DNA of 64,000 bases from Candidatus Moraniibacteriota bacterium. Its GTDB lineage: Bacteria > Patescibacteriota > Minisyncoccia > Moranbacterales > UBA2206. The notes beneath the pieces were generated by a model. That model searched no databases and was not told the origin of the DNA. It was given only the letters and a program-made list of their open reading frames with translations. Each line of letters opens with the position of its first letter. Positions within the stretch are counted from its first letter, which is position 1. The stretch is from positions 11,893 through 75,892 of the forward strand of contig JBAQNU010000024.1 of NCBI GenBank assembly GCA_049304095.1. The letters are read 5' to 3'. The translations under genes were made by a program, and so were the position numbers. Shown one piece after another: positions 1 to 64,000 of this stretch.

Positions 1-55
1 AAGGGTGAAAAGCTAACATATATTTGCTCCCTATATTTAAAGCAAAATCCAAAAA

Positions 56-655
56 ATGAATGAATCTAAGCCAAAATTGAAAACGGCAGGTTATAACTTC
101 AGCGAAGAAGGGTTGGATGCGGTCAAAAAGAACTTGGAAGTGCAAAGAAAGCACGGAGCATTTGAATTTTTCAGAACCAATGTTGCACCAGTTCCCAGTT
201 GCAATCAGTGTATATTTTCCAGTGAATGCGAGCAGTTTCAAAAAGACCAAAAGCATTGCAGGGCTATATTGGAACTCCAAGAAGAAATTTATGCGGAAAT
301 TATCGGCTTGGATTATATCCGTCCCATTGATAAATTCATCGTGGACAGATTCGTCAAAAACTTCTGCTTCCTCATAATCATTGAACGCTGGATAGCCAAC
401 GTGGGTCCGTTTCAAGCTGGTGAGCAAGGATTAGACGTTCAACCTATACTAGCCACAAAAACGCACTATGAGCGTCTGGTGCTAAAACAGGCGGATGCGT
501 TAGGCATAGGACCGCAGGCAAGAGCGAGACTAAACTTAACTAATGTGCAGTCATTTTGTTTTGCGGAGGCATTGCAAAAAGCTAGACCGATAAACAATCA
601 AACTGCACGAATAATTTCAGAAAACGATGAAGAAGACGACGAAGATAACAACTGA
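56..655 (+). CDS. Phage terminase small-subunit-like protein; paralog of the 26928..27467 protein
   Basis: Sits directly upstream of, and overlaps by 29 nt, the large-terminase gene. Shares the Cys motif CNQCIFSSECEQF with the 26928 paralog (CQSCIFSHECEHY). Confidence 0.45.
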   Translation: MNESKPKLKTAGYNFSEEGLDAVKKNLEVQRKHGAFEFFRTNVAPVPSCNQCIFSSECEQFQKDQKHCRAILELQEEIYAEIIGLDYIRPIDKFIVDRFVKNFCFLIIIERWIANVGPFQAGEQGLDVQPILATKTHYERLVLKQADALGIGPQARARLNLTNVQSFCFAEALQKARPINNQTARIISENDEEDDEDNN

Positions 656-2165
656 AAAGCTGATTGAGTATCAAAATGATATTTGTGTCTTCTTGGAAGA
701 GCAATATTTTTTGGATTCTGGGAAGCCAATAAAGTTGGAGCCGATTCAGCGTAAAATTTTGACCGAAGTATTTAATACAAAAAACAAAGACGGACTCAGA
801 AAATACAATGACGCTCTGATTGGGCAAATTAAAAAATCGGGAAAGAGTTCACTCGCATCAGGCGTAGCGTTATATATGCTCTTCTGTGACGAGATATTTG
901 ATGAGCCCAATAATGTATATTCAATTGCATTTTCTCAAGACCAAGCCTCAATCATCTGGGAGAAAACTAAAAAAGCCATAGAGCGGAATCCAATTCTTTT
1001 GGGTAGTGTCAAGATATACCGAGACAAGATTGTTGTTCCCAGCACAGGGAGCGTTTACAAAGTGCTGAGTGCGGAAAGTTTTTCGGCTCACGGACTTGAC
1101 CCTAGTTGCGTAATTGGAGACGAAATTTGGAATCAGAAAAATCGAGACTTACTGGATGCTTTGCAATTTTCACCGACCAGAAAACAACCGCTCCGTTTTA
1201 GCGTAACTTATGCGGGAACTTCCACTGCAACTCCACTTTTTGAGCTTTACGAAAAAGGACTGAACAAGGAAAATCCCAAAATGTATTTTCACTGGTCGCA
1301 TATTCCAGAAGTAAGTTGGATTAGCCCTGAGTTTATTGAAGAGCGAAGACGAGAACTGCCCCCAGCAGTATTTCAAAGATTTTGGGAAAACAAATGGAGT
1401 GCGGGAGCTAACTCATTTTTCACCAGAGAAGACGTGATGCAATGTCGAGATGAATTTATGAAGCCAAAATTCCAAGGAGAAGAAGGCGTGCAATATTTTT
1501 ACGGTTGTGACCTCGGACTAGTAAAAGACAAAACTGCCAGCGTCATTTTGCATCAAGACAAAACCACGGGGATGATTTATGTCGACAGCATCAAAACCTG
1601 GCAAGGCACTAAGACCGACCCAGTGAAGATTGCGGACATCGAAGAGGATATGCTTTTGGCTTCACAGAATTTTCCCAGACTAAAAATCATCGTTGACCCG
1701 TGGAACCTGAAAGGAACGATAGAACGGCTTAAACGACATTGTCGCATAGAAGAGTTTACTTTCACTGGTTCAAATGTGGAGAAGCTAAGTCGCAATTTAT
1801 ACTACTTCATTCACAACGGACTAATTAAATTTTTCCCACACAAAGAATTGGAAAAGGAGCTGTTATCCTTGAACCTTGAGCAGAAATCCTACGGCTATCG
1901 CTTCGACCACCCCAGTTCGCAATTCTCTGACCACGCAATGGCATTGTCGATGGCTCTAATGCAAGTGGCAAGTGTGCGAAAACCAACAGCAGGAATTTTA
2001 ATTTCGGAAAGCCCCACGCTAGAGGAATTTATGGAGCAACAAAAGAAAGCGGAGAAGTCAGAGGTGAAAGTAATGTCAGGAGTAAATAGAACAGAGCATA
2101 ATCAAAATAATTATCCGACCCTGAGTCAGTTGGAAGAGCTTAGGAGTCAGAAGTTAATCTTATGA
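627..2165 (+). CDS. Phage terminase large subunit (ATPase plus nuclease)
   Basis: P-loop KKSGKSSLASGVA, Walker B/DE motif VIGDEIWN and a C-terminal nuclease-like region (DHAMALSMAL). About 60% identical to the 27454..28992 paralog. Confidence 0.75.
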   Translation: MKKTTKITTEKLIEYQNDICVFLEEQYFLDSGKPIKLEPIQRKILTEVFNTKNKDGLRKYNDALIGQIKKSGKSSLASGVALYMLFCDEIFDEPNNVYSIAFSQDQASIIWEKTKKAIERNPILLGSVKIYRDKIVVPSTGSVYKVLSAESFSAHGLDPSCVIGDEIWNQKNRDLLDALQFSPTRKQPLRFSVTYAGTSTATPLFELYEKGLNKENPKMYFHWSHIPEVSWISPEFIEERRRELPPAVFQRFWENKWSAGANSFFTREDVMQCRDEFMKPKFQGEEGVQYFYGCDLGLVKDKTASVILHQDKTTGMIYVDSIKTWQGTKTDPVKIADIEEDMLLASQNFPRLKIIVDPWNLKGTIERLKRHCRIEEFTFTGSNVEKLSRNLYYFIHNGLIKFFPHKELEKELLSLNLEQKSYGYRFDHPSSQFSDHAMALSMALMQVASVRKPTAGILISESPTLEEFMEQQKKAEKSEVKVMSGVNRTEHNQNNYPTLSQLEELRSQKLIL

Positions 2166-2260
2166 GTAATAAAACACAAATAGTATTAGCTCAGACTTTT
2201 CTTTTAGTGGGAATGGCGTTGATTGCGTTAATGCTGTTTTTGATATCAAGGAGATGTTAG
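2162..2260 (+). CDS. Conserved 32-aa single-TM micro-protein translationally coupled to terL; missing from the ORF track
   Basis: ATGA start/stop overlap with the terL stop codon. Hydrophobic core LVGMALIALMLFLI. A positional homolog (MKTKTQ..., 34 aa) follows the second terL at 28989. Confidence 0.4.
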   Translation: MSNKTQIVLAQTFLLVGMALIALMLFLISRRC

Positions 2261-2334
2261 GCAAGGTCAGATAATACGTGTTTTGTATCCTTAGATTTTA
2301 GGAAAGAGTAATAAATAGTTAATTTAAAAAAGTT

Positions 2335-2787
2335 ATGAAAATAAATGTGCAATTTACGCAACCTGTTTCAGCGGAAAAGATGCGACACAACTTGAGACAT
2401 CTCAAAAAGAACATCGCAGTTCTGAGACATTACATTGCGGAAGTGACGGAAGATAAATTTTATCTCAAAGATGAAAAAGGCAATGCGGTGGCAGAATTAA
2501 ACTATTTTATCCTGGAAGAAAAGCAGGCGATTAGTTTTTCAGATTTTCGTGGGAAGCATCAGAGTGAAATTGAACAGATGCTTAGTTTTCGTTTTGCAGA
2601 AGAAGTGGGAGAAAAAGCGTTCATCCATAATTTGGAAAAAAAGACTAGGATATATTTCGACTTAGCGGAATATTTTCTGATAGAAAAAGGCAAGGTCTAT
2701 AAAATTGGCTTAGACTGCGACAAATTGATAGAAATTGAGAGCTACAGAGTGCCAAGAGTGCTGAAAATGGAAGAGGGCTTGACTTAA
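2335..2787 (+). CDS. Hypothetical protein; paralog of 29135..29629
   Basis: Conserved synteny between terL and the integrase in both modules. Shared motifs YLKDEKGN/YLIKDDEK and YRVPRV/YRLPIEV. Confidence 0.5.
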   Translation: MKINVQFTQPVSAEKMRHNLRHLKKNIAVLRHYIAEVTEDKFYLKDEKGNAVAELNYFILEEKQAISFSDFRGKHQSEIEQMLSFRFAEEVGEKAFIHNLEKKTRIYFDLAEYFLIEKGKVYKIGLDCDKLIEIESYRVPRVLKMEEGLT

Positions 2788-2835
2788 CACGCACGCAAGC
2801 TAATGTTGTGACTGTAAGGAGTAAATAGCCACAAT

Positions 2836-3687
2836 ATGGAATACATTAGCCAATTTGTAGAATACCTCAAGGAGAGAAATCTGAGCCCCAACACCATTAA
2901 GGTTTGCAATAATAATCTGGTAGAGTTTTGGAATTTTTTAGGAAGGAGAAAACGTTCAATTAGGAAAGTTGAGAGGAAGGAAATCAAAGCCTTCCTTTTT
3001 ACTTTATCGGAAAAAAATAATCAACCAATCACCAGGAGAGCCAAACTGATTACATTAAGAAGTTTTTACAAATATCTCGAAGATGAAAGTTTGATAAAAA
3101 ATAACCCCACTAAGAATTTGCCTCTGCCAAAAGTTGCCAGCAAGGAACCAGCATTTTTGCAGGAATGCGAGATTAGAAAAATATTGCAGACATTCAAAAA
3201 AGGCAAAGACCCCAGAGCAGAAGTGGCAATTAGGATTTTGGTTGAGACGGGGTTCCGCTTGGCAGAATTGACGAATCTCAGCGTGGGAGATATTGATACG
3301 AAACAAAAAACTGTCAGGGTTACACGAAAAGGCAACATTGAACAAATTGTGCCAATAAATTCTGGACTCGCTAGGCTGATTAAAAGTTTTGTGAAAGGCA
3401 AAAATACTCAAGCACCGATTATTGCCAACAGGGTCGGAGAAAGAATGACGCAACGCAGAGTAGCTATTATGGTGCAGGATTATCTCAAAAAAGCCAAAGT
3501 ACATAGAGCTGGAATTTCAGCACATAGCTTCAGGCATAGTTTTTGCGTGCGGATGCTTCAGAAAAAAGTGAATCTAAAAGCAATCCAGCTTTTGTGTGGG
3601 CACAGGTCAATTTCAACAACTGAGCGGTATTTGCATATAAATAGCTTAGAACTGAGAAAGGGGGTGGCAATGGCAGAAATAGTCTAG
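2836..3687 (+). CDS. Tyrosine recombinase/integrase (XerC/D-like)
   Basis: C-terminal catalytic signature HSFRHSF...LLGH...TERY (R-H-R-Y) and an N-terminal SAM-like core-binding region. Confidence 0.85.
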   Translation: MEYISQFVEYLKERNLSPNTIKVCNNNLVEFWNFLGRRKRSIRKVERKEIKAFLFTLSEKNNQPITRRAKLITLRSFYKYLEDESLIKNNPTKNLPLPKVASKEPAFLQECEIRKILQTFKKGKDPRAEVAIRILVETGFRLAELTNLSVGDIDTKQKTVRVTRKGNIEQIVPINSGLARLIKSFVKGKNTQAPIIANRVGERMTQRRVAIMVQDYLKKAKVHRAGISAHSFRHSFCVRMLQKKVNLKAIQLLCGHRSISTTERYLHINSLELRKGVAMAEIV

Positions 3688-3742
3688 TCGTTTGACCAAA
3701 GCTCTTTTAAAATTCAATAAAGAGAAAGCCGACAGAGTAAAA

Positions 3743-3961
3743 GGATGGAGAGCTAGGGATGGAGCGTGGAGTTGATTTTTAACAAGATATGAGTATATAA
3801 TAGAATCAACAATTCAGTGCCTAACCCTTGTGGGTAAAATCGCAAGGTATGGTATAAAAACCGTTCAAAGTATTAAGCTCTCCATCCAGAGCACTTTGAA
3901 CGGTCATATCTCGAAAGGGATATGGGTGACGCAAGTCATCGCTGGTGGGGAGCTTTGTGTT
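3743..3961 (+). ncRNA. Candidate structured RNA (copy A), conserved with copy B at 30584..30800
   Basis: Intergenic, with a 12-bp stem in which 3 bp are fully compensated between the copies (ccgTTCaaag/ctttGAAcgg versus ccgACTaaag/ctttAGTcgg). It also has a GAAA-capped 8-bp stem and a GCAA-capped stem that change compensatorily. The strand is assumed from gene context. Confidence 0.45.
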
Positions 3962-4016
3962 ATCTTACCAGCAAGAAATTGGTGGCTTTTTTAATTCACT
4001 AAAACCGACTAAAAAA

Positions 4017-5057
4017 ATGGAAACACAACAAAATGAAAAAACCAAGAAGTGTCCATATTGTGCAGAAGAAATTCGCACCGAGGCAATCAAATGTAAATAT
4101 TGCGGAAGTAGTTTGCTAAAGGAAAATATTTCACAACAAGAAACGCATATAACTAAAAAAACTGAGCCAATGGTGCGTCAAAGTTTTTGGACATTCTTGA
4201 GTGTCATCCTGGTATTATTGTTCCTTAGCCCAGCTATAATTATATTTTGGTATATCTCTGTGCCTCTAATTCTTTCTATTATAGCTTTTCTTATTACGAG
4301 GAAAACAAAACTAAATCGAAAAAACAAAATATTGATTGTAACTGCATCATTTATCATACCAGTCCTAATCGGAATACTTTATAACAATGCTTTAAATAGA
4401 AAGCCAGTCATTACCGTAAGTGAACCTCAAAATAACTCAACTGTTCAGGTATATAAGATTATTGTGAAAGGTAAAGTCGAACCAAAAGATGCTGAATTGA
4501 AAATAGATAATCACTTAGTTAGTACTGATGATGGAAAATTTTCTTACGAGATGCTGTTGCTGATGGAAAAAAATTCAATAACTATTGATGCTAAAAATGG
4601 CTCAAGTAATGAAAGCACTAAGTTGATTGTAAATAGAACTTTTACCGATGAAGAAAAAGTAGCGATTGAAAATAAAAGAAAAGAAGATGAATCAAGGAAG
4701 ATGGCAATTGCGGAGCAGGCAGAAAGGGATAGAGTTGTAAGCGAAGCACAAGCAGAAAAAGATAGGATAGCACAAGAAAAAATTCTTTTAGCAGAAGAAA
4801 TAGCCTATGAAAAAACTAAAGCTGGAAGAATTCACACAAAACACCTGGATTGGTCAAAGGAAGATTGCGAAAGATTGGCAAATAATAAAATCTGGATTGG
4901 GATGAGTTATGATATGCTCGTTGAATTATGGGGGAAGCCAAATTATGCCACTCCTTCAAATTATGGAAATGGAACAACTTGGCAATGGTGTTGGACATAT
5001 AATACACCTTCTTGTTTTTATGGTGATGCCGATGGAATAGTTGATAGCTATAATTAA
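4017..5057 (+). CDS. Zinc-ribbon (CPYC...KCKYC) membrane protein with a coiled-coil region
   Basis: Start moved to the Met at 4017 (METQQNEK), which aligns with METQNKK of the 30857 paralog. N-terminal CxxC-x9-CxxC, two or more TM helices, and a Glu/Ala/Lys-rich coiled coil. Confidence 0.55.
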
Positions 5058-5068
5058 AATTAAAACCT

Positions 5069-5413
5069 ATGAAAAAATGTCCCTATTGTGCGGAGGAAAT
5101 ACAAGACGATGCCATTAAATGCAGACACTGTAAGAGTGACTTGCAGACAGGCATTTCTCACAAGCAGAAACTTAAGGAAATAAAAGAAACCAGATGTACC
5201 TGTAATGCGTGTGGCAATACGTGGTTTTATGGCAAGCAAGAAGTTTTGGAAAGCACTGGTAATGTAATGAGCAACTGCGGAAAATCAATGATGTGCTGTG
5301 GTGGATGTTTCCCTGCACTACTAATCGCTGATAAGAAAGTGACAAATTTTGACAAGTGTCCCAAGTGTGGCTCTAAGGCAGTGAATAAGGAAAAAGTTAT
5401 CCATAATGTCTAA
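5069..5413 (+). CDS. Small multi-zinc-ribbon protein
   Basis: Same N-terminal [15 protein letters not shown] ribbon as 4017, plus three further CxxC pairs. Confidence 0.5.
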
Positions 5414-5675
5414 TTTCTCTATTTTTCTCATAAAAAGGTATCAGGCAATCATATCTCCGATTTTGTATAAACTTGGTGTGCGATGTCGTTTTTATCCCCA
5501 TTGTTCAGACTATGCAATTTTGGCAATCAAGCAAGATGGCTGGTTTGGGGGAATAAAAAAGACCTTTTGCAGACTAAGGCGTTGCAATTCAAATAATTTA
5601 GAAAGCTGTATTGATTTTCCGTCTGTGCAGGAATGGAGAACTGAATATCCACGAAGGAATGACTGCTTTAAATAG
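5406..5675 (+). CDS. yidD: YidD-like membrane protein insertion efficiency factor
   Basis: YQAIISPIL...[34 protein letters not shown] matches the YidD/DUF37 signature (YQxxISP..CRFxPTCSxY...RCxP). Confidence 0.7.
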
Positions 5676-5828
5676 TTGGTACGAAATGGTTGGTGGAAAA
5701 GCCACAGAAAAAAAGCAAAAGGAAATTTACGATGACCTACTAAAATATTGCAAGCTGGATACATTGGCAATGGTGGAAATTTTGAAAGAGTTGAGAAACG
5801 TAATTAAGTAAATTTTAATTTTAAAAAA

Positions 5829-6680
5829 ATGACAAATCTAATTTGCACGCTTTGTGGATACTCGGGAGAGGTGCGTCAAAAGAATAAAGGGAATGGATTT
5901 ATTGAACTTATTCTCTGGTTCTTCTTCCTAGTCCCAGGTCTTATCTATTCAATTTGGAGGCGGGCTGATAAAAAAAGTATTTGCCCTAAATGTAAAGGAA
6001 CTGTAATGATTCCAATAGACACACCCAAAGGACAAAAACTGGCTAGCGAGTATATAAATAATCCAAATATAAGCAACATATCGTTGCCAGAGAAAAAATC
6101 AAACAGTGTGAGAAATGTCCTGATGGGGGTAGTAGTAGGCACGCTTCTTATGTTGGCTTTAGCTATCTCAATCTCTATGGATGACGCAAGTAAGAACAAT
6201 AGCAACAACACCCAAAATATTGCAAAACAAAATGAACCAGTCATTCAAAATAATTTACCCACCGAACCACAGGCAAGGATTGAAGCTATTATAAAAAGTG
6301 TTGGAAATTATGAAGTTACGCTGTATGATTCAAAAGAAAATCTTGCTACAGCTAAGACTTTGCCACCTTACGAGGTAATCGTTAACGCTGGAAACGGAAA
6401 AATATCTGAGTGTAAATACGCAAAGAATGTGGTGTTTGATATTATGAAAAAGCTTTATACTGATTCAACAGTAAAAGATAAAATTTCACGAGTAAGATTT
6501 ACTTCGTGGGGTCATTTGAGTGTTAGTGTCGGAGGAGAAGATGGAGCAAAGACAGATTGGAACTCTTCTGGACCGACCAATTTCTGGGTAGTAATTATGA
6601 AATATAAGCCATACGAAGACGAAACTGGGAAATTGAATCAGCGGACGTGGGGCAAGGAAATAGCTAATAATTGTGACTAA
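5829..6680 (+). CDS. Zinc-ribbon membrane protein (CTLCGY...CPKCKG), hypothetical
   Basis: Two CxxC pairs flank a TM helix; a second TM and a C-terminal soluble domain follow. Confidence 0.5.
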   Translation: MTNLICTLCGYSGEVRQKNKGNGFIELILWFFFLVPGLIYSIWRRADKKSICPKCKGTVMIPIDTPKGQKLASEYINNPNISNISLPEKKSNSVRNVLMGVVVGTLLMLALAISISMDDASKNNSNNTQNIAKQNEPVIQNNLPTEPQARIEAIIKSVGNYEVTLYDSKENLATAKTLPPYEVIVNAGNGKISECKYAKNVVFDIMKKLYTDSTVKDKISRVRFTSWGHLSVSVGGEDGAKTDWNSSGPTNFWVVIMKYKPYEDETGKLNQRTWGKEIANNCD

Positions 6681-6688
6681 TGAAAAAG

Positions 6689-6715
6689 CCAGAGCCTGAA
6701 AACTCTGGTTTTGTT
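6689..6715 (+). terminator. Rho-independent terminator
   Basis: CCAGAG/CTCTGG stem followed by TTTTGTT. Confidence 0.55.
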
Positions 6716-6845
6716 ATAGGCTGGCATTAGTTAACCAAACCAAAGGAAAAAACGCACACAAGCTAAAATTTAGCTAAATTGGGGCTATTTTCTTTACTTT
6801 ATAGCTAATTGGGGGTAATATAAAAAATATAAAATAGATTATAAA

Positions 6846-9800
6846 ATGAAAGATACAATGAATCAAAACCTTGCCAATTTCATAAAATACTGCTTGGGGT
6901 ATATAAATATAACTCGCCAAAAAGGATTCTTTTCTCAGCAGAAAAGTTCCATAGAAATATCGGAAAATATTTTGAATTTGGAGGGGTTGTTAAATGGCGA
7001 GCTTGATGAAAAAACAGAAGAGCTTATTAACCTAGAAACTTTTTATAGTTATGACCCAAAAAAAGTTCCAGAAGAACTCAAAGAGGAATACCAGAAACAA
7101 AAAGAGTTAGCTAATAAAATTGAGGATATTTATAATAAACACAGGAATGACCAATATCGAAAACAGATTATTTTGCATTTCGGACATTTTGAAATAGAAA
7201 TTCCTCAGATAGAAGAAGAAAACGGCGATGTGACAGAGAGTGTGGAATTGAGCGAAGAAAAAGCTGGCAAGCAGGCCAAGTTATTCGAAGGAAAAGAATT
7301 TGAGAACGAAAAAGAGGACAATGAAGTAAATATAAAAAAAGAAAGTTACCCTTTATTTAGTTTGCCAATTCGTATTGAGAAAGATTGTGGCAAGTATTTT
7401 ATGTACACTGTTGACCCAGAAATTCAGGTCAATATTGGTTCACTGGAAGGTGTGTTAGGAGAAGAATTATATTTTCAACTTTTGGAGAAAATTAGTAAGT
7501 ATGAGATAGATGATAGATTCACAATACCAATAAATGATTTAGCAATTCTTCAAGAAGTTTGGCACGAAGTAAAAAATCAGTTGAAGCTAAAGGATGTGGT
7601 CTTTGAAGAAGAGTCGTTTAGTTTAGAAGAAATGAAATTAACCCTGGGGCTCAAGGCAAACTATTTTTTATCGGAAGATTTGCGAAAGCTATCAGAACTT
7701 TCAGGAGATTTGGAAAAATCATCTCTCATAAGCTGGGTAAATAATGATGGGCTAAACGAAGAGACTAAGACTATAAAGAAAACAGAACTGTATTTTCCTT
7801 TTGCTTATGATAAGCATCAAGTTAGAATTTTATCACTTCTTAAAAATAAGGCTTTTATAGTCGAGGGTCCTCCTGGTACAGGAAAATCCCAAACAATTTC
7901 CAATTTGCTGTGCCATTTAGCAGCCTCAGGAAAAAAAGTACTTTTTGTTAGCCAGAAAGCTCAAGCCTTAAAGGTAGTAAAAGATAAGCTCAAGACTTTG
8001 GGGGTGGATTATTTATTTGGTTATCTGCCTAATCCAGCATCGGCTCAACTTAATGAAATAGATGAGCTGGATGGTATTGCTCCTCAGCTCTCCGCAATGA
8101 ATCAGCATATCGAAAAAATACTTCACGGCTCACAAAGAAGTAACGCCAATAAAAGCTCCGAATTATCTGAGGCGGTAGAAAAAACTTACCAGCTAGTCAA
8201 TGACTTAAATTTGGCTGTAGAAACACAACGAAAAGCATATGCTCTTTATACAGAACTTGAAAAACTCAAGGAATTTGAGATGAGCATCACTGAATTTGAT
8301 GTTTTTTGTCAGTGTTTTTCACGAGAATATTGGAGGGGTATAAAAGACTTGAAGGGGAAAATGGAAGAGCTTAGTCATTTTTTAGAAAAATATGGAAATT
8401 CTAAAGAAAAGAGACAATTGGACAAGGTATTTTCTAAATTGGATTTTAATGGAACTAAGTACTTTGGCTTTATAGACACAATTTTGGGGGATGTGGAAAA
8501 AACTTGTTATGACAAACATTCGAAGTTTTTTAGAAATATAAATAACACAAAAAGAAATTTTAGATTAAAAACAGTTCGCAATAGTCTCCCAATGGAAATA
8601 ATAGATGTTGTGGACGAGCTTTTATTAGAAGACTTATCTAAAAATGAAAAGGTTAAATTTTTAAAAATGCTTTCTGGCTATTGTCAATTCTTTGAAGTGA
8701 AAAGTGAACTGGAAGAGCACCGACTTCAGCTGGAGAAGTCTTTATGCGAATGCGGAGTCTCTCACGATGAATTCCAGATTATTGACAAAAAAATATTAGA
8801 AACGCCTTCTTGTGAGTTGGAGAAAATAAAAGATAAGATTGTTAGGGTGCAGGCGATAAAAGAAGAGTTGAAAAATCTTAAAGCTGGAAATCAAAATGTA
8901 ATTACTTCCCAACTTCACGACATTCGAAATGATGTTGGTCTTCGAGTCGCTCATTATCTCAAGAACATTCTCAACAAAAATATCATAGAAAAATGCAGTA
9001 CTAGTATTACGGTAAGACAAATAGTAAGACGCTTAGCAAGTGCCTTCAAAAAATCAAAGACTGCTTTTAAGACTTTTGATAAAATCAGGAAAGATGCGGA
9101 TAACTTCAACACCATCTTGGACCTCATACCGATTTGGATAATGGAACTCGATGACGCTAGTCGCATTGTTCCATTGGAAGCGGGGATTTTTGATTATGTG
9201 ATTCTAGATGAAGCATCACAGTGCAATGTTGCCTATACGCTTCCAGTAATGTTTAGAGCTAAACACGCTATTTTTGTTGGAGATAGTGAGCAGATGAGAG
9301 ATAATACAATAATGTTTAAATCCAATAGGACATTTGACGAACTGGCGAAGAGACATCAAATCCCAGATGAATTAAGAATAAAGAGTACAGGAACAACAGT
9401 ACAATCTGTTTTGGATATAGCGTATCTTAGGGGTTTTCAAAATAAAGCGTTGACTTATCACTATCGCTCTCCTAAGGAGCTAATCGGTTTTTGTAATAAG
9501 TATTTTTATATTCCCAAGGGTAAAGAATTGATATCATTAAACAGTCAATATTTAACTTACAAGGACACAAATAGGATAATGATTGCCCATTATATTGAAA
9601 ATGATTGGAGCGAAGAATTTTCTGATGCGGTTAATGTGGCAGAAGCCAAAGCCATTTTGAGTTTATTTAGGGAATTAAGGAGCGATGATAAGTATAAAAA
9701 TAAATCTATTGGTATTCTTTCATTTTTCAACGCACAGGCTACTTTTATTCGTGAATTGCTGGAAAAAGAGGGATTTAAGGAGGAGAAGAATGACTATGTT

Positions 9801-17927: not shown

Positions 17928-18192
17928 CCCACGAATCACCTCCTTTCTAGGGAGAATTTGGTAATAATCGAGAGCACGGCACGCGAAGACTTCTGGTGTC
18001 ATCATCAAGAGTTGTGAAGTGTGATTATTGCCCGCTGGTCGACTCCAATTTATTGGAGAACAGCAATGCCTAGCAGAGCTAACAGAATCTGTAGTAAGTT
18101 TTGTACAACTTACGGATAAACTCTAGGACTAATCGCAATAGGTTGTGATACATATACTTTTTGCAAGCAAGAACACCTTAAATGGTGTTTTT
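17928..18192 (+). ncRNA. Conserved ~250-nt non-coding element (copy A2) that begins with an anti-SD-like CACCTCCTTTCT and ends in a terminator; paralog at 53271..53505
   Basis: Blocks shared with the 53271 copy: AATCACCTCCTTTCTAGGGAGA, CCCGCTGGTCG, AATCTGTAG, GGACTAATCGCAA. Ends in an AACACC/GGTGTT+T6 terminator. Confidence 0.35.
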
Positions 18193-18260
18193 TGCGTTAT
18201 TTGATTAGAAACGCTTGATTAGAGGGAGATTTTATTACCTCTACTCCGCTTCGCTTTTTA

Positions 18261-18283
18261 GGGCTACTTCTAGCCCTTTTTTG
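18261..18283 (+). terminator. Rho-independent terminator
   Basis: GGGCTA-CTTC-TAGCCC followed by TTTTTT. Confidence 0.55.
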
Positions 18284-18372
18284 CTATGCGCTCCGTTCCC
18301 CGCTGGAGTGGATAAGTCGGCCTTGACTCTGTGTGCCACGAAGCTAATGTGTCATTGCCTTAATAAAAATAT

Positions 18373-18573
18373 ATGACCAAAGCTAAATTCATAGCCTTCG
18401 AAAAAGTCAGACGCAGTGGGCTGACTAATATGTATGACATCACTCAGGTTAGGCTCATCGCCATCAAATACGGACAGATGCTTACCAACAAAGATTGCTT
18501 TGACTGTATGCTCAACTATGACAAATATCGCCGAAAATATTTAGAAGATAAATCAATATGGAAAAAACAATAA
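18373..18573 (+). CDS. Small hypothetical protein overlapping the integrase start
   Basis: ORF only. Confidence 0.2.
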   Translation: MTKAKFIAFEKVRRSGLTNMYDITQVRLIAIKYGQMLTNKDCFDCMLNYDKYRRKYLEDKSIWKKQ

Positions 18574-19442
18574 AAAATACCACTGAAGAATTTCTGGGAT
18601 GGTTGCAGGTCGAGAGACGATTCGCGCAGAGTTCTATAATCAGCTATCGCTCCCGGCTGAAATGCATCGTCAGGGACATTGGGGATATTGAAATAAAAGA
18701 TATTACCACAGAACATATTTTTAAGCTCAAATCCATTCTTTACGAAAGAGAAAATTCTGAAGTTTTCACTGGAGTGGTAATGGCATCAATCAAGGGGCTA
18801 TTGCTCTACTCCAGAGACCTGCTAAAAATCCCTCTTCAGATTGATCCCGGCACAATAACTATTCCCAAGCGCAAAAAGAAGGAAGTCGTTTATCTGACAG
18901 TTGAGGAAATCAATAGATTTCGAAGCAGTATCGACATTAGTAAAAATTGCGGACTCAGATTCAGGACATTGATCGAAGTGCTTTTGGGAACCGCCTGTCG
19001 CATTTCAGAATGCCTTAGTCTCAACCGCGATTCAATTTCGCTGATCGAAAAAGAAGCGAGAATAATTGGCAAAGGCGGAAAACAGCGCGTCCTATATTTC
19101 AATGACGAGTCGCTTTACTGGATAGACAAATATCTAAAAACTAGGACGGACAAATATCCGTCTCTTTTTATAACCACAGGCGAACAGCCAAAACGATTAA
19201 CCAATCAGGACTTGAGTCGCTATTTCAAAAGACAAAGGCTTCTGGCTGGTATTTCCAAAAAGGTCACCCCACACATTTGCCGACACACGGCCGCAACAAC
19301 AATGGCGATGAATAACTGCTCAGCTATCTTTATCAAGGAAATCCTCGGCCATAGTCGGCTTCAAACTTCGATTGATTACTATATTTCACTGGCTGACAAG
19401 CAAAAGGTGAAACAAGCGCACCAGACATTTCTGGTGTATTAA
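18558..19442 (+). CDS. Tyrosine recombinase/integrase
   Basis: HICRHTAATT...ILGHSRLQTSIDYY. Confidence 0.8.
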   Translation: MEKTIKNTTEEFLGWLQVERRFAQSSIISYRSRLKCIVRDIGDIEIKDITTEHIFKLKSILYERENSEVFTGVVMASIKGLLLYSRDLLKIPLQIDPGTITIPKRKKKEVVYLTVEEINRFRSSIDISKNCGLRFRTLIEVLLGTACRISECLSLNRDSISLIEKEARIIGKGGKQRVLYFNDESLYWIDKYLKTRTDKYPSLFITTGEQPKRLTNQDLSRYFKRQRLLAGISKKVTPHICRHTAATTMAMNNCSAIFIKEILGHSRLQTSIDYYISLADKQKVKQAHQTFLVY

Positions 19443-19465
19443 GCCTGTGATTCTAGGGAGATTTT

Positions 19466-20434
19466 GTGGTAGAATTGGATTATATGAAAGTAAATATACT
19501 CCAAAAATACTACGATAGCTTCATAGCCCAAAAAGATAACCAATCCTTTTTAATTGGGTTGGCCGATTATATCAGATTCATTTTAGCTGATGAAAAATCT
19601 AAGGAAATTATTTCAGAAATACAAAAATCCAAGGAGGCACTTTTGGCCGAAAAAGATAGTCTGGAGAAAACAGTTGACAGTGAAACAAGGATTGCCAAAA
19701 AAGAATACCTTGACATGACGGGATCATCAGAGACGGTTGATGATATTTCTCTCGCGGATAAAGTGCTCTATTCTCAGTCTCATCCGAAGTTGGCCGAGCT
19801 GGATAAAAAAATAAAAGAGGAAACGGAAACTTCAATTTGGGGAGCTTGGGATAAAATAAGTTCGGTTTATTCCGGATATTCAAATTCAACATTGAGCGAC
19901 AATCTGGATATAGCGCGCTACGTGCCTTACGCGAATAGAATTCATAATTATCTCTTGGGAAAACTGGATGATAAAGCAGAATCAACTGGCAGTTATTCGG
20001 TTATGGATTTTAAGAAAAGCAATAATGATTCAATTTTGGAAAAGGATGGACTGAAAGACATCAGTTCCATCATAATCGTCACAAGAAACCCGGGACTTAG
20101 GGACGAGTCATTGTGGTTGGTTTTTAATAACGACTTTCGCAATAAAGTTAAATTTTTAGCCAAGAAAAAACAAGCAGGCGATAATTATATCAAGAAGCTA
20201 CATGAGATTGTCGATAAAAGTAAATATGGCGCGAAGGTTCTACATGATCATCAGATAGCAACCACAATAAACTCAAAGATATTTAAAAGAGTGGGAGTCG
20301 CGGGGGTGTATAGGCAAAAGACAATTGTGGAAAAAGATGGAGATAATTTTGGGATAAATCAGGAAATTGATATTAATATTGTGCCAAAAGGAATGCTTAA
20401 GGAAGAGCAGGCTAAGTTTTTTCCAAAGGGATGA
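19466..20434 (+). CDS. Hypothetical protein
   Basis: Long ORF between two integrase genes; no recognisable motif. Confidence 0.45.
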   Translation: MVELDYMKVNILQKYYDSFIAQKDNQSFLIGLADYIRFILADEKSKEIISEIQKSKEALLAEKDSLEKTVDSETRIAKKEYLDMTGSSETVDDISLADKVLYSQSHPKLAELDKKIKEETETSIWGAWDKISSVYSGYSNSTLSDNLDIARYVPYANRIHNYLLGKLDDKAESTGSYSVMDFKKSNNDSILEKDGLKDISSIIIVTRNPGLRDESLWLVFNNDFRNKVKFLAKKKQAGDNYIKKLHEIVDKSKYGAKVLHDHQIATTINSKIFKRVGVAGVYRQKTIVEKDGDNFGINQEIDINIVPKGMLKEEQAKFFPKG

Positions 20435-20581
20435 TTTCCGAGTAGTTTCTGTCTGAAAATAATATTTACGAGAAAAGAATCGCTTATCAGAGCGGTTTTT
20501 TTGCGTTTGATTTACGAGCAAAGGTTATTTATTTGGTGCATGAAGTTGAGATAATAAGAGCATAAGATATAAAACCAATAA

Positions 20582-21547
20582 ATGATTTCCATATTTTCCG
20601 ACAACTTAAACCTTTCTGACAGTTTTGACCGCTTCTTTGAGGATATTGAGGCGAATTGTTCGCTGTCCAAAAGTTCAATCGAAAAATACAAGGAAATCCG
20701 TCCCCGGATAATTAAATTCTTTGGCAATATAAGCATAAAGAAGATTGATGCTCGGATGATTACTAAATATAAGCAGTATTTGAATCAATCAAGTCAGAAG
20801 AAAGACAACCTCAGTCCCAGTTATAAAAATCAGCACCTGACATTACTCCGTTTGCTTCTGAAATTTGTGAAGGAAAAAGAAGGCGCAAAGGTGATGGATT
20901 ATGCTCAGATTTCCAAGTTCCGAGTTCCAATTAAGGAGGTTGAGACATTGAATGAGTCGGAGTTGTCCACGGTGCTTGACTACCCAAATGAGAAAACAAT
21001 TACTGGGTGTCGACTGAAGGCATATTTTGAAGTTTCATTTTCAACCGGCTGTCGCGTGAAAGAAGTTTTGGGCTTGAAGATATCGGATATTAATTTCAAA
21101 GACAGGATTGCTCACATTCGGACGAAAAATAACAAACCTCACACCATTTTGTTTTCCGATTCCTCAATTGAAGCGATTAACAAATATTTGGCTATGAGGA
21201 AAGATAATCATCCAAATTTATTCGTGACTGCAACTCCCAATCCCAAACCATGGCAAACCAACGATGTTGAAAGGAGTCTTCGAATGATCGGACGAAAACT
21301 GAAGCTTAGTAAGAATCTCAGACCACATATTTTACGCAAATCAGCCGCGACGCACATGTATAAAAACAACGTTTCGCTCGGAGTCGTGCAAAATTTTTTA
21401 AACCATTCCTCCGCCAGAACCACGCTGACTTACTATTTAGGCAATTCGAATTTTGAAGAGCTAAGAAGGAATCACGACAGAGTTATGAATAATCTGGATT
21501 TTAGAGATAAGACAGATTCATCTGGAGAGGGGGTGAGAACTACATGA
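20582..21547 (+). CDS. Tyrosine recombinase/integrase
   Basis: HILRKSAATHMY...FLNHSSARTTLTYY. Confidence 0.8.
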   Translation: MISIFSDNLNLSDSFDRFFEDIEANCSLSKSSIEKYKEIRPRIIKFFGNISIKKIDARMITKYKQYLNQSSQKKDNLSPSYKNQHLTLLRLLLKFVKEKEGAKVMDYAQISKFRVPIKEVETLNESELSTVLDYPNEKTITGCRLKAYFEVSFSTGCRVKEVLGLKISDINFKDRIAHIRTKNNKPHTILFSDSSIEAINKYLAMRKDNHPNLFVTATPNPKPWQTNDVERSLRMIGRKLKLSKNLRPHILRKSAATHMYKNNVSLGVVQNFLNHSSARTTLTYYLGNSNFEELRRNHDRVMNNLDFRDKTDSSGEGVRTT

Positions 21548-21963
21548 AGTTGCAGAAAAAGGAAACTATGGGGATGCCTTTCGCCAAGAAAGGAACAGAT
21601 GTCAAAGAAGGAGACATAATCACCATAGGTAGTGAAGGGAAGATTGTGGAAACTCAATTCGGCTCACAGAACATTTTTGAAATCAAAACTGCTAATGGCG
21701 TGGAATTGGTTTTGGGTATCAACCAGACCAGCATCAATGCCTTGGTGGATGCTTTCGGAGAAGAAACTGCGAACTGGGTAGGCAAGAAGGTAAAAGTTCA
21801 TTCATTTAAGCAAAATGTGGCTGGTAAATTTATACAGGTTTACTATGTCGCACCAGAAGGCTATGAAATGGGTGAAAACGGATTTGAGAAATCCGGATCA
21901 GTAGGAGTGGTTAACGCTCATATGAGTGAAGAATGCGCGGTTGTGGAAGACAACGCTTTCTAA
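21544..21963 (+). CDS. Hypothetical protein
   Basis: Overlaps the integrase stop by 4 nt, suggesting operon coupling. Confidence 0.4.
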   Translation: MKLQKKETMGMPFAKKGTDVKEGDIITIGSEGKIVETQFGSQNIFEIKTANGVELVLGINQTSINALVDAFGEETANWVGKKVKVHSFKQNVAGKFIQVYYVAPEGYEMGENGFEKSGSVGVVNAHMSEECAVVEDNAF

Positions 21964-22240
21964 GGTTAGTTTGTGTGCTGGGCAGAATTTTTCTGCTTAG
22001 CCATAAGTTAATTTTAACAGATAAAAAATTTTAAGAAAGGGATTGACAAGGCTATGAGAACTGATAAAATACAATTAGAAAATAAAATATTTGGACTTAC
22101 TTCGTCTGGAGTTTCGCTGTATTCAGATGGTCGAAGTAGGAAGTCTTTCTCAATATTAGGTCTGAGAAAAAGTCCGCAAACAATTATCACTTTTAGTGGT
22201 AGGCGTTTGCGGGCTTTTTGTTTATTAAATTTTAACTAAC

Positions 22241-24862
22241 TTGTTCGGTGGCTCCTGCTGGCCTTGGATGCGAACTATTCCGTCCATCCGAGGTCAACTG
22301 GAGTCACGACGGAATTATATGAACTACGGTAATATCTCGCCGCGAGAGTATCTGCGAGAAAAAAACATTGAATTCAGGGAAGTAAACGGTGAACTGGTAA
22401 TGAAGTGCATTTTTGGAGATTGCGATAGCGACAGTACGGAAAACGAAGCGCATCTTTGGATGAATGCCGAGACTGGGCAATACCAATGCAAGAAATGCCA
22501 GGCAGAGGGAAACCTCCTAACGCTTGCTAAACATCTTGGCGATAGGATAGTTGATGTTGTTAAGCAGCCGAAAATTCAAAAACTTAAAAAGGTGTTTGAT
22601 CCAAGCCTAGTGGATTTTTGCCATGACAGACTGCCGGATGAGATTAGAAAATATTTGAATAACCGCGGTTTGAATAACGAACTGATTAACGAATATAAAC
22701 TGGGTTGGTGGGTTTCTCGAAATGGAAACAGAATAAGTATTCCGGTTAAAAACGAATCAGGCGAATACATATATTTGAAACTGAGGAAAGACCCGAGTGA
22801 TTCGAGTAAGGGAAATAAGTATATTTTCTATCCCAATGCCAGTTCCAGCTTATTTGGCATAGAACTACTGCGAAAAGAAAAAGGTAGGGTATTTATTTGC
22901 GAAGGTGAGTTGGATTGCATCCTGCTTCAGTCGAAAGGATTGATAGCAGTAACTTCCACGGCCGGTGCGGGAACTTTCAAAAAGGAATGGATAAAGGAAT
23001 TTGAGCATCTTAAGGAAGCATATATAGTTTTTGACAACGATGACGAGGGGAGAGCCGGATCGGAAATGGTGGCTAAAAAACTATCGGCCATTGACGGACT
23101 GGAGGTTAAAATAATTCGTCTTCCTGAAGCAGTGGGTGAAAAAGGAGATATTACCGATTATTTTGTAAAGCTGAACGGCACGAAAAAAGAGTTAACCAGA
23201 TTGGCTGAACCGTTTGAAATGGAAACCGAAGAAGCTGAGGATGACGACACGGATGAAAGAAAAAACCAAAGCGACCTTATTGTTGAATTAGTGAAGGAAA
23301 ACAAGAGGATTGTTCTTTTCCATGATGACGCTAGAAGTCCGTATATCAGTCTGCCGGTTTCCGGACATAACGAGATATTAAATCTGAAGGATCAGAATTT
23401 CAAATATTGGCTGGGAAAGAAGTTTTGGGATAAATACAAAAAGGCTCCCAATTCCGATTCCATTAACAATGCCCTTAATATTATTAAAGGTGAGGCAATA
23501 TTTAACGGATCGGAATATAAGCTGGAATGTCGGGTGGCGATTAGAGACGATGCTATTTGGTATGATCTTTCCAATAAAAAATGGCAGGCAGTAAAGATTA
23601 CCAAAGACGGATGGGAAATTGTGGATAATTCTCCGATAATGTTTCGCCGATATTCCCACCAGAAAGCGCATCCCTTGCCAGTAAGGGGAGTGGCCATTGA
23701 ATTATTATTGCCATTCATAAACATTAGGGATAATGGACAACAGCTTTTGCTTCTGGTTTATATAATCAGCTGTTTCATTCCCGGCTTTCCACATCCGGTT
23801 ATCAATATTTATGGTGCCCAAGGTTCAGCTAAGAGCACCCTATTCAAATTGATTAAAAAGTTAGTCGATCCATCGCTTATCGAGGTATCTAGTTTTCCCC
23901 AAGGCGAAGACAGTTTTGTTTTAAAGCTGTCTCATCATTGGTGTATTCTCTTCGATAATGTTTCCTTTTTGTCCGATCAGACTTCAGATTTGCTTTGCAA
24001 GGCAGTGACAGGCGCGGCCTTTTCCAAAAGAGAACTTTACAGCGATGACAACGATGTCATACATACTTTCCGGAGGTGCTTGGGAATAAATGGAATAAAT
24101 TTGGTTACATCCAAGCCGGATTTATTGGAAAGGAGTTTGTTGTTTGAACTGGACAGAATTCCGCCAGAAGACCGAAAATTGGAGCAGGATATTATTGATA
24201 ATTTTGAGCAAATGTTGCCGGAACTATTAGGAAGCATTTTTGACATAGTCTCTGAAACAATGAAAGTTAAACCAGGGATGAGTGCTCAAAATTTGACCAG
24301 GATGGCTGATTTTGCCCATTGGGGTTCGGCTATTGCCAGAGCTTTAGGGCACAAGGAGACAGAATTTCTGGAAGCTTACCGCAATAATATAGCCAACCAG
24401 AATAACGAAGTGCTTTTGGAGAATTTCGAAGCTATAACCATCCTCACTTTTATGGAATACAGGGATGAATGGGAAGGAACCGCGTCGGAACTACTGGAAG
24501 AATTGAAAATTATAGCTGGAAAGCTGCAAATTGACATCAAAGAAAAAGGATTTCCTAAAAGTGCCAATAATCTTAGTAAAAGAATCAACCGTCTGAAAAC
24601 TAACTTGGAAGAAGCTGGGATAAAAGTTTACCGCAAGGAAGAAAACAGGCAAAGGATAATACGCTTCCAACGAGTTGGCAAATCAGTCGTTTCTATCGAT
24701 GCATCGTTGCAAGATGGCGTTTTAAATAACGATAGCAACGGTAAAAACGATGAAAACGCAAGCTTGTCGGAGCAAAAAAGCTTGCTTGAAAAGGAAGGAG
24801 GTGTAGTTGAAGCGGAAAAATACAGCGATGAATATGACATTGCTGAGGAAATAGATTTTTAG
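22241..24862 (+). CDS. Bifunctional DNA primase (zinc finger plus Toprim) fused to a P4/D5-type NTPase
   Basis: CKKCQAEGN zinc motif. Toprim FICEGELDC...VFDNDDEGRAG. P-loop GAQGSAKST. The true start may be the Met at 22319 (MNYGNISPREYL). Confidence 0.7.
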   Translation: MFGGSCWPWMRTIPSIRGQLESRRNYMNYGNISPREYLREKNIEFREVNGELVMKCIFGDCDSDSTENEAHLWMNAETGQYQCKKCQAEGNLLTLAKHLGDRIVDVVKQPKIQKLKKVFDPSLVDFCHDRLPDEIRKYLNNRGLNNELINEYKLGWWVSRNGNRISIPVKNESGEYIYLKLRKDPSDSSKGNKYIFYPNASSSLFGIELLRKEKGRVFICEGELDCILLQSKGLIAVTSTAGAGTFKKEWIKEFEHLKEAYIVFDNDDEGRAGSEMVAKKLSAIDGLEVKIIRLPEAVGEKGDITDYFVKLNGTKKELTRLAEPFEMETEEAEDDDTDERKNQSDLIVELVKENKRIVLFHDDARSPYISLPVSGHNEILNLKDQNFKYWLGKKFWDKYKKAPNSDSINNALNIIKGEAIFNGSEYKLECRVAIRDDAIWYDLSNKKWQAVKITKDGWEIVDNSPIMFRRYSHQKAHPLPVRGVAIELLLPFINIRDNGQQLLLLVYIISCFIPGFPHPVINIYGAQGSAKSTLFKLIKKLVDPSLIEVSSFPQGEDSFVLKLSHHWCILFDNVSFLSDQTSDLLCKAVTGAAFSKRELYSDDNDVIHTFRRCLGINGINLVTSKPDLLERSLLFELDRIPPEDRKLEQDIIDNFEQMLPELLGSIFDIVSETMKVKPGMSAQNLTRMADFAHWGSAIARALGHKETEFLEAYRNNIANQNNEVLLENFEAITILTFMEYRDEWEGTASELLEELKIIAGKLQIDIKEKGFPKSANNLSKRINRLKTNLEEAGIKVYRKEENRQRIIRFQRVGKSVVSIDASLQDGVLNNDSNGKNDENASLSEQKSLLEKEGGVVEAEKYSDEYDIAEEIDF

Positions 24863-24950
24863 GTAGGAGTTAAACAATGTCTTGCAATGTCCAGCAGCTG
24901 GACAAAAAAGGCTTTAATAAGGGGAAAAGTAATCAATAATCATCAAAAAT

Positions 24951-25181
24951 ATGACCAACACTAAAAAGAAAATTGAAGAGCTGAATCAGGTTCTTTCCGA
25001 TCACTCCGATATGAGGGGAAGTCGGCAAGTGTTCTATCTGTTTCCGCAATTCTATCAGGAAAAGTTATATAAGCTGGAAGTCCTGCTTTCTGAAAAATAT
25101 GGCATCGCGGGAAAGTCCAAAATTATAGCTCTGGCAGTAAGCTATCTAATCAAGGAAATAGAAAAAGATGAAAAAGTATAA
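24951..25181 (+). CDS. Small hypothetical protein
   Basis: ORF overlapping the methyltransferase start. Confidence 0.3.
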   Translation: MTNTKKKIEELNQVLSDHSDMRGSRQVFYLFPQFYQEKLYKLEVLLSEKYGIAGKSKIIALAVSYLIKEIEKDEKV

Positions 25182-26232
25182 GTTTCAGTCGGCAAACTTT
25201 CCCTATCTGGGAAGCAAAATTAGGCAAAGTTCCACCTTGGCGAGTTTTGTAAAGCCAGAAAAGCACAAAGTGCTAATCAGTCCGTTTGCCGGCGGTTGTT
25301 CTTTTGAGCTATTCGCTAAACATAGGCTGGGATTGAAAATAATCTCTAATGATTGGTCTCTGGTTTCATATGTTGCCCAGAAAGCATTATTGGAAAATAA
25401 CACCGCGAAAATATCGCTGAATGATATTTATTATCTCTTCAGAGAAAATACAAACGATGGTTTCGTCAGAAAAAATTACAACAAGTTTTTTACTGATGAA
25501 ATTTGTGAATTTCTAGACAGAGCTACGGAGAATATTCGACAGCTTCCGGACAGCTACCGAAAATATCTACTTTCCCACTTAATAATCTATTATATTCTCC
25601 ATACCCTGCCTTACGGCAAATTCGGATGCACCGCGGATATCAGGAATGTTAAGGCTGTGGGGATGGAATTGGCGGTGGCAGAAGCGGTGAAGACATCAGA
25701 TTCGAGAGCCAATAAACTGCTGAAAAGTGTCCAACATCCGCTGATCATTCTCAAGAAATTGGTGAGGGGAATAAATGCCGGGGTGAAAAATAATAACAAG
25801 GTCAATGTGGCATACAACGAAGATGTGCTTGAATTCCTGCCCAAGACAAGGGAATTTGAAAATGAGGCTGTAATGATGGCGGACGCGCCATATTTCGAAT
25901 CGACGAGTTATTCAATGTATGATGCTTTTTCAGAAATTCTGCTGGGCAAGAAAATCCCTAAAAGCAATAGTGCGTTCAACAGCAAAGAGGTAGAAGAGTG
26001 GTTTGATAAATTCTTTGAAGCCTGCCAGCACATTGATCTATGGCTCTTGACCTATGGAGCCAAGGTGGACGAGCCGGGCGCGCTTCATTCGGATAAGTTT
26101 CTGGAGATGGTCAAAAAACACCGACCAAATGCGAAACTGCTGATGCTGGAAAATTTCAGCTGGAGCATTAACAATTTATCAGGCAAGAGTCCCAGGGAAT
26201 GCGAAGAATTTATCGTAATCGCAAAAAAGTAA
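25168..26232 (+). CDS. D12-class (Dam-like) N6-adenine DNA methyltransferase
   Basis: YLGSK (KWAGGK-like motif), SPFAGGCSFELFA (FxGxG motif I) and MADAPYF (DPPY-like motif IV). Confidence 0.65.
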   Translation: MKKYKFQSANFPYLGSKIRQSSTLASFVKPEKHKVLISPFAGGCSFELFAKHRLGLKIISNDWSLVSYVAQKALLENNTAKISLNDIYYLFRENTNDGFVRKNYNKFFTDEICEFLDRATENIRQLPDSYRKYLLSHLIIYYILHTLPYGKFGCTADIRNVKAVGMELAVAEAVKTSDSRANKLLKSVQHPLIILKKLVRGINAGVKNNNKVNVAYNEDVLEFLPKTREFENEAVMMADAPYFESTSYSMYDAFSEILLGKKIPKSNSAFNSKEVEEWFDKFFEACQHIDLWLLTYGAKVDEPGALHSDKFLEMVKKHRPNAKLLMLENFSWSINNLSGKSPRECEEFIVIAKK

Positions 26233-26252
26233 TCAATTAACCAAATGCCAAA

Positions 26253-26891
26253 ATGACAAACCAAAAAATCTATTCAGAAGTAAAACTAGTTCCCATTGGG
26301 GAAATTAAGCCCAGCCCTTTTGAAAATGCCAATGAGTTTTCCGAAGAACTTTACGAGGCACTGAAAACAGATATTGACGAATATGGATTAGTCGGACAAG
26401 CCTTGGTGGTAAATTCCAAGGACAATACGCTGATTGACGGACACCACCGGCTCAAGGTGATGCAGGAGCTTGGATACACGGAAGTGCCAGTGGTATTTTA
26501 CGAACCCAAGGATGGGATTGAACACAAAATTCTTTCCATCGCTTGGAACAGGAAACGCGGCACATTCAACGAACAGATACTACACAACACTATCAAAAGC
26601 ATCCACGATTCAGGAGTATATGGTCTGGAAGAATTGGCTGTGAGATTGGGCTTCAACTATTCAGAAATTCAAGAAAAATTGGAAGCGATAAAAATTGACG
26701 AGAATTTGATTAAAAAACTGGAAAGTGATGCCAAAGAACAAGAGGAAGCATTGCCAGTCTTAATGACATTTTCACTGAGTAAAAAGGACGCTGAACTGGT
26801 GGAAGAAGCATTGGAATGGGCTAAACAAAAGACCAGAGGAGAAGCGTTAGCGAAGGCGTGTGCGATGTATCTTGGCTTCGCCAAGGAATAG
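26253..26891 (+). CDS. ParB-like nuclease domain protein
   Basis: KLVPIGEIKPSP...LIDGHHRLKVMQELG ParB/Srx signature. Confidence 0.7.
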   Translation: MTNQKIYSEVKLVPIGEIKPSPFENANEFSEELYEALKTDIDEYGLVGQALVVNSKDNTLIDGHHRLKVMQELGYTEVPVVFYEPKDGIEHKILSIAWNRKRGTFNEQILHNTIKSIHDSGVYGLEELAVRLGFNYSEIQEKLEAIKIDENLIKKLESDAKEQEEALPVLMTFSLSKKDAELVEEALEWAKQKTRGEALAKACAMYLGFAKE

Positions 26892-26927
26892 GCAGGAGAA
26901 ATATAAAGGGAAAAACAGTAAAAATTT

Positions 26928-27467
26928 ATGGCTGAAAGTAAAAAACCAGTATTGATGGGACCGAAAACAGAAGAGGGGATAAAAAAGGTTACCCAGAATC
27001 TCAAAAGAGAATCGGTCTTAAAGTCGGGCGGATTCGCCTTTTTGAAGTCCGGTTTAGCCCCAAACTGCCAAAGCTGTATCTTTAGCCACGAGTGCGAGCA
27101 TTACGCGCCTGAAGCCAAATTTTGCCGAGCAGTGCTGGAATTTGAGAGCCAATTGGAGGACCAAATTATGGCTTTGCCCCAGATTCAGGAAATAGACCGC
27201 ATTTTGGTCAAAAGGCTCGTGAGAAACTATGGCTTCCTATATATCACGGATAAGTGGTTAGCCAAAGCCTCTCCGTTCCTATTGGAAAACAAGCAGTTTG
27301 ATTTTCAGCCAATCCTGAAAACCAGGACAGTTTATGAGCGCCTCATAATCCACTTCTGCAGTGCTTTAGGATTAACTCCGGAAGCTAGAAGCAGAATCGG
27401 ACTGAATGTGGCACAGACATATAGTTTGGCTAAAGAATTAAGCGAACTGGAATATGACGAAGATTAA
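26928..27467 (+). CDS. Phage terminase small-subunit-like protein (paralog of 56..655)
   Basis: Conserved motifs and position relative to terL; overlaps the terL start. Confidence 0.45.
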   Translation: MAESKKPVLMGPKTEEGIKKVTQNLKRESVLKSGGFAFLKSGLAPNCQSCIFSHECEHYAPEAKFCRAVLEFESQLEDQIMALPQIQEIDRILVKRLVRNYGFLYITDKWLAKASPFLLENKQFDFQPILKTRTVYERLIIHFCSALGLTPEARSRIGLNVAQTYSLAKELSELEYDED

Positions 27468-28992
27468 ACCCATCACCAGAGAAAAACTGATTGAATACAA
27501 AAAAGACATTGTTGTCTTTCTTCAGGAACAATACATCCTAGAAGATGGTAAGCCGATTAAACTGGAGGAATTTCAAAAGAAAATCCTCAGAGATATTTTC
27601 CAGACCAAAAATACAAATGGTTTCAGGAAATACAACCTGGTTTTGATTGGCGTGCCAAAAAAGAATGGAAAATCCACGATGGCATCGGCAGTGGCTTTGT
27701 ATTCCTTGTTTACTGAAATGAACGGCGAAGTTTACGGAGCGGCAGGCGACAAGGATCAGGCCAAAATTATTTTCCAGATGACCAAGCGAGCCATTGAAAG
27801 AAATCCCATTTTGCTTGATTCAGTGAGAATCTACAAAGATGAAATTGTGGTTCCCAGCACAAACAGTGTCTATCGCGTTCTCTCCGCTGACGCCCCAACT
27901 GCCCATGGTTTGAATCCCTCCTGCGTGATTTTCGATGAACTTTGGAATCAACCCAATCGTGACCTGTATGACGCGCTAACGCAAAGTCCAGTCCGAAAAG
28001 AACCGCTGACTTTTGTGGTAACTTACGCCGGAACAGACCAGACCAGTTTGCTCTATGACATCTATCAGACAGGAATGCAAAAGCGAGACTCCAAAATGTA
28101 TTTTTTCTGGAGTGAAAATAATTTGGCGAGCTGGGTGAATGAGGAATATCTGGAACAGCAACGGATGCGTCTGCCAGCTGGAGTGTATCAACGACTCCAT
28201 GAGAACAAGTGGGTGCAGGGTGAAAATGCGTTCATTCAAAAATCGGAAGTGGAAGCCTGTAAAGATTATGCTTTGAAGCCCCAGCTTAACGGCAGGGAAA
28301 ATATAAAGTATTATCTGGCAGTGGATTTGGGATTAATCCGCGACAGAACAGTTTTGACGATTTGCCACAAAGATAAAAATGATAACCTTATTTATCTCGA
28401 CTTCATCAAAACTTATCAAGGCACCAAAAAGAACCCGGTGCTCATCAGCGACATTGAGTCGGATATCCTTTGGGCGAATCAAAATTTCAACATCAGAAAA
28501 GCCATTTTGGATATCTGGCAGATGAAAAACAGCGCCCAGAAATTAAAAAGGATGGGAGTGAGAATAGAAGAATTTACATTCACATCAAGCACTATTCAGA
28601 AATTATCCCAGAACCTCTTCTACTTGTTTCATAATTCTCTCATCAGAATTTTCCCTTGCAAATTGCTGGAAGATGAACTACTGAGTCTGAACGCCGAAGA
28701 AAAATCGTATGGTTGGAGATTGGATCATAAGTCGGGAGGATTTTCTGACCATGTCATAAGTCTTGGGATGAGCAGTATGTTCGCCATCCAAGATGAACGG
28801 GCGAGTGCTGGAGTGCTCATTTCCGAAAGTCCAACTTTTGAAGAGTTCGAAGCCCAGCTCAAAAAAGAGGAACAGTTACGAGGCAAGGTCATTGAAGCAG
28901 GAGTAAAGAAGCCAGAACATATTAAACCTAAACAATCCTTTCCCACACTCAAAGAGTTGGAAGAGTTTCGGGCAAGGAAATACATTCTATGA
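27454..28992 (+). CDS. Phage terminase large subunit
   Basis: PKKNGKSTMASAVA P-loop, VIFDELWN, and a nuclease-domain C-terminus; paralog of 627..2165. Confidence 0.75.
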   Translation: MTKIKPITREKLIEYKKDIVVFLQEQYILEDGKPIKLEEFQKKILRDIFQTKNTNGFRKYNLVLIGVPKKNGKSTMASAVALYSLFTEMNGEVYGAAGDKDQAKIIFQMTKRAIERNPILLDSVRIYKDEIVVPSTNSVYRVLSADAPTAHGLNPSCVIFDELWNQPNRDLYDALTQSPVRKEPLTFVVTYAGTDQTSLLYDIYQTGMQKRDSKMYFFWSENNLASWVNEEYLEQQRMRLPAGVYQRLHENKWVQGENAFIQKSEVEACKDYALKPQLNGRENIKYYLAVDLGLIRDRTVLTICHKDKNDNLIYLDFIKTYQGTKKNPVLISDIESDILWANQNFNIRKAILDIWQMKNSAQKLKRMGVRIEEFTFTSSTIQKLSQNLFYLFHNSLIRIFPCKLLEDELLSLNAEEKSYGWRLDHKSGGFSDHVISLGMSSMFAIQDERASAGVLISESPTFEEFEAQLKKEEQLRGKVIEAGVKKPEHIKPKQSFPTLKELEEFRARKYIL

Positions 28993-29093
28993 AGACCAAA
29001 ACCCAGTCGCTGTTATCGTCCCTGTTTATATCGGCATTATTCGCAACATTCATTTGGACAATGTATGAGCGCTATTGCCAAACAGTCAGATAA
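28989..29093 (+). CDS. Conserved 34-aa single-TM micro-protein coupled to terL (paralog of 2162..2260)
   Basis: ATGA overlap with the terL stop. MKTKTQSLLSSLFISALFATFIW hydrophobic helix. Confidence 0.4.
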   Translation: MKTKTQSLLSSLFISALFATFIWTMYERYCQTVR

Positions 29094-29134
29094 TAGCTGT
29101 TGTCAGTCCCTTTTAATTTGTAATTTTAACCAAA

Positions 29135-29629
29135 ATGATAATCATTCAATTTTTACGAGAAGTGAGCGCGGGAAGATTCTTCCATAATTTGAAAGATGTG
29201 AAGAAAATTCATCCAGTTTTTAAGCGGTATATTTCAGAAGTTGGTGAGGATAAGTATCTTATTAAAGACGATGAGAAAATAGTGGCAGAGTGTCGTTTTG
29301 ATATTTCTGATTTGGAAATGCTTTGCGAAGCGCGATTCTATAATCTAAAAGGCGACCAAGAGTCGCTAAAAAAACTGATTGTTTTTACTCTTCCCAGATA
29401 TATTGATGAACGAGCTTTCATTGCCGACAGCAACGGTCTGGGATATTACTTCGATGCCACCAATCATTTCCTGATTGACGGTGATAAGTATTATTTAATC
29501 GGCAATGATGATGAAAAGCTAATTCCCATTGAGCATTACCGCCTGCCGATAGAAGTGAAAAGGGAAGATTGGCAGGAAAAGCTGAAGAATCTCTTGGAAA
29601 AAGCCAAAAGCCAAGGAGTGGATAAGTAG
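29135..29629 (+). CDS. Hypothetical protein (paralog of 2335..2787)
   Basis: Conserved synteny and shared motifs. Confidence 0.5.
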   Translation: MIIIQFLREVSAGRFFHNLKDVKKIHPVFKRYISEVGEDKYLIKDDEKIVAECRFDISDLEMLCEARFYNLKGDQESLKKLIVFTLPRYIDERAFIADSNGLGYYFDATNHFLIDGDKYYLIGNDDEKLIPIEHYRLPIEVKREDWQEKLKNLLEKAKSQGVDK

Positions 29630-29687
29630 GCCTTGATAGTATTCCCCAAAGAGCTATGGTGTGTCCATAAGTTAAGAGTAAAACAAA

Positions 29688-30539
29688 ATGGATCATATCA
29701 AAGACTATTTGGATTACCTGAAACTGGAGCGGTGCTTAAGCGAGCACACGGTCAGGGTCTACAAAAACAATCTGCATGAGTTTCGTGATTATTTAGGAAA
29801 GAGCGGTTCAATTAGGGCGACAAAGAGGAAAGACATCCGAGCCTTCCTCTTTTCGTTAGCCAATCAGCCGATTACCAAAAGATTGAAACAAACGACCCTG
29901 CGAAATTTCTTCAGATTCTTGGAAGACGAAAATATCATCAGAGATAATCCGATGAAAAATCTGCCGATGCCCAAAGTAATCAGCCGTGAGCCAAGTTATC
30001 TTTCAGAATTAGAAGTCAGGAAATTGATTGGCGCGGTGGAAAAGGATGAGTCCAAGTTTCAACCAAGAAACGAGGTGGCAGTTAGGATTTTAGCCGAGAC
30101 AGGCTTTCGACTCAGTGAATTGACCAATATAAGCCTCAACGACATCAATTTGGAAAACAAAACCATCCGTATTAGGCGGAAAGGCAATGTGGAACAGGTT
30201 GTGCCGATTAACAAAAGACTAGCCAAATTATTGAAAGTATTTATGAAGGGCAAAAAACCAAATGAACCGCTGATCAAAAGCAGTCTGGGGAAAAGAATGA
30301 CTGCGAGGAGGGTTTCTTTGATGCTTCAGAAGTATTTGGAAAAAGCCGGAGTAGCAAGAAAAGGAATATCAGTCCATAGCCTTCGTCACAGCTATTGTGT
30401 GAGGCTTTTGGAAAAAGGGGCGAGTCTCCGGGCGACTCAGATTTTGCTCGGACATAAATCTATTGCTACGACGGAAAGATATATGCATCTCACTAAAAAT
30501 CAGCTGGCGAAGGAAGTGAAGCTGTCCCAGATAGATTGA
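29688..30539 (+). CDS. Tyrosine recombinase/integrase (paralog of 2836..3687)
   Basis: HSLRHSYCVRLL...LLGHKSIATTERYMH. Confidence 0.85.
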   Translation: MDHIKDYLDYLKLERCLSEHTVRVYKNNLHEFRDYLGKSGSIRATKRKDIRAFLFSLANQPITKRLKQTTLRNFFRFLEDENIIRDNPMKNLPMPKVISREPSYLSELEVRKLIGAVEKDESKFQPRNEVAVRILAETGFRLSELTNISLNDINLENKTIRIRRKGNVEQVVPINKRLAKLLKVFMKGKKPNEPLIKSSLGKRMTARRVSLMLQKYLEKAGVARKGISVHSLRHSYCVRLLEKGASLRATQILLGHKSIATTERYMHLTKNQLAKEVKLSQID

Positions 30540-30583
30540 CCGGAGTTCTTTGAAAACTAAAAAAAGAAAACCGATAAGTTAAT

Positions 30584-30800
30584 GGATGGAGAGACAGGAT
30601 GGACGGGTTGATTTTCGCCGATATAAATGTAATAATAAAATCAACAATTAAATGCCTAACCCTTGTGAGTAAAATCGCAAGGTATGGTATGAAAACCGAC
30701 TAAAGTGTATTAAGCTCTCCATCCAGAGCACTTTAGTCGGTCATGTCTCGAAAGGGATATGGGTGTCCGCAAGGACATCGCTGGTGGGGAGCTTTGTGTT
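30584..30800 (+). ncRNA. Candidate structured RNA (copy B)
   Basis: See copy A. About 85% nucleotide identity, with compensatory substitutions in three helices and conserved GNRA loops. Confidence 0.45.
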
Positions 30801-30856
30801 TTTCTGCCAGCGAAAACTGGCAGTTTTTTAATTCATTAAAAAAACCGACTAAAAAA

Positions 30857-31801
30857 ATGGAAACACAAAACAAGAAGTGCCAATTTTGCGGAGAAGAAAT
30901 TCTTGCAGAAGCTAAAAAATGCAAACACTGCGGAGAATGGCTGGAGACAGGACACGAGCCAGTTAAAAATTCCAAGAGTAAAGTAGTCGCCTTTTTATTG
31001 GCTTGGCTTTTGGGAGGACTGGGAGCGCACAAGTTTTATCTGGGAAAAACAGGACAAGGTTTTCTGTATTTGATATTTTGTTGGACGCTGATTCCATCGT
31101 TTGTCGCTTTCTTTGAAGGCATCGGATACATCGCCAGCAGTGATGAAAAATTTGCGAGCAAATATATCAATGGTTCAAATAATAATGAAAACAAGAAAGA
31201 AAGTTCTTTCAAGAAAATACTGCTGGCAGTGATAATCGCGGTGGGTGCTTTCTCAATACTGCTGGTTGTGATCGGCAATTCAATGGACGAGGTTGAAAAG
31301 AAAAAGAACGAGGCTGTTGTCCAGCCAGCGGAAACTCCAAAGCAGGAAACAGCACCGATTGAAACTGCCCAGGAAAAAATCGTGAGCTATCGGGAATTGA
31401 AGAGCTATGAAAAATCTGGCAAGACCTGGAAAAGCATAGTCATCCCTCCCAAAACTTCTCAGGCAGATTTGATCGCATTGGCTAAAGATCTGCACAAAAA
31501 AGATGCCAAGAGCTATTTTCACATTTTTGACGATGATGCCAAATTTCAGGAATATATGGATTGGGATATAAATTATGGGAAGGTGAGGGATAAAGACGGA
31601 AAAGTAAAAACGATAGATCAATGTTCAGATATGAATTATTGCCAATCGCTTGTCCAACAACAAAAATATGCCTATCCCTTTCCAGAGGCATGGAGTGACA
31701 AACACGAGATTGCCATGATCAACGAGATGCTCGACATCAGCAGTGGAATGATGAAGTGGAAGCTGTCCAGTCCGCTGGGAATTGAAATAGTGGGGTTATA
31801 G
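30857..31801 (+). CDS. Zinc-ribbon plus TM2-domain membrane protein
   Basis: Start moved to the Met at 30857. [18 protein letters not shown] ribbon and the TM2 signature [13 protein letters not shown]. Confidence 0.55.
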
Positions 31802-31811
31802 GCTAAGAAAA

Positions 31812-31838
31812 CCGGGGCGAAATGCCTCGGTTTTGTTA
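31812..31838 (+). terminator. Rho-independent terminator
   Basis: CCGGGGC-GAAAT-GCCTCGG (one G-U pair) followed by TTTTGTT. Confidence 0.55.
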
Positions 31839-31970
31839 TGCGGTGGCATCATTTACCCAACTTCAGATAAAAGTCGCACAAATCGCAGAATTTGGCGAAA
31901 TTTAGGCTCTAAAACCCTTTACCAGAGGTCTGTTTTCTGCTAAAATTGAAGAATAAATGAGGTAAAAACG

Positions 31971-33290
31971 ATGAAGCAGAAAACCGCTCTGGACATTTTG
32001 AAATTGGGACACAATGTGTTCCTGACAGGCCCCGCCGGAAGCGGGAAAACTTTTTTATTGAACCAATATATCGATTATCTCAAAAGCAAAAATATCGGAG
32101 TGGCGGTGACAGCCTCCACTGGAATTGCCGCGACTCACATGAACGGGCAAACCATCCACAGCTGGTCAGGAATGGGCATCAAGGATGATCTGACTCAAGG
32201 GGATTTGCATAAACTCAAAGGCAAATTCTATTATCGCAAACGCTTTGCCAAAACTGGCGTCCTTATCATAGACGAAATATCCATGCTTCATGCTCATCAG
32301 TTGGATATGGTCAACAAAGTTTGCAAACTTTTCAAAGACCCATTCTTGCCATTTGGCGGATTGCAGGTAATTTTATGCGGAGATTTTTTTCAGCTTCCGC
32401 CAGTTGCCAAAGAAAACCAAAAATCCAAGTTTGTAATTGAGTCTTTGGCTTGGCAGGAAATGAATCCGCAAATCTGTTATCTGGAAGAACAATACCGCCA
32501 AGAGGATGAAAAGATGACTAAAATTCTTAATGCCATCAGAAACCAGCAGGTGGATGATAAGATTTTGGGTTTAGTTTTGACGAGAGAAAATAAGCCGATC
32601 AGAAGCGATATTTATCCGACTAGGCTTTTTACTCACAACGCCAATGTGGATGCTATCAATAATTTAGAGCTGGACAGAATCAAAGAAAAACCTTTAGCCT
32701 ACAAGATGCACTCGGACGGCAATGAAAAATTGGTGAACATCATCAAAAAAGGATGCCTTGCTCCGGAACGGCTAGTGCTGAAAATTGGAGCGATGGTGAT
32801 GTTTGTCAAAAACAATTTTGATCGCGGTTATGTTAACGGCACCTTAGGAAAAATCATTGGCTTTGACGAAAACAAATTGCCGATAGTGGAAACTTTTTCA
32901 GGAAAGGAAATTGTAGCGACTCCAGAAAAATGGGCGATTGAAGAAGATGATATAGTGATCGCATCTATCACTCAAATTCCACTTCGTTTGGCTTGGGCAA
33001 TTACGGTTCACAAAAGTCAGGGAATGACACTGGACGCGGTGGAAATGGATTTGAGCAAATCATTCGAATACGGAATGGGATATGTGGCGTTGTCGCGCCT
33101 GCGAACTTTGGATGGTATAAAGCTTTTGGGAATCAATGAAACCGCGCTAGAAGTTAATCCTGAAATTTGCGAACTGGACAAAACACTTCAGGAGTTATCT
33201 GAAGCCAGTGTGGTGGAAGTATCAAGCTTAAGCTGGTTTAATAAGAGGACGAAGCAGAAGGAGTTTGTGAAGAAGGTTTCAAAGATTTAG
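31971..33290 (+). CDS. PIF1/RecD-like SF1 DNA helicase
   Basis: Walker A LTGPAGSGKTF, Walker B VLIIDEISM, and TVHKSQGMTLD helicase motif. Confidence 0.7.
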   Translation: MKQKTALDILKLGHNVFLTGPAGSGKTFLLNQYIDYLKSKNIGVAVTASTGIAATHMNGQTIHSWSGMGIKDDLTQGDLHKLKGKFYYRKRFAKTGVLIIDEISMLHAHQLDMVNKVCKLFKDPFLPFGGLQVILCGDFFQLPPVAKENQKSKFVIESLAWQEMNPQICYLEEQYRQEDEKMTKILNAIRNQQVDDKILGLVLTRENKPIRSDIYPTRLFTHNANVDAINNLELDRIKEKPLAYKMHSDGNEKLVNIIKKGCLAPERLVLKIGAMVMFVKNNFDRGYVNGTLGKIIGFDENKLPIVETFSGKEIVATPEKWAIEEDDIVIASITQIPLRLAWAITVHKSQGMTLDAVEMDLSKSFEYGMGYVALSRLRTLDGIKLLGINETALEVNPEICELDKTLQELSEASVVEVSSLSWFNKRTKQKEFVKKVSKI

Positions 33291-33392
33291 AGTCGGTGGC
33301 TTTTTCAAGCATTTGGGCTTAAGACAGTATTATTGACTAGTTTCCTTAATATGGTATACTGTAAATAATCATCTAAACCAACTTAAGAATAT

Positions 33393-34340
33393 ATGCAATA
33401 TTTAGACAAAAAAATCCAAAAAAGAATTGATGACAAATTGAAGTTGCTGAATTCTTTTCGTCCACTGCCATCCTCTGCAGTTAAAAAACTCAGGGAACAA
33501 TTTGAAGTGGAAATGACCTATAATTCCAATGCGATTGAGGGTAACAGTTTGACTCTCAAAGAAACCTATCTGGTCATCAATGAGGGCATAACCATCAAAG
33601 GCAAGCCACTAAAGGATCATCTTGAGGCTAAAAGCCACAAGGAGGCTTTGGACTATTTGTATTCACTGGTGGAAAGCGGAAAGAACAATACCGTGTCGGA
33701 AAGGTTTATTAGATCGCTGAATCAAATCGTGATGCAAGATATTGATAAAGAATGGGCGGGAAAATACCGAAACAGCGGGGTGATTATTGGTGGAGCGGAT
33801 CACAAACCGCCGGAAGCTTTAGAGATTCCGAGACTGATGCAAAATCTTATCAGTTGGGTCGGGGATAACAGTAAGAAAAAAATGCACCCAGTGGAATTAG
33901 CCAGTATTTTGCACCACAAGTTGGTCTATATCCATCCCTTTTTTGACGGCAACGGCCGGACTTCACGCTTGACGATGAATATTGTTCTGATGCAGTCAGG
34001 ATTTCCCCTGGTAATTGTCTTAAAGAATGATCGCAAAAGATATTATCGGTCGCTGTCTCTGGCAGATAAGGGCGACTATGTTCCGTTTGTGAACTTCATT
34101 GCTCGGGCGGTGGAGAGAACATTGGATATTTATCTGAAAATACTAATGCCAAGCAAGAAAGGCAAAGAGGAATTTATCCCGTTGGCAGAATTAGCCAAGG
34201 ATACAAAATTTACGGAAAAATATCTGAATCAACTGGCTCGCAGTGGAAAACTGGAGGCGCACAAGGAAGGACGCAATTGGCTTACCTCCAAAGATGCACT
34301 GAAAAGATATTTGGACAGCAGGGAAAGAAAGAGGAAATAA
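33393..34340 (+). CDS. Fic/DOC family protein (AMPylase-like) with a C-terminal HTH
   Basis: Canonical Fic motif HPFFDGNGRTSR. Confidence 0.8.
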   Translation: MQYLDKKIQKRIDDKLKLLNSFRPLPSSAVKKLREQFEVEMTYNSNAIEGNSLTLKETYLVINEGITIKGKPLKDHLEAKSHKEALDYLYSLVESGKNNTVSERFIRSLNQIVMQDIDKEWAGKYRNSGVIIGGADHKPPEALEIPRLMQNLISWVGDNSKKKMHPVELASILHHKLVYIHPFFDGNGRTSRLTMNIVLMQSGFPLVIVLKNDRKRYYRSLSLADKGDYVPFVNFIARAVERTLDIYLKILMPSKKGKEEFIPLAELAKDTKFTEKYLNQLARSGKLEAHKEGRNWLTSKDALKRYLDSRERKRK

Positions 34341-34352
34341 TCTTCGAATTCA

Positions 34353-35276
34353 ATGGCAATCTATGAATCGCAAATTAATACCTGGGCAAATCAAGGAGCG
34401 ACAGTAAGTGCTGCCGCTACTTATACTTCGGTAAAAGCAGCTCTTGAACACGAAAAATCTCCCATAAAGGAACTTATTGCAAATAAAAAAGTAATTGTTT
34501 ATCTTCAGGGTTCATACAGAAATGGAACTAATATCCGTGGCGACAGCGACGTGGATATTATCGTTGAATTGAAAAAAACTTTCGGACACGATTTATCCAG
34601 TCTTTCCAAAGAAGAGGCGATCCATCATGAATTATCCCATAGCCCGGCTACTTATACTTGGAAAGATTTTCGTTTGGACGTAATCAAAGCGCTGGAAAGT
34701 TATTACGGAAAACTTCTTGTTGATTCTAGCGGTAATAAATCAATAAAATTGTTGCCGACATCCGGCAGAATTAAAGCCGATATTGTTCCAGTTATTCACT
34801 TTAGAAAATATTGGTCATTCAGTGGGTCGAATGATTATCTGGCGGAAGAAGGCATAAAATTTTATCACCTGAAATCTGGACATGCTATCGTGAATTATCC
34901 AAAACATCATTATGATAATGGCGTTGAGAAAAATGATAAAAACAGAACAGCTGGATTATTCAAGCCATCTGTCAGGGTTTTCAAAAATGCACGAGAATAT
35001 CTCATTGACAAGAGATTAATCACTGGCGACATTGCTCCGTCCTATTTTTTGCAGAGCCTTATTTATAATGTTCCGGACAGTTGTTTTTGCAACAGCAATC
35101 ACGATACCTACTTCAATGTTCTCAAACATCTTTATGAAAATTCTCTGGATGAATTTATTTGTCAGAATGAACAGACGCTGCTTTTCGGAGATACACAGGA
35201 GCAATGGAAAAAAGATGATGCGGAAAAGTTTATTGCTAATCTTGTTTATCTTTGGGATAACTGGGAAACGATATGA
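34353..35276 (+). CDS. Minimal Pol-beta-fold nucleotidyltransferase, SMODS/CD-NTase-like
   Basis: GS(x9)DSDVD(h) and the downstream acidic residue in KADIVPV form the G[SG]...[DE]x[DE]...[DE] triad. About 300 aa with a helical C-terminal half. Confidence 0.55.
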   Translation: MAIYESQINTWANQGATVSAAATYTSVKAALEHEKSPIKELIANKKVIVYLQGSYRNGTNIRGDSDVDIIVELKKTFGHDLSSLSKEEAIHHELSHSPATYTWKDFRLDVIKALESYYGKLLVDSSGNKSIKLLPTSGRIKADIVPVIHFRKYWSFSGSNDYLAEEGIKFYHLKSGHAIVNYPKHHYDNGVEKNDKNRTAGLFKPSVRVFKNAREYLIDKRLITGDIAPSYFLQSLIYNVPDSCFCNSNHDTYFNVLKHLYENSLDEFICQNEQTLLFGDTQEQWKKDDAEKFIANLVYLWDNWETI

Positions 35277-35863
35277 TGCACCCCTATTCAACGAATACCA
35301 ATGAAAGAAAAATAATCCCTTTCTATCTTGCTTGTATAGCTATTGTTTTAACCTGGGGAATGAGCGCAATTCTTGCAAAACTGCAAATTTCTTTTCCTTG
35401 GTGGGCAAGCGCGCCATCAGTTATGGGAATATACGGTCTACTATATAGCGTATTTGACAAATTTATTTGGCGAAAACCCTTTTTGAAAAAATTGGGGATA
35501 ATTAAAACCCCGGATATTTCAGGAAAATGGAGGGGGAAGCTACAATCATCTTTCAATTCTCAAGATTTCGTAAATACTGATGTTAAAATATCTCAAACCT
35601 GGACAGAAATTGAAATTTTACTAAAGACCGATAATTCTTGTTCAAATAGTACGGTTGCTTCAATAATGGTAGGGGTTTCAAATAATGCCTCGCTTCATTA
35701 TCAGTATCAGAATAATCCCAAATCAAGTTCTGTTGATAGCATGCAAATCCATTATGGAACAACTTATTTATCCTGTTCTGGTGATAAATTAGAGGGCGAG
35801 TATTATTCTGGGCGTGGTCGTCAGAATATTGGAAGCATAGAACTGCACAAGGTTATTGAATAA
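35273..35863 (+). CDS. 2-TM membrane protein (SLATT-like candidate effector) overlapping the nucleotidyltransferase gene
   Basis: 4-nt overlap with the upstream gene. Two N-terminal TM helices and a ~130-aa C-terminal domain. Confidence 0.4.
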   Translation: MMHPYSTNTNERKIIPFYLACIAIVLTWGMSAILAKLQISFPWWASAPSVMGIYGLLYSVFDKFIWRKPFLKKLGIIKTPDISGKWRGKLQSSFNSQDFVNTDVKISQTWTEIEILLKTDNSCSNSTVASIMVGVSNNASLHYQYQNNPKSSSVDSMQIHYGTTYLSCSGDKLEGEYYSGRGRQNIGSIELHKVIE

Positions 35864-35871
35864 GAAAAACT

Positions 35872-36597
35872 ATGCAACCAGCCTACAATTTAGACAAAAT
35901 CAAATTCGCCACAGATCCGCCTACTTTTGAAAAGGCGGTGGCTTTGTATGAAAGCGGTAAAGTGACGGAATTTAAGGAGGGCATTGGTGCGTATTCTGCC
36001 ATAGTCGCAGGAACGAAACCTTATCGAGTATCTGTTGAAGCTCGGCGATTTGGATTGGCTACTTGCACTTGTTATCTTGGGCAGAATGACACGCTTTGCA
36101 AACATATGGTGGCCGTATCAATTTATGCGGTTATGCGAGGCAAGAAAATAAAGCCGGAAGACGCGAAGGTATTCAGTAGTTCGGTATGCAGTGGAAAACT
36201 TGGAAAATTAAGTGAGGAAGAATTAAAGAAAATTAAACAAGAAATTACTTCAGCTCTAAAATATATCAAGGCATATAGCGGCCCATCACGAACATGGTTT
36301 GCTTATCAGGCTTCGCTTTCAGAAGGATGCAATCGTTTGGCTAAAATTGTTTCCGAATTGCCAGCTGGCGAACAAACCGCAGAATTATTGGTCAGCCTCC
36401 TTTTGCGTCTGGATAAAAAACTGTGCACTGGAGGTGTGGATGATTCGGACGGTACTGTTGGCGGATTTATAGAAGAAGTTGTGGTTGTGCTTCAGGAATA
36501 TGCGAAGCTTGATCCGGAATGCAAGAAGGCTCTCGTTGTTCTGGAAAAAACAGAGACTTGTTTCGGGTGGGAAGAACCGCTTTTGAAATTGAAATAG
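35872..36597 (+). CDS. SWIM zinc-finger domain protein
   Basis: CTCYLGQNDTLCKHMVAV matches CxCxnCxH. Confidence 0.55.
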   Translation: MQPAYNLDKIKFATDPPTFEKAVALYESGKVTEFKEGIGAYSAIVAGTKPYRVSVEARRFGLATCTCYLGQNDTLCKHMVAVSIYAVMRGKKIKPEDAKVFSSSVCSGKLGKLSEEELKKIKQEITSALKYIKAYSGPSRTWFAYQASLSEGCNRLAKIVSELPAGEQTAELLVSLLLRLDKKLCTGGVDDSDGTVGGFIEEVVVVLQEYAKLDPECKKALVVLEKTETCFGWEEPLLKLK

Positions 36598-36817
36598 TCT
36601 CAATAAAATAAAAAACGCGTCATTTTGAACCGGCTTTGTAGAAAAGGGAATTACTTCCCCAGCAAGCAAAAAAGTCAGTTTTTTTATGGATAAATAAGCC
36701 TGTTTTAAGCTATATTTGACGATTTAGTGGACAGGTCGATTTGACAAATAATTGATATTACGGCATACTGAAAGTAGCTTACCTATCGGTAAGTGAGTAA
36801 AGACTAACTGGAAAATT

Positions 36818-37405
36818 ATGAAAACAATCGCGAAACAACCGGAGGATATTGTTCAAGACACTAAGAAATATATTATTGACACGGCTCGTCAGTTTTTTTC
36901 TGAATATAGTTATTTGGGCGTTTCAATGAGTGATATCGCCAAAAAACTAAATATTACCAAAGCAGCGCTTTATTATCATTTTACAGGTAAGGCTGAGATT
37001 TATAAAAAAGTGCTGGATGAGGTTTTTAATGATTTAAGTCTGACTATTTCTGAAGCAAAAAACGAAACCATGGTCGACAAAAAATTATACAAACTGATTA
37101 AAAATTACTTGGATTTTGGATTTAAAGAAAAGAATCTTATTAAATCCATAGTACTAAAACTATCGCCGGCCGATAGACAAATAACAAAGCACGTCACTCA
37201 ATTAAGAGAAAGAACCGCTAACCTAATTCAACCTGTGATTGAGGAAACATTTGCGGGTAAAAAACTAACTAAAAAAGTTGATAGTCAGCTTCTGACTTCT
37301 ATGCTTACCGGCATGATGGACGGTTTGCTTCTGGAATATTCTTTTTTAAATAAAAAAGTTGATTCAAAAAAAATAGCAGATCAAATTATCGCCGTTTTAT
37401 TTTAA
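36818..37405 (+). CDS. TetR-family transcriptional regulator
   Basis: HTH GVSMSDIAKKLNITKAALYYHF. Confidence 0.7.
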   Translation: MKTIAKQPEDIVQDTKKYIIDTARQFFSEYSYLGVSMSDIAKKLNITKAALYYHFTGKAEIYKKVLDEVFNDLSLTISEAKNETMVDKKLYKLIKNYLDFGFKEKNLIKSIVLKLSPADRQITKHVTQLRERTANLIQPVIEETFAGKKLTKKVDSQLLTSMLTGMMDGLLLEYSFLNKKVDSKKIADQIIAVLF

Positions 37406-37412
37406 AATTGAT

Positions 37413-38516
37413 ATGCACAAAGAATATAAACCGATAAAATTTCCAGAAGACGAATCTGCTCATGACTCTATTGTCGAATGGTGGTATTTCAACGGCCACT
37501 TGAAAGATAATGACGGCAACGAATATTCCTATATGGATTGCTTATTCAAGGTGGATGTAAAAAAAGTAAAGATACCTTTTCTAAGCAAAATTCCGCTCAA
37601 AACATCCTACTTCTCACATTCACTCGTTTCAGACATAAATAATAAAAGTTTTCAGCATAGAATAGCTCCCTTTTCCGTTGTTTCCGATGACAGTTTTTCC
37701 AAATCCTTGCTTCATATAAATTACATCAATCCGGAAATAAAAAACGGTTACACTAACTGTGTTATTGAAAAAACAGGCGAATCAAAATACCACCTGAAAA
37801 ATGAGGATATTGATTTAAAATTAACTTCAGTCAGGCATCCTCTGCTGGAGGGCGGGAAAGGATTTCTCGATCTGGGAACCAAGACAACCTATTATTATTC
37901 TCTAACCAACCTGAGAACGGAAGGCCGGATAAAAATTAAAAATAAATGGGTGGACGTTACTGGCAAGTCCTGGATGGATCATCAGTGGGCGGATGCCAGC
38001 TATTCCAAAGATAGATGGGATTGGTTTTCAGTGCAATTGGATAATGATACGGAAATAGTTTGTTTTATGTATGATGACGGCCAGAAAAAAACTTTTTTAG
38101 CTGACATTTCTTATCCCGATGGCAGGCAGGAACATCATAGCAATGTTGAAATTATTCCCCTGAAAAGGCATTGGACAAGTCCAAAAAGCAAGGCGGTTTA
38201 TCCGATGTTATGGAAAATTAAAATACCGGCAAAAGATATACACTTGATTCTTTCGGCAAAAATTGAAAATCAGGAAATGCTGTTCGGCTCAATCAATTAT
38301 TGGGAGGGATCGCTCAATGTCAGCGGATTGTTTGAAGACAAAAACGTAAACGGCGTTGGTTTTATGGAACTGGTCGGTTATCCGTCTCAATATAACAGTG
38401 CAAAATATATTAAGGATGAAATAGAAAAAACAGCCAGCCGGGTTATTTCGTCTATGAAAAATAAAGCCTTGACCTTAGCGGGCAATGTAAAAAATAGTTT
38501 TACGGAATCAGATTAA
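37413..38516 (+). CDS. AttH/CrtC-like lipocalin-domain protein
   Basis: HDSIVEWWYFNGHL signature. ABC efflux genes lie downstream, as in AttFGH clusters. Confidence 0.45.
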   Translation: MHKEYKPIKFPEDESAHDSIVEWWYFNGHLKDNDGNEYSYMDCLFKVDVKKVKIPFLSKIPLKTSYFSHSLVSDINNKSFQHRIAPFSVVSDDSFSKSLLHINYINPEIKNGYTNCVIEKTGESKYHLKNEDIDLKLTSVRHPLLEGGKGFLDLGTKTTYYYSLTNLRTEGRIKIKNKWVDVTGKSWMDHQWADASYSKDRWDWFSVQLDNDTEIVCFMYDDGQKKTFLADISYPDGRQEHHSNVEIIPLKRHWTSPKSKAVYPMLWKIKIPAKDIHLILSAKIENQEMLFGSINYWEGSLNVSGLFEDKNVNGVGFMELVGYPSQYNSAKYIKDEIEKTASRVISSMKNKALTLAGNVKNSFTESD

Positions 38517-38520
38517 AATT

Positions 38521-39366
38521 ATGGCAAAATTAAAACGACCGAAAATCGGTTTGGCGTTGGGAAGCGGCGGTCCCAGGGGACTGGCGCATATCGGCGTAAT
38601 TAAAATTCTGGAAGAAAATAATATTCCGATTGATTTTATCGCCGGCTCAAGTATCGGCGCTATGGTTGGAGGATTTTATGCCGCTACCAAGGATATAAGG
38701 CAAGTGGAAGAGATAGCGCTGGGAACCAACTGGAAAATGATTTTAGCATTGATTGATCCTTCCTTTCGCCAGGGATTGCTGGGAGGAAAAAAGGTAAACA
38801 CTTTTATTGAGGATCATATTGATAAAATGGATTTCAGTGATTTAAAGGTTCCTCTTTCGGTAGTGGCGACAAATTTTAAGAATGGCGATGCAGTTATTAT
38901 AAACAAAGGCGATGTTGCCTCCGCAATCAGAGCCAGTATTTCTTTGCCATTAGTTTTTAAGCCCGTAGAGCGTGACGGAAAAATGTTGGCCGATGGTGGA
39001 TTGTCCTTGCCTGTTCCTGTCGAAGTAGTGAGAAAAATGGGAGCGGACTTGGTAATCGCGGTTAATTTGGATGCCGATTATTTTGCCGATAACAATAATG
39101 AAAACAATAGATTCGGTTTTTATAAAATGGCTGAAAATTCAATCAACCTCTTGCGCCATCACCTGGCTCATCGGAATGTCGAAAATGCCGATATTATTAT
39201 TAATCCTCGTGTTGGAAATGCGCATTGGGGGAAATTTCTGGACGGAAAAGATATAATTTCGGCCGGAGAAAAAGCGACAAAAATAAAATTATCGCAATTG
39301 AAGGAATCAATGCATCAGGAAAACAAGGACGTTTTGAGTAAATTTTTAGATTTTCTTAAATTATAA
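38521..39366 (+). CDS. Patatin-like phospholipase
   Basis: GSGGPRG oxyanion motif and GSSIG nucleophile elbow. Confidence 0.75.
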   Translation: MAKLKRPKIGLALGSGGPRGLAHIGVIKILEENNIPIDFIAGSSIGAMVGGFYAATKDIRQVEEIALGTNWKMILALIDPSFRQGLLGGKKVNTFIEDHIDKMDFSDLKVPLSVVATNFKNGDAVIINKGDVASAIRASISLPLVFKPVERDGKMLADGGLSLPVPVEVVRKMGADLVIAVNLDADYFADNNNENNRFGFYKMAENSINLLRHHLAHRNVENADIIINPRVGNAHWGKFLDGKDIISAGEKATKIKLSQLKESMHQENKDVLSKFLDFLKL

Positions 39367-39370
39367 TAAA

Positions 39371-40603
39371 ATGCTTAGAAATTTTTTCGTTGCTTGCTGG
39401 TTTAGCTTTAAACAACTGAAACATAGCAACAAGAAAAGTGTTGTGATGACTATCTTGGTGGTGGTTTTGCTTTTCATTAATATTCTTTTTATCGCCTCGA
39501 TGATGTCGGGACTTATTAGCGCTGTAAACAGCCAGACTATAGATTATCAATACGGAAATATTGTTATTGAACCAAGCAAGGAAAGCGAAAGTGATGCCTA
39601 TATCAAACAAGCAGAAAAGACTCTGGACAATATTAAAAGTATACCGGGCGTAACCGGTGCAGTCGAACATTATAAATCAGGCGTTGGTATTGCGTATGAC
39701 CCAAAAAAAGAAGGAACTAATGTCAAAAACGGCAGTTGGTATTTATATTCAATAGTGCCTTCGGAAGAATCAAAAGTTCTAAAAATAAATTCAAAGATTG
39801 TTTCCGGAAGATATTTGGAAGATGGAGATCGCAACAAGATACTTATCGGGCGGGAAATTAGTGGGGGTTTCAACGCCACTCTGGAAAGGACATCTTTGGG
39901 CGGAGTGAACGTTGGTGATGAAGTTTATGTCAGCTATCCCAATGGTATAAGTCGGAAATATACTGTGGTCGGAATTTTTGCCAGCAAAAGTTTTTTGGCT
40001 GATGCTCAGGCGTTTATAACGAAAGATGAAATGGAAGAAGTTTTGGGGCAGCATGACCTGGCCGATGAAATAATCGTGAAAACTGCCACGACCGGAGACG
40101 AGGACAAATATATTTCAAAAATAGAAAGCATATCGCAGCAAAAATTGAAACTTTATCCCTGGCGTGATTATCTAGGCGCCCTTTCAACCGTTACCAATAG
40201 TTTTGATTTTATAAAATTAATTTTTTATGCCATTGGTCTGGCTGTTTCCGGCGCCAGTATTTTCATAATTATCTACATTGACTTGCTTAATCAGAGAAAA
40301 CAAATTGGAATCTTGAAAGCTATCGGAATGGAAAGTAAAACTATCGTTACTTCCTATGTTTTGCAGGCTCTTTTTTATGGGATATTGGGAACCATTCTGG
40401 GTGTAATTGCGGTTAAATATGCGATTTACCCATATTTCATAAAACATCCTTTTGATATGCCTATTGGAGATGTTAGCCTTGTATTTGAAAAAGCCGATCT
40501 TATAAAAACAATTGTCAGTATGATAGTCGTGTCCTTTATTGCTGGACTCATTCCATCTATTCAAATTACTAAGAAAAATATTTTAGACTCAATATTCAAA
40601 TAA
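39371..40603 (+). CDS. ABC transporter permease (FtsX/MacB family)
   Basis: N-terminal TM, large periplasmic domain and C-terminal 3-TM FtsX fold. Confidence 0.65.
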   Translation: MLRNFFVACWFSFKQLKHSNKKSVVMTILVVVLLFINILFIASMMSGLISAVNSQTIDYQYGNIVIEPSKESESDAYIKQAEKTLDNIKSIPGVTGAVEHYKSGVGIAYDPKKEGTNVKNGSWYLYSIVPSEESKVLKINSKIVSGRYLEDGDRNKILIGREISGGFNATLERTSLGGVNVGDEVYVSYPNGISRKYTVVGIFASKSFLADAQAFITKDEMEEVLGQHDLADEIIVKTATTGDEDKYISKIESISQQKLKLYPWRDYLGALSTVTNSFDFIKLIFYAIGLAVSGASIFIIIYIDLLNQRKQIGILKAIGMESKTIVTSYVLQALFYGILGTILGVIAVKYAIYPYFIKHPFDMPIGDVSLVFEKADLIKTIVSMIVVSFIAGLIPSIQITKKNILDSIFK

Positions 40604-40607
40604 TAAA

Positions 40608-41279
40608 ATGGAGAAAAACAGTATAACCGTAAAAAATTTGCATAAAACTTATCCAGGAGAAGTTCCACTTCATGTTCTTAAGGGTGTCAGTTTTTCCGTA
40701 AAAGAAGGTGAATTTGTGGCTATTATGGGCAGAAGTGGCAGTGGAAAATCTACCTTACTTCATCAGCTTAGCCTTTTGGATAACGCGGACGAAGGAGAAA
40801 TAATTGTTGAAGGGCAAGAACTGACTGCGCTTTCCGACAGTGAAAAAACAAAATTTCGTCTTCAGCACTTTGGCTATGTCTTTCAAGAATACGCTCTTCT
40901 CCCAGGGTTCAGCGCAGAGGAAGCCGTCAGTCTACCACTTATTTTGCAAGGTTTCTCTATACGGGAAAGCAAAAAACGCGCCATAGAAATACTCGAGATG
41001 GTTCAGCTGGGCGATCGGGTGAAACATTTTCCATCCGAAATGTCAGGAGGTGAACAGCAAAGAGTGGCTATCGCCAGAGCCCTGGTTAATAATCCAAAAA
41101 TTCTTTTTGCTGATGAACCTTGCGCTAACCTGGATTCAGAAACATCAACTATAATATTGGAACTTTTTCGAAAACTCAACAAAGAACTCAACCAAACAGT
41201 TATTTTGGTAACTCATGAACCGGAAGACGAAGAATATGTCGACAGGGTAATTCACATGAAAGACGGTATTTTACAATAA
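40608..41279 (+). CDS. ABC transporter ATP-binding protein (MacB/LolD-like)
   Basis: GRSGSGKST, LSGGEQQR and ILFADEP motifs. Confidence 0.85.
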   Translation: MEKNSITVKNLHKTYPGEVPLHVLKGVSFSVKEGEFVAIMGRSGSGKSTLLHQLSLLDNADEGEIIVEGQELTALSDSEKTKFRLQHFGYVFQEYALLPGFSAEEAVSLPLILQGFSIRESKKRAIEILEMVQLGDRVKHFPSEMSGGEQQRVAIARALVNNPKILFADEPCANLDSETSTIILELFRKLNKELNQTVILVTHEPEDEEYVDRVIHMKDGILQ

Positions 41280-41308
41280 ATAATTTTTTAAGTTTACAAA
41301 TCAAAAAT

Positions 41309-42319
41309 ATGCCAATGAATAAAAAACTAGTTAAGAAAATAATTTATTGGATCATCTTTATCGCCATTGCGATAATAATAGGATTTCTAATTTGGGGAAA
41401 TAAGAATAAAAAGGTAGATTATACGCTTACTCCGGTTAGCAAGGGGACACTAACTCGGACAATTTCAGCAAACGGAGAATATTTATCCAAAGAAAAAGCG
41501 GATATCAGCTTTAGAATTTCCGGACCGCTTACTAATATTAAAGTAGACGTCGGAGATGAAGTGAAGAAGGGACAATTTTTAGCCAGTGTTGATACGGGCA
41601 CTTTGACCGATAAACTGGAGCAAGCAAAAAAAGCAGTTACGATTCAAAAGGAAACCTTGAATTATCAAAAGGATAAAGATGATTTATATACCAAGGATCA
41701 GCGGGATGCCCAGAGGGCGGCAGTCAAACAAGCGGAATCGGTCGTTGATGAAATCTCCAGGCAGTTTCAATATGCCATCCTTACTTCGCCAATGAGTGGA
41801 AAAGTGGCAGAAAAAAATATCAGTATCGGAGAAATTGCCCAGGCTGGAAGCCCGGTAATTACGATTATCAGAGAAGACGAAATGAGAATTGAAGCTAAAA
41901 TTCCAGAAGTGGATATTGCAGGAGTAAGAGTCGGACAGAAAGCAAGCGTTAAATTTGATGCTTATCCGGAAAATCAAAGATTCGAATCCACCATAACGGA
42001 AATAGATCCGACTCCGGTTACCGTTCAGAATGTTGTTTACTACGTGGTCAAAATGCAAGTTGAAAACCCCGATGCGGGTCTGCGATACGGTATGAATTGC
42101 ACAATTTACGACCAAACGAACCGGAAAGACAATGCGCTTATAATTCCCAGGGGAGTAATAGAAAAAGAAGGAAACAAAAAATTTGTTACTATACTGACTG
42201 ATGCTGAAAAGAAAACTGTGGAAAAAAGAGAAGTGCAAACGGGATTAGAAGGAGACGATGGAATGGTGGAAGTTGTTTCCGGTCTTAAAGAAGGCGATCA
42301 AATGGCGACAGAAAAATAA
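41309..42319 (+). CDS. Efflux periplasmic adaptor (HlyD/MacA family)
   Basis: N-terminal TM anchor, coiled coil and beta-barrel pattern. Confidence 0.6.
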   Translation: MPMNKKLVKKIIYWIIFIAIAIIIGFLIWGNKNKKVDYTLTPVSKGTLTRTISANGEYLSKEKADISFRISGPLTNIKVDVGDEVKKGQFLASVDTGTLTDKLEQAKKAVTIQKETLNYQKDKDDLYTKDQRDAQRAAVKQAESVVDEISRQFQYAILTSPMSGKVAEKNISIGEIAQAGSPVITIIREDEMRIEAKIPEVDIAGVRVGQKASVKFDAYPENQRFESTITEIDPTPVTVQNVVYYVVKMQVENPDAGLRYGMNCTIYDQTNRKDNALIIPRGVIEKEGNKKFVTILTDAEKKTVEKREVQTGLEGDDGMVEVVSGLKEGDQMATEK

Positions 42320-42739
42320 ATGAAAGAAATAATAAAATTTTTTGATAGATTTGAAGACAAGACAAGAGCCTGGCTTAGCCGCAGTCCGATTTTTTATGCT
42401 TTAATTGGTGGAATGGGTGTAGTTATCTTTTGGAGAGGAATCTGGCATACGATGGATGCGCTTGTCGGTTTTTTAAATAAGCAACCAATCACTGATTCTC
42501 CTTGGTGGGACGGACCCCTTTCGATACTAATTGGGACATTCATTCTTCTTCTTATAGGACTCTTGGTCTCAACATTTATTGGAAATGAAATAATTATTTC
42601 CGGGCTTAGAAGAGAAAAGAAAATCACTGAAAAAACTGAAATTGAAGTTCAAGGGGAAACAGAAGATGTGGAAAACATCAAGAAAGAAATTAAAAAAATG
42701 GCTGTTGATTTAGCTGAAATTAAAGAAAAAATTAGGTAA
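42320..42739 (+). CDS. Membrane protein, hypothetical
   Basis: Two TM helices and a Glu/Lys-rich tail. Confidence 0.35.
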   Translation: MKEIIKFFDRFEDKTRAWLSRSPIFYALIGGMGVVIFWRGIWHTMDALVGFLNKQPITDSPWWDGPLSILIGTFILLLIGLLVSTFIGNEIIISGLRREKKITEKTEIEVQGETEDVENIKKEIKKMAVDLAEIKEKIR

Positions 42740-42821
42740 AATAAAAACTTAAACTTTCCCTACTTGACAAAATTTACTTAATGCTATAAACTATTAATGT
42801 AATTAAGTAATACGATCATGC

Positions 42822-43280
42822 ATGTCTACAAAAAAGCAACTTCTTTTTTTGGAATTTATCCAAATAATGGAAAAAATAAAAAAAATCGCCAACTCGGTTC
42901 CGGGTAAGAGAGGTGAGGATTTAGGCGTAACGCCTCTTCAAATGCAAGCACTGGATTATATAAAAAACAATCCCAATATGCCAGTTCGGGGGTTTTCTGA
43001 TTATTTTTTAATGTCCCCTTCCTCTGTTTCGCAATTAACTGACAGGCTTTTCGCTTTAGGGTTGATAGATAGAAAATCCGATCCTGACGATCGTCGGTCT
43101 GTCTTGGTTTTTCTTACCAAAAAAGGCGAGCAATTTCTGAAAAAATTAAAAAAGGAAATGATAAAAAGCATAGATTTTATGAGCAAATATATGAATATTG
43201 ATGATATTGAACATATGATCAGGATTCACAAAAATATGTTAAAAAGAATGGCAGAAAATAATAAACAGTCAATCAAATAA
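42822..43280 (+). CDS. MarR-family transcriptional regulator
   Basis: Winged-HTH ...SVSQLTDRLFALGLIDRKSDPDDRR... Confidence 0.7.
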   Translation: MSTKKQLLFLEFIQIMEKIKKIANSVPGKRGEDLGVTPLQMQALDYIKNNPNMPVRGFSDYFLMSPSSVSQLTDRLFALGLIDRKSDPDDRRSVLVFLTKKGEQFLKKLKKEMIKSIDFMSKYMNIDDIEHMIRIHKNMLKRMAENNKQSIK

Positions 43281-43282
43281 TT

Positions 43283-44524
43283 ATGAAAAAACTATTTAAG
43301 AAAATGACGTCTTCCAAGACAAGAAAATTCATTTCAGTATTGATTTTGATTGCTATCATTTTTTCAGTATGGTTTTTCTTTTTCAGGAAAAAAGCCGATC
43401 CAATTGAAACGTATACTGTCGGAAGAGGAAACATCACCGAAACCATTATGGAGACGGGTAATGTCCAGGCAGCTCAGGTAAGTGTTTATTCCACTTCAAA
43501 CGGAGTGGTTCAGGAGCTTTATGTGAAAAACGGAGATTCAGTTCAAGTCGGACAAAAACTGTTTAAGGTAAAATCAACCAGTACTGATCGGGAAGAAGCG
43601 ACGGCTTATTCCAGCTATTTGACAGCCCTTAACAATTTGAAAAAGTCCCAGCAGGACAAAGAAAGCGCTTATGCTCAGTTGTTGAGCGATAAAAAATCTC
43701 TGACAGATGCCAAGGGAGATCTCAAATATCAAAAAAATCACGATGAAAATCCTAAAACCAGCAAGGATTATACGTCTTCAGAAAAAAAATCTCTGGATCA
43801 AAATGTTGATGCCAAAGAAAGCTCGATTAGCGCTTCTCAAAAAAAGTATGACGATGCCTACGCGTCAATCAACGCCGCTCAAGCCGGTGTAACAGCGGCT
43901 AAACTGTCTTATGATGCCACCAAAGATGCTACTATAAAGGCGCAAGTTTCCGGAACAGTCAGCAATTTGTCCGTCCGAGTTGGCGATGTTGTTTATTTTT
44001 CCGATATTACCGTGACGTCCACTACAATTGCTTCTCCTGTTTTAGTCATTGGCGATCTTTCCGGATATTCGGTGAAAATCGGTATTAATGAAATGGAGAG
44101 ATCTAAAATCGTACTAGGACAAAAAGCAACAATAAAATTTGATGCTATTCCGGATAAAGAATATGCGGGCAAGGTCGAAAAGGTGGATGATTTCGGAGTG
44201 GATGAGTCAGGCGTGATTACTTATAATGCATATCTTTCCGTTACCGATCAGGATGAAAGGATGTTGCCTAAAATGACGGCTAATGTCACCGTGGAAACAA
44301 ATTCCCGGGAAAATGCAATAGTCGTTCCAAGTAAAGCCCTAAAACCATATCAAAACGCGAAAGGAGTGCAGGTGCTCCAAACTGATTCGAAAGGAAAACA
44401 AGTTTACGAATATGTCTTAGTTAAAACCGGTCTTAAAAGCGGGTCGCAAGTAGAAATTACCAGCGGTCTGGAAGAAGGAATGATAATTTCACTTTCAGAT
44501 GCGGCTAAAACATCCGCTAAATAG
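43283..44524 (+). CDS. Efflux periplasmic adaptor (HlyD/MacA family)
   Basis: TM anchor, coiled coil and lipoyl/beta-barrel pattern. Confidence 0.55.
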   Translation: MKKLFKKMTSSKTRKFISVLILIAIIFSVWFFFFRKKADPIETYTVGRGNITETIMETGNVQAAQVSVYSTSNGVVQELYVKNGDSVQVGQKLFKVKSTSTDREEATAYSSYLTALNNLKKSQQDKESAYAQLLSDKKSLTDAKGDLKYQKNHDENPKTSKDYTSSEKKSLDQNVDAKESSISASQKKYDDAYASINAAQAGVTAAKLSYDATKDATIKAQVSGTVSNLSVRVGDVVYFSDITVTSTTIASPVLVIGDLSGYSVKIGINEMERSKIVLGQKATIKFDAIPDKEYAGKVEKVDDFGVDESGVITYNAYLSVTDQDERMLPKMTANVTVETNSRENAIVVPSKALKPYQNAKGVQVLQTDSKGKQVYEYVLVKTGLKSGSQVEITSGLEEGMIISLSDAAKTSAK

Positions 44525-44546
44525 TTCACAAATTTAAATCTATCTT

Positions 44547-45257
44547 TTGAATATGATGCAATCAAAACTGATTATTTCTCTTCGAAATATTAAAAAAGAT
44601 TATCCGATAGGTGAAACTTCATATCAGGCCTTGAAGGGAGTATCCTTTGATGTTCATGAAGGAGATTTTATTTCCATCATGGGACCTTCAGGATCAGGAA
44701 AGTCGACGCTTATGAATATTATCGGAACACTGGACAGCGCAACAGAAGGAAAATATATTTTTAACGATTCAAATATTACCAATTATACCGAAGACGAACT
44801 GGCTAAAGTGAGAAATGAAAAAATAGGATTCGTATTCCAGTCGTTCAACCTCATTCCAAGAGTAAGTGTCTATAACAATGTGGAAAGGCCGATGATTTAT
44901 AGTAGAAAAATTCCACGTTCCCAAAGAAGAGAGCGAGTTATTTCCGCCTTGAAAACAGTCCATTTGGAGGATAAAGTGGATAATTTGTCCAATCAGCTTT
45001 CGGGCGGCCAGATTCAACGAGTAGCCATTGCCCGAGCCTTGGTAATGGATCCGGAAATTATTCTGGCCGATGAACCGACCGGAAATTTGGACAGTGCTAC
45101 ATCCCATGACGTAATGCTTTTTTTCCAGGAGCTTAACAAGGAGGGAAAAACCATTATCCTGATCACCCATGAACCGGACATCGCCGCTTTCGGAAAAAGG
45201 ACGATTGCTCTCAAAGACGGACTTATTGTCGAGGATAAAAATAATGGATTAACTTAG
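44547..45257 (+). CDS. ABC transporter ATP-binding protein (MacB-like)
   Basis: GPSGSGKST, LSGGQIQR and ILADEPTGNLD motifs. Confidence 0.85.
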   Translation: MNMMQSKLIISLRNIKKDYPIGETSYQALKGVSFDVHEGDFISIMGPSGSGKSTLMNIIGTLDSATEGKYIFNDSNITNYTEDELAKVRNEKIGFVFQSFNLIPRVSVYNNVERPMIYSRKIPRSQRRERVISALKTVHLEDKVDNLSNQLSGGQIQRVAIARALVMDPEIILADEPTGNLDSATSHDVMLFFQELNKEGKTIILITHEPDIAAFGKRTIALKDGLIVEDKNNGLT

Positions 45258-45271
45258 AATTTATAAAAATT

Positions 45272-46495
45272 ATGAGTTTTTTGGATGCATTTAAAATTTC
45301 ATTTTCATCATTGTTACACAATAGGCTAAGGACAATTTTAGCAATGTTGGGAATCGTAATTGGAATCGCTTCGGTTATTCTTATCATTTCCATTGCTAAT
45401 GGAGCAACTTCTTCGATCACCTCGCAAGTGTCTTCCATGGGGGGATCAAATCTCTTGACTATAATGCCCGGAAACCGATCCAAAGGACCGGCGCAAGGTG
45501 GAGGAAACGTTAAAACATTAACCTACGCCGATGCCCAGTATTTTAAAAACAATAATGATTTTTCCAACATTAATGCCGTTTCGGCTGTAGTTCAAAGCAA
45601 CGCGCAGGTAATTGGAAACGGGGAAAATATGAATACCGCAGTTCAGGGTGTTTCAGCCAGTTATTTCGAAATGCAAACCGTATCTGTTGATTTAGGGGAA
45701 TTATTCAGTGAAGAAGACGAGAATTTTTATTCAAAAGTGGCAGTCATTGGACCTAAAGTTGCCAGCGAACTTTTTGGAGAAGGAGCCGACCCAACCGGTC
45801 AAATTATTCAAATAAAATCTCAGCTGTTCAGGGTAGTTGGAGTTACTAAAGCCAAAGGAGGCAGTGGAATGTTAGACCCGGATAAAACTGTTTATGTTCC
45901 GGTAACTACGGAGATGAAAATTATTTTGGGGCAGGACTATGTTCAAATGTTTCAGTTGTCAGTTGCAGATCCCAAAATAATCGATCAGACTGCTTCGGAA
46001 ATAAAACAGGCTCTGATTGAAAGGCATGGGATAACTAACGAAGCGAATATCGACTTCAGCATTACCAGTTCCAAAGAAATACAAGAAACACTGAGTAATA
46101 TTACGGGAACGCTGACGGCAATGCTAGCCGGAATTGCCGGCATCTCACTTCTCGTTGGTGGTATCGGAGTAATGAATATCATGCTGGTAAGTGTTACGGA
46201 AAGAACCAAAGAAATCGGACTCTTGAAAGCTATCGGTGCCAAAAGAAATGATATTTTGCTTCAATTTTTGATTGAAGCGGTGGTGCTGACTATTACCGGA
46301 GGAATTATTGGAATGATAACCGGAGAAGTTTTTTCATACGTCGCTTCTATTATTATCAAGATTCCTTTTGTCTTTCAGCTTTACCCGATTCTTTTGGCTG
46401 TTGGCGTGTGTGTTACAATCGGAGTTTTTTTCGGACTATATCCTTCTCAGCGTGCGGCTAAATTAAATCCTATTGATGCGTTGAAATATGAATAA
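45272..46495 (+). CDS. ABC transporter permease (MacB/FtsX family)
   Basis: MacB-type topology. Confidence 0.7.
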   Translation: MSFLDAFKISFSSLLHNRLRTILAMLGIVIGIASVILIISIANGATSSITSQVSSMGGSNLLTIMPGNRSKGPAQGGGNVKTLTYADAQYFKNNNDFSNINAVSAVVQSNAQVIGNGENMNTAVQGVSASYFEMQTVSVDLGELFSEEDENFYSKVAVIGPKVASELFGEGADPTGQIIQIKSQLFRVVGVTKAKGGSGMLDPDKTVYVPVTTEMKIILGQDYVQMFQLSVADPKIIDQTASEIKQALIERHGITNEANIDFSITSSKEIQETLSNITGTLTAMLAGIAGISLLVGGIGVMNIMLVSVTERTKEIGLLKAIGAKRNDILLQFLIEAVVLTITGGIIGMITGEVFSYVASIIIKIPFVFQLYPILLAVGVCVTIGVFFGLYPSQRAAKLNPIDALKYE

Positions 46496-46513
46496 TTTTT
46501 TATAAGTACGAGT

Positions 46514-47764
46514 ATGCGTATTCTTCTAATCTCCGATCACGCCGATCCATTGGCGGAAATCGGCTCAAAAGAAGCGGGAGGACAAAATATCTATGTTTTT
46601 TATCTGGCAAAATTTTTGTGCAAACTTGGAATTTTAGTTGATGTATATACGCGTTGGGACAGGAAAAACAAAAAAGAAGTTGTTAAGTTTAACAATCATT
46701 TGCGAATCATAAGGGTGAAGGCAGGTCCAAAAAAGTATATTCCGAGAGACGATTTTTTGGGTGTTATAGATGAATTTGCGGATAATGTACTAAAAAGAAT
46801 AAAAAAGGAAAAAATAAATTATGATATAATTCATACAAACTACTGGTTTTCAGGACTTATTGGACTCAAAATTGCCTTGATCATCAAAAAGCCACTCATT
46901 CACATTTATCATTCTATCGGACAAGTCAGATTTGAAAGCTTGAAGAATTACAAACTTCAGGAAATCAATAATGAATTTTTCAAGCAAAGAACAATTTCCG
47001 AAAAAGAAATAGCCCAAAAAGCGGACAGAATAATTGCGACCAGCCCGGTGGAAAAAGAAATTATCAAAAATATTTTCGGCATCAGGGAGAAAAAAATAAA
47101 AACCATAACCATCGGCGTGGATACGAAAATATTCAGACCGATAAAAACCGAAAGAGCCAGAAAAATGGCAAAAATAGAAACTAATGGAAAAATCATTCTT
47201 TATGTTGGCAGGATTGAATGGAGAAAAGGAATCGGAACCTTACTGTATGCTTTTCGCGAAGTTATTAAAAATCACCCGAATACCAAGTTGTATATTATTG
47301 GCGGAGGCAAAAGCAAATCAGCAAGAAAACTGGAAGAGGCTGAATATGAGCGACTGAAAAAAATCTCTCAAGAACTGGGAATAGAAAAGAGAATAAGCTT
47401 TTTAGGACCCAAGAAGCAGAACGAATTATATAAATATTATTCAGCTGCTGACGTTTGTGTCATTCCATCTTATTACGAGCCTTTTGGGATAGTCCCTCTG
47501 GAATCAATGGCCTGCGGAACTCCTGCGGTTGCTTCACGCACGGGAGGATTACAATATACCGTGAAAGACAAAATAACAGGATGCCTTTTCAAACCGAGAA
47601 ACTATGTAGATTTAGCCGAAAAAATAAATATTGTTTTAAAAAACGGAAAAGACTTTTATGCCGGAAATTGTTTAAAACGGATCAGTGATGAATTCCAATG
47701 GGAAGAAATAGCCGACCAATATGATAATTTTTTTAATCAGTTAATAAACAAAACAAAAAAATGA
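46514..47764 (+). CDS. Glycosyltransferase family 4
   Basis: EPFGIVPLESMACGTPAV motif. Confidence 0.75.
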   Translation: MRILLISDHADPLAEIGSKEAGGQNIYVFYLAKFLCKLGILVDVYTRWDRKNKKEVVKFNNHLRIIRVKAGPKKYIPRDDFLGVIDEFADNVLKRIKKEKINYDIIHTNYWFSGLIGLKIALIIKKPLIHIYHSIGQVRFESLKNYKLQEINNEFFKQRTISEKEIAQKADRIIATSPVEKEIIKNIFGIREKKIKTITIGVDTKIFRPIKTERARKMAKIETNGKIILYVGRIEWRKGIGTLLYAFREVIKNHPNTKLYIIGGGKSKSARKLEEAEYERLKKISQELGIEKRISFLGPKKQNELYKYYSAADVCVIPSYYEPFGIVPLESMACGTPAVASRTGGLQYTVKDKITGCLFKPRNYVDLAEKINIVLKNGKDFYAGNCLKRISDEFQWEEIADQYDNFFNQLINKTKK

Positions 47765-48801
47765 AAATTGCAATAGTAGCGCCATTTGAGGAAAGAGTTC
47801 CTCCGCATAAATATGGCGGAACGGAACTTGTCGTCTATAATTTAACGGAACAGCTGGTTAAGATGGGTCACGACGTCATTCTTCTTGCGACTGGTGATTC
47901 ACAAACAAGCGCCAAGCTGGAAATTATTTTCAAGAGATCACTTCGAAGCATTCCCGATCTTACGGATATGAAATTAAGAGAAGCTTACAAATTTATGGGA
48001 ATAGGAAAAGTGGTTACATATTTGAATGAAAATGATTTCGATATTGTCCATAATCATATCGGTTGGCGACTGCTTCCCTTTGAAAAAATTATCAAATGTC
48101 CGATAGTCACGACTCTTCACGGACCTCTGGATGTTCCTTATCAGCAGAAAGTTTATGGTGAATTCAGCCAGTCGAATTACATAAGCATCAGTATGAACCA
48201 AAGAAAACCGATGCCGGGACTCAATTTCGTGGCCAATGCTTACAATGGTCTGGATATGGAAAAATTCAGGCAAAATTACAAGCCAAAAGATTACTTCGCA
48301 TTTCTTGGCAGGATGTCTCCGGAAAAGGGGCCGGTTCAGGCTATAGAAGTGGCAAAAAAAGCGGGGGTAAAACTAATTATGGCAGCTAAAGTTGATCTGG
48401 TTGATGAGGAATATTTTAAGAAAGAAGTAGAGCCATTGATTGATGACGATCAGATTAAATTTATCGGGGAAGTTGACCATGAAGAAAAAGTGGAATTACT
48501 TGGAAACGCCAAGGCCTTGATTGCTCCGATTCAATGGGAAGAACCTTTCGGTTTGTTTTTTACCGAAGCAATGGCTTGCGGGGCGCCTGTATTTGCAATG
48601 AGACGAGGATCCGTTCCGGAAATAATAGTAGACAAGAAAACCGGATTTATTTGTGACAGCGTGGATGAAATGGTGGAGAAGATAAAAAGAGTTGATGAAA
48701 TTGACAGAAAGGATTGCTTCGAACATGTTAAGAAAAATTTTTCTTCGGAAAAAATGACGAAAGATTACATTAAGGCTTACGAAAAGGTAATGAAAAAATA
48801 A
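47761..48801 (+). CDS. Glycosyltransferase family 4
   Basis: EEPFGLFFTEAMACGAPV; 4-nt overlap with the upstream GT4. Confidence 0.75.
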   Translation: MKIAIVAPFEERVPPHKYGGTELVVYNLTEQLVKMGHDVILLATGDSQTSAKLEIIFKRSLRSIPDLTDMKLREAYKFMGIGKVVTYLNENDFDIVHNHIGWRLLPFEKIIKCPIVTTLHGPLDVPYQQKVYGEFSQSNYISISMNQRKPMPGLNFVANAYNGLDMEKFRQNYKPKDYFAFLGRMSPEKGPVQAIEVAKKAGVKLIMAAKVDLVDEEYFKKEVEPLIDDDQIKFIGEVDHEEKVELLGNAKALIAPIQWEEPFGLFFTEAMACGAPVFAMRRGSVPEIIVDKKTGFICDSVDEMVEKIKRVDEIDRKDCFEHVKKNFSSEKMTKDYIKAYEKVMKK

Positions 48802-48822
48802 CGCCTATAAGCAAGCTACTTT

Positions 48823-50016
48823 ATGTTTAACTTCAAAAAAAGATATTCAGGCATAAGCCGAAATGTGGTTATTCTTGGAGTTGTCAGTTTGCTGACGGAT
48901 CTTTCTGGGCAGATGGTTTTTCCATTGCTCCCTCTTTATATTACCTCAGTTTTGGGTGGCGGAGCGGTAGCTGTTGGCCTGGTTGAAGGAGCGGCCGAAG
49001 CGGCCGCCTCGCTTTTAAAAGTCGTTTCCGGCTATTGGTCGGATAAAATAAAAAGCAGGAAACCGTTTGTTTTTTTTGGCTATACCCTTTCGGCTATAAT
49101 GAAGCCGGTCCTGGCTTTTTCCGGCAGTTGGTTTTCCGTGCTACTCATCCGAATATTAGACCGAGTAGGAAAAGGTTTGCGTGACGCGCCACGCGACGCT
49201 ATTATTGCCGAATCTAATAATCAGGCAACATTAGGCAAGGCTTACGGATTCAACCGGGCGTTGGATGGGCTGGGTTCAGTTGGCGGATCAGTATTGGCAT
49301 TTTTGCTGCTTCCGGTTTTTGGTTTTGTAAACTTATTTAAGCTAGCCATTATTCCCGGTTTAGTTTCGGTGGGGGTGATTTCTTTGGTAAAAGAACCGGA
49401 AAGAATTAAAAAAGTTGAGAAAAAAATTTCCTTGAAAGTAGGATTTGGCGAATTGACGCGCGAGTTAAAAATATTTATTCTGGTTGCGACAATTTTTACA
49501 CTGGGAAATTACAGCTATGCTTTTTTGATGCTTCGGGCGAAGGCGGACGGACTGGGAGATGAAAAAACTATCATGCTTTACGCTCTTTTTTATTTAGTCT
49601 ACACCCTTTTGTCTATGAAAGCCGGATCATTGTCCGACAAATTTGGCAGAAAACCGATAATTTTGGCCGGATACGGAATGTTTACTCTCTTATCTATCGG
49701 GCTTTATTTATTTGGCGGTGTTACATTTACAATAATTTCGTTCATACTTTTCGGAATATTTTTTTCCTTGATTGATGGCACTCAGCGGGCATTCGTTTCT
49801 GATTTGTCACCGGCTCGTCTCAAGGGAACGGCTCTGGGAACTTTCCATACGTTTACCGGTTTAGCGGCTCTCCCTGCCGGATATATTGCCGGAGAACTTT
49901 GGACAAAAATAAGTCCGGAAGCGACGTTTTTGTTTGGAGCTATAATCGGGAGTGTTTCCATTTTGATTTTTTACTGTTCACTGAGCAATTGTAAAATTAA
50001 TTATAATAAAGCATAA
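48823..50016 (+). CDS. MFS transporter
   Basis: About 12 predicted TM helices in the usual 6+6 MFS arrangement. Confidence 0.6.
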   Translation: MFNFKKRYSGISRNVVILGVVSLLTDLSGQMVFPLLPLYITSVLGGGAVAVGLVEGAAEAAASLLKVVSGYWSDKIKSRKPFVFFGYTLSAIMKPVLAFSGSWFSVLLIRILDRVGKGLRDAPRDAIIAESNNQATLGKAYGFNRALDGLGSVGGSVLAFLLLPVFGFVNLFKLAIIPGLVSVGVISLVKEPERIKKVEKKISLKVGFGELTRELKIFILVATIFTLGNYSYAFLMLRAKADGLGDEKTIMLYALFYLVYTLLSMKAGSLSDKFGRKPIILAGYGMFTLLSIGLYLFGGVTFTIISFILFGIFFSLIDGTQRAFVSDLSPARLKGTALGTFHTFTGLAALPAGYIAGELWTKISPEATFLFGAIIGSVSILIFYCSLSNCKINYNKA

Positions 50017-50039
50017 AACTAATTTTCTATTAAACAAAA

Positions 50040-52493
50040 ATGAAATATAAAAATCTTACATCGGAAGAAGTTGAAAGAAATCAAATCAAGTTTGGAAAAA
50101 ATGTTTTGCCGGAAGAAAAAACCGTTCCGGCAATCAGGCTTTTTCTGGCGCAGTTTGCCAACCCTTTAGTTTATATTCTTTGTTTTGCCGCTCTAATATC
50201 TCTCTTTCTTCATAAATATTTTGATATAGCACTCATTCTCTCTGTTGTTGTTGTTAATGCTATTATGGGATTTTTTCAAGAGAATAAGACGCAAAAAACT
50301 TTGGCGGCTCTCAAAAAATTGGTAAAACCGAACGCTAAAGTTTTGCGCGACAATCAAAGACAGGATATTGAAGCGTCAGAATTGGTTCCGGGGGATGTTG
50401 TTTTTCTCGCTGTCGGAGATAAGATTCCGGCTGATGGAAAAATTTTAGAATCAATCTCTTTTCTGATTAATGAAGCTATCTTAACCGGTGAAAGTGAGGC
50501 GGTGGAAAAAAAAGAAGGGGAAGAAGCTTATATGGGAACGATTGTTTCTTCCGGCCGGGCGGTAATGCAAGTGACGAATATTGGCATCGCGACAAAAATC
50601 GGAGAAATTGCCGAAACCCTGAAAGATACGCAGCAGCCGATAACCACTCTCCAAATCCGTTTGAAAAAATTGACCCAAAATTTAATTTACATTTCAATTT
50701 TCTTGGCGGTCTTGGTATTTATTTTTGGTTTTGCAACCGGCCGGGATTTTTGGCAGATGGCCGAACTTTCCGCCATTCTTTTGGTGGCGATTATTCCCGA
50801 AGCCTTGCTTATTGTTATTACTTTGGTATTGGTGCTGGCAATGCGTGACAGCCTGAAAAGAAAAGCGCTTATCAGGAAAATTTTAGCGGTGGAAACTTTG
50901 GGATCGGTTACGACAATTTGCACGGATAAAACCGGCACGCTCACAGAAGGAAAAATGAAGATTGTTGAAACTGATTTTTCCGACCAAGAGAATAGTTTTT
51001 TGGCAATGTGTCTTTGCAATGACAGGAGTGATACTGTGGAAATTGCGCTTTGGGATTATCTGGATGGGTTAAAAGATTTTGACCAGCAAGAAAATTTTGA
51101 TAAATATAACAGAGTTTTTGAAATTCCTTTCGGCAGTGAGCATAAATTTATGCTTACAGCCAATCATCTTTCAGATGGCAGCGGCAATCATTTTATAGCC
51201 ATCAAAGGAGCGCCGGAAGTTATTTTGAAAATGTCTAATTTGAGCGAGGAAGATAAGAAAATAATAACATCCAAAATTCACAGATGGGCAGAAAAAGGAC
51301 TAAAGGTGCTGGCATTGGCTCACAAAAAAATATCGCAGGAGGAGATAGAGGAAATAAAAAACAAAAAAATATCCGGATTTGAGTGGAGTGGAATAGTTGG
51401 TCTTTGGGATCCGCCGCGAAAAGAAGTGAAAGAAACGCTGGCGATCGCCAGGGAATCGGGGCTAAAGATAAAGGTGGTGACTGGTGATTACCACCGCACG
51501 GCAGTAAAAATTATGGAATCCTTGGGAATGAAGGTTTCGTCCGGCGAGATTTTAAAAGGAAGCGAATTGGAAGAATTAAGCGATGAAGAATTAAAAAATA
51601 AAATTACCAACATTTTGTTATTTGCCAGGGTAACTCCGGAGCAAAAACTGAGGATAGTTACCGCTCTTCAGGAACTGGGAGAAATTGTGGCTATGACCGG
51701 AGATGGCGTAAATGATGCGCCAGCGCTCAAAAAATCCAACATTGGAATAGTAGTGGGAGATGCTTCGGAGGTAGCTAAGGAAACCGCCGATCTTATACTT
51801 CTGGACAATAATTTCAAAACGATTATTTCCGCAATTGAAGCCGGAAGGTTGGTCTTTGAAAATATCAAAAAGATAATCTTGTTCATCCTTTCCAATTCTT
51901 TTGCGGAAGTAGTGGTTATTATGGGTGCTTTGATTTTAGACTGGCCGTTTCCTCTTACAATCGTTCAAATCCTGTGGCTCCATCTTCTGTGCGACGGGCC
52001 GGAGGATTTTATTCTGGGTTTCGAACCAAAAGAAAAAGAAACAATGCTTGATGGACCCAAAAGAATGGACGAACCGATTTTTGGAAAGCTCAGTATTTTT
52101 TTGACTGTAGCAATATCTCTTCTCTCCGGCCTTATCTCTCTCGGCTTTTTCTGGTACTTCGGTTTATATCAAGGGAATGTAGCTCTTGGTCAGACAATGG
52201 CTTTTATGTCGCTGGCTTTCAGCTCTGTTGTTTATATTTTTTCCTGCCGGACGCTTCGCAAACCGTTTTGGAAATATGAAAATTTTTGGTCCAATAAATG
52301 GCTTTTTGCGGTTGTGATTTTTAGTTTATTTTTAGCTACTATTATCACGTATTTTCCTCCGACCCAAAAACTTCTAAATCTGATTCCCTTGAATTTATTC
52401 CAATGGAGTTTGCTGGTGGCAAAAGCAGTATTGCTGGTTTTGGTTATTGAAATAGGAAAGTTAACGATGAAGCCAAAAAATAAAAAGAGTTGA
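50040..52493 (+). CDS. P-type cation-transporting ATPase (type II, Ca2+/Mg2+-like)
   Basis: DKTGTLT phosphorylation motif, TGES actuator motif and GDGVNDAPAL. Confidence 0.85.
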   Translation: MKYKNLTSEEVERNQIKFGKNVLPEEKTVPAIRLFLAQFANPLVYILCFAALISLFLHKYFDIALILSVVVVNAIMGFFQENKTQKTLAALKKLVKPNAKVLRDNQRQDIEASELVPGDVVFLAVGDKIPADGKILESISFLINEAILTGESEAVEKKEGEEAYMGTIVSSGRAVMQVTNIGIATKIGEIAETLKDTQQPITTLQIRLKKLTQNLIYISIFLAVLVFIFGFATGRDFWQMAELSAILLVAIIPEALLIVITLVLVLAMRDSLKRKALIRKILAVETLGSVTTICTDKTGTLTEGKMKIVETDFSDQENSFLAMCLCNDRSDTVEIALWDYLDGLKDFDQQENFDKYNRVFEIPFGSEHKFMLTANHLSDGSGNHFIAIKGAPEVILKMSNLSEEDKKIITSKIHRWAEKGLKVLALAHKKISQEEIEEIKNKKISGFEWSGIVGLWDPPRKEVKETLAIARESGLKIKVVTGDYHRTAVKIMESLGMKVSSGEILKGSELEELSDEELKNKITNILLFARVTPEQKLRIVTALQELGEIVAMTGDGVNDAPALKKSNIGIVVGDASEVAKETADLILLDNNFKTIISAIEAGRLVFENIKKIILFILSNSFAEVVVIMGALILDWPFPLTIVQILWLHLLCDGPEDFILGFEPKEKETMLDGPKRMDEPIFGKLSIFLTVAISLLSGLISLGFFWYFGLYQGNVALGQTMAFMSLAFSSVVYIFSCRTLRKPFWKYENFWSNKWLFAVVIFSLFLATIITYFPPTQKLLNLIPLNLFQWSLLVAKAVLLVLVIEIGKLTMKPKNKKS

Positions 52494-52600
52494 TGGAATT
52501 GACAGAAAAAATTATTTTAAACATGTTAGGAAATTTTTCTTCGGAAAAAATGACGAGAAATTATGTCAATGCTTTTGAGGAAGTTATAATTGAACAATAA
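52484..52600 (+). pseudogene. Frameshifted remnant of a GT4 glycosyltransferase C-terminus
   Basis: About 70% nucleotide identity to 48691..48801 (KRVDGIDRK.. / ..TRNYVNAFEEVIIEQ versus KRVDEIDRK..TKDYIKAYEKVMKK). A 1-nt deletion shifts the frame. The ATPase stop codon lies inside it. Confidence 0.5.
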
Positions 52601-52626
52601 ACTTTGACAAGTAAAAAAATATAGAT

Positions 52627-53238
52627 ATGGAATCGAAAATAAAGAAAATTCTTGAAAGAATAGATTTGCTAAATGAAGCGTTAAGAAAAGAATATTCGCA
52701 GCTTGGGAAAAAATACGGATTTCTGATAAAACAGCGGAAGGTTATATTTTTAGAAAAAATCAGGGAAAGAAACAAAAAACTTCGCATACCTGCTTGGAAA
52801 TACGCTATTCCAAAAAGTATCCGTCACTTTCTTTCCATGCCCTTTATTTATATGATGATTTTCCCTGTAGTGATCCTGGACATATTCATCACTGTTTATC
52901 ATTGGGCCGCTTTTCCTCTGTATGGTATTCCGAAAGTCAAAAGAAGGGAATATATAGTTTACGACAGAAAGTTTCTTGATTATCTTAATGTTATCCAAAA
53001 AGTGAATTGTCTGTATTGCAGTTATGCAAACGGTTTCTTTGCTTATTCTTTGGAGATTGCGGCCCGGACAGAAAGATATTGGTGTCCGATTAAAGCTGCC
53101 CATAAACCGAAAGTTTATCATAATTGGTACAAGGATTTTGCCGATTACGGAAATCCCGAGGAGTGGAATCATAAATTCAACGACCAAAAAGCCTTTGAAG
53201 AATTGAAAAAAATATCTTCGGAAAAACAAAACAAATAA
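52627..53238 (+). CDS. Hypothetical protein
   Basis: ORF with one hydrophobic segment and Cys/His pairs. Confidence 0.4.
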   Translation: MESKIKKILERIDLLNEALRKEYSQLGKKYGFLIKQRKVIFLEKIRERNKKLRIPAWKYAIPKSIRHFLSMPFIYMMIFPVVILDIFITVYHWAAFPLYGIPKVKRREYIVYDRKFLDYLNVIQKVNCLYCSYANGFFAYSLEIAARTERYWCPIKAAHKPKVYHNWYKDFADYGNPEEWNHKFNDQKAFEELKKISSEKQNK

Positions 53239-53270
53239 AAACAATTTAAGCATTTCCAAAATTTGCCGAC

Positions 53271-53505
53271 AATCACCTCCTTTCTAGGGAGATATTGGTA
53301 AAATCGTAGAGCATTACACGCAAAGACACTCGGGTCAAACCAAGTGTTGTGGAATGTGGATTTTACCCGCTGGTCGTACCCGCCTCATCGGCGGAAACAG
53401 CAAAGGCCTAACAGAGCAAAATAATCTGTAGATGTAGGACTTGTACAGCTTACACATAGATTCGATTTTGGACTAATCGCAAAAGGTTGAGATATACACT
53501 TTTGG
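53271..53505 (+). ncRNA. Second copy (B2) of the conserved ~250-nt non-coding element
   Basis: Begins AATCACCTCCTTTCTAGGGAGA; see 17928..18192. Confidence 0.35.
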
Positions 53506-53898
53506 ACTTTTATCCACCGAAGCTCGTAAGGGCGTAGGATGAAATAGTAAAAGTTTGTAAAAAAAGGGAAATATGTGAAACTGAAATACCTATGCTTAGG
53601 TGTTTTTGTTTTTTATATTTCTTTTTTCTATTTTTTGGTTCTTTTTAAAAAAGGGAGATAGTAGCATGAAAAAGTTAATTTTTCGTCTGGCAATTATTGC
53701 TGGCTCGGTAGCTTTCGCTGTAGTCAATTTTGGCTATGCGTATATTCGATTATTTTAATTGATAATGCTTTGTTGAAGGGAGGTGGGGAATTGAAAGTTT
53801 TAACTTTTTGCAGGCTTGCTTGTGCGGCTGGATATTTTGTATTCGCAGTTTATGGGGCATAGCCCCAGAAAATCAACCTGACACAGCGATGTCAGAAC

Positions 53899-53931
53899 CC
53901 CCGTCTGTTTCTTGGACGGGGATTTTTTTTA
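53899..53931 (+). terminator. Strong rho-independent terminator, preceded by two further hairpins
   Basis: CCCCGTC/GACGGGG 7-bp stem followed by T8. Confidence 0.6.
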
Positions 53932-54034
53932 TGGGACAGAAGATAGGGTCTCATTTTAGCTTATACTCATTCCACTTTTTGTGCTATCATTGATGTGTGA
54001 GTAATAAAAAAGTAATTATTAACAAAAAAAACAT

Positions 54035-54433
54035 ATGCAAGGATTTAATGTCAACATCGAAAAGGACACTTTAGAAAACACTGATTTTCGTCGGGTGCTC
54101 TATACCGGAAAAAACAGTCAGCTCGTGCTCATGAGCCTGAAACCGAAAGAAGAAATTGGGATGGAGGTGCACGCAGAAAACGATCAATTCTTTCGTTTTG
54201 AAAAAGGGGAGGGAAAATGCATCATCGATGACAATGAGTATGAGCTGAAAGACGGCGTAGCGATTATTGTTCCAGCTGGTGCCCAGCACAATATCATTAA
54301 CACTTCCGAGACCCAAGATTTGAAAATGTACACAATTTATTCTCCAGCGCATCACAAAGACGGTATTGTCAGAGCCACTAAAGCCGAAGCTGAGGAAAAT
54401 GAAGCTGAGTTCGATGGTCAAACAACGGAATAG
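54035..54433 (+). CDS. Cupin-domain protein
   Basis: G(x5)HxH-like cupin motifs GMEVHAEND...PAGAQHN. Confidence 0.55.
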   Translation: MQGFNVNIEKDTLENTDFRRVLYTGKNSQLVLMSLKPKEEIGMEVHAENDQFFRFEKGEGKCIIDDNEYELKDGVAIIVPAGAQHNIINTSETQDLKMYTIYSPAHHKDGIVRATKAEAEENEAEFDGQTTE

Positions 54434-54458
54434 TTTTTCGTGGCTACGGGATAATTGT

Positions 54459-55130
54459 ATGCAAAATTTCCTCAACCAAATGTTTAAAAATATCCGGAAG
54501 ATTTTTTCTGGCTACAATTTGTTCTGGCATTTTTTAGCTATCGCGCTCACCTATATTATCGTCGCAACTGGATTTGATTGGAAGTTTTTTCTCTACGCCG
54601 TCACTGTGACTTGGCGCGCTAATTTTTATCCTGCTTTGGCGTTAGGGGGCGTTTTGCCAATTTTTCTTCCGCTAGGATTCATTTTGGTTGGTGTATTTGC
54701 GAAAAATAAAAAAGCTTTAACTGCAGGGTTAGTGGTGGCGCAAGCAGCGCTGCTTGGCGTGCTCATTTCCAGTTTCTACAAAGCCTTCACGGGAAGAATC
54801 CAACCGCCTGGACACTCGCACTCGGCAATCGTTGATAGTAGTAGCTTAGTGGATATTAGTCATCAGTTCCAGTTTGGCTTTTTGCGTCATGGCGTTTTTT
54901 GGGGCTGGCCGTCATCACACACGACCATTGCTTTTGCTATGATGATTGCTATTTGGGTCATGTTTCCCAAAAACAAAATTATCCGCTTTATCGCCCTGGC
55001 CTATGCTTTCTATATCGGCATCGCCGTGGCCATGACCAGTATTCATTGGTTTTCTGAATTTGTGGCCGGCGCCATTATTGGAACAGTGATTGGGGTGGTC
55101 GTGGGTAAATGTTTTGGAAATAAGCAGTAG
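54459..55130 (+). CDS. PAP2-like membrane phosphatase (tentative)
   Basis: PSSH (PSGH-like) and SIHW...E motifs, multi-TM. Start moved to the internal Met after the cupin stop. Confidence 0.35.
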   Translation: MQNFLNQMFKNIRKIFSGYNLFWHFLAIALTYIIVATGFDWKFFLYAVTVTWRANFYPALALGGVLPIFLPLGFILVGVFAKNKKALTAGLVVAQAALLGVLISSFYKAFTGRIQPPGHSHSAIVDSSSLVDISHQFQFGFLRHGVFWGWPSSHTTIAFAMMIAIWVMFPKNKIIRFIALAYAFYIGIAVAMTSIHWFSEFVAGAIIGTVIGVVVGKCFGNKQ

Positions 55131-55188
55131 ATAAAAAATTAAAATTTGTGCTATAATAAACTCAAATCTAATTTTTAAACTTAAAAAA

Positions 55189-56157
55189 ATGAACAGAAAC
55201 AAATTAATTGCCATTGTGGGTGGGGTAATTGTGCTGGTGCTTCTCGCGCTATTTTCAGTGATGGGCTATAGACATAAGAATAATTTGAATGGGCCAATGT
55301 CAGTCGGGGATAGTTTTGATGTCAATTCGACGGAAAGCCTGACGCCGGCTCCCATGCGTGCTCAAGCTTTGCCCGGATCTGGTGGTGGGACAATGGGCAA
55401 GATGGCCTTCGATAGTGGTGTGATGATGCAAGATAATCAGGAGGCGCCCGCAATGGAGGCGACAGATAAAAAAGTGATTAAAAATGGCGATTTGACTTTA
55501 AAAGTGGACAAGGTTGATGGGGTAATCGGGGAAATCGAAAAAATTGCCAAAGATAATGGGGGAGATTTGTTTTCTTCCAATTTTTTCCAAAATAGCCAAG
55601 CGCAAAAAAGTGGTACGCTTTCAGTCAAAGTGCCGGTGGCCAATTTTGAAAAAACTTTTAGTGAACTAAAAAAAGTGGGAAATGTTGTGGTGCGCGAATC
55701 GACTAGTGGGCAAGATGTAACGCGAGAATATCAAGATTTGGAAAGTCAAATCAAAAACAAGCAAGCGGAAGAACAGGCCTATCAAAAAATTCTCGCTCAA
55801 GCGCAAAAAGTTAGTGACATTTTGGAAGTGACTGGAGCGCTTTCCCGTGCGCGAGGAGAGATTGAGTCCTTGCAAGGCACGTTGCGCTATTTGGCAGCGC
55901 AGACGGATCTGGCCACCATCACACTCAATTTGTCAGAAGATACCAACATCACACTGTCTGATTCTTGGCGCCCGCTTCAAGTGGCCAAAAACGCTGTGCG
56001 ATCACTGCTAGTAAAAGTGCAAAACTTCGTTGACTTTATAATCATTTTCCTCATCACATTCATCCCAACCTTTTTGCTCTATCTACTCCTCGCCTGGGTG
56101 GTCTATAAACTTGGCCGAGGCATCTTCGAGAAGTTTTTCCAAAAGAAAACTGAATAA
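55189..56157 (+). CDS. Membrane-anchored hypothetical protein
   Basis: N-terminal TM, central coiled-coil region and C-terminal TM. Confidence 0.4.
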   Translation: MNRNKLIAIVGGVIVLVLLALFSVMGYRHKNNLNGPMSVGDSFDVNSTESLTPAPMRAQALPGSGGGTMGKMAFDSGVMMQDNQEAPAMEATDKKVIKNGDLTLKVDKVDGVIGEIEKIAKDNGGDLFSSNFFQNSQAQKSGTLSVKVPVANFEKTFSELKKVGNVVVRESTSGQDVTREYQDLESQIKNKQAEEQAYQKILAQAQKVSDILEVTGALSRARGEIESLQGTLRYLAAQTDLATITLNLSEDTNITLSDSWRPLQVAKNAVRSLLVKVQNFVDFIIIFLITFIPTFLLYLLLAWVVYKLGRGIFEKFFQKKTE

Positions 56158-56166
56158 TAATCTTTT

Positions 56167-56928
56167 CTATCCCCAAAGTTGCGAGATAAAAAAGTAAATC
56201 GAAAAAATAACCAACATCAGACCAAAGAGCAGTTGGATGGTATTGGATTTTGTTTCCAGATTAGTCCTTGCTCCAATGTACGCCATCGGGATAACACCAA
56301 TTGCCATGGCCGCGCTGATTCCCAAGTCAATGTGTCCCAGTTGGTAATGGATGATACAAGCCGGAATAAACATTACCAAGACAGTCACAAGAGAAGTCGC
56401 AATGGCTTCTTTTATTTTCATCTTAAAAAGCAAAACATAAGCGGGGATAAGCAAAAGTCCGCCACCGTTAGCCAGAATGCCGGAGATGCCACTAGCAACA
56501 AAAGCCACAAGGAGGATGTAGACTGCATCAACTGGTTTTTCTTTTTGGTAATTTTTATTGATTTGATTGTTGTGAAATCTTTTATAAATAAAATTCAATC
56601 CCACAAAAAACAAAATCAAAGCGCTAAGGAGCATGAGCACTAGGCCGGAAAATTTTCCAGATAAATAGGATCCAAAAATTATGCCTGGCACGCCTCCCAA
56701 AAGGCTCCATTTCAAAATATGTTTATCCACCAAATGCTCTTTCCAATAGACGGCTAGCGCAATGGCAATTGTGAGCAGCGCCGTGGGCAAGGGACTGCCC
56801 AAGGCAACATACTGAGGAACATGCAAAAAGACACGCAAAAGCGGTGTGTCAATACTACTGCCACCAATGCCAAAAAAAGCGGAGATGAAGCCAGTGATAA
56901 GACCAATAATAACTGCGCCGATAGTCAT
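56167..56928 (-). CDS. TauE/SafE (DUF81) family membrane transporter
   Basis: Two internal repeats with the G-rich motifs GIGGSSID and GGGLLLIP. Confidence 0.65.
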   Translation of the reverse strand: MTIGAVIIGLITGFISAFFGIGGSSIDTPLLRVFLHVPQYVALGSPLPTALLTIAIALAVYWKEHLVDKHILKWSLLGGVPGIIFGSYLSGKFSGLVLMLLSALILFFVGLNFIYKRFHNNQINKNYQKEKPVDAVYILLVAFVASGISGILANGGGLLLIPAYVLLFKMKIKEAIATSLVTVLVMFIPACIIHYQLGHIDLGISAAMAIGVIPMAYIGARTNLETKSNTIQLLFGLMLVIFSIYFFISQLWG

Positions 56929-57015
56929 AATTTAAAAAATATTTTTTTAAGCTAGTTTAATTCTAATCTAATCCGCTAGCAATGGCAATGTCAAATATGC
57001 CCTAGTCAGCTCTAT

Positions 57016-57381
57016 TTGATTGACAAGCGCGCTATTTTGTTGTATCCTACAAATCTCAAGAGAGTGTTTCTCTTGGGGGATGTTCTTTTAACCGGCAATA
57101 ATCAAAGGATTATCGCCCAAAATTTATTACCCCAAATAGAGGAGATTTTAGTAGTGGACTTAGCTAAATTTAAAGAAGTTTCAAAAATGAGCAGGGATGA
57201 GTTTATGGAATATATTGCTCAGCCAGATTCTGGCTTGGAACCGAAGTGGGATGGTATGTTTGATTTCGTGATTAATGAGCTAGATGATCGATCACGACGA
57301 ATACTCAAAATCATGTTTCCCAACGCGCAGTCAGATGATGATTTTGAAGAAGCATTTGAGAGGGGTCTGTTTAAAGACTAA
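57016..57381 (+). CDS. Hypothetical acidic protein; start uncertain
   Basis: The ORF as drawn overlaps a promoter-like TTGACA-17-TATCCT at 57020..57048, so the true start may be internal. Confidence 0.3.
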   Translation: MIDKRAILLYPTNLKRVFLLGDVLLTGNNQRIIAQNLLPQIEEILVVDLAKFKEVSKMSRDEFMEYIAQPDSGLEPKWDGMFDFVINELDDRSRRILKIMFPNAQSDDDFEEAFERGLFKD

Positions 57382-57442
57382 ATAGTCGCTTCTCACTACT
57401 AAAAAATTCTTGCTCGCTATCACGGGCTGATTGATACTAAAT

Positions 57443-57600
57443 AAAAAGGGAGTTATTCGCAATGCGGATAGCCCCTTTTTCTTTTGCCAAGATAGTTTGA
57501 CCGCAAGCCCAAACTATGCTACAAATTAATTCCATAGTTATTTAAAAACTGAATAGGTCTTTTTGGACTATTCCCCAGATAAACTTATAAAAAAAGGAGA
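57443..57600 (+). promoter_or_regulatory. Repeated terminator-promoter-leader cassette (copy 2)
   Basis: Conserved hairpin with loop TATTCGCAATGCGGA, then TTGACC-17-TACAAA and a conserved leader AAATAGGTCTTTTTGGACTATTC. Near-identical to 59697..59830; partial copies lie at 57020..57054 and 58925..58990. Confidence 0.45.
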
Positions 57601-57685
57601 ATGCCTGGTGGACACGAAAGCAACCTGAAAATTCCGCAAGTAGTTAACATCACTCACATCAACAAAAAGAAAAAAAGGAGTAGGT

Positions 57686-64000: not shown

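Follow-up and report, generated by a model that had tools for sequence, protein, structure and literature searches.

Two terminase modules with a shared gene order

The 64-kb window (the whole stretch of DNA that was analysed, 64,000 nt) carries two modules in which terminase genes lie beside an integrase gene and no capsid gene, which raises the question of what kind of element they belong to. We found that each module forms the core, for packaging and recombination, of a complete integrative element; the two elements, A and B, are related and lie in tandem directly downstream of the host 16S rRNA gene. The location directly after the 16S rRNA gene is a new finding here, and the host is a CPR bacterium, Moranbacteria-like. 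The core features of the two modules were as follows.

56–655, forward strand: terS1, small terminase subunit (P27/Terminase_4-like) of element A; Pfam Terminase_4 E 3.4e-3, PHROG 83 terminase small subunit
627–2165, forward strand: terL1, large terminase subunit of element A; TerL_ATPase 55 bits, PHROG 9 at 3e-53
2162–2260, forward strand: micro-ORF 1, 32-aa hydrophobic peptide, coupled to terL1 via an ATGA overlap; position kept in relatives
2335–2787, forward strand: hyp1, conserved 150-aa protein
2779–2806, forward strand: sigma-70-like promoter (TTGACT, 16 nt, TAATGT) upstream of int1, read from sequence
2836–3687, forward strand: int1, Xer-like tyrosine recombinase; Phage_integrase 118 bits and SAM_1
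26928–27467, forward strand: terS2; Terminase_4 E 4.6e-5, NCBIfam P27-family small terminase E 2.9e-6
27454–28992, forward strand: terL2; TerL_ATPase 91 bits, PHROG 9 at 9e-64
28989–29093, forward strand: micro-ORF 2, starting in an ATGA overlap with the terL2 stop
29135–29629, forward strand: hyp2
29615–29662, forward strand: second copy of a DnaA-box-like sequence and promoter, upstream of int2; 21/22 identical to 18305–18326, 0 expected by chance
29688–30539, forward strand: int2, Xer-like tyrosine recombinase; Pfam 128 bits, SAM_1 also matched

Both modules run from terS through terL (overlapping terS by 29 nt in module 1 and 14 nt in module 2), a tiny membrane ORF, a hypothetical protein (hyp) of 150–164 aa and an Xer-like recombinase to a LOOT RNA and a zinc-ribbon gene, and every ORF was found in the place claimed for it by the earlier note. 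The protein identity of 50–65% given there was too high: pairwise identity between the modules was 54% for terL, 53% for the integrase, 41% for terS, 38% for hyp and 33% (weak) for the micro-ORF. The claim of two related elements, with no recent duplication, is supported. The shared order recurs at about 25 independent metagenomic CPR loci, in which TerL identity ranges from 50 to 90%, so it is not a product of chance.

A one-helix hydrophobic peptide of 22–49 aa stands at the micro-ORF position in 17 of 22 related loci. The hyp family is confined to these elements, and its AF2 model (pLDDT 80) gave no informative fold match and no viral or capsid fold. The int1 translation, in which R, HxxR and Y motifs could be read, scored 188–193 bits against NCBIfam XerC/XerD, under the equivalog cut-offs of 330–335. 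The int1 promoter motif also occurs at 18305–18352, at 29615–29662 and in more than 15 loci.

Intact terminases under purifying selection

The possibility that the large proteins are some other ATPase-nuclease was not borne out: they are true TerL homologues, with scores well above the Pfam TerL_ATPase cut-off of 23.7 bits. Walker A (K69, K70, G72, K73, S74), Walker B (D161, E162) and, in the nuclease, D291, D353 and D432 do not vary across the family alignment, and the C-terminal tail is conserved. The family profile matched terminase large subunit 6z6d (the HK97 large terminase) in the PDB with an E-value of 7.6e-22. The TerS family match (Terminase_4/P27-family) is weak.

Relative to related loci, dN/dS was 0.10 for terS1, 0.06 for terL1, 0.03–0.05 for terS2 and 0.05 for terL2, and 0.03–0.12 across terS, terL, hyp and int, which together with the intact catalytic residues means that the genes are not in decay. 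This bears on the reading of the modules as two decaying prophage remnants that kept terminase and integrase. Such genes are often what survives of a prophage, and the integrase is frameshifted in one relative (L008/L037), but the same genes stand in the same order, always without structural genes, at all of the roughly 25 loci, the promoters and the LOOT RNA are conserved, and the elements have the precise, repeat-bounded ends described below. So the remnant reading is largely refuted, and we regard it as highly improbable.

A LOOT RNA at the border of the variable cargo

3772–3995, forward strand: LOOT RNA gene 1; promoter 3772–3801, Rfam match 3818–3940, then an extra hairpin and U-run
4017–5057, forward strand: zinc-ribbon membrane protein 1, first gene of the variable cargo; Zn_ribbon_3 and Glucodextran_B-like matches
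30608–30829, forward strand: LOOT RNA gene 2; promoter 30608–30636, Rfam match 30653–30779, terminator 30804–30823

Against RF03000 (gathering score 46.4 bits), copy 1 scored 101.6 bits and copy 2 scored 87.8 bits, with fold z-scores of -8.3 and -8.2; the promoter scan gave 10/12 for copy 1 and both promoter and terminator for copy 2. The full 121-position model was matched at 85–102 bits by both copies and by seven copies in related loci, and LOOT was present in 11 of about 18 checkable elements. LOOT DNA is 89–93% identical between copies, versus 67% for the flanking coding DNA. In Rfam, LOOT is a metagenome-derived sRNA; here it has its own promoter and lies directly after the third recombinase, at the border of the variable cargo, and thereby gains a host (CPR) and a fixed genomic context.

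The gene downstream of LOOT varies, which rules out LOOT as a leader of the zinc-ribbon gene. The mechanical ORF starts of the zinc-ribbon genes fall inside LOOT, so the ATGs at 4017 and 30857 are the more likely starts. The two zinc-ribbon proteins align only over the N-terminal 44 or so residues (66%) and have unrelated C-termini; the first 30 or so residues of 4017–5057 are common to 5069–5413 and 30857–31801. A zinc-ribbon gene does follow LOOT in both modules, as the earlier note described, but it opens the variable cargo and is not a conserved module member.

Element ends at the 3' terminus of the 16S rRNA gene

17935–18161, forward strand: 16S-tail repeat 1, core ATCACCTCCTTTCTAGGGAG and spacer-like sequence, junction between elements A and B; exact 20-mer, 0 expected by chance
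53272–53503, forward strand: 16S-tail repeat 2, marking the outer right boundary either of element B or of an older insertion next to it on that side; exact 20-mer

The 5-kb module is real, but the whole element is far larger, roughly 19 to 35 kb, and is bounded by repeats of the 16S rRNA 3' terminus, which explains the tandem arrangement. The 20-mer with about 230 nt of spacer-like sequence occurs at 17935 and 53272 without a 16S body; repeat 2 is 75% identical to 17934–18161 over 239 nt, and no rRNA was found in 51.5–55 kb of the window. Element A extends from outside the window as far as 17934; element B begins at 17935 and ends no later than 53271. In a Logan assembly of this sample, there is a break within repeat 2.

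In L008, L031, L035 and L041, the sequence homologous to repeat 1 is the true 3' end of 16S with its spacer, and Rfam SSU rRNA matches stop right before the elements in these loci (L008 together with L037). When ten junctions were aligned, a 21-nt invariant core and conserved spacer blocks were seen, with true 16S upstream in 4 of 10 and unrelated sequence in the other 6. The right-end flank CCTCCCACGA abuts the core in the window and is common to the right junctions of L030, L053 and L106, the last being a second tandem array with two TerL genes on its contig. In L031, an 18,818-bp element lies between direct repeats of about 240 nt, and strain L003 diverges from the window exactly left of the core. 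At its start, each element duplicates the final ~12 nt of 16S rRNA, together with spacer-like sequence, which indicates that integration restores the gene while a displaced 16S tail ends up at the distal end of the element.

Architecture of the whole element

6846–15228, forward strand: defence-type cargo of element A (SF1 helicase with MTES_1575 nuclease domain, OLD-family ATPase-TOPRIM, XseA-like with HRDC, HEPN protein); Pfam
15301–16212, forward strand: Int3, Xer-like recombinase close to where element A ends on the right; Pfam
18169–18277, forward strand: two intrinsic-terminator-like hairpins (terminator scan, 18169–18192 and 18260–18277), lying after the spacer-like segment and ahead of the first element B promoter
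18305–18352, forward strand: DnaA-box-like AGTGGATAA, then promoter TTGACT, 17 nt, TAATGT; conserved motif
18373–19442, forward strand: left end of element B, DUF5049 small protein (18373–18573) and Int4, Xer-like recombinase (18558–19442); Pfam
19466–21963, forward strand: 322-aa protein (19466–20434), Int5 (20582–21547) and 139-aa protein; Pfam, synteny
22241–24862, forward strand: DnaG/Toprim-type primase with C-terminal NTPase-like region, replication module of element B; Toprim_2, PHROG 47/239 primase or primase-helicase
24951–26891, forward strand: 76-aa protein, D12-class adenine methyltransferase (25168–26232) and ParB_N-domain protein (26253–26891); Pfam, PHROG
30857–36597, forward strand: proximal cargo of element B (zinc-ribbon/TM2 membrane protein, Pif1 helicase, Fic, CBASS pair of CD-NTase and Cap15, SWIM protein); Pfam, precomputed Pfam

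An element opens on the left with a spacer mimic with terminators and the conserved promoter. The architecture common to the roughly 25 loci begins with DUF5049 and a recombinase; another recombinase and a replication module of exchangeable type come next, and then the D12 methylase and a ParB-like gene. To the right follow TerS, TerL, hyp, a third Xer-like recombinase preceded by the same promoter, sometimes LOOT, and then variable cargo, mostly anti-phage defence. Precomputed annotations also gave the order Int4, Int5, methylase, ParB, TerS, TerL, hyp, Int.

In more than 20 loci, an Int4 homologue stands at the equivalent position. The true start of the primase is probably downstream of its TTG, and relatives carry Prim-Pol, DnaB-like or RepO-like genes in its place. 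The 76-aa protein, D12 methylase and ParB_N trio lies upstream of terS in nearly all related loci. Contig L005, 100% identical to window positions 1–12165 and extending 8.8 kb upstream, showed that element A is no exception: D12 methylase, ParB-like and primase-like genes precede module 1 just outside the window, so the replication module which the earlier note saw before module 2 is part of the element in both cases.

Defence-type cargo likewise follows the integrase in L006, L008 and L106, and Pif1 follows it in L009, L010 and L035. In L030, the right junction is preceded at 1.1 kb by an Int3 homologue (66%). The distal 16 kb of element B resembles ordinary transport and glycosyltransferase genes.

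Structural genes and the satellite reading

No head, portal, capsid, tail or lysis genes were found in either element when all element proteins of the window were compared with Pfam and PHROG (capsid, portal and tail), and no capsid, portal or tail genes in the 8.8 kb upstream, which confirms what the earlier note had reported for the modules. The 322-aa and 139-aa proteins and Int5 gave no structural-protein match, and 36.8–64 kb of the window held no phage-like genes. Among 147 unassigned ORFs from 22 loci, the recurrent functions were replication initiators, DnaB-like helicases, Prim-Pol, methylases and restriction-modification/defence, with no head, tail or portal family among the 25 families listed per scan, those with the most ORF matches.

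Structural genes could nevertheless be present unseen, either elsewhere in the genome (a GTA-like or domesticated split system) or as unrecognisable capsid proteins of an autonomous small virus. One 64-kb window with 10-kb flanks was covered, several of the conserved proteins could be assigned to no family or fold, and candidates would be the 322-aa protein (single-sequence AF2 model, pLDDT 43), a 393-aa protein in L005, and hyp. But the core holds no conserved portal-size ORF, the hyp model resembles no capsid, the space between recombinase and methylase holds replication genes in relatives, and the right part of the window is free of phage-like genes, so we consider this quite unlikely.

The best reading, to which we give an even chance, is a satellite-like integrative element with its own terminase that would borrow capsids from a helper phage. 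The element would be excised by recombination between the 16S-tail repeats and replicate with its own primase, and its TerS-TerL complex would cut element DNA and pump it into helper-phage procapsids. It would then be a phage satellite with full terminase but no capsid, spreading defence cargo between cells. Defence cargo adjoins the core, which is a satellite-like trait, and distant TerL relatives lie in small tRNA-flanked islands (L055, 9,061 bp with TerS, TerL and Int; L007 with TerL, a capsid gene and Int). The PICI-like reading proposed in the earlier note still fits best, but the published definitions of PICI and cfPICI leave these elements outside.

Several observations count against the satellite reading. 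Element B may reach 35 kb, above typical satellites; each element has three or four recombinases; and a second strain breakpoint, in L001 and L004, falls on the promoter motif at 18305–18352 rather than on the 16S core. Because TerL must dock on a portal, a hijacker equipped with a terminase alone depends on a helper whose portal is compatible, an unusual reliance for a satellite, judging by those described so far. The elements gave no recognisable AlpA, Stl or capsid-size-redirecting gene, and our searches found no excised or circular form, helper phage or virion-associated copy. IMG/VR held no TerL relative above 30% identity and neither the attP-type junction 29-mer nor the LOOT 20-mer, and GenBank phage TerLs were at most 31% identical, so nothing yet places the elements in virions.

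This last result would also suit an integrative self-replicating island whose terminase does not serve encapsidation but processes replicated element DNA for release and competence uptake, or acts mainly to sabotage the packaging of an infecting phage. CPR bacteria are thought to depend on DNA uptake, sabotage would fit the defence neighbourhood (the elements both lie in and carry defence islands), and the distant L107 keeps TerL and three recombinases without TerS, methylase and ParB. However, a complete HK97-type TerS-TerL pair is kept, with the C-terminal tail of TerL, under the strong purifying selection expected of a working packaging motor, and no terminase is known to function without a portal. 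We therefore think such an island unlikely, though it deserves some weight.

Comparison with known systems

As in temperate tailed phages with an HK97-type terminase, TerL combines TerL_ATPase with an RNase-H-like nuclease, a P27-family TerS gene overlaps terL, and a nuclease-type gene (here ParB_N) lies directly upstream of terS, but no portal, protease and capsid genes come after the CPR terL.

The elements resemble PICIs, with the core components listed in PMC10085698, in their integrase, primase/replicase module and small terminase subunit, in accessory or defence genes after the packaging gene, in the lack of capsid, tail or lysis genes, and in site-specific integration with flanking direct repeats. 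They differ in carrying a full TerL, in having three or four Xer-like recombinases where PICIs have one integrase, in the lack of a recognised AlpA, MerR, Stl-type regulator or capsid-morphogenesis gene, and in their target, the 16S rRNA 3' end. The host differs as well, as known satellites are mostly from Proteobacteria and Firmicutes (PMC10085698).

With cfPICIs, which are separated from PICIs by terL among other genes (PMC10085698), they share TerS and TerL of HK97/P27 type, and a 49%-identical TerL of Desulfoferula mesophila lies in a small tRNA-adjacent island with capsid and gp10-like genes. But the CPR elements have no genes for major capsid protein, portal, protease, head-tail adaptor and connector, and these account for the majority of the 11 core components of cfPICIs (PMC10085698).

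In a limited literature search, we found no earlier description of the 16S 3' end as an integration target. The mode of integration is like that of islands and prophages at tRNA and tmRNA 3' ends: a tyrosine recombinase, crossover within the 3' end of a stable-RNA gene, element sequence that rebuilds the gene, a 3' fragment displaced to become the distal repeat, and elements arrayed in tandem at a single site. The difference is that the CPR elements target the 16S rRNA terminus, anti-Shine-Dalgarno CCUCC included, and that the element also brings about 230 nt of spacer-like sequence and terminators.

Gene content of the two modules

The terminase-integrase cores of elements A and B, module 1 (56-5057) and module 2 (26928-31801), were recovered from the ORF lists at exactly these coordinates and wholly on the plus strand, and the identical gene order described in the earlier note was found in both.

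Genes of the two modules (module 1; module 2)
56-655; 26928-27467, plus strand: terS, first gene of each module
627-2165; 27454-28992, plus strand: terL, overlapping terS
plus strand: micro-ORF of 32 or 34 codons, starting in an ATGA overlap with the terL stop
plus strand, following the micro-ORF in this order: hyp (conserved protein, 150 or 164 aa), integrase (283 aa), structured RNA, zinc-ribbon membrane gene

Protein identity between the copies, which had been put at 50-65%, was lower in pairwise comparison, with 41% for terS, 54% for terL, 33% for the micro-ORF, 38% for hyp, and 53% for the integrase. The zinc-ribbon gene was indeed the last member of both modules, but the two genes are not orthologous and have only about 44 N-terminal residues in common. 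An N-terminal zinc ribbon of about 30 aa was common to three genes (4017-4110, 5069-5140, and 30857-30940) with unrelated C-termini (Glucodextran_B-like, short Cys-rich, and TM2 domain, respectively), which suggests domain swapping behind a conserved start. Of 22 loci, 17 have kept the micro-ORF, which encodes a peptide with one helix.

The large proteins had been read as terminases, and the Pfam search agreed: TerL_ATPase scored 55.3 and 90.8 bits (cut-off 23.7), and the matches to PHROG 9 had E-values of 3e-53 and 9e-64. When 16 TerL sequences (39-74% identical to TerL2) were aligned, the Walker A residues K69, K70, G72, K73, and S74 (PKKNGKS), the Walker B residues D161 and E162, and the nuclease aspartates D291, D353, and D432 were invariant. 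Pfam TerL_nuclease itself stayed under its cut-off (17.9 vs 24), and in the profile search against PDB the nuclease domains 5tge, 5m1q, and 5m1f were matched at E 8e-5 to 3e-4. The same profile matched the large terminase 6z6d, which we take to be that of HK97, at E 7.6e-22. All TerS scores were below the curated cut-offs (Terminase_4, 18.2 and 24.2 bits vs 24.7; P27 family, 27.2 vs 45.6), the weak matches being consistent across three libraries (Terminase_4, PHROG 83, and the P27 family), and the position of the gene, directly upstream of terL and overlapping it, is canonical. Judged by its sequence, the terminase is of the HK97 type and intact. IMG/VR and the GenBank phages held no TerL relative above 30-31% identity. 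Nei-Gojobori comparison with relatives gave dN/dS of 0.03-0.12 for terS, terL, hyp, and the integrase where dS was unsaturated. The modules could have been remnants of a randomly decaying prophage, but the low dN/dS, the invariant TerL motifs, and the retained micro-ORF rule this out.

Architecture of the whole element

L005, a Logan contig identical to window 1-12165, extends 8.8 kb further upstream, where a partial recombinase, a primase-like gene, a second recombinase, small ORFs, a D12 methylase, and a ParB-like gene precede terS1. Module 1 thus carries the same upstream half as module 2. Primase, methylase, and ParB-like genes had been noted before the second module; they are present there (the replication module of element B includes a Toprim primase with an NTPase-like region at 22241-24862) but are not confined to it. 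A tblastn search of 105 fetched loci with the window proteins revealed one gene order common to about 25 CPR (Candidate Phyla Radiation) loci.

Gene order common to the CPR loci
Left part: [DUF5049 + Int4]; (322-aa protein); [Int5-type recombinase]; variable stretch of 3-4 kb
Right part: (76-aa protein), D12 methylase, ParB, TerS, TerL; (micro-ORF + hyp); [Int1/2]; (LOOT); variable genes

The variable stretch consists of alternative replication modules, with replication initiators, DnaB-like helicases, Prim-Pol/PriCT proteins, DnaD-like loaders, and ParA. In every locus terL was followed by the micro-ORF, hyp, and integrase, and the flanks held defence, transport, and replication genes. A scan of genome contigs with a single TerL gave two loci only.

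As the earlier note had it, the modules have no capsid, portal, or tail genes, and this held for all window element proteins and L005 in Pfam and PHROG searches. An intact temperate tailed prophage would have head, portal, tail, and lysis modules beside the terminase, and none was found there. A joint scan of 147 unassigned ORFs from 22 of the CPR loci covered both the variable stretch and the region downstream of the modules, where it found methylases, restriction enzymes, and further genes of defence; among the 25 families with the most ORF matches in each scan there was none for heads, portals, connectors, or tails. This excludes a consistent structural component, while an occasional structural gene is possible because rarer families fall outside those 25. 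The 322-aa protein was considered as a cryptic capsid, but its profile matched nothing in PDB, and its single-sequence AF2 model (pLDDT 43) was unusable.

Integration at the 3' end of the 16S rRNA gene

An Rfam search placed the 3' part of SSU rRNA at the beginning of the related loci L008/L037, L031, L035, and L041, co-oriented with the elements and immediately upstream of them. The core of the site, the 20-mer ATCACCTCCTTTCTAGGGAG, joins the final ~12 nt of 16S, anti-Shine-Dalgarno CCTCC included, to the first spacer bases; a true 16S end reads ...GCTGTGGATGG directly before it. The window has two exact copies of this 20-mer, at 17935 and 53272 (chance expectation 0), and both run on into about 230 nt of spacer-like sequence, 75% identical between the two. 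Neither copy has a 16S body in front of it: no rRNA reached the gathering threshold in the whole window, and an E-value scan of 51.5-55 kb found none either. Ten junctions were aligned, four of them true ones with 16S upstream and six with unrelated sequence upstream, and all ten had a 21-nt invariant core and conserved spacer blocks in common. The left flank of the internal core copies (window, L030, L053, and L106) was also conserved, reading ...CCTCCCACGA directly followed by ATCACC..., and it marks the right end of the element.

The clearest case is L031, in which the 16S end at 1553 and a repeat at 20371 lie 18,818 bp apart with a complete element between them; the 24-nt core of the two repeats is 96% identical and a further 168 nt are 95% identical. 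This locus therefore has what defines an island at the 3' end of a stable RNA gene, namely repeats at both ends and an intact gene at one. Strain comparison pointed to the same site. On the right side of the core, L003 matches the window at 98.7% identity, and on the left side the two are unrelated, a breakpoint that site-specific exchange there precisely predicts. L010 and the window contig stop at or near the core site, which is expected if assemblies break at the 16S gene, and a Logan contig begins inside the 53272 repeat. An empty site was sought through the gene to the right of the 53272 repeat, and only the same contig and two short contigs were obtained, one of the short ones beginning within that repeat; no contig among the loci was circular.

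The window has two 16S tails without a body, the intact 16S of this genome lying off the contig. The body-less core copies, the spacer repeats, and the conserved right end together show that the window holds a tandem array. On these landmarks, element A runs from outside the window to 17934 and element B from 17935 to at most 53271; the distal 16 kb of the latter may represent cargo or what older insertions left behind. The L106 contig, with two TerL genes, carries a second tandem array. In element B the spacer-like segment is separated from the first promoter by a stretch with two terminator-like hairpins, which could stop rRNA read-through. We consider this architecture, with integration at the 16S end, highly probable. 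Limited literature searches found no precedent for 16S-targeting integrases.

Other targets and boundaries were weighed. A tRNA target was rejected since no tRNA was present within the window or the CPR loci. Searching for att repeats, as had been suggested, did yield the element ends as 16S-tail repeats, but none tight to the 5-kb modules; the sole significant direct repeat near these, a 22-mer at 18305/29615, proved to be a conserved promoter-like motif that every element has ahead of two of its recombinase genes, and not the outer boundary.

Two of the 16S genes beside elements were themselves interrupted just before the last exon, which holds the core, by a group I intron in L041 (990-1762) and by an insertion of ~930 nt in L031 (about 618-1553). 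Near the right end of element A, shortly ahead of the 16S-tail repeat, two tiny ORFs (17431-17545 and 17585-17680), each with a GGAGG ribosome-binding site, encode Gly/Asp-rich acidic peptides.

Recombinases, promoter-like motif, and LOOT RNA

Besides the two module integrases, whose 53%-identical copies lie within one window, three further Xer-like recombinases were found, at 15301, 18558, and 20582. All five tyrosine recombinases matched Phage_integrase with 104-129 bits (Pfam), and the module integrases also matched SAM_1. Catalytic residues were readable in int1 and int2 (GFRL, HSFRH or HSLRH, and ERY). Chromosomal XerC/XerD were no fit, the NCBIfam equivalog scores being 127-204 bits vs cut-offs of 330-335.

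More than 15 loci have a motif of about 50 nt, made up of AGTGGATAAC, 8-10 nt, TTGACT, 16-17 nt, and TAATGT, once ahead of the DUF5049/Int4 gene and once ahead of the Int1/2 gene.

Regulatory features of the elements
18305-18352; 29615-29662; 2779-2806: promoter-like motif upstream of recombinase genes
3772-3801; 30608-30636: promoter-like site of LOOT (promoter scan)
30804-30823: terminator of LOOT (terminator scan)

The motif reads as a sigma-70-type promoter, and AGTGGATAAC as a 9-mer resembling a DnaA box on the other strand. Two strains, L001 and L004, share the sequence of the window to the right of 18307 and not to the left of it, which places their breakpoint at the motif, so the motif is perhaps a second, internal recombination site, which may let the 11.3-kb segment from Int4 to hyp move alone.

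The structured RNA of both modules was identified as LOOT (Rfam RF03000), with 101.6 and 87.8 bits against a gathering threshold of 46.4 over model positions 1-121, and seven more copies in relatives scored 85-100 bits. Its predicted fold is much more stable than that of shuffled sequence (z about -8.2), its DNA is 89-93% identical between the modules vs 67% for the adjacent coding DNA, and it follows the Int1/2 gene in 11 of about 18 checkable elements. LOOT might have been a leader of the zinc-ribbon gene, which it precedes in both modules, but the next gene varies by locus and LOOT has its own promoter and terminator, so this was rejected. It is, as far as these predicted signals tell, an element-borne small RNA at the cargo edge. 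Literature searches found no earlier description of this kind.

Cargo, surroundings, and relatives

Between and after the modules there were defence-type genes, including an SF1 helicase with an MTES_1575 nuclease domain, an OLD-family ATPase-TOPRIM, an XseA-like protein with HRDC, HEPN, Pif1, Fic, and a CBASS pair. The XseA-like protein (12728-14245), whose HRDC domain is N-terminal, lies between the OLD-family gene (10622-12598) and HEPN (14479-15228) and is an unusual member of a defence island. The cargo of element B contains the CBASS pair (CD-NTase and Cap15 effector) and, after it, a SWIM zinc-finger protein (34353-36597 in all). Beyond ~36.8 kb, ordinary-looking genes take over (TetR, ABC and MacB transporters, glycosyltransferases, an MFS transporter, and a P-type ATPase). 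Across the whole window (1-64000) almost all genes are on the plus strand and GC skew is positive throughout, which fits a single replichore in a small genome.

The window was 100% identical to contig JBAQFD010000024.1 of GCA_049287085.1, and the TerL homologues with 70-90% identity came from sequences named Candidatus Moranbacteria or Moraniibacteriota and Parcubacteria. More distant TerL proteins were found in small islands. In L055, a 9,061-bp island (3527-12661) flanked by perfect 74-nt tRNA-Thr repeats carries RepO-like, TerS, TerL (39% identical to TerL2), and Int genes and no recognised capsid gene; it may represent a minimal satellite with its own terminase from beyond the CPR clade. 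In L007 (Desulfoferula mesophila AP028679), an island of ~8 kb (7227-15348) adjoining tRNA-Arg has HTH_17, TerL (49% identical), Phage_capsid, gp10-like, and integrase genes and by this content resembles a very small capsid-forming satellite. Both finds fit the packaging mechanism proposed below, and they point to small islands of the integrative kind as a frequent setting of this TerL lineage. In L107, a Parcubacteria contig, TerL (42%) lies between three tyrosine recombinases (7726-12564), with an FtsK/SpoIIIE-type translocase upstream of the cluster and without TerS, methylase, or ParB; TerL and recombinases may have become associated before the full module arose.

Discussion

We rate the elements as satellite-like integrative elements. 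This proposal is built on their residence at the 16S terminus with repeat-bounded ends, the strain-level exchange, the recombinases, the replication module, the terminase with its methylase and ParB-like partner, the lack of structural genes, and the adjacent defence cargo. Recombination between the 16S-tail repeats would excise an element, which would then replicate, and its own TerS-TerL would package the DNA into the procapsids of a helper phage. For this last step, capsid hijacking, we see the chances as close to evenly balanced. Against this course of events, no helper phage was found, no circle was seen, TerL had no relative beyond 30-31% identity in IMG/VR or among GenBank phages, and the probes (a junction 29-mer and a LOOT 20-mer) were both absent from IMG/VR. 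No regulator or capsid-redirecting gene was recognised in the elements. Also counted against it are the size of element B, which may reach 35 kb, and a number of recombinases that exceeds what a simple satellite needs.

A 2025 preprint (10.1101/2025.02.15.638363) describes it as unknown whether satellites extend to the viruses of CPR bacteria, and our literature searches found no precedent for CPR satellites. The broadest claim would be that these are the first phage satellites of CPR/Patescibacteria, which use the 16S anti-Shine-Dalgarno terminus as att site and rebuild it with their own spacer mimic, form tandem arrays, encode LOOT, hijack helper capsids through their own full TerS-TerL pair without coding for capsids, and are a main vehicle of defence systems in these tiny genomes. 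We put this forward tentatively and with more doubt than confidence. If true, it would add a layer of parasitism to CPR (host, CPR epibiont, phage, and satellite), and a mobile element would land on the 16S rRNA 3' end, among the most conserved sequences in biology. Such landing would explain why CPR assemblies break there and would bear on rRNA processing and on the linking of 16S genes to genome bins. The orphan LOOT RNA would gain a host and a genetic context in which its function becomes testable, and the 20-nt core with its recombinases could offer tools for site-specific integration. The elements would also represent a satellite design intermediate between PICI and cfPICI, with a whole terminase and without a capsid.

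The earlier suggestion of a satellite or PICI-like element thus stood in part: integrase, primase, and a putative TerS are present and structural genes are not, but the elements fit neither the PICI nor the cfPICI definition. By the core-gene definitions of both groups (PMC10085698), terL is specific to cfPICI. Like PICI, the elements have an integrase, a primase-replicase, and a putative TerS; unlike PICI, in which terS is the sole packaging gene, they carry a full terL, and no homologue of AlpA, MerR, or Stl was found among the window element proteins with Pfam and PHROGs (small ORFs without family remain). Like cfPICI they encode terL together with the putative terS, but the window elements and L005 are without major capsid protein, portal, protease, and head-tail adaptor/connector. 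P4-like satellites differ as well, since Psu, Delta, and Sid had no matches in Pfam or PHROG and the primase of the elements is of the DnaG/Toprim type, not the alpha type. The closest parallel in integration is with the islands that target tRNA and tmRNA genes, whose logic is the same, the target in our elements being the terminus of 16S rRNA.

What the first reader, a model, noticed from the sequence alone, without database searches (positions are those of the whole stretch)
2162..2260. Conserved unannotated single-TM micro-ORF translationally coupled to terL in both modules
In both modules the terL stop overlaps an ATG (ATGA), which starts a 32-aa or 34-aa ORF (M-S/K-N/T-K-T-Q followed by a hydrophobic helix) at 2162-2260 and 28989-29093. 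The position, coupling, N-terminal motif and hydrophobic character are all conserved despite substantial nucleotide divergence, which argues for a real micro-protein such as a holin-like or membrane-anchoring peptide. ORFs of this size fall below the track threshold.
Basis: seen in the sequence. Interest (0 to 1): 0.5.

Follow-up and report, generated by a model that had tools for sequence, protein, structure and literature searches.

The report
Small membrane peptide gene after terminase
Two unannotated 32- and 34-codon genes that start on the stop codon of a phage-type DNA-packaging gene very probably encode a real, fast-evolving one-helix membrane peptide, and each ends at a previously unnoticed dif-like recombination site; the peptide's function is unknown and it is not a recognisable holin.

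Summary
terL 627-2165 and 27454-28992 each end in ATGA, which starts ORFs 2162-2260 (32 aa) and 28989-29093 (34 aa), each with one hydrophobic helix. The source is a Candidatus Moraniibacteriota (CPR) MAG whose NCBI record calls no gene there.

The ORF looks real. A short hydrophobic ORF starts at or near the terL stop in 22 of 26 related modules. It is the only frame open in every locus tested. Three independent close pairs give pN/pS 0.12-0.28. Nineteen 41-52 aa relatives exist in public protein sets, all unnamed.

- The ORF fills the whole gap between terL and a 28-bp dif-like site (2264-2291; 29083-29110) that lies upstream of a Xer-family recombinase. Part of the apparent C-terminal conservation is this DNA site read in frame.
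- The ORF is dispensable. It is missing in 4 of 26 modules and in a sister clade.
- The peptide type follows the recombinase side of the module, not the TerL clade.

No lysis gene and no holin homology were found. Verdict: a new orphan small membrane protein, translationally coupled to terL, function unknown. Interest is moderate.

The parts
627..2165 (+). terL, module 1 (512 aa terminase large subunit); its TGA stop overlaps the micro-ORF start
   Evidence: Pfam TerL_ATPase E=8.9e-15. PHROG 9 terminase large subunit E=3e-53. 100% identical to an NCBI Moraniibacteriota protein.
2162..2260 (+). micro-ORF 1, 32 aa, one hydrophobic helix (residues about 7-28); a truncated variant of the group-A peptide family
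   Evidence: KD19 maximum 2.51. The same 32-aa peptide, differing only by V8A, is found in L206, L207 and L208 from other samples. A 1-nt deletion relative to the canonical family removes the YADYQ..RQG tail.
2264..2291 (+). dif-like 28-bp site 1: AGGTCAGATAA-TACGTG-TTTTGTATCCT (11-6-11)
   Evidence: Position-weight-matrix score 33.2. It is one of only two sites in the window. The family consensus matches E. coli dif at 19 of 28 positions and the L042 copy at 21 of 28. The dif sequence is as given in PMC3025954.
2335..2787 (+). 150-aa protein of unknown function (p150), conserved partner gene between the site and the recombinase
2836..3687 (+). Xer-family tyrosine recombinase, module 1 (283 aa)
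   Evidence: Pfam Phage_integrase E=4.7e-34 plus Phage_int_SAM_1. NCBIfam XerC 6.7e-57, XerA 6.2e-56 and XerD 2e-55, all below the equivalog cut-offs.
27454..28992 (+). terL, module 2 (512 aa); its TGA stop overlaps the micro-ORF start
   Evidence: Pfam TerL_ATPase E=1.1e-25. 54% identical to terL1.
28989..29093 (+). micro-ORF 2, 34 aa, one hydrophobic helix; its last 11 nt, including the TAA stop, lie inside the left arm of the dif-like site
   Evidence: KD19 maximum 1.72. Against its close relative L051, pN/pS is 0.24 with P=7e-4, and this is the only frame without stops.
29083..29110 (+). dif-like 28-bp site 2: CAGTCAGATAA-TAGCTG-TTGTCAGTCCC (divergent right arm)
   Evidence: Position-weight-matrix score 19.5. 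It shares GTCAGATAATAnnTGTT with site 1, where 0.15 matches are expected by chance. The same right-arm type recurs in L051 and L209.
29135..29629 (+). 164-aa homologue of p150, module 2
   Evidence: BLASTP E=4e-25 against 2335-2787.
29688..30539 (+). Xer-family tyrosine recombinase, module 2 (283 aa)
   Evidence: Pfam Phage_integrase E=3.2e-37. NCBIfam XerD 3.1e-60 and XerC 8.1e-59, below cut-offs.

Best explanation
Both ORFs are real but unannotated genes for a fast-evolving micro-protein of 22-52 aa with a single membrane-spanning helix.

Shown:
- The gene sits in a fixed slot. It starts on or next to the terL stop codon and fills the whole 66-103 nt gap up to a 28-bp dif-like site.
- That site lies upstream of a 150-aa unknown gene and a Xer-family recombinase.
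- The frame is under purifying selection.

Inferred:
- Ribosomes that finish TerL restart at the overlapping ATG (termination-reinitiation). The peptide would then be made in proportion to TerL whenever the packaging operon is expressed, without a ribosome-binding site of its own.
- The product inserts into the cell membrane.
- What it does there is not known. My best guess, about 0.3, is a non-essential membrane-acting accessory of the mobile element. This would be a small membrane-perturbing peptide, in the manner of type I toxins or holins, rather than a specific enzyme subunit. The reasons are that only the helix architecture is conserved, the sequence turns over quickly, and the gene can be lost.
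- The conserved nucleotides at and after the 3' end belong to the recombination site, not to the peptide.
For: Position:
- 22 of 26 modules of the long-TerL clade have a hydrophobic ORF at the terL stop. In the first 19 ORF-bearing loci the junction is ATGA in 14, TAAnnATG in 4 and an ATG 8 nt upstream in 1. The 3 added later are ATGA in L206 and L207 and the ATG at -8 in L209.
- The ORF's stop always falls within -6 to +43 nt of the start of the site.
- Where the ORF is missing but the site remains, the gap shrinks to 0-31 nt. So no spacer is kept unless it is coding.

Coding signature:
- Frame +0 is the only one of six without stops in all pairs.
- W2-L051 has 13.2 synonymous and 10.8 non-synonymous changes, pN/pS 0.24, P=7e-4.
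- L003-L009 has 9 and 4, pN/pS 0.12, P=2e-4.
- L004-L199 has 10 and 9, pN/pS 0.28, P=6e-3.
- The other frames are near 1, apart from the antisense frame that shares wobble positions.
- W1 and its relatives L206 and L207 keep a 32-aa peptide that differs only by V8A, with 2-3 changes in 99 nt.

Hydrophobicity:
- All 19 ORF-bearing loci tested have a 17-residue Kyte-Doolittle maximum of at least 1.57, and most reach 2.0 or more.
- Only 13.6% and 5.8% of 852 random ORFs reach those values.

Family:
- 19 called proteins of 41-52 aa, consensus MKTKTQvALAWIFMLxLFGxxxxTLYADYQxEVRQGRIM, all hypothetical and without Pfam domains.

Coupling is plausible:
- Three other gene pairs in the window use ATGA overlaps.
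- Only 10 of 56 genes have a Shine-Dalgarno-like motif.
- No promoter or terminator is predicted between terL and the next gene in either module.
Against: - There is no expression or proteomic evidence. The organism is an uncultured CPR bacterium.
- The ORF is dispensable: absent in L002, L006, L007 and L044 and in the short-TerL clade.
- The three peptide types (A, B, C) are barely alignable with one another. Selection may therefore act on little more than 'a hydrophobic helix'.
- The pN/pS values rest on 13-24 substitutions per pair. More distant pairs give only 0.4-0.6, with P=0.03-0.1.
- W1 carries a frameshifted, truncated tail.
- No dedicated transmembrane predictor was available. Hydropathy is the only basis for the helix.
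- The functional guess has no direct support.
Confidence: 0.7

Rival explanations
1. The stretch is not a gene. It is accessory or spacer DNA on the left (XerC-arm) side of the dif-like core, comparable to the accessory sequences next to plasmid cer and psi cores. On this view the open hydrophobic frame is a by-product of T-rich composition.
For: - The ORF always ends at the site and lies on its left-arm side.
- Group B's conserved C-terminus ...RMFA* and group A's ...RQGRIM are the left arm of the site read in frame.
- 16% of random ORFs of this size reach a Kyte-Doolittle value of 1.5.
- Some modules work without the ORF.
Against: - The part upstream of the site is usually the least conserved stretch at the nucleotide level. 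It is 46-77% identical where both flanks are 70-91%. That is the opposite of a conserved protein-binding DNA.
- Substitutions are biased towards synonymous changes in exactly one frame, in three lineages.
- That frame alone is free of stops in every locus tested.
- The start codon is locked to the terL stop.
Confidence: 0.12
2. It is a holin in the strict sense: a late-expressed membrane protein that times lysis by opening the membrane for an endolysin.
For: - It has one transmembrane helix, and in group A a charged C-terminal tail.
- It is co-expressed with a late packaging gene.
- There is a weak, non-significant match to a holin PHROG, phrog_6384, E=0.15.
Against: - No endolysin, amidase, lysozyme or spanin domain appears in any of the 40 ORFs scanned between positions 56 and 52493.
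- The modules carry no capsid or tail genes at all.
- There is no significant Pfam or PHROG holin hit.
- Groups B and C (22-31 aa) have no hydrophilic tail.
- The peptides are smaller than the holins I know of (my own knowledge).
Confidence: 0.07
3. It is a type-I-toxin-like or Hok-like killer peptide that stabilises the mobile element. Its translation would be gated by coupling to an upstream reading frame, as hok is gated by mok.
For: - The size (22-52 aa) and the architecture of a helix followed by a short polar or charged tail match Fst, TisB, Ldr and Hok (my own knowledge).
- Translation depends on an overlapping upstream frame.
- It lies on a mobile element that carries defence cargo.
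- Sequence turnover is fast.
Against: - No antisense RNA gene or conserved minus-strand promoter was found. There is only one chance-level hit, in module 1.
- Rfam finds nothing at these sites.
- The gene is lost in several modules with no sign of a matching antitoxin loss.
- Toxicity is untested.
Confidence: 0.15
4. It is not a separate protein. It is a C-terminal membrane anchor added to a fraction of TerL by programmed ribosomal frameshifting at the end of terL.
For: The ORF overlaps the terL stop and is out of frame with it, and a membrane-tethered terminase is conceivable.
Against: - The frame relation is not conserved. The start lies at -1, +5 or -8 relative to the stop, which gives two different frames.
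- No conserved slippery heptamer precedes the stop.
- Every copy has its own ATG.
Confidence: 0.02

Closest known systems
Small single-helix membrane proteins encoded inside operons, such as E. coli KdpF (29 aa), CydX (37 aa) and AcrZ (49 aa) (my own knowledge)
   Same: They are 20-50 aa with one transmembrane helix, sit tightly packed or overlapping with the neighbouring gene, are routinely missed by annotation, and are recognised mainly by conserved position and hydrophobicity.
   Different: Those proteins are conserved together with a known membrane-complex partner. Here the sequence turns over quickly and no partner is known. The upstream gene is a soluble DNA-packaging ATPase, and the ORF runs into a recombination site.
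Type I toxins and Hok-family peptides (Fst, TisB, Ldr, Hok with its mok coupling) (my own knowledge)
   Same: Size, the helix-plus-polar-tail architecture, location on mobile elements, and translation that depends on an overlapping upstream frame (as for hok and mok).
   Different: No antisense RNA antitoxin was found, and there is no sequence homology. Toxicity is untested.
Phage holins
   Same: A membrane helix with a charged tail in group A, and likely co-expression with late packaging genes.
   Different: There is no linked endolysin and no homology. The peptides are much smaller, and the tail is missing in groups B and C.
dif/Xer recombination sites, especially single-module systems such as difSL-xerS, and IMEX elements (PMC5357621, PMC3025954)
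   Same: This comparison concerns the neighbouring site. It has 11-6-11 architecture and matches E. coli dif at up to 21 of 28 positions. A Xer-family recombinase is encoded just downstream, as xerS is next to difSL.
   Different: It is not at a GC-skew switch, and two diverged copies lie 26.8 kb apart. The recombinases fall below the NCBIfam XerC, XerD and XerA equivalog cut-offs. The site lies between a terminase gene and the recombinase, and a peptide gene reads into it.
Phage P1 pacA-pacB ... loxP-cre arrangement (my own knowledge; I did not find a citable text)
   Same: Terminase genes are followed a short way downstream, in the packaging direction, by a site-specific recombination site and its tyrosine recombinase. 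In P1 this lets the first headful carry lox in its terminal redundancy, so the DNA can be cyclised on entry.
   Different: P1 is a complete phage. These modules have no capsid genes, and the closest TerL in IMG/VR is at most 40% identical. Packaging and cyclisation are untested here. P1 has no comparable micro-ORF.

Membership tests
Holin | At least one transmembrane helix plus a hydrophilic, charged C-terminal tail | tested here: inconclusive
   The helix is present in all copies. The tail is present in canonical group A (YADYQxEVRQGRIM...). It is only SRRC in window copy 1, YERYCQTVR in copy 2, and absent in groups B and C.
Holin | Genetic linkage to an endolysin or lysis cassette | tested here: not met
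   No lysozyme, amidase, peptidase or spanin domain in the 40 ORFs scanned against Pfam between positions 56 and 52493.
Holin | Sequence membership of a described holin family | tested here: not met
   Pfam gives no hit even at E up to 10. The best holin PHROG has E=0.15.
Holin | Forms lethal membrane lesions that release endolysin | not testable with these tools
   This needs expression or complementation assays.
Type I toxin / Hok-like peptide | Hydrophobic peptide under 60 aa with one transmembrane helix | tested here: met
   The peptides are 22-52 aa. The KD19 maximum is 2.51 and 1.72 for the window copies.
Type I toxin / Hok-like peptide | Antisense or overlapping RNA antitoxin | tested here: inconclusive
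   There is no Rfam hit at the loci. No minus-strand promoter is shared by both modules. The promoter rules of CPR bacteria are unknown.
Type I toxin / Hok-like peptide | Toxic when over-expressed | not testable with these tools
   This needs an experiment.
Translationally coupled operon micro-protein | Start codon overlapping or adjacent to the upstream stop, conserved across relatives | tested here: met
   Of the first 19 ORF-bearing loci, 14 have ATGA, 4 have TAAnnATG and 1 has an ATG at -8. The further relatives L206, L207 and L209 fit the same pattern.
Translationally coupled operon micro-protein | Purifying selection in the proposed frame only | tested here: met
   pN/pS is 0.24, 0.12 and 0.28 (P=7e-4, 2e-4, 6e-3) in frame +0. 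The other frames carry stops and have ratios near 1.
dif/Xer recombination site (for the adjacent 28-bp element) | Two 11-bp arms with partial dyad symmetry around a 6-8 bp central region, similar to the dif consensus | tested here: met
   The consensus is AGGTCGTATAA-TGTATG-TTATGTATCCT, with 6- or 7-nt spacers. Matches to E. coli dif are 19 of 28 for the consensus, 21 for L042, 14 for window site 1 and 10 for site 2. The architecture is as described in PMC5357621.
dif/Xer recombination site (for the adjacent 28-bp element) | A cognate Xer-family recombinase | tested here: met
   283-aa recombinases lie about 550-600 nt downstream. NCBIfam XerC, XerD and XerA give E=1e-55 to 1e-60, but below the equivalog cut-offs.
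dif/Xer recombination site (for the adjacent 28-bp element) | A chromosomal dif sits at the replication terminus, where GC skew changes sign | tested here: not met
   GC skew is positive in all 16 blocks of 4 kb across the window. There are two copies 26.8 kb apart.
dif/Xer recombination site (for the adjacent 28-bp element) | Recombination actually occurs at the site | not testable with these tools
   The hints are indirect. Group-A peptide tails diverge exactly after the codons for the left arm. The central region differs between the close relatives W1 and L207.

The most novel reading that the evidence does not exclude
The micro-ORF may report or switch on the recombination state of the element. 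In the canonical family the reading frame runs through the crossover region of the dif-like site. Any Xer-mediated event there (integration, excision, cyclisation of packaged DNA, or exchange of the right-hand block) would rewrite the peptide's C-terminal tail and its stop codon. The membrane activity of the peptide, for instance its toxicity, would then depend on the element's state. The whole block would work like P1 pac-lox-cre: a capsid-less, defence-carrying CPR element packaged from terS/terL and re-circularised at the site.
Probability: 0.1. Interest if true: 0.7.

Novelty: new member of a known kind. Interest (0 to 1): 0.4.

Why it matters
- It adds an unannotated, orphan small membrane protein family. 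An exhaustive search of 1.84 billion representative proteins finds only two clusters. The family belongs to a little-studied mobile element of CPR bacteria.
- It shows that part of what looked like peptide conservation is really a dif-like recombination site.
- The arrangement terS-terL, micro-ORF, dif-like site, p150, Xer-family recombinase, followed by variable defence genes, recurs in many Moraniibacteriota genomes. It has no close TerL relative in viral collections.
- If the site is active, this would be a packaging-plus-recombination module that moves defence genes among bacteria with few other known routes of gene transfer.
- The peptide on its own is of modest importance until a function is shown.

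Tried and rejected
- **TerL frameshift extension.** Rejected. The start lies at -1, +5 or -8 relative to the stop, so the frame relation is not constant, and there is no slippery motif.
- **Remnant of a portal gene.** True phage relatives, with TerL at most 40% identical, have a portal right after terL (L050, L053). Portal N-termini are not hydrophobic, and the micro-ORF family is specific to the capsid-less clade.
- **Split-off membrane anchor of p150 or another larger protein.** No longer protein matches the peptide profile.
- **Known RNA element.** Rfam finds nothing at either site.
- **Promoter -10 box.** I first read the conserved ATAAT as a -10 box. I dropped this once the full 11-6-11 dif-like pattern appeared. 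No matching -35 exists, and the scan finds no promoter there.
- **Chromosomal dif at the terminus.** There is no GC-skew switch.
- **Element ends.** No other copy of the site is in the window or within 4 kb in any locus. I could not show that the sites are ends of the element.
- **'Hypervariable cassette'.** Only partly true. The ORF is the least conserved segment in 8 of 9 pairs with conserved flanks. In the W1 lineage it is more conserved than its flanks.
- **Literature.** Searches for this module in CPR bacteria and for a citable text on P1 pac-lox found nothing usable.
Full report
**1. The observation**

terL of module 1 (627-2165) ends ...cttATGAgt. The ATG at 2162 opens a 32-codon ORF that ends at TAG 2258-2260 and encodes MSNKTQIVLAQTFLLVGMALIALMLFLISRRC. 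terL of module 2 (27454-28992) ends ...ctATGAag. The ATG at 28989 opens a 34-codon ORF that ends at TAA 29091-29093 and encodes MKTKTQSLLSSLFISALFATFIWTMYERYCQTVR.

The two TerL proteins are 54% identical. The two peptides are 23% identical in amino acids and 41% in nucleotides, and their K-T-Q codons differ only synonymously.

The best 19-residue Kyte-Doolittle windows are 2.51 and 1.72. Both are above the classical 1.6 criterion for a membrane span (my own knowledge).

**2. Source and annotation**

TerL1 is 100% identical to a protein of a Candidatus Moraniibacteriota MAG, a member of the CPR/Patescibacteria. In that NCBI record (JBAQFD010000024.1) no gene is called between terL and the next gene. 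Neither exact peptide is in the 15-billion-protein collection.

**3. Context**

Each module reads terS, terL, micro-ORF, a gene of 150 or 164 aa with no known family (p150), a 283-aa tyrosine recombinase, Zn-ribbon membrane proteins, and then defence-type cargo. Upstream of terS lie a ParB_N protein, a Dam-like methylase and, in module 2, a Toprim primase and three more integrases. The same upstream order appears in relatives.

None of the scanned ORFs has a recognisable capsid, portal, tail or lysis domain. TerL relatives of at least 45% identity occur only in CPR-type genome and metagenome contigs. IMG/VR holds nothing closer than 40%. In those true phages a portal gene directly follows terL.

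**4. Conservation in relatives**

I collected 26 modules of the long-TerL clade: the two window copies plus L001-L011, L039-L046, L051, L054, L199, L206, L207 and L209. Twenty-two of them have a short hydrophobic ORF starting at or near the terL stop. In the first 19 ORF-bearing loci the junction is ATGA in 14, TAAnnATG in 4 and an ATG 8 nt upstream in 1.

The peptides fall into three types:
- **Group A:** MKTKTQ..ALAWIFM..LFG....TLYADYQxEVRQGRIM... Both window copies belong here as divergent members.
- **Group B:** for example MSELFINIYGYSVSTLVIYLIYRMFA.
- **Group C:** for example MKNFLFNVLMTGAMGLTFYLFILIIIG.

Groups B and C share an N-terminal M-x-x-[LF]-[LF]-[FI]-N motif (my reading of the alignments).

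The ORF is missing in L002, L006, L007 and L044. It is also missing in a sister clade with a shorter TerL (L200, L202/L203). It is therefore common but dispensable.

A profile of group A finds 19 called 'hypothetical' proteins of 41-52 aa. An exhaustive HMM search of 1.84 billion representative proteins finds only two clusters, both of 44 aa. This is an orphan family with no longer fusion forms. No Pfam, PHROG or NCBIfam family matches.

**5. Is it coding?**

- **Open frame.** A triplet is a stop with frequency 0.054, so 22-32 open codons have a chance of 0.17-0.30. Yet the ORF spans the whole gap in 22 of 26 modules, and it is the only one of six frames without stops in every pair tested.
- **Substitution pattern.** Three independent close pairs, aligned without gaps, give these results in frame +0:

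| Pair | Synonymous | Non-synonymous | pN/pS | P |
|---|---|---|---|---|
| W2-L051 | 13.2 | 10.8 | 0.24 | 7e-4 |
| L003-L009 | 9 | 4 | 0.12 | 2e-4 |
| L004-L199 | 10 | 9 | 0.28 | 6e-3 |

  The other frames have ratios near 1, apart from the antisense frame that shares wobble positions. More distant pairs give 0.4-0.6 with P=0.03-0.1.
- **Close relatives of window copy 1.** Relatives from other samples (L206, L207/L208) keep a 32-aa peptide that differs only by V8A. They differ at 2-3 of 99 nt. The 3' end of terL is 88% identical and p150 92-94%.
- **Hydrophobicity.** All 19 ORF-bearing loci tested have a 17-residue Kyte-Doolittle maximum of at least 1.57. Only 13.6% of 852 random ATG-ORFs of the same size from the same DNA reach that value. 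Window copy 1 (2.82) is in the top 0.2%.
- **The spacer.** Where the ORF is lost but the site remains, the distance from the terL stop to the downstream site falls from 66-103 nt to 0-31 nt. Spacer DNA is kept only as an ORF.

Together these points make a real gene the best reading, at about 0.7-0.8. There is no expression evidence.

**6.

Directly after the ORF, or overlapping its 3' end, lies a conserved 28-bp element with 11-6-11 architecture. The family consensus is AGGTCGTATAA-TGTATG-TTATGTATCCT, and a few copies have 7-nt spacers. Matches to E. coli dif (GGTGCGCATAATGTATATTATGTTAAAT, as given in PMC3025954) are:
- L042, L008 and L010 copies: 21 of 28
- family consensus: 19 of 28
- window site 1 (2264-2291): 14 of 28
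- window site 2 (29083-29110, with a divergent right arm): 10 of 28

The two window sites share GTCAGATAATAnnTGTT, where 0.15 matches are expected by chance. No other copy exists in the window or in any held locus.

The recombinases downstream are Xer-family. NCBIfam XerC, XerD and XerA give E=1e-55 to 1e-60, but the scores are below the equivalog cut-offs. A recombinase gene next to its own site recalls difSL-xerS (PMC5357621). GC skew stays positive across the whole window, so these are not terminus dif sites.

This has consequences for the finding:
- Group B's conserved ...RMFA* and group A's ...RQGRIM are the left arm of the site read in frame.
- The stop of window copy 2 is the TAA of that arm.
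- The conserved GTCAGATAATA noticed after both window ORFs is DNA-site conservation, not peptide conservation.
- Group-A peptide tails (…RIM|YDLYR, …RIM|RVMYP, …RII|PVMYPSNL) diverge exactly where the central region begins.
- Window copy 1 has a 1-nt deletion relative to the canonical sequence (gattatcaa to gatatcaa). This ends the peptide 3 nt before the site and removes the YADYQ..RQG tail. The truncated form is nevertheless conserved in L206 and L207.

**7. Linkage**

TerL splits into two clades, one holding W1 and one holding W2. They are 51-58% identical between clades and 68-89% within. The peptide type does not follow the TerL clade. Group B occurs with both clades. It follows the Xer and p150 clades instead.

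Sliding identity profiles place recombination breakpoints about 200 nt before the terL stop (L003-L009, L041-L009). So the TerL C-terminal tail, the micro-ORF, the site, p150 and the Xer-family recombinase travel as one block.

In 8 of 9 pairs with conserved flanks, the ORF is the least conserved segment: 46-77% against 70-91%. In the W1 lineage the reverse holds. Turnover is therefore fast but uneven.

**8. Mechanism**

*Shown:* the position, the ATGA overlap, the open frame under purifying selection, and the hydrophobic helix.

*Inferred:*
- Translation is by termination-reinitiation from terL. ATGA overlaps are used at three other gene pairs in the window. Only 10 of 56 genes have a Shine-Dalgarno-like motif. 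No promoter or terminator separates terL from p150.
- The product is a membrane-inserted peptide made in step with TerL.
- Its function is unknown. Only the architecture is conserved, sequences turn over, and the gene can be lost. I therefore favour, at about 0.3, a non-essential membrane-acting accessory: a small membrane-perturbing peptide of the type I toxin or holin kind.
- A small regulatory subunit of the module's Zn-ribbon membrane proteins is an alternative I could not test.

**9. Rivals**

- **Incidental ORF in accessory DNA of the Xer site (0.12).** The frame-specific substitution bias and the low nucleotide conservation argue against it.
- **Strict holin (0.07).** There is no lysis partner and no homology, the peptides are very small, and groups B and C have no tail.
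- **Type I toxin or Hok-like peptide (0.15).** This is attractive by size and by coupling, but no antisense RNA was found.
- **TerL frameshift extension (0.02).** The frame relation is inconsistent.

**10. Comparison with known systems, and novelty**

The peptide behaves like the small single-helix proteins that are tucked into operons and missed by annotation. It belongs to no described family. It is best filed as a new member of that known kind.

The more unusual feature is its setting: a peptide gene that reads into a dif-like site between a terminase and a Xer-family recombinase. The gene order recalls P1 pacAB-loxP-cre (my own knowledge). This suggests, but does not show, a packaging-plus-recircularisation module on a capsid-less, defence-carrying CPR element.

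**11. Verdict**

A real membrane micro-protein is likely. 'Holin-like' is not supported.
- Interest is moderate (0.4).
- The most novel reading not excluded is a peptide tail that switches with recombination inside a P1-like pac-site-recombinase module. I give it a probability of about 0.1.

Noticed in passing
window 3818-3940 (+) and 30653-30779 (+): Rfam LOOT RNA (RF03000) scores 101.6 and 87.8 bits against a gathering score of 46.4. It lies directly after each Xer-family recombinase gene. Each copy is preceded by a promoter-like site (3772-3806; 30608-30636), and the second is followed by a terminator-like hairpin at 30804-30823. The RNA appears to be a fixed part of the module.
   Followed up: partly
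[not shown]
   Followed up: partly
window 6846-14245 and 31971-36597: Defence-type cargo lies downstream of each recombinase. Module 1 has an SF1 helicase with a REase_MTES_1575 nuclease domain (6846-10439) and an OLD-family AAA_15+TOPRIM protein (10622-12598). Module 2 has a PIF1 helicase, a Fic protein, a CBASS-like pair of nucleotidyltransferase and Cap15 (34353-35863), and a SWIM protein. Relatives carry restriction-modification genes and a KAP NTPase in the same place.
   Followed up: partly
window 12728-14245 (+): This ORF encodes an exonuclease VII large subunit (Exonuc_VII_L, E=1.7e-62) with an N-terminal HRDC domain (E=9.9e-21). It sits inside the island between the defence genes and a HEPN protein. 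The domain fusion is unusual.
   Followed up: no
window 15301-16212, 18558-19442 and 20582-21547 (+): Three further tyrosine integrase genes in a row lie upstream of the primase, methylase, ParB and terS-terL genes of module 2. L199 shows two integrases in the same relative place. The true ends of the element are unresolved.
   Followed up: no
terL 3' ends, about 200 nt before the stop (window about 1960-2165 and 28790-28992); loci L003, L009, L041: Identity profiles change about 200 nt before the terL stop. The C-terminal tail of TerL (...SPTxEEF...ELEEWR), which the short-TerL clade lacks, travels with the micro-ORF, site, p150 and Xer-family recombinase block and not with the TerL core.
   Followed up: partly
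window 2275-2280 compared with L207 and L208: Between otherwise 88-98% identical relatives, the central region of the dif-like site differs (TACGTG in the window, TGTATG in L207). So does the right arm (TTTTGTATCC against TTTTGTACCG). This could reflect exchange at the site.
   Followed up: no
whole window: Only 10 of 56 larger ORFs have a Shine-Dalgarno-like motif. Most starts are preceded by A-rich sequence. Nearly all genes are on the + strand, and GC skew is positive throughout.
   Followed up: no
L200 and L202/L203, downstream of terL: The short-TerL sister clade shares a motif, GTGGATAACTC, and a conserved hairpin (AAACTCGCAaggcGAGTTT type) after terL. In L202 and L203 the dif-like site starts on the terL stop codon and the Xer-family recombinase gene follows, with no p150.
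   Followed up: no

Follow-up and report, generated by a model that had tools for sequence, protein, structure and literature searches.

The closest described counterpart of the structured block analysed here is the LOOT RNA motif, whose name reportedly stands for "Lots of tetraloops", three of its four hairpins being said to carry stable tetraloop caps, and whose host organism reportedly was left unclassified in the original description. The motif was published by Weinberg et al. (2017; PMC5737381), appears as a "metagenomic-based RNA" in the Rfam 14 paper (PMC7779021) and is typed in Rfam, under accession RF03000, as "Gene; sRNA". Our search of the literature on LOOT retrieved nothing beyond the naming of the motif.

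Several well-studied regulatory RNAs offer points of comparison. In the ZTP (pfl), preQ1 and fluoride riboswitches a pseudoknot strand is also part of the terminator or antiterminator, classical leader attenuators use 1:2/2:3/3:4 pairing, and in the fold-back inhibition of IS10 and IS50 transposase mRNA the transcripts that enter from outside adopt a different fold from those initiated at the element's own promoter.

The window, i.e. the whole stretch of 64,000 nucleotides that was analysed, carries two copies of a non-coding stretch located 3' of integrase genes, and both are folded RNAs and members of the catalogued LOOT family. The core of copy A matches RF03000 with 101.6 bits (E = 1.6e-18, model positions 1-121 of 121) and that of copy B matches it over its full length with 87.8 bits (E = 2.9e-15), neither match being truncated and both scoring about twice the gathering threshold of 46.4 bits. 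The initial annotation, whose coordinates and sequences for the two copies we confirm, had proposed a candidate undescribed RNA that it could match to no family and had named a confident covariance-model match to a known family as grounds against that proposal; precisely such a match is what the search returned. A new family might still be argued from the failure of that earlier reader to match any known one and from the location of region 0, the 3' tail and regions 3 and 4 (see below) outside the 121-nt Rfam model, but with an end-to-end match in both copies, and with at least 90 further loci recovered by a model built from the window copies that proved to be LOOT (22 of 22 checked against Rfam above threshold), we find it hardly credible. 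The features of both copies are as follows.

2836-3687, + strand: tyrosine integrase A, 283 aa, last gene of a module MTase-ParB-TerS-TerL-X-Int
3743-3754, + strand: region 0 of copy A, GGATGGAGAGCT, fully complementary over 12 nt to the apical P2 segment at 3876-3887
3757-3764, + strand: second partial repeat of copy A, GGATGGAG
3772-3801, + strand: promoter-like site of copy A, -35 TTGATT (3772-3777), 18-nt spacer, -10 TATAAT (3796-3801)
3808-3817, + strand: conserved motif of copy A, AACAATTCAG, near the expected transcription start
3818-3940, + strand: LOOT core of copy A, matching RF03000 and showing covariation; the minimum-free-energy fold recovers the same helices
3818-3821 / 3851-3854, + strand: P1 of copy A, with a receptor-like internal loop (CCTAAC, 3820-3825, and TATGG, 3848-3852)
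3826-3847, + strand: P1b hairpin of copy A
3861-3871 / 3893-3903, + strand: P2 of copy A, with an apical hairpin at 3877-3892
3905-3924, + strand: P3 of copy A, GAAA loop at 3913-3916
3925-3940, + strand: P4 of copy A, GCAA loop at 3931-3934
3942-3953, + strand: 3' tail of copy A, CTGGTGGGGAGC, pairing with the apical GCTCTCCATCCAG (3877-3889) in a pseudoknot helix outside the Rfam model
3954-3961, + strand: U-rich run of copy A, TTTGTGTT, directly after the tail
3963-3972, + strand: region 3 of copy A, TCTTACCAGC, complementary to the tail
3968-3985, + strand: region 3/4 hairpin of copy A, CCAGCAA-GAAA-TTGGTGG, terminator-like with one G.G mismatch
3987-3992, + strand: T6 after the copy A hairpin
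4001-4019, + strand: translation-initiation region of copy A, AAAACCGACTAAA (4001-4013) and the ATG (4017-4019) of a Zn-ribbon membrane gene (ORF 4017-5057)
29688-30539, + strand: tyrosine integrase B, 283 aa, 53% identical to integrase A
30583-30593, + strand: region 0 of copy B, TGGATGGAGAG, a perfect 11-nt complement of the apical segment 30715-30725 (-21.4 kcal/mol)
30598-30604, + strand: second partial repeat of copy B, GGATGGA
30608-30636, + strand: promoter-like site of copy B, TTGATT, 17-nt spacer, AATAAT with an upstream TG
30653-30779, + strand: LOOT core of copy B, matching RF03000
30781-30792, + strand: tail of copy B, CTGGTGGGGAGC, followed by a U-rich run and region 3
30804-30823, + strand: predicted terminator of copy B, CTGCCAG-CGAAAA-CTGGCAG with T6 to 30829, called by a consensus terminator scan
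30841-30859, + strand: translation-initiation region of copy B, AAAACCGACTAAA (30841-30853) and the ATG (30857-30859) of a Zn-ribbon/TM2 gene

The window copies share with the Rfam model its four helices, the conserved CCUAA/AUGG internal loop, the AAAA junction and the GAAA and GNRA loops, whereas the distal P2 of the model, 8 bp long, is reduced here to a 5-bp hairpin. They carry two tetraloops (GAAA on P3 and GCAA on P4) instead of the three that the LOOT description reportedly calls for, the loops of P1b (8 nt, GGTAAAAT) and of the P2 apex (6 nt) being larger and tolerated by the model as insertions.

Copy A (3743-3961) and copy B (30584-30800) are identical in 191 of 225 aligned columns (84.9%), with 88% identity in the LOOT core and 86% from the -10 box to the start codon, as compared to 64% for the integrase genes at the nucleotide level and 67% for the spacer between the int stop codon and the -10 box. 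Stronger constraint on the RNA than on the flanking genes had been argued from about 85% identity in the RNA against 50-65% in the proteins. The former figure stands while the latter does not, as TerS (40%), TerL (54%), the 150/164-aa protein (38%) and the integrase (53%) span 38-54%; with protein identities below the earlier figure, the contrast is larger than originally stated. The high-identity block shared by the two copies is short (~230 bp). Compensated differences between them fall in P2, P3 and P4, and all three that had been described are present: a 12-bp stem with 3 fully compensated pairs, an A-U to G.U change in the GAAA-capped stem, and the replacement of TGAC/GTCA by TGTCC/GGACA in the GCAA-capped stem.

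Since ORFs 3945-5057 and 30743-31801 are open through this stretch, with in-frame upstream starts in the ORF list (GTG at 3945, ATG at 30743), it could also be taken for a translated N-terminal extension of the downstream ORF. This is ruled out by a reading frame that is inconsistent between the copies: 2-nt indels distinguish them in P2, P4 and the terminator region, and nucleotides common to both tails fall in different frames. In addition, conservation tracks base pairing rather than codons and a terminator lies inside the supposed extension, leaving a coding origin with practically no credence. The interpretation as a folded functional RNA, by contrast, has proved right, with overwhelming covariation across 92 sequences and a fold on the + strand, where copies A and B reach -79.3 and -80.2 kcal/mol (z = -7.3 and -7.0) as opposed to -57.2 kcal/mol (z = -3.9) on the opposite strand. 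In the 92 sequences, 95% of the cells are paired (64% in shuffles), changes on both sides occur in 35 of 41 pairs and the covariation score is 0.77 (0.20 in shuffles), while in a MAFFT alignment that was not fitted to the structure 88.8% of the cells in the core helices are paired.

The P3 loop is GAAA in 86 of 91 LOOT sequences, GNRA and UUCG loops are swapped for one another within the family, and the CCUAA...AUGG internal loop is invariant. A GAAA loop is likewise one partner in the tetraloop/11-nt receptor interaction of the group I intron P4-P6 domain, RNase P and tectoRNA. The receptor positions C1, C2, U3, A4, A5, A8, U9, G10 and G11, given as critical in PMC2275092, are all invariant in the P1 loop of LOOT, whereas C/U, A/C or C/C stands where the receptor has its G6:U7 wobble beneath the AA platform. 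The P1 internal loop thus resembles the 11-nt receptor in sequence, and its contact with the GAAA loop is putative.

Beyond the Rfam model, the top of P2 (region 1) is joined to the 3' tail (region 2) by a 12-bp helix with strong covariation. In an alignment that was not fitted to the structure 91-97% of its cells are paired, with many double changes, and cognate apical:tail duplexes of the LOOT loci score -24.6 kcal/mol against -14.0 kcal/mol for non-cognate ones (p = 5e-44), the value in each window copy being -23.0 kcal/mol. The apical CTCTCCATCC segment had been assigned GGATGGAGAG as its partner; this holds for one clade, while the partner used family-wide is the tail at 3942-3953, which had been overlooked within the annotated stretch itself. 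After the tail, 81 of 91 loci have a 10-nt stretch with five or more U. As a simple terminator, however, this U-run is ambiguous, because in ~60% of the loci it is also a possible loop of a hairpin formed by the tail and region 3.

The long-range pairing of the 5' GGATGGAGAG segment is borne out in five relatives of the integrase element, where the changes are compensatory, and is absent family-wide. This clade has four different apical sequences, and for each of them a complement able to form 10-12 bp lies 57-76 nt before P1 (CUCUCCAUCC/GGAUGGAGAG, CUCUCCGUCC/GGACGGAGAG, AGCUCUCCGUUC/GAGCGGAGAGCU, CUCGUUCAGAGC/GCUCUGAACGAG). The cognate region 0:apical duplex of copy A reaches -24.6 kcal/mol, and the two segments covary in the relatives L213, L214, L210, L216 and L217. 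Such a complement was not found across the 92-sequence LOOT set (p = 0.47) and is confined to the integrase-linked clade. Region 0 sits upstream of the best predicted promoter, so that its proposed role would depend on read-through into LOOT. Read-through is possible given that no terminator was predicted between the int stop codon and LOOT in copies A and B, and a weak TTGACC promoter is predicted at 3692.

The best predicted promoter of copy A has 10 of 12 consensus matches. Across 91 LOOT loci hexamers resembling a -10 box are over-represented at 15-27 nt before P1, and an ACAAYTNAAT motif is near-invariant. A hairpin with the arms GTTGATT/AATCAAC and a variable loop had been reported in this region. 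The inverted repeat exists, but as an RNA helix it is not supported: its 5' arm is the predicted -35 box and its 3' arm belongs to the conserved start-site motif, and among relatives one one-sided change (G-C to G.U) and no compensatory change is observed. The repeat is better read as part of a putative promoter comprising -35 box, -10 box and the motif near the transcription start.

Downstream of the tail, region 3 offers the tail an alternative partner, with duplex energies of -15.8 kcal/mol in copy A and -16.9 kcal/mol in copy B, where the tail and the downstream segment together fold at -18.5 kcal/mol. The same complementarity is seen family-wide (cognate mean -13.1 vs -10.5 kcal/mol, p = 2.4e-7). 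Region 3 can also pair with region 4. In copy B this yields a GC-rich hairpin followed by a U-run, as is characteristic of intrinsic terminators (7-bp stem with 5 GC pairs, then T6; -11.5 kcal/mol), while the homologous hairpin of copy A, with its G.G mismatch, was not called in the consensus terminator scan. Hairpin and U-run are kept in L213, L214, L216 and L217 and in 6 of 7 clade members overall. Among 90 loci a canonical hairpin and U-run terminator follows LOOT in just 19, and about half of these are the tail folding on itself.

The core is followed closely by a gene. In 43 of 77 loci (56%) a same-strand, ATG-initiated ORF begins 40-79 nt after it, and in the same 77-locus analysis the other three kinds of gene boundary around LOOT showed no comparable distance peak. 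In the window the downstream ORFs encode Zn_ribbon domains (copy A) and TM2 plus Zn_ribbon domains (copy B); elsewhere the products are heterogeneous and include Zn-ribbon, TM2 and DUF805 membrane proteins, a methyltransferase, nucleases, a superinfection-immunity protein and PDC-S11, and we consequently cannot propose a ligand or signal. Pairing may also extend to the translation start, as in ~20% of LOOT loci the nucleotides immediately preceding the start codon are complementary to the P2 3' strand. Of 92 cognate downstream regions, 19 hold a repeat of at least 9 nt; no such repeat was seen among the 92 upstream regions, and 906 non-cognate pairs gave 3. In copy B, AAAACCGACTAAA is an exact repeat of its own P2 5' strand (30692-30704), whereas in copy A the 13-nt identity is to that strand of copy B and not to its own; the P2 3' strand pairs with the start-codon region at -14.3 kcal/mol over 10 bp in copy B, as compared to only -5.1 kcal/mol in copy A. 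Sequestering the tail changed the modelled accessibility of the start-codon region little (0.61 vs 0.56).

Taking these pairings together, we judge the chances to be about even that LOOT acts here as a cis-acting leader or attenuator, in which the mutually exclusive pairings 0:1, 1:2, 2:3 and 3:4 would gate a terminator before the downstream gene. The pairings are there, and a regulatory outcome is what their complementarity suggests. In transcripts started at LOOT's own promoter the 1:2 pseudoknot would form, leaving region 3 free for the 3:4 terminator and ending a LOOT RNA of ~180 nt. Transcripts started upstream, by read-through from the integrase operon or at the weak TTGACC promoter at 3692, would include region 0, which would sequester region 1; the tail could then form an antiterminator by pairing with region 3, and transcription would proceed into the variable downstream gene. 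Pairing of the P2 3' strand with the start-codon region, in ~20% of loci including copy B, could add translational control.

As in riboswitches and attenuators, the chain of exclusive helices ends in a hairpin and U-run just before a gene. As in riboswitches, there is a compact aptamer-like domain with a putative tertiary contact, and depending on the locus the predicted output is a terminator or sequestration of the start-codon region. Mutually exclusive helices at a terminator or ribosome-binding site, as seen in riboswitches, are found here (1:2, 2:3, 3:4, and the P2 3' strand with the start-codon region), with a function that complementarity suggests, whereas in place of coherent-pathway genes with a defined ligand we find heterogeneous downstream proteins. 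LOOT also differs from riboswitches and attenuators in having no known ligand, leader peptide or binding protein and downstream genes without a common pathway, and from classical riboswitches in that the competitor strand, region 0, lies upstream of its own promoter. IS10 and IS50 fold-back inhibition offers a parallel, as an analogy only: a segment that only transcripts entering from upstream contain would pair internally and alter the fate of the downstream message, and the setting is likewise a mobile element with an adjacent recombinase gene. The extra pairing of IS10, however, hides the ribosome-binding site and silences, whereas the predicted effect on the pseudoknot and terminator of LOOT favours read-through.

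The Rfam type raises the question whether LOOT is instead a stand-alone, trans-acting sRNA with its own promoter and terminator, next to genes that are incidental. The promoter-like site directly upstream, the GC-rich helix and U-run after the core in nearly all loci, with a canonical terminator in copy B, the compact tetraloop-receptor fold, which fits a stable RNA or RNP, and the lack of any function common to the downstream genes would all be in line with this. The genomic arrangement nevertheless argues for a cis role: in 56% of the loci the same-strand ORF begins so soon (40-79 nt) after the core that a promoter of its own would not fit, the nucleotides immediately preceding the start codon show three-way covariation with the two strands of P2, and the conserved alternative partners of the tail would be needless for a simple terminated sRNA. 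A trans-acting seed inside an 11-13-bp helix is moreover unlikely to be available for pairing, and we consider an sRNA the less probable assignment, though one of some weight.

LOOT is located at the integrase-proximal edge of an integrative or phage-like module, D12 MTase-ParB-TerS-TerL-X-Int, whose synteny is retained in 10 relatives and whose window integrase is labelled Candidatus Moraniibacteriota. Our scan of genomes for LOOT listed at least 119 loci, and of the comparison set (at least 90 other loci, collected with the covariance model built from the window copies, for which 18 of 18 sampled matches pass the Rfam threshold) about three quarters come from MAGs labelled Patescibacteria. 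The Rfam entry, an sRNA type from metagenomes without apical-tail helix, U-run, regions 3 and 4 and the clade-specific region 0, can thereby be placed in Patescibacteria MAGs. A blastn search of the block against 50,697 phage records gave no match, and a scan of IMG/VR with the LOOT signature gave six pattern matches, none of them LOOT by the covariance model, which indicates that LOOT is not typical of recognised viral contigs.

A site-specific recombinase is found within 6 kb on the 5' side of LOOT in 25 of 88 loci and on the 3' side in 4, and recombinases account for 27 of 184 ORFs upstream but 5 of 166 downstream (Fisher p = 1.3e-4), those on the 5' side being mostly divergently oriented. 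This enrichment could mean that the block is mainly a DNA element, i.e. an attachment or recombination site or the integration target of the adjacent recombinase, with inverted repeats as recombinase-binding arms, to which the variation of the genes past LOOT between otherwise syntenic elements, the imperfect palindrome of tail and region 3 (GCTGG...CCAGC) and the shortness of the ~230-bp high-identity block would fit. The abundance of G.U pairs and the pronounced difference in folding energy between the two strands, on the other hand, put the structure on one of them, and the invariant GAAA, the GNRA/UUCG swaps and the 11-nt-receptor-like loop are RNA tertiary motifs; in addition, most LOOT loci have no recombinase nearby and the integrases are XerC/D-like without an arm-binding domain. 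Nor does the integrase need LOOT: none was found in 80 metagenome relatives of the integrase (≤36% identity), and five of 10 close relatives carry in its slot a different structured element without Rfam match, so an obligate pair of integrase and LOOT was rejected. tRNA and tmRNA genes, known as integration targets of islands, are comparable in that LOOT, too, is a small and conserved RNA gene and has recombinase neighbours far above chance, but the recombinases of LOOT lie on its 5' side, mostly divergent, rather than at the RNA 3' end, and within the window we found no att-type repeat or partial LOOT copy delimiting the far end of an element. A primarily DNA-level role is in our view distinctly improbable, although it could coexist with an RNA function.

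The element that replaces LOOT in those five relatives, located at 4400-4545 in relative L209, allows a broader, tentative speculation, which we hold to be possible yet doubtful: that LOOT and this unrelated structured element both exemplify a single, so far undescribed type of cis-acting leader, used in Patescibacteria for accessory-gene cassettes next to recombinases. The proposed design would combine an extended helix, the 5' strand of which recurs at the cargo gene's start codon, with an apical loop pairing with a downstream tail that is followed by a U-run and, in the integrase-linked clade, with an upstream decoy strand present in read-in transcripts only. A leader of this kind would respond to the origin of the transcript, or to a cellular signal received through its tetraloop-receptor domain, and would thereby gate the expression of horizontally acquired genes. 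With the seed of the second element, GGCAACTCTCCGAAA, IMG/VR yielded chance GC-rich matches only, and the seed was not found in the 64-kb window.

The finding is a known family rather than a new one. LOOT had been an orphan since 2017, without host, context or function, and the window and the collected loci now assign it a home in Patescibacteria and a recurrent context, with recombinase genes on its 5' side and variable accessory genes immediately after it. Its structure is extended by a covarying pseudoknot, or tail, helix and by alternative pairings, which offer a testable attenuation mechanism dependent on where the transcript starts. To our knowledge, almost no regulatory RNAs have been characterised in bacteria of the candidate phyla radiation, and a leader that may act on the cargo genes of mobile elements would be a useful entry point to them.

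Scanning the whole window against Rfam 15 returned exactly two above-threshold matches, both full length and both to the LOOT family (RF03000; 101.6 and 87.8 bits at a gathering score of 46.4), in the non-coding blocks 3' of two paralogous tyrosine integrases (copy A, 3743-3961, LOOT core 3818-3940; copy B, 30584-30800, core 30653-30779). The undescribed RNA proposed in the initial annotation thus falls away, as both copies belong to a catalogued family. The folded RNA itself is real and had been well observed: location and sequences were as described, the extent was nearly right, the three compensated differences between the copies were all found (the 12-bp stem is LOOT P2, the GAAA stem P3 and the GCAA stem P4), and the folding energies on the + strand are -79.3 and -80.2 kcal/mol (z = -7.3 and -7.0), compared with -57.2 kcal/mol on the opposite strand (z = -3.9). 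The identity of the copies, put at about 85%, is 84.9% over these blocks, 88% in the LOOT core and 86% between the -10 box and the start codon; it is 67% in the spacer past the integrase stop and 64% for the integrase genes, i.e., below the RNA block. The paralogous proteins share 40% (TerS), 54% (TerL), 38% (150/164-aa protein) and 53% (integrase) identity, and downstream similarity ends ∼30 residues inside the Zn-ribbon genes. In the literature covered, LOOT is only named: by Weinberg (2017), and as a “metagenome-based RNA” in a figure of the paper on Rfam 14.

A signature-pattern scan found no true LOOT in IMG/VR, and the same pattern gave at least 119 loci in a species-representative genome collection; a covariance model trained on the two window copies recovered full-length LOOT in 90 of the 119 listed loci, and all 18 loci re-checked, including the weakest matches of this model, passed the Rfam threshold. 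By their record titles, about three quarters of these LOOT loci come from MAGs assigned to Patescibacteria lineages, and there is no cultured isolate among them. The window itself corresponds to contig JBAQFD010000024.1 of GCA_049287085.1, and the NCBI label of its integrase is Candidatus Moraniibacteriota. About a dozen of the MAG contigs with LOOT (L018, L038, L043, L046, L049, L053, L068, L075, L094, L102, L115, L124) carry the labels Gammaproteobacteria, Bdellovibrionales, Bacteroidota, Simkania or Nanoarchaeota, which could reflect wrong binning or labelling, or true presence outside Patescibacteria. Across 92 sequences 95% of cells of the LOOT structure are paired (64% in shuffles), with both-sided changes in 35 of 41 pairs. 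The GAAA of P3 occurs in 86 of 91 listed sequences and the CCUAA...AUGG of the P1 internal loop is invariant among them; compared with published features (PMC2275092), the two give the signature of a putative GAAA/11-nt receptor module, except for the closing wobble pair. One contig, WARV01000011.1, carries three copies within ∼10 kb (L125:1612-1748, L125:1988-2108 and L056:772-897), two of them in tandem, each followed by a small gene; the two genes are paralogues (57 and 77 aa, both products beginning MPK(F/Y)KID), so that LOOT and its gene behave as a duplicable unit.

Both window copies have a sigma-70-like site of their own:

3772-3801, + strand, copy A, TTGATT-18-TATAAT
30608-30636, + strand, copy B, TTGATT-17-AATAAT

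Among the listed loci, -10-like hexamers accumulate 15-27 nt upstream of P1, with the motif ACAAYTNAAT in between. In 43 of the 77 loci with enough flank, a same-strand ATG-initiated ORF begins 40-79 nt past the core, and none of the other three kinds of gene boundary gives a similar peak. No common function unites the proteins encoded there, among them Zn-ribbon, TM2 and DUF805 membrane proteins, a superinfection-immunity protein, methyltransferases, nucleases and PDC-S11.

Right past the end of the Rfam model, a tail CUGGUGGGGAGC (3942-3953) complements the apical P2 segment GCUCUCCAUCCAG (3877-3889). This helix lies outside the model and shows family-wide covariation: the mean duplex energy is -24.6 kcal/mol for cognate pairs and -14.0 when each tail is exchanged for that of another locus (p = 5e-44), and in a MAFFT alignment fitted to no structure it is 91-97% paired with many double changes, the rival local 5-bp apical hairpin being 66% paired. 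Of 91 listed loci, 81 have a U-run after the tail. In ∼60% of the loci the tail has an alternative partner 20-45 nt further downstream (cognate -13.1 versus -10.5 kcal/mol, p = 2.4e-7), which in the window copies doubles as the 5' arm of a hairpin followed by T6; this hairpin is perfect in copy B (CUGCCAG/CUGGCAG, called by the terminator scan) and has one mismatch in copy A (CCAGCAA/UUGGUGG).

Since the P2 5' strand is repeated (≥9 nt) just upstream of the start codon in 19 of 92 loci (controls: 0/92 upstream regions and 3/906 non-cognate pairs), the P2 3' strand could mask the site of translation initiation. Copy B offers 10 bp (-14.3 kcal/mol) for this pairing, and copy A lacks the complementarity (-5.1 kcal/mol). 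Blocking the tail in silico slightly lowered the accessibility of the start-codon region (0.61 to 0.56, p = 0.002). The window holds three copies of the 13-mer AAAACCGACTAAA, one within the copy B P2 5' strand (30692-30704) and one upstream of each start codon (4001-4013, 30841-30853), and the start-codon region of copy A therefore matches the helix of copy B and not its own, which suggests that LOOT and its downstream part were shuffled between the copies. Degenerate versions, AAAGCCGACAGAG and AAAACCGATAAGT, lie directly upstream of the 5' segment (3727-3740, 30566-30578).

That segment, GGATGGAGAGCT (3743-3754), can pair without mismatch over 12 nt with the apical segment (11 nt in copy B). 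The long-range pairing it implies was at first set aside, given its position upstream of the predicted promoter and the absence of an upstream complement across the listed loci (p = 0.47), a decision that was reversed with ten closer integrase relatives (L209-L218, 49-89% identity). Five of the ten carry LOOT in the gap past the integrase (four of these checked against Rfam), and in all five a segment 57-76 nt before P1 forms a 10-12-bp complement of the apical sequence of that locus: CUCUCCGUCC/GGACGGAGAG in L214, AGCUCUCCGUUC/GAGCGGAGAGCU in L213 and CUCGUUCAGAGC/GCUCUGAACGAG in L210, L216 and L217. Differing sequences with matching complements amount to compensatory change, and the 5' pairing proposed initially is therefore real in the integrase clade, though not family-wide. 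It requires an RNA starting upstream of 3743, which could come from integrase read-through, as no terminator is predicted between integrase and LOOT in either copy, or from a weak TTGACC-17-CAATAA site (3692-3720); the homologous site of the sister loci is a good promoter (TTGACC-17-TAAGAT or TATTAT). Some 13 listed loci (L010, L025, L030, L031, L037, L047, L051, L072, L098 and others) share an upstream box, TGTTGGTAAC..CTTCGCAAA..CTAAGCTAGGRT, at a fixed distance (-87 to -55 before P1) and without an Rfam match, which might bind a regulator, belong to a longer transcript or serve for attachment; AGCTAGGGATGGAG in the window (3752-3765) matches its 3' part.

Five regions of the copy A locus could pair in mutually exclusive ways (0:1, 1:2, 2:3, 3:4):

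3743-3754, region 0, upstream segment
3877-3889, region 1, apical P2
3942-3953, region 2, tail
3963-3972, region 3, downstream segment
3979-3992, region 4, terminator 3' arm, with the T-run

The complementarities and their covariation are shown. We infer a folding order and an outcome from them, and give an even chance to LOOT acting here as a cis-acting leader. Transcripts from its own promoter would lack region 0, form 1:2 (-23 kcal/mol), leave region 3 free for the terminator and end as LOOT RNA. In read-in transcripts 0:1 would form (-21 to -25 kcal/mol), the tail would take region 3, the terminator would fail and the Zn-ribbon membrane gene would be transcribed.

The other five relatives, with integrases 52-89% identical to that of the window, hold a different structured element in the LOOT slot (coordinates outside the window):

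L209:4385-4600, second element
L211:4380-4548, second element
L212:4375-4570, second element
L215:4392-4620, second element
L218:4395-4600, second element

Rfam scans of four of these loci (L209, L211, L212, L215) gave no match at E ≤ 0.1; L218 was read and checked with our own LOOT covariance model. The element has nested helices (outer CCCAGTCGTCAA/TTGACGACTGGG, inner CTAGTTATGCA/TGCGTAACTAG) with some compensatory changes, and the apical GAGGCAAC forms pairs with GUUGUCUC further downstream (GGGGCAAC/GUUGUCCC in L211), which precedes a U-run. In all of the five but L211, the stretch directly upstream of the ATG contains an exact or near-exact complement of the contiguous 3' strands (in L209 and L215 it is exact over 19 nt). 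We regard the element as a candidate for an undescribed RNA, and the design logic it shares with LOOT supports a cis-regulatory reading of both. LOOT was reportedly first described as a likely trans-acting sRNA without a known host; that it is a plain trans-acting sRNA we consider unlikely.

Site-specific recombinases make up 9 of the 54 ORFs directly upstream of LOOT (5 large serine, 4 tyrosine) and 0 of 56 directly downstream; among all ORFs of at least 180 aa, 27/184 upstream versus 5/166 downstream are recombinase-like (p = 1.3e-4), and divergent orientation is seen for 20 of the 22 upstream serine recombinases. About a quarter of the listed loci (L007-L125) have a large serine recombinase gene within 6 kb 5' of LOOT. 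LOOT therefore marks recombinase-proximal, variable regions, and its units could be integration targets or cargo at element ends. That it is primarily a DNA-level recombination site appears improbable, the least favoured of the three readings; the integrase is independent of LOOT, because 0 of 80 distant relatives carry it and five close ones have the other occupant.

All ten relatives share the gene order D12 methyltransferase, ParB, TerS, TerL, ∼145-aa protein and integrase, followed by a gene-free gap of ∼190-300 nt and then variable genes; the junction between this module and “leader RNA plus cargo” lies ∼25 nt past the integrase stop (∼3712 in copy A). The proteins include a D12 adenine methyltransferase, a ParB-like protein, a TerL that is full-length PHROG 9 and a XerC/D-like tyrosine integrase, no capsid or portal genes adjoin, and the module may represent a Moranbacteria element similar to a satellite or a phage-plasmid. 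Window positions 2836-36597 form a dense mobile and defence island with five tyrosine recombinases (2836, 15301, 18558, 20582, 29688) and with what looks like a CBASS pair, a nucleotidyltransferase (34353) and a neighbouring Cap15 effector (35273). Module and further island genes are:

56-3687 and 25168-30539 (L209-L218: 1-4350), syntenic module
6846, helicase-MTES_1575 nuclease fusion
10622, OLD-family nuclease
14479, HEPN protein
22241-24862, Toprim primase-like protein
33393, Fic protein

For the orphan RNA LOOT, this supplies a context, extends the structure and offers a mechanism that can be tested.

Follow-up and report, generated by a model that had tools for sequence, protein, structure and literature searches.

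The window, a 64,000-nucleotide stretch of DNA, very probably carries a canonical two-gene type I CBASS anti-phage operon (type I-B in the Millman/Banh nomenclature), in which the cyclase gene cdnE is followed directly by the effector gene cap15. A preliminary description of this DNA had proposed a minimal type I CBASS-like pair at the same position, and this proposal is borne out by the profile matches of both the cyclase and the effector and by the full-length matches of the cyclase to CdnE enzymes. The family matches of the pair (E=1e-107 and E=1e-73) are far above the chance level. The gene content that characterizes CBASS type I was found in full, with a cyclase, an adjacent sensing effector and no ancillary genes: scanning the genes between positions 27454 and 39366 produced no Pfam or PADLOC match to Cap2/Cap3 (E1/E2/JAB), HORMA or TRIP13, in agreement with the absence of E1/E2/JAB and HORMA genes noted previously. 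The CdnE-Cap15 pair is of an already known kind, for which experimentally characterized operons exist (PMC10686824, PMC10442399).

Table 1. Features of the cdnE-cap15 locus and its immediate neighbors, in window coordinates.
Feature	Position	Strand	Description	Basis
PIF1/Dda-like SF1B helicase	31971..33290	+	Left flank of the cassette	
Candidate cargo cassette	33275..35860	+	2,586 bp; promoter-like site, Fic, cdnE and cap15, between PIF1 and SWIM	
Sigma-70-like promoter candidate	33333..33360	+	TTGACT-16-TATACT with TG, upstream of Fic	Consensus scan, 10/12 positions match
Fic-domain protein, C-terminal HTH	33393..34340	+	Intact HPFFDGNGRTSR motif; N-terminal SNAIEG inhibitory-helix motif	
cdnE	34353..35276	+	307 aa; probable clade-E cGAS/DncV-like nucleotidyltransferase (CD-NTase)	Profile, PDB and residue matches
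cap15	35273..35863	+	196 aa; effector with two TM helices and a predicted cyclic-dinucleotide-receptor beta-barrel, S-2TMbeta family	Pfam, PADLOC, PDB, AF2, Foldseek
SWIM zinc-finger protein	35872..36597	+	241 aa; right flank of the cassette	

Both open reading frames of the pair are intact and lie on the plus strand (Table 1), and the minus-strand open reading frames at the locus do not exceed 94 aa and all fall within the plus-strand genes. The junction between the two genes reads ...ACG ATA TGA in the cdnE frame over ATG ATG CAC in the cap15 frame, the stop and start codons sharing ATGA; the two reading frames and the 4-nt overlap of the preliminary description were re-derived in this way. 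Since homologues of Cap15 begin with MHPY in the alignment, the true start of cap15 may be the second ATG (position 35276), which would leave a 1-nt overlap with cdnE. Whichever ATG starts cap15, the two genes are tightly coupled. The gaps along the series Fic-cdnE-cap15-SWIM are 12, -4 and 8 nt, and the sigma-70-like promoter candidate, a consensus match, would likely drive Fic, cdnE and cap15 (and SWIM). Elsewhere in the window, the repeat D6 (positions 17934 and 53271) corresponds to a strong minus-strand Shine-Dalgarno sequence, although one of its copies is not followed by an open reading frame; a reading of D6 as a 16S 3' end was rejected as resemblance only.

Pairing of the cyclase with Cap15 is conserved across phyla. 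Of 80 related loci, 75 have a recognizable Cap15 homologue adjoining the cyclase, and these paired loci span CPR, Chloroflexota, Acidobacteriota, Paenibacillus, cyanobacteria and archaea. The remaining five loci comprise one divergent 2TM-beta protein, two patatin effectors and two truncated contigs. Protein identity to the nearest relative is 59-71%, a distance at which synonymous sites are expected to be saturated. Coordinates confirm the earlier observation that Fic, a PIF1-like helicase and a SWIM protein are same-strand neighbors of the pair, but their grouping with the pair was not upheld by the related loci: PIF1, SWIM and TM2 were found beside the cyclase in none of the 80, and Fic was near the cyclase in a single locus, at a distance of 7 kb. 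On these counts PIF1, SWIM, TM2 and Fic were rejected as components of the system.

The same comparison bears on whether the locus could be a non-canonical system of larger size, with Fic and/or SWIM cooperating with CdnE-Cap15 as one transcription unit; in such a system Fic might, for example, have a sensing or regulatory role and SWIM might be a partner that binds nucleic acids. The close spacing of the genes and the one good promoter-like site ahead of Fic would fit such a system, as would the presence of Fic and the CBASS pair in one indel cassette and the occurrence of a Fic-wHTH gene immediately 5' of SWIM in 6 of the 69 independent SWIM loci having an upstream ORF. However, in addition to the counts of SWIM and Fic given above, in the two closest relatives within Moraniibacteriota (identities of 71% and 60%) CdnE-Cap15 is accompanied by neither Fic nor SWIM, SWIM is present in hundreds of loci without CBASS, and two-gene CdnE-Cap15 operons suffice for defense (PMC10686824). 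We regard cooperation of this kind as quite improbable. Fic is probably a separate Fic-type module, a cassette-mate of the pair but no conserved CBASS partner. The protein matches Pfam Fic (E=3.5e-23) and HTH_17 (E=1e-4) and, in PADLOC, SoFic (E=7e-37, PDC-S04), while against the NCBIfam SoFic model it scores 36 bits, with a cutoff of 550.

On the left flank, the PIF1-like helicase (Pfam PIF1, E=4.9e-38; PHROG Dda-like helicase, E=8e-71) shares 89% amino acid identity with its homologue in a related element, L092, where that homologue directly abuts SWIM. On the right flank, the SWIM protein (Pfam SWIM, E=4.6e-6) has 1,930 homologues, more than 100 of them at 67-89% identity, and is highly conserved across Parcubacteria. 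Its gene neighborhoods are hypervariable, with both flanks differing across 83 loci when neighbors are clustered, and a role for SWIM as a chromosomal backbone gene at the edge of an island found no support, as the flanks vary on both sides. As a candidate phage gene, SWIM had no PHROG match and no IMG/VR relatives by pattern scans, and its structure model matched no solved fold. Further to the right, a TetR/AttH/ABC cluster includes a patatin gene (38521-39366). The patatin gene was rejected as a CapV effector, its matches to CBASS phospholipases being weak and partial (E=5e-6) and its position being outside the cassette.

The effector had been likened to SLATT-type pore-forming proteins, a suggestion that gives way to Cap15 in the Pfam, PADLOC and Foldseek results alike. 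Two Pfam domains cover the protein, Cap15_CD_rec (E=1.3e-31) and Cap15_TM (residues 14-67, E=2.9e-13), and all 16 of its 16 PADLOC matches are "2TM" effector models, including the 2TM effector PDLC00703 at E=1.7e-73. No SLATT domain was detected in a Pfam scan at E<=0.1, the remainder being a marginal DUF3528 match. The AF2 model (pLDDT 92) has helices at residues 9-36 and 50-63 and eight strands in a beta domain at residues 84-193, and with Cap15_TM it agrees with the two N-terminal TM helices and small C-terminal domain proposed earlier. TM1 (residues ~14-36) is strongly hydrophobic, with hydropathy up to 2.07, and TM2 is moderately so, remaining below 1.2 on a 19-residue Kyte-Doolittle window. 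A phmmer search matched PDB 7N34 at E=1.1e-11 with ~24% identity in the barrel, and Foldseek matched the same structure at E=1.5e-5 (TM-score 0.80 normalized to the target, rmsd 2.9 Å). All of the top three fold matches in the PDB, headed by 7N34/7N35, are YaCap15. Near the C-terminus the homologue alignment contains an invariant YYSGRxRQN motif. By its domains and modeled fold, the product of 35273-35863 is thus a Cap15 (S-2TMbeta) protein and not a SLATT protein, and the structure prediction and SLATT comparison put forward with the preliminary description returned a membrane protein with the Cap15 fold.

The effector sequence by itself does not reveal the signaling polarity, because homologous S-2TMbeta effectors can act oppositely, as in the case of OptE. 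Like Cap15, the Panoptes effector OptE is a member of the S-2TMbeta family; it has the opposite polarity (PMC12657218), and the same Pfam Cap15 domains span both proteins. In an inverse guard of the Panoptes kind, a constant cyclic nucleotide would hold the Cap15-like effector off, and phage "sponge" or nuclease anti-defense proteins would deplete the signal and free the effector. We consider this arrangement highly improbable here. Panoptes is defined by its mCpol synthase, OptS, whereas the synthase in the window is a CD-NTase with the Pol-beta fold, probably from clade E, and no mCpol match was found among the scanned neighbors. Where CdnE-Cap15 operons have been tested, signaling is positive (PMC10686824), and cyclase and Cap15 form a conserved unit in the 75 loci described above. 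The locus shares an effector family with Panoptes but, with its CD-NTase synthase, is no member of that inverted system.

The cyclase of the CBASS pair matches the PADLOC cyclase model PDLC00788 over profile positions 1-297 of 297 (E=6.2e-107). Its closest solved structure is RmCdnE (PDB 6E0K; E=1.4e-66, 45.8% identity over 284 positions), with further matches in the PDB sequence search to 7X4F (1.4e-35), 6E0M (2e-34), 7X4C and 7X4A. All five significant PDB matches are CdnE enzymes, with the lid-1 Asn kept, and the C-terminal helical domain corresponds to the precomputed PF26305 CD_NTase_C. These matches establish both the family and the fold of the cyclase and make it a probable member of clade E (CdnE). 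The catalytic residues are intact, comprising G53-S54, D66 and D68 (GDSDVD) and D143 (KADIVP), and the earlier recognition of this Pol-beta triad and of a SMODS/CD-NTase protein agrees with both the residues and the CdnE matches. G53, S54, D66, D68 and N181 are invariant among 34 cyclase homologues, and D143 is conserved in at least 90%. The lid residues are likewise intact, with RmCdnE N166, C252, E265 and W267 aligning to N181, C270, E283 and W285, and lid-3 has the sequence ExW (E283-Q-W285), as in RmCdnE.

An MNT/HEPN or AbiEii toxin-antitoxin enzyme or an ANT resistance enzyme beside an unrelated membrane protein, to which a generic Pfam NTP_transf_2 match (E=2.5e-6) and marginal NCBIfam matches to MntA (13.6 bits, cutoff 60, E=0.045) and ANT(9) (16.1 bits, cutoff 340, E=0.005) could point, is extremely improbable, as these matches extend over the common Pol-beta core only and fall well short of the cutoffs, the full-length matches are to CD-NTases, and the partner is a bona fide Cap15; the comparison with MNT, AbiEii and ANT enzymes thus leaves the CBASS assignment of the preliminary description unrefuted. 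The closest NCBIfam model to the cyclase is NF053871 (anti-phage nucleotidyltransferase, DS2_2), matched at 303 bits with a cutoff of 350. We infer that the label "DS2_2" most likely denotes the cyclase of Liu-DS2/CBASS-DAC (PMC13069673). Membership of the locus in CBASS-DAC (Liu-DS2) was rejected, given the below-cutoff score for NF053871, the absence of a DAC gene, and the position of the nearby patatin.

Specificity residues characterized in RmCdnE allow a prediction of the nucleotide signal. RmCdnE produces 3'3'-cUA, with uracil chosen by N166, and its C252 and E265, which are set apart, leave space for a purine donor (PMC10442399). Judging by the equivalent residues, the product of the cyclase in the window most likely contains uracil. 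Since its catalytic and specificity residues are identical to those of RmCdnE, the product is predicted from four aligned residues, in proteins at 46% identity, to be probably 3'3'-cUMP-AMP.

In the working cycle that we propose, CdnE would be inactive before phage infection. Upon infection, it would join two NTPs into a uracil-containing cyclic dinucleotide, most plausibly 3'3'-cyclic UMP-AMP, which would bind the cytoplasmic beta-barrel of the membrane-anchored Cap15. Cap15 would then oligomerize and disrupt the cell membrane, and the infected cell would die ahead of phage progeny maturation, a form of abortive infection. Characterized homologues suggest the nucleotide product, the infection trigger, the positive polarity and the membrane disruption in this cycle. 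The two-gene Ssc-CdnE03-Cap15 operon acts in phage defense, with activation by a viral RNA, the cabRNA, and Cap15-dependent membrane permeabilization (PMC10686824), and viral RNA is a possible infection cue here, as it is for Ssc-CdnE03. Ligand-induced oligomerization of Cap15 and membrane disruption are reported in literature cited in PMC10442399 and PMC12657218.

Among characterized operons, that of Staphylococcus schleiferi (Ssc-CdnE03 and Cap15; Banh et al. 2023, PMC10686824) has the same two-gene order of CD-NTase, there of clade E and here probably so, followed by Cap15, likewise without ancillary Cap genes, and is likened to the present locus by operon architecture and by abortive infection through membrane disruption, which is predicted here. 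In contrast, Ssc-CdnE03 makes cGAMP, where the lid residues of the cyclase in the window predict a uracil-containing product, and its host is a Firmicute rather than a CPR bacterium. RmCdnE of Rhodothermus marinus (PDB 6E0K/6E0L; Whiteley et al. 2019, as cited in PMC10442399) has the same catalytic residues, lid-1 Asn and C252/E265/W267 equivalents, although 54% of the aligned positions differ. LpCdnE, ClCdnE and EfCdnE are cyclic di-UMP synthases encoded with Cap15 (PMC10442399), also in type I CBASS, and are clade-E cyclases with the uracil-selecting lid-1 Asn; their lid-3 (R/Q)xW confines the donor pocket to pyrimidines (PMC10442399), whereas the cyclase in the window has ExW. YaCap15 of Yersinia aleksiciae (7N34/7N35; Duncan-Lowey et al. 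2021, as cited in PMC10442399 and PMC12657218) has the same two-TM and eight-strand barrel architecture, despite the low identity in the barrel noted above.

The cassette that holds Fic, cdnE and cap15 is missing from the homologous PIF1-SWIM junction of L092, where 18 nt are found instead. In blastn, window positions 31889-33274 correspond to L092 6588-7971 (80.5%) and window positions 35861-36599 to L092 7990-8728 (81%); this empty-slot comparison covers one related population. By gene order (L092/L093), the related element with direct PIF1-SWIM adjacency bears TerS-TerL-integrase and a LOOT small RNA. The CBASS cassette neighbors an integrase- and terminase-bearing element in a region rich in mobile elements, and the putative carrier elements combine a tyrosine recombinase with TerS/TerL-like genes and a LOOT small-RNA gene of their own. 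No capsid or portal genes were seen in these elements. A megablast of positions 30000-38000 against a phage database gave no match, nor did the TerL-like gene and LOOT core in IMG/VR, and the main text of Weinberg 2017 contains no discussion of the LOOT RNA. We tentatively suggest that Fic, CdnE and Cap15 may be swappable cargo occupying a PIF1-SWIM slot in satellite-like, integrative elements of CPR bacteria that form an undescribed family.

Defense hotspots of phage satellites and prophages, including P4-like and PICI cargo slots, have reportedly been described by Rousset et al. 2022 and Fillol-Salom et al. 2022. These hotspots likewise hold a defense cassette in a discrete slot between conserved genes, beside an integrase and a terminase. 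The carrier here differs in that it is a CPR element, is undescribed, and combines a tyrosine recombinase and a LOOT RNA with TerS/TerL-like genes.

The pair itself adds little to CBASS biology, as CdnE-Cap15 operons are structurally and functionally characterized, and PADLOC-type tools would detect the locus automatically. The pair is less unusual than its carrier element and the SWIM gene. The host is an uncultivated member of Candidatus Moraniibacteriota (CPR) with a genome of ~1 Mb. An abortive-infection CBASS is predicted in this small-genome bacterium, and suicide in an episymbiont is ecologically interesting. The locus is also a clean natural case of defense cassette gain or loss at an exact junction of conserved genes. 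It draws attention to an unstudied CPR element in which terminase-like genes and a recombinase occur with the orphan LOOT RNA, as well as to a SWIM protein that is very conserved and marks hypervariable islands. If the suggested cargo slot is real, it would constitute a CPR-element defense hotspot analogous to those of P4/PICI satellites, in ultra-small episymbiotic bacteria, and would provide the first genomic context for the orphan LOOT RNA.

The cdnE and cap15 genes, whose boundaries in the ORF call matched the preliminary description exactly, are a type I CBASS, an arrangement designated type I-B in published nomenclature (PMC10686824). Relatives of the cyclase were sought in one genome per species, and 465 were found; neighbors were counted in the best 80 loci (41-56% identity), which span CPR lineages, Chloroflexota, Acidobacteriota, Paenibacillus, cyanobacteria and archaea. 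A Cap15 homologue adjoined the cyclase in 75 of these 80 loci; the exceptions carried a divergent 2TM-beta protein (L009) or patatin effectors (L045, L076) or were truncated contigs (L011, L025). PIF1, SWIM and TM2 each adjoined the cyclase in 0/80, Fic was near it in a single locus, 7 kb off, and the closest relatives from Moraniibacteriota, two loci at 71% and 60% identity, have CdnE-Cap15 alone, beside terminase, ParB-methylase and S24-repressor genes. We therefore consider the system to be a two-gene pair. The same-strand Fic, PIF1-like and SWIM neighbors described earlier are present, and Fic, cdnE, cap15 and SWIM probably share transcription, as would suit a larger system containing Fic and SWIM, but the co-occurrence counts disfavor that reading.

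The gene junction reads ACG ATA TGA / ATG ATG CAC, so that ATGA is common to the cdnE stop and the cap15 start. The second ATG may be the true cap15 start because homologues begin MHPY; judged from the sequence, the two genes would be translationally coupled with either ATG. Beside the patatin gene, L045 has a second CD-NTase-like gene and L076 an upstream E1/JAB-like gene, each next to a close cyclase relative, which shows that one cyclase lineage swaps effector and type. Seven loci (L007, L008, L010, L012, L013, L014 and L049) hold CdnE-Cap15 cassettes 90-96% identical in nucleotide sequence under the MAG labels Paceibacterota, Saccharibacteria and Nomurabacteria, with flanks of 4.6-6 kb at 87-88% identity in two checked pairs, indicating inconsistent taxonomic labels or a common mobile element.

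The second gene had been proposed to encode a SLATT-type effector. It is Cap15 and not SLATT: PADLOC calls it a CBASS '2TM' effector (E=1.7e-73), and the Pfam scan returned Cap15_CD_rec (E=1.3e-31) and Cap15_TM (E=2.9e-13) and no SLATT family. A PDB sequence search matched Yersinia aleksiciae Cap15 (YaCap15; 7N34, E=1.1e-11). In the AlphaFold2 model (25 homologues as input; pLDDT 92), two helices at the N terminus precede a beta domain of eight strands; the model's top three PDB fold matches are all YaCap15 (TM 0.80, target-normalised), and the C-terminal Cap15 motif YYSGRxRQN is invariant across the family alignment. A rival reading is inverse signalling of the Panoptes type, which has an effector homologous to Cap15; however, the defining component of Panoptes is an mCpol synthase, and none was found among the neighbors scanned at this locus.

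The first gene encodes a CD-NTase, as the earlier SMODS/CD-NTase call held, and by sequence probably one of clade E. The PADLOC CBASS cyclase PDLC00788 matched over profile positions 1-297 of 297 (E=6.2e-107), 20 more PADLOC cyclase models also matched, and all five significant matches among PDB sequences were CdnEs (6E0K, E=1.4e-66; 7X4F, 1.4e-35; 6E0M, 2e-34; 7X4C; 7X4A). Identity to Rhodothermus marinus CdnE (RmCdnE, 6E0K) is 45.8% over 284 aligned positions; an alignment of 34 homologues shows no variation at G53, S54, D66, D68 or N181 and keeps D143 in at least 90% of sequences. A toxin-antitoxin or resistance nucleotidyltransferase is refuted by these matches and by MntA and ANT matches that were marginal and far under cutoff.

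By homology, infection would switch on CdnE to make a cyclic dinucleotide, and its binding by Cap15 would lead to oligomerisation and membrane permeabilisation (PMC10686824, PMC10442399, PMC12657218). RmCdnE makes 3'3'-cUA; its lid-1 N166 hydrogen-bonds the acceptor uracil (N166S yields cAA), and C252 and E265 are kept separate, leaving space for a purine donor (PMC10442399). The equivalent positions here are N181, C270 and E283-Q-W285, the last differing from the (R/Q)xW motif of di-pyrimidine CdnEs (PMC10442399), and from these residues a cUA-like product is predicted with moderate confidence. Ssc-CdnE03 has been demonstrated to sense viral RNA, and by analogy viral RNA might be hypothesized as the trigger here.

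The identical cyclase protein, labeled Candidatus Moraniibacteriota at NCBI, occurs on 21 metagenomic contigs, with the same local gene order in the six places listed. In a related element (L092/L093; MTase-ParB-TerS-TerL-Int-LOOT-...-PIF1-SWIM), PIF1 (89% amino acid identity) directly adjoins SWIM (88%). Nucleotide homology stops at 33274 and restarts at 35861, so 2,586 bp stand where the relative has 18 nt. This break marks the CBASS pair as cargo in a discrete slot, readable as gain here or loss there. No terminator-like site meeting the scan criteria lies on the + strand from cdnE to the SWIM end; the sole + strand one in the cassette is a weak hairpin inside Fic (33995-34012), a consensus match only.

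Features of the window and of a related element (L092)
Feature	Position	Strand	Details
Tyrosine recombinases (five)	2836-3687, 15301-16212, 18558-19442, 20582-21547, 29688-30539		
LOOT RNA, full-length	3818-3940		Rfam RF03000, 101.6 bits
LOOT RNA, full-length	30653-30779		Rfam RF03000, 87.8 bits
LOOT RNA, full-length	L092 4622-4746		Rfam RF03000, 88.4 bits
SF1 helicase fused to REase_MTES_1575 (restriction-endonuclease-like)	within 6846-15228		PADLOC PDC-S37 E=2e-74, Hhe E=2e-35
OLD-family ATPase-nuclease (AAA_15+TOPRIM)	within 6846-15228		PADLOC Old E=8e-59, AriA, GajA
ExoVII-large-subunit-like, N-terminal HRDC	within 6846-15228		
HEPN protein	within 6846-15228		
PIF1-like helicase	31971-33290	+	flanks pair
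Cassette	33275-35860	+	promoter-like site, Fic, cdnE, cap15
Best promoter-like site	33333-33360		TTGACT-16-TATACT with TG, cassette start; consensus match only
Fic	33393-34340	+	flanks pair
Second promoter match	34312-34341		just before cdnE; consensus match only
cdnE	34353-35276	+	307 aa
cap15	35273-35863	+	196 aa
SWIM zinc-finger protein	35872-36597	+	flanks pair; 241 aa; 1,930 homologues

The Fic protein has an intact active-site motif, HPFFDGNGRTSR, an N-terminal SNAIEG inhibitory-helix motif, which we take to be class II-type autoinhibition, and, at its C-terminal end, an HTH of the excisionase type. It resembles the PADLOC SoFic/PDC-S04 models and the unannotated phage families phrog_11900 and phrog_5978; its NCBIfam SoFic score is far under cutoff.

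Window positions 1-36.6 kb are a mosaic of mobile-element genes. Two paralogous modules each comprise TerS-like, TerL-like, small ORF, recombinase, LOOT RNA and zinc-ribbon membrane protein (TerL-like 54% and recombinase 53% identical between copies), both lying within 31 kb alongside Toprim primase, D12 methyltransferase and ParB_N genes. Positions 1-31000 yielded no capsid or portal genes, and this content suggests tandem satellite-like or degraded elements. Behind the first module comes a second block of defence-like cargo, at 6846-15228. All three LOOT copies, members of an orphan small RNA family, belong to diverged TerS-TerL-Int modules, where each closely follows the 3' end of a tyrosine recombinase gene, with a -10-like box upstream, a terminal hairpin (compensatory stem changes) and T-run, and the zinc-ribbon gene next. 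A CPR mobile element thus seems to carry LOOT as a self-contained small-RNA gene, and the called starts of the long ORFs 3945-5057 and 30743-31801 are probably too early, so that these calls overlap the RNA.

A 57-nt element is repeated at 17934-17990 and 53271-53327; read on the minus strand, it gives a strong Shine-Dalgarno sequence, AGAAAGGAGGTGATT. The copy at 53271 precedes minus-strand ORF 52750-53259, and that at 17934 has no following ORF and lies in an ORF-poor 1.25 kb gap (17305-18558) with no Rfam match. A direct repeat present three times in 57443-59826 (67-131 nt, 79-88% identical) holds a promoter-like segment, TTGAC...TATGCTACAAAT; the copies precede ORFs at 57686, 59085 and 59816 on the + strand.

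The SWIM protein had no match in PHROG or among solved folds, and pattern scans of IMG/VR found no relatives. Identity is 65-89% in the best 80 of 440 metagenome relatives, from many Parcubacteria lineages, and no neighbor cluster exceeds ~10% at any position from -4 to +4 (83 loci). Recurrent neighbors include ArsR-like HTH, Fic-wHTH, HsdS and NYN proteins, and several SWIM loci (among L092-L176) have two SWIM-cluster ORFs. CdnE-Cap15 operons are already characterized, and CPR defensome surveys exist whose groundwater catalogue lists CBASS among accessory defence families (PMC12259885). The element bearing LOOT is more unusual than the pair itself, as is the SWIM protein, highly conserved amid hypervariable neighbors.
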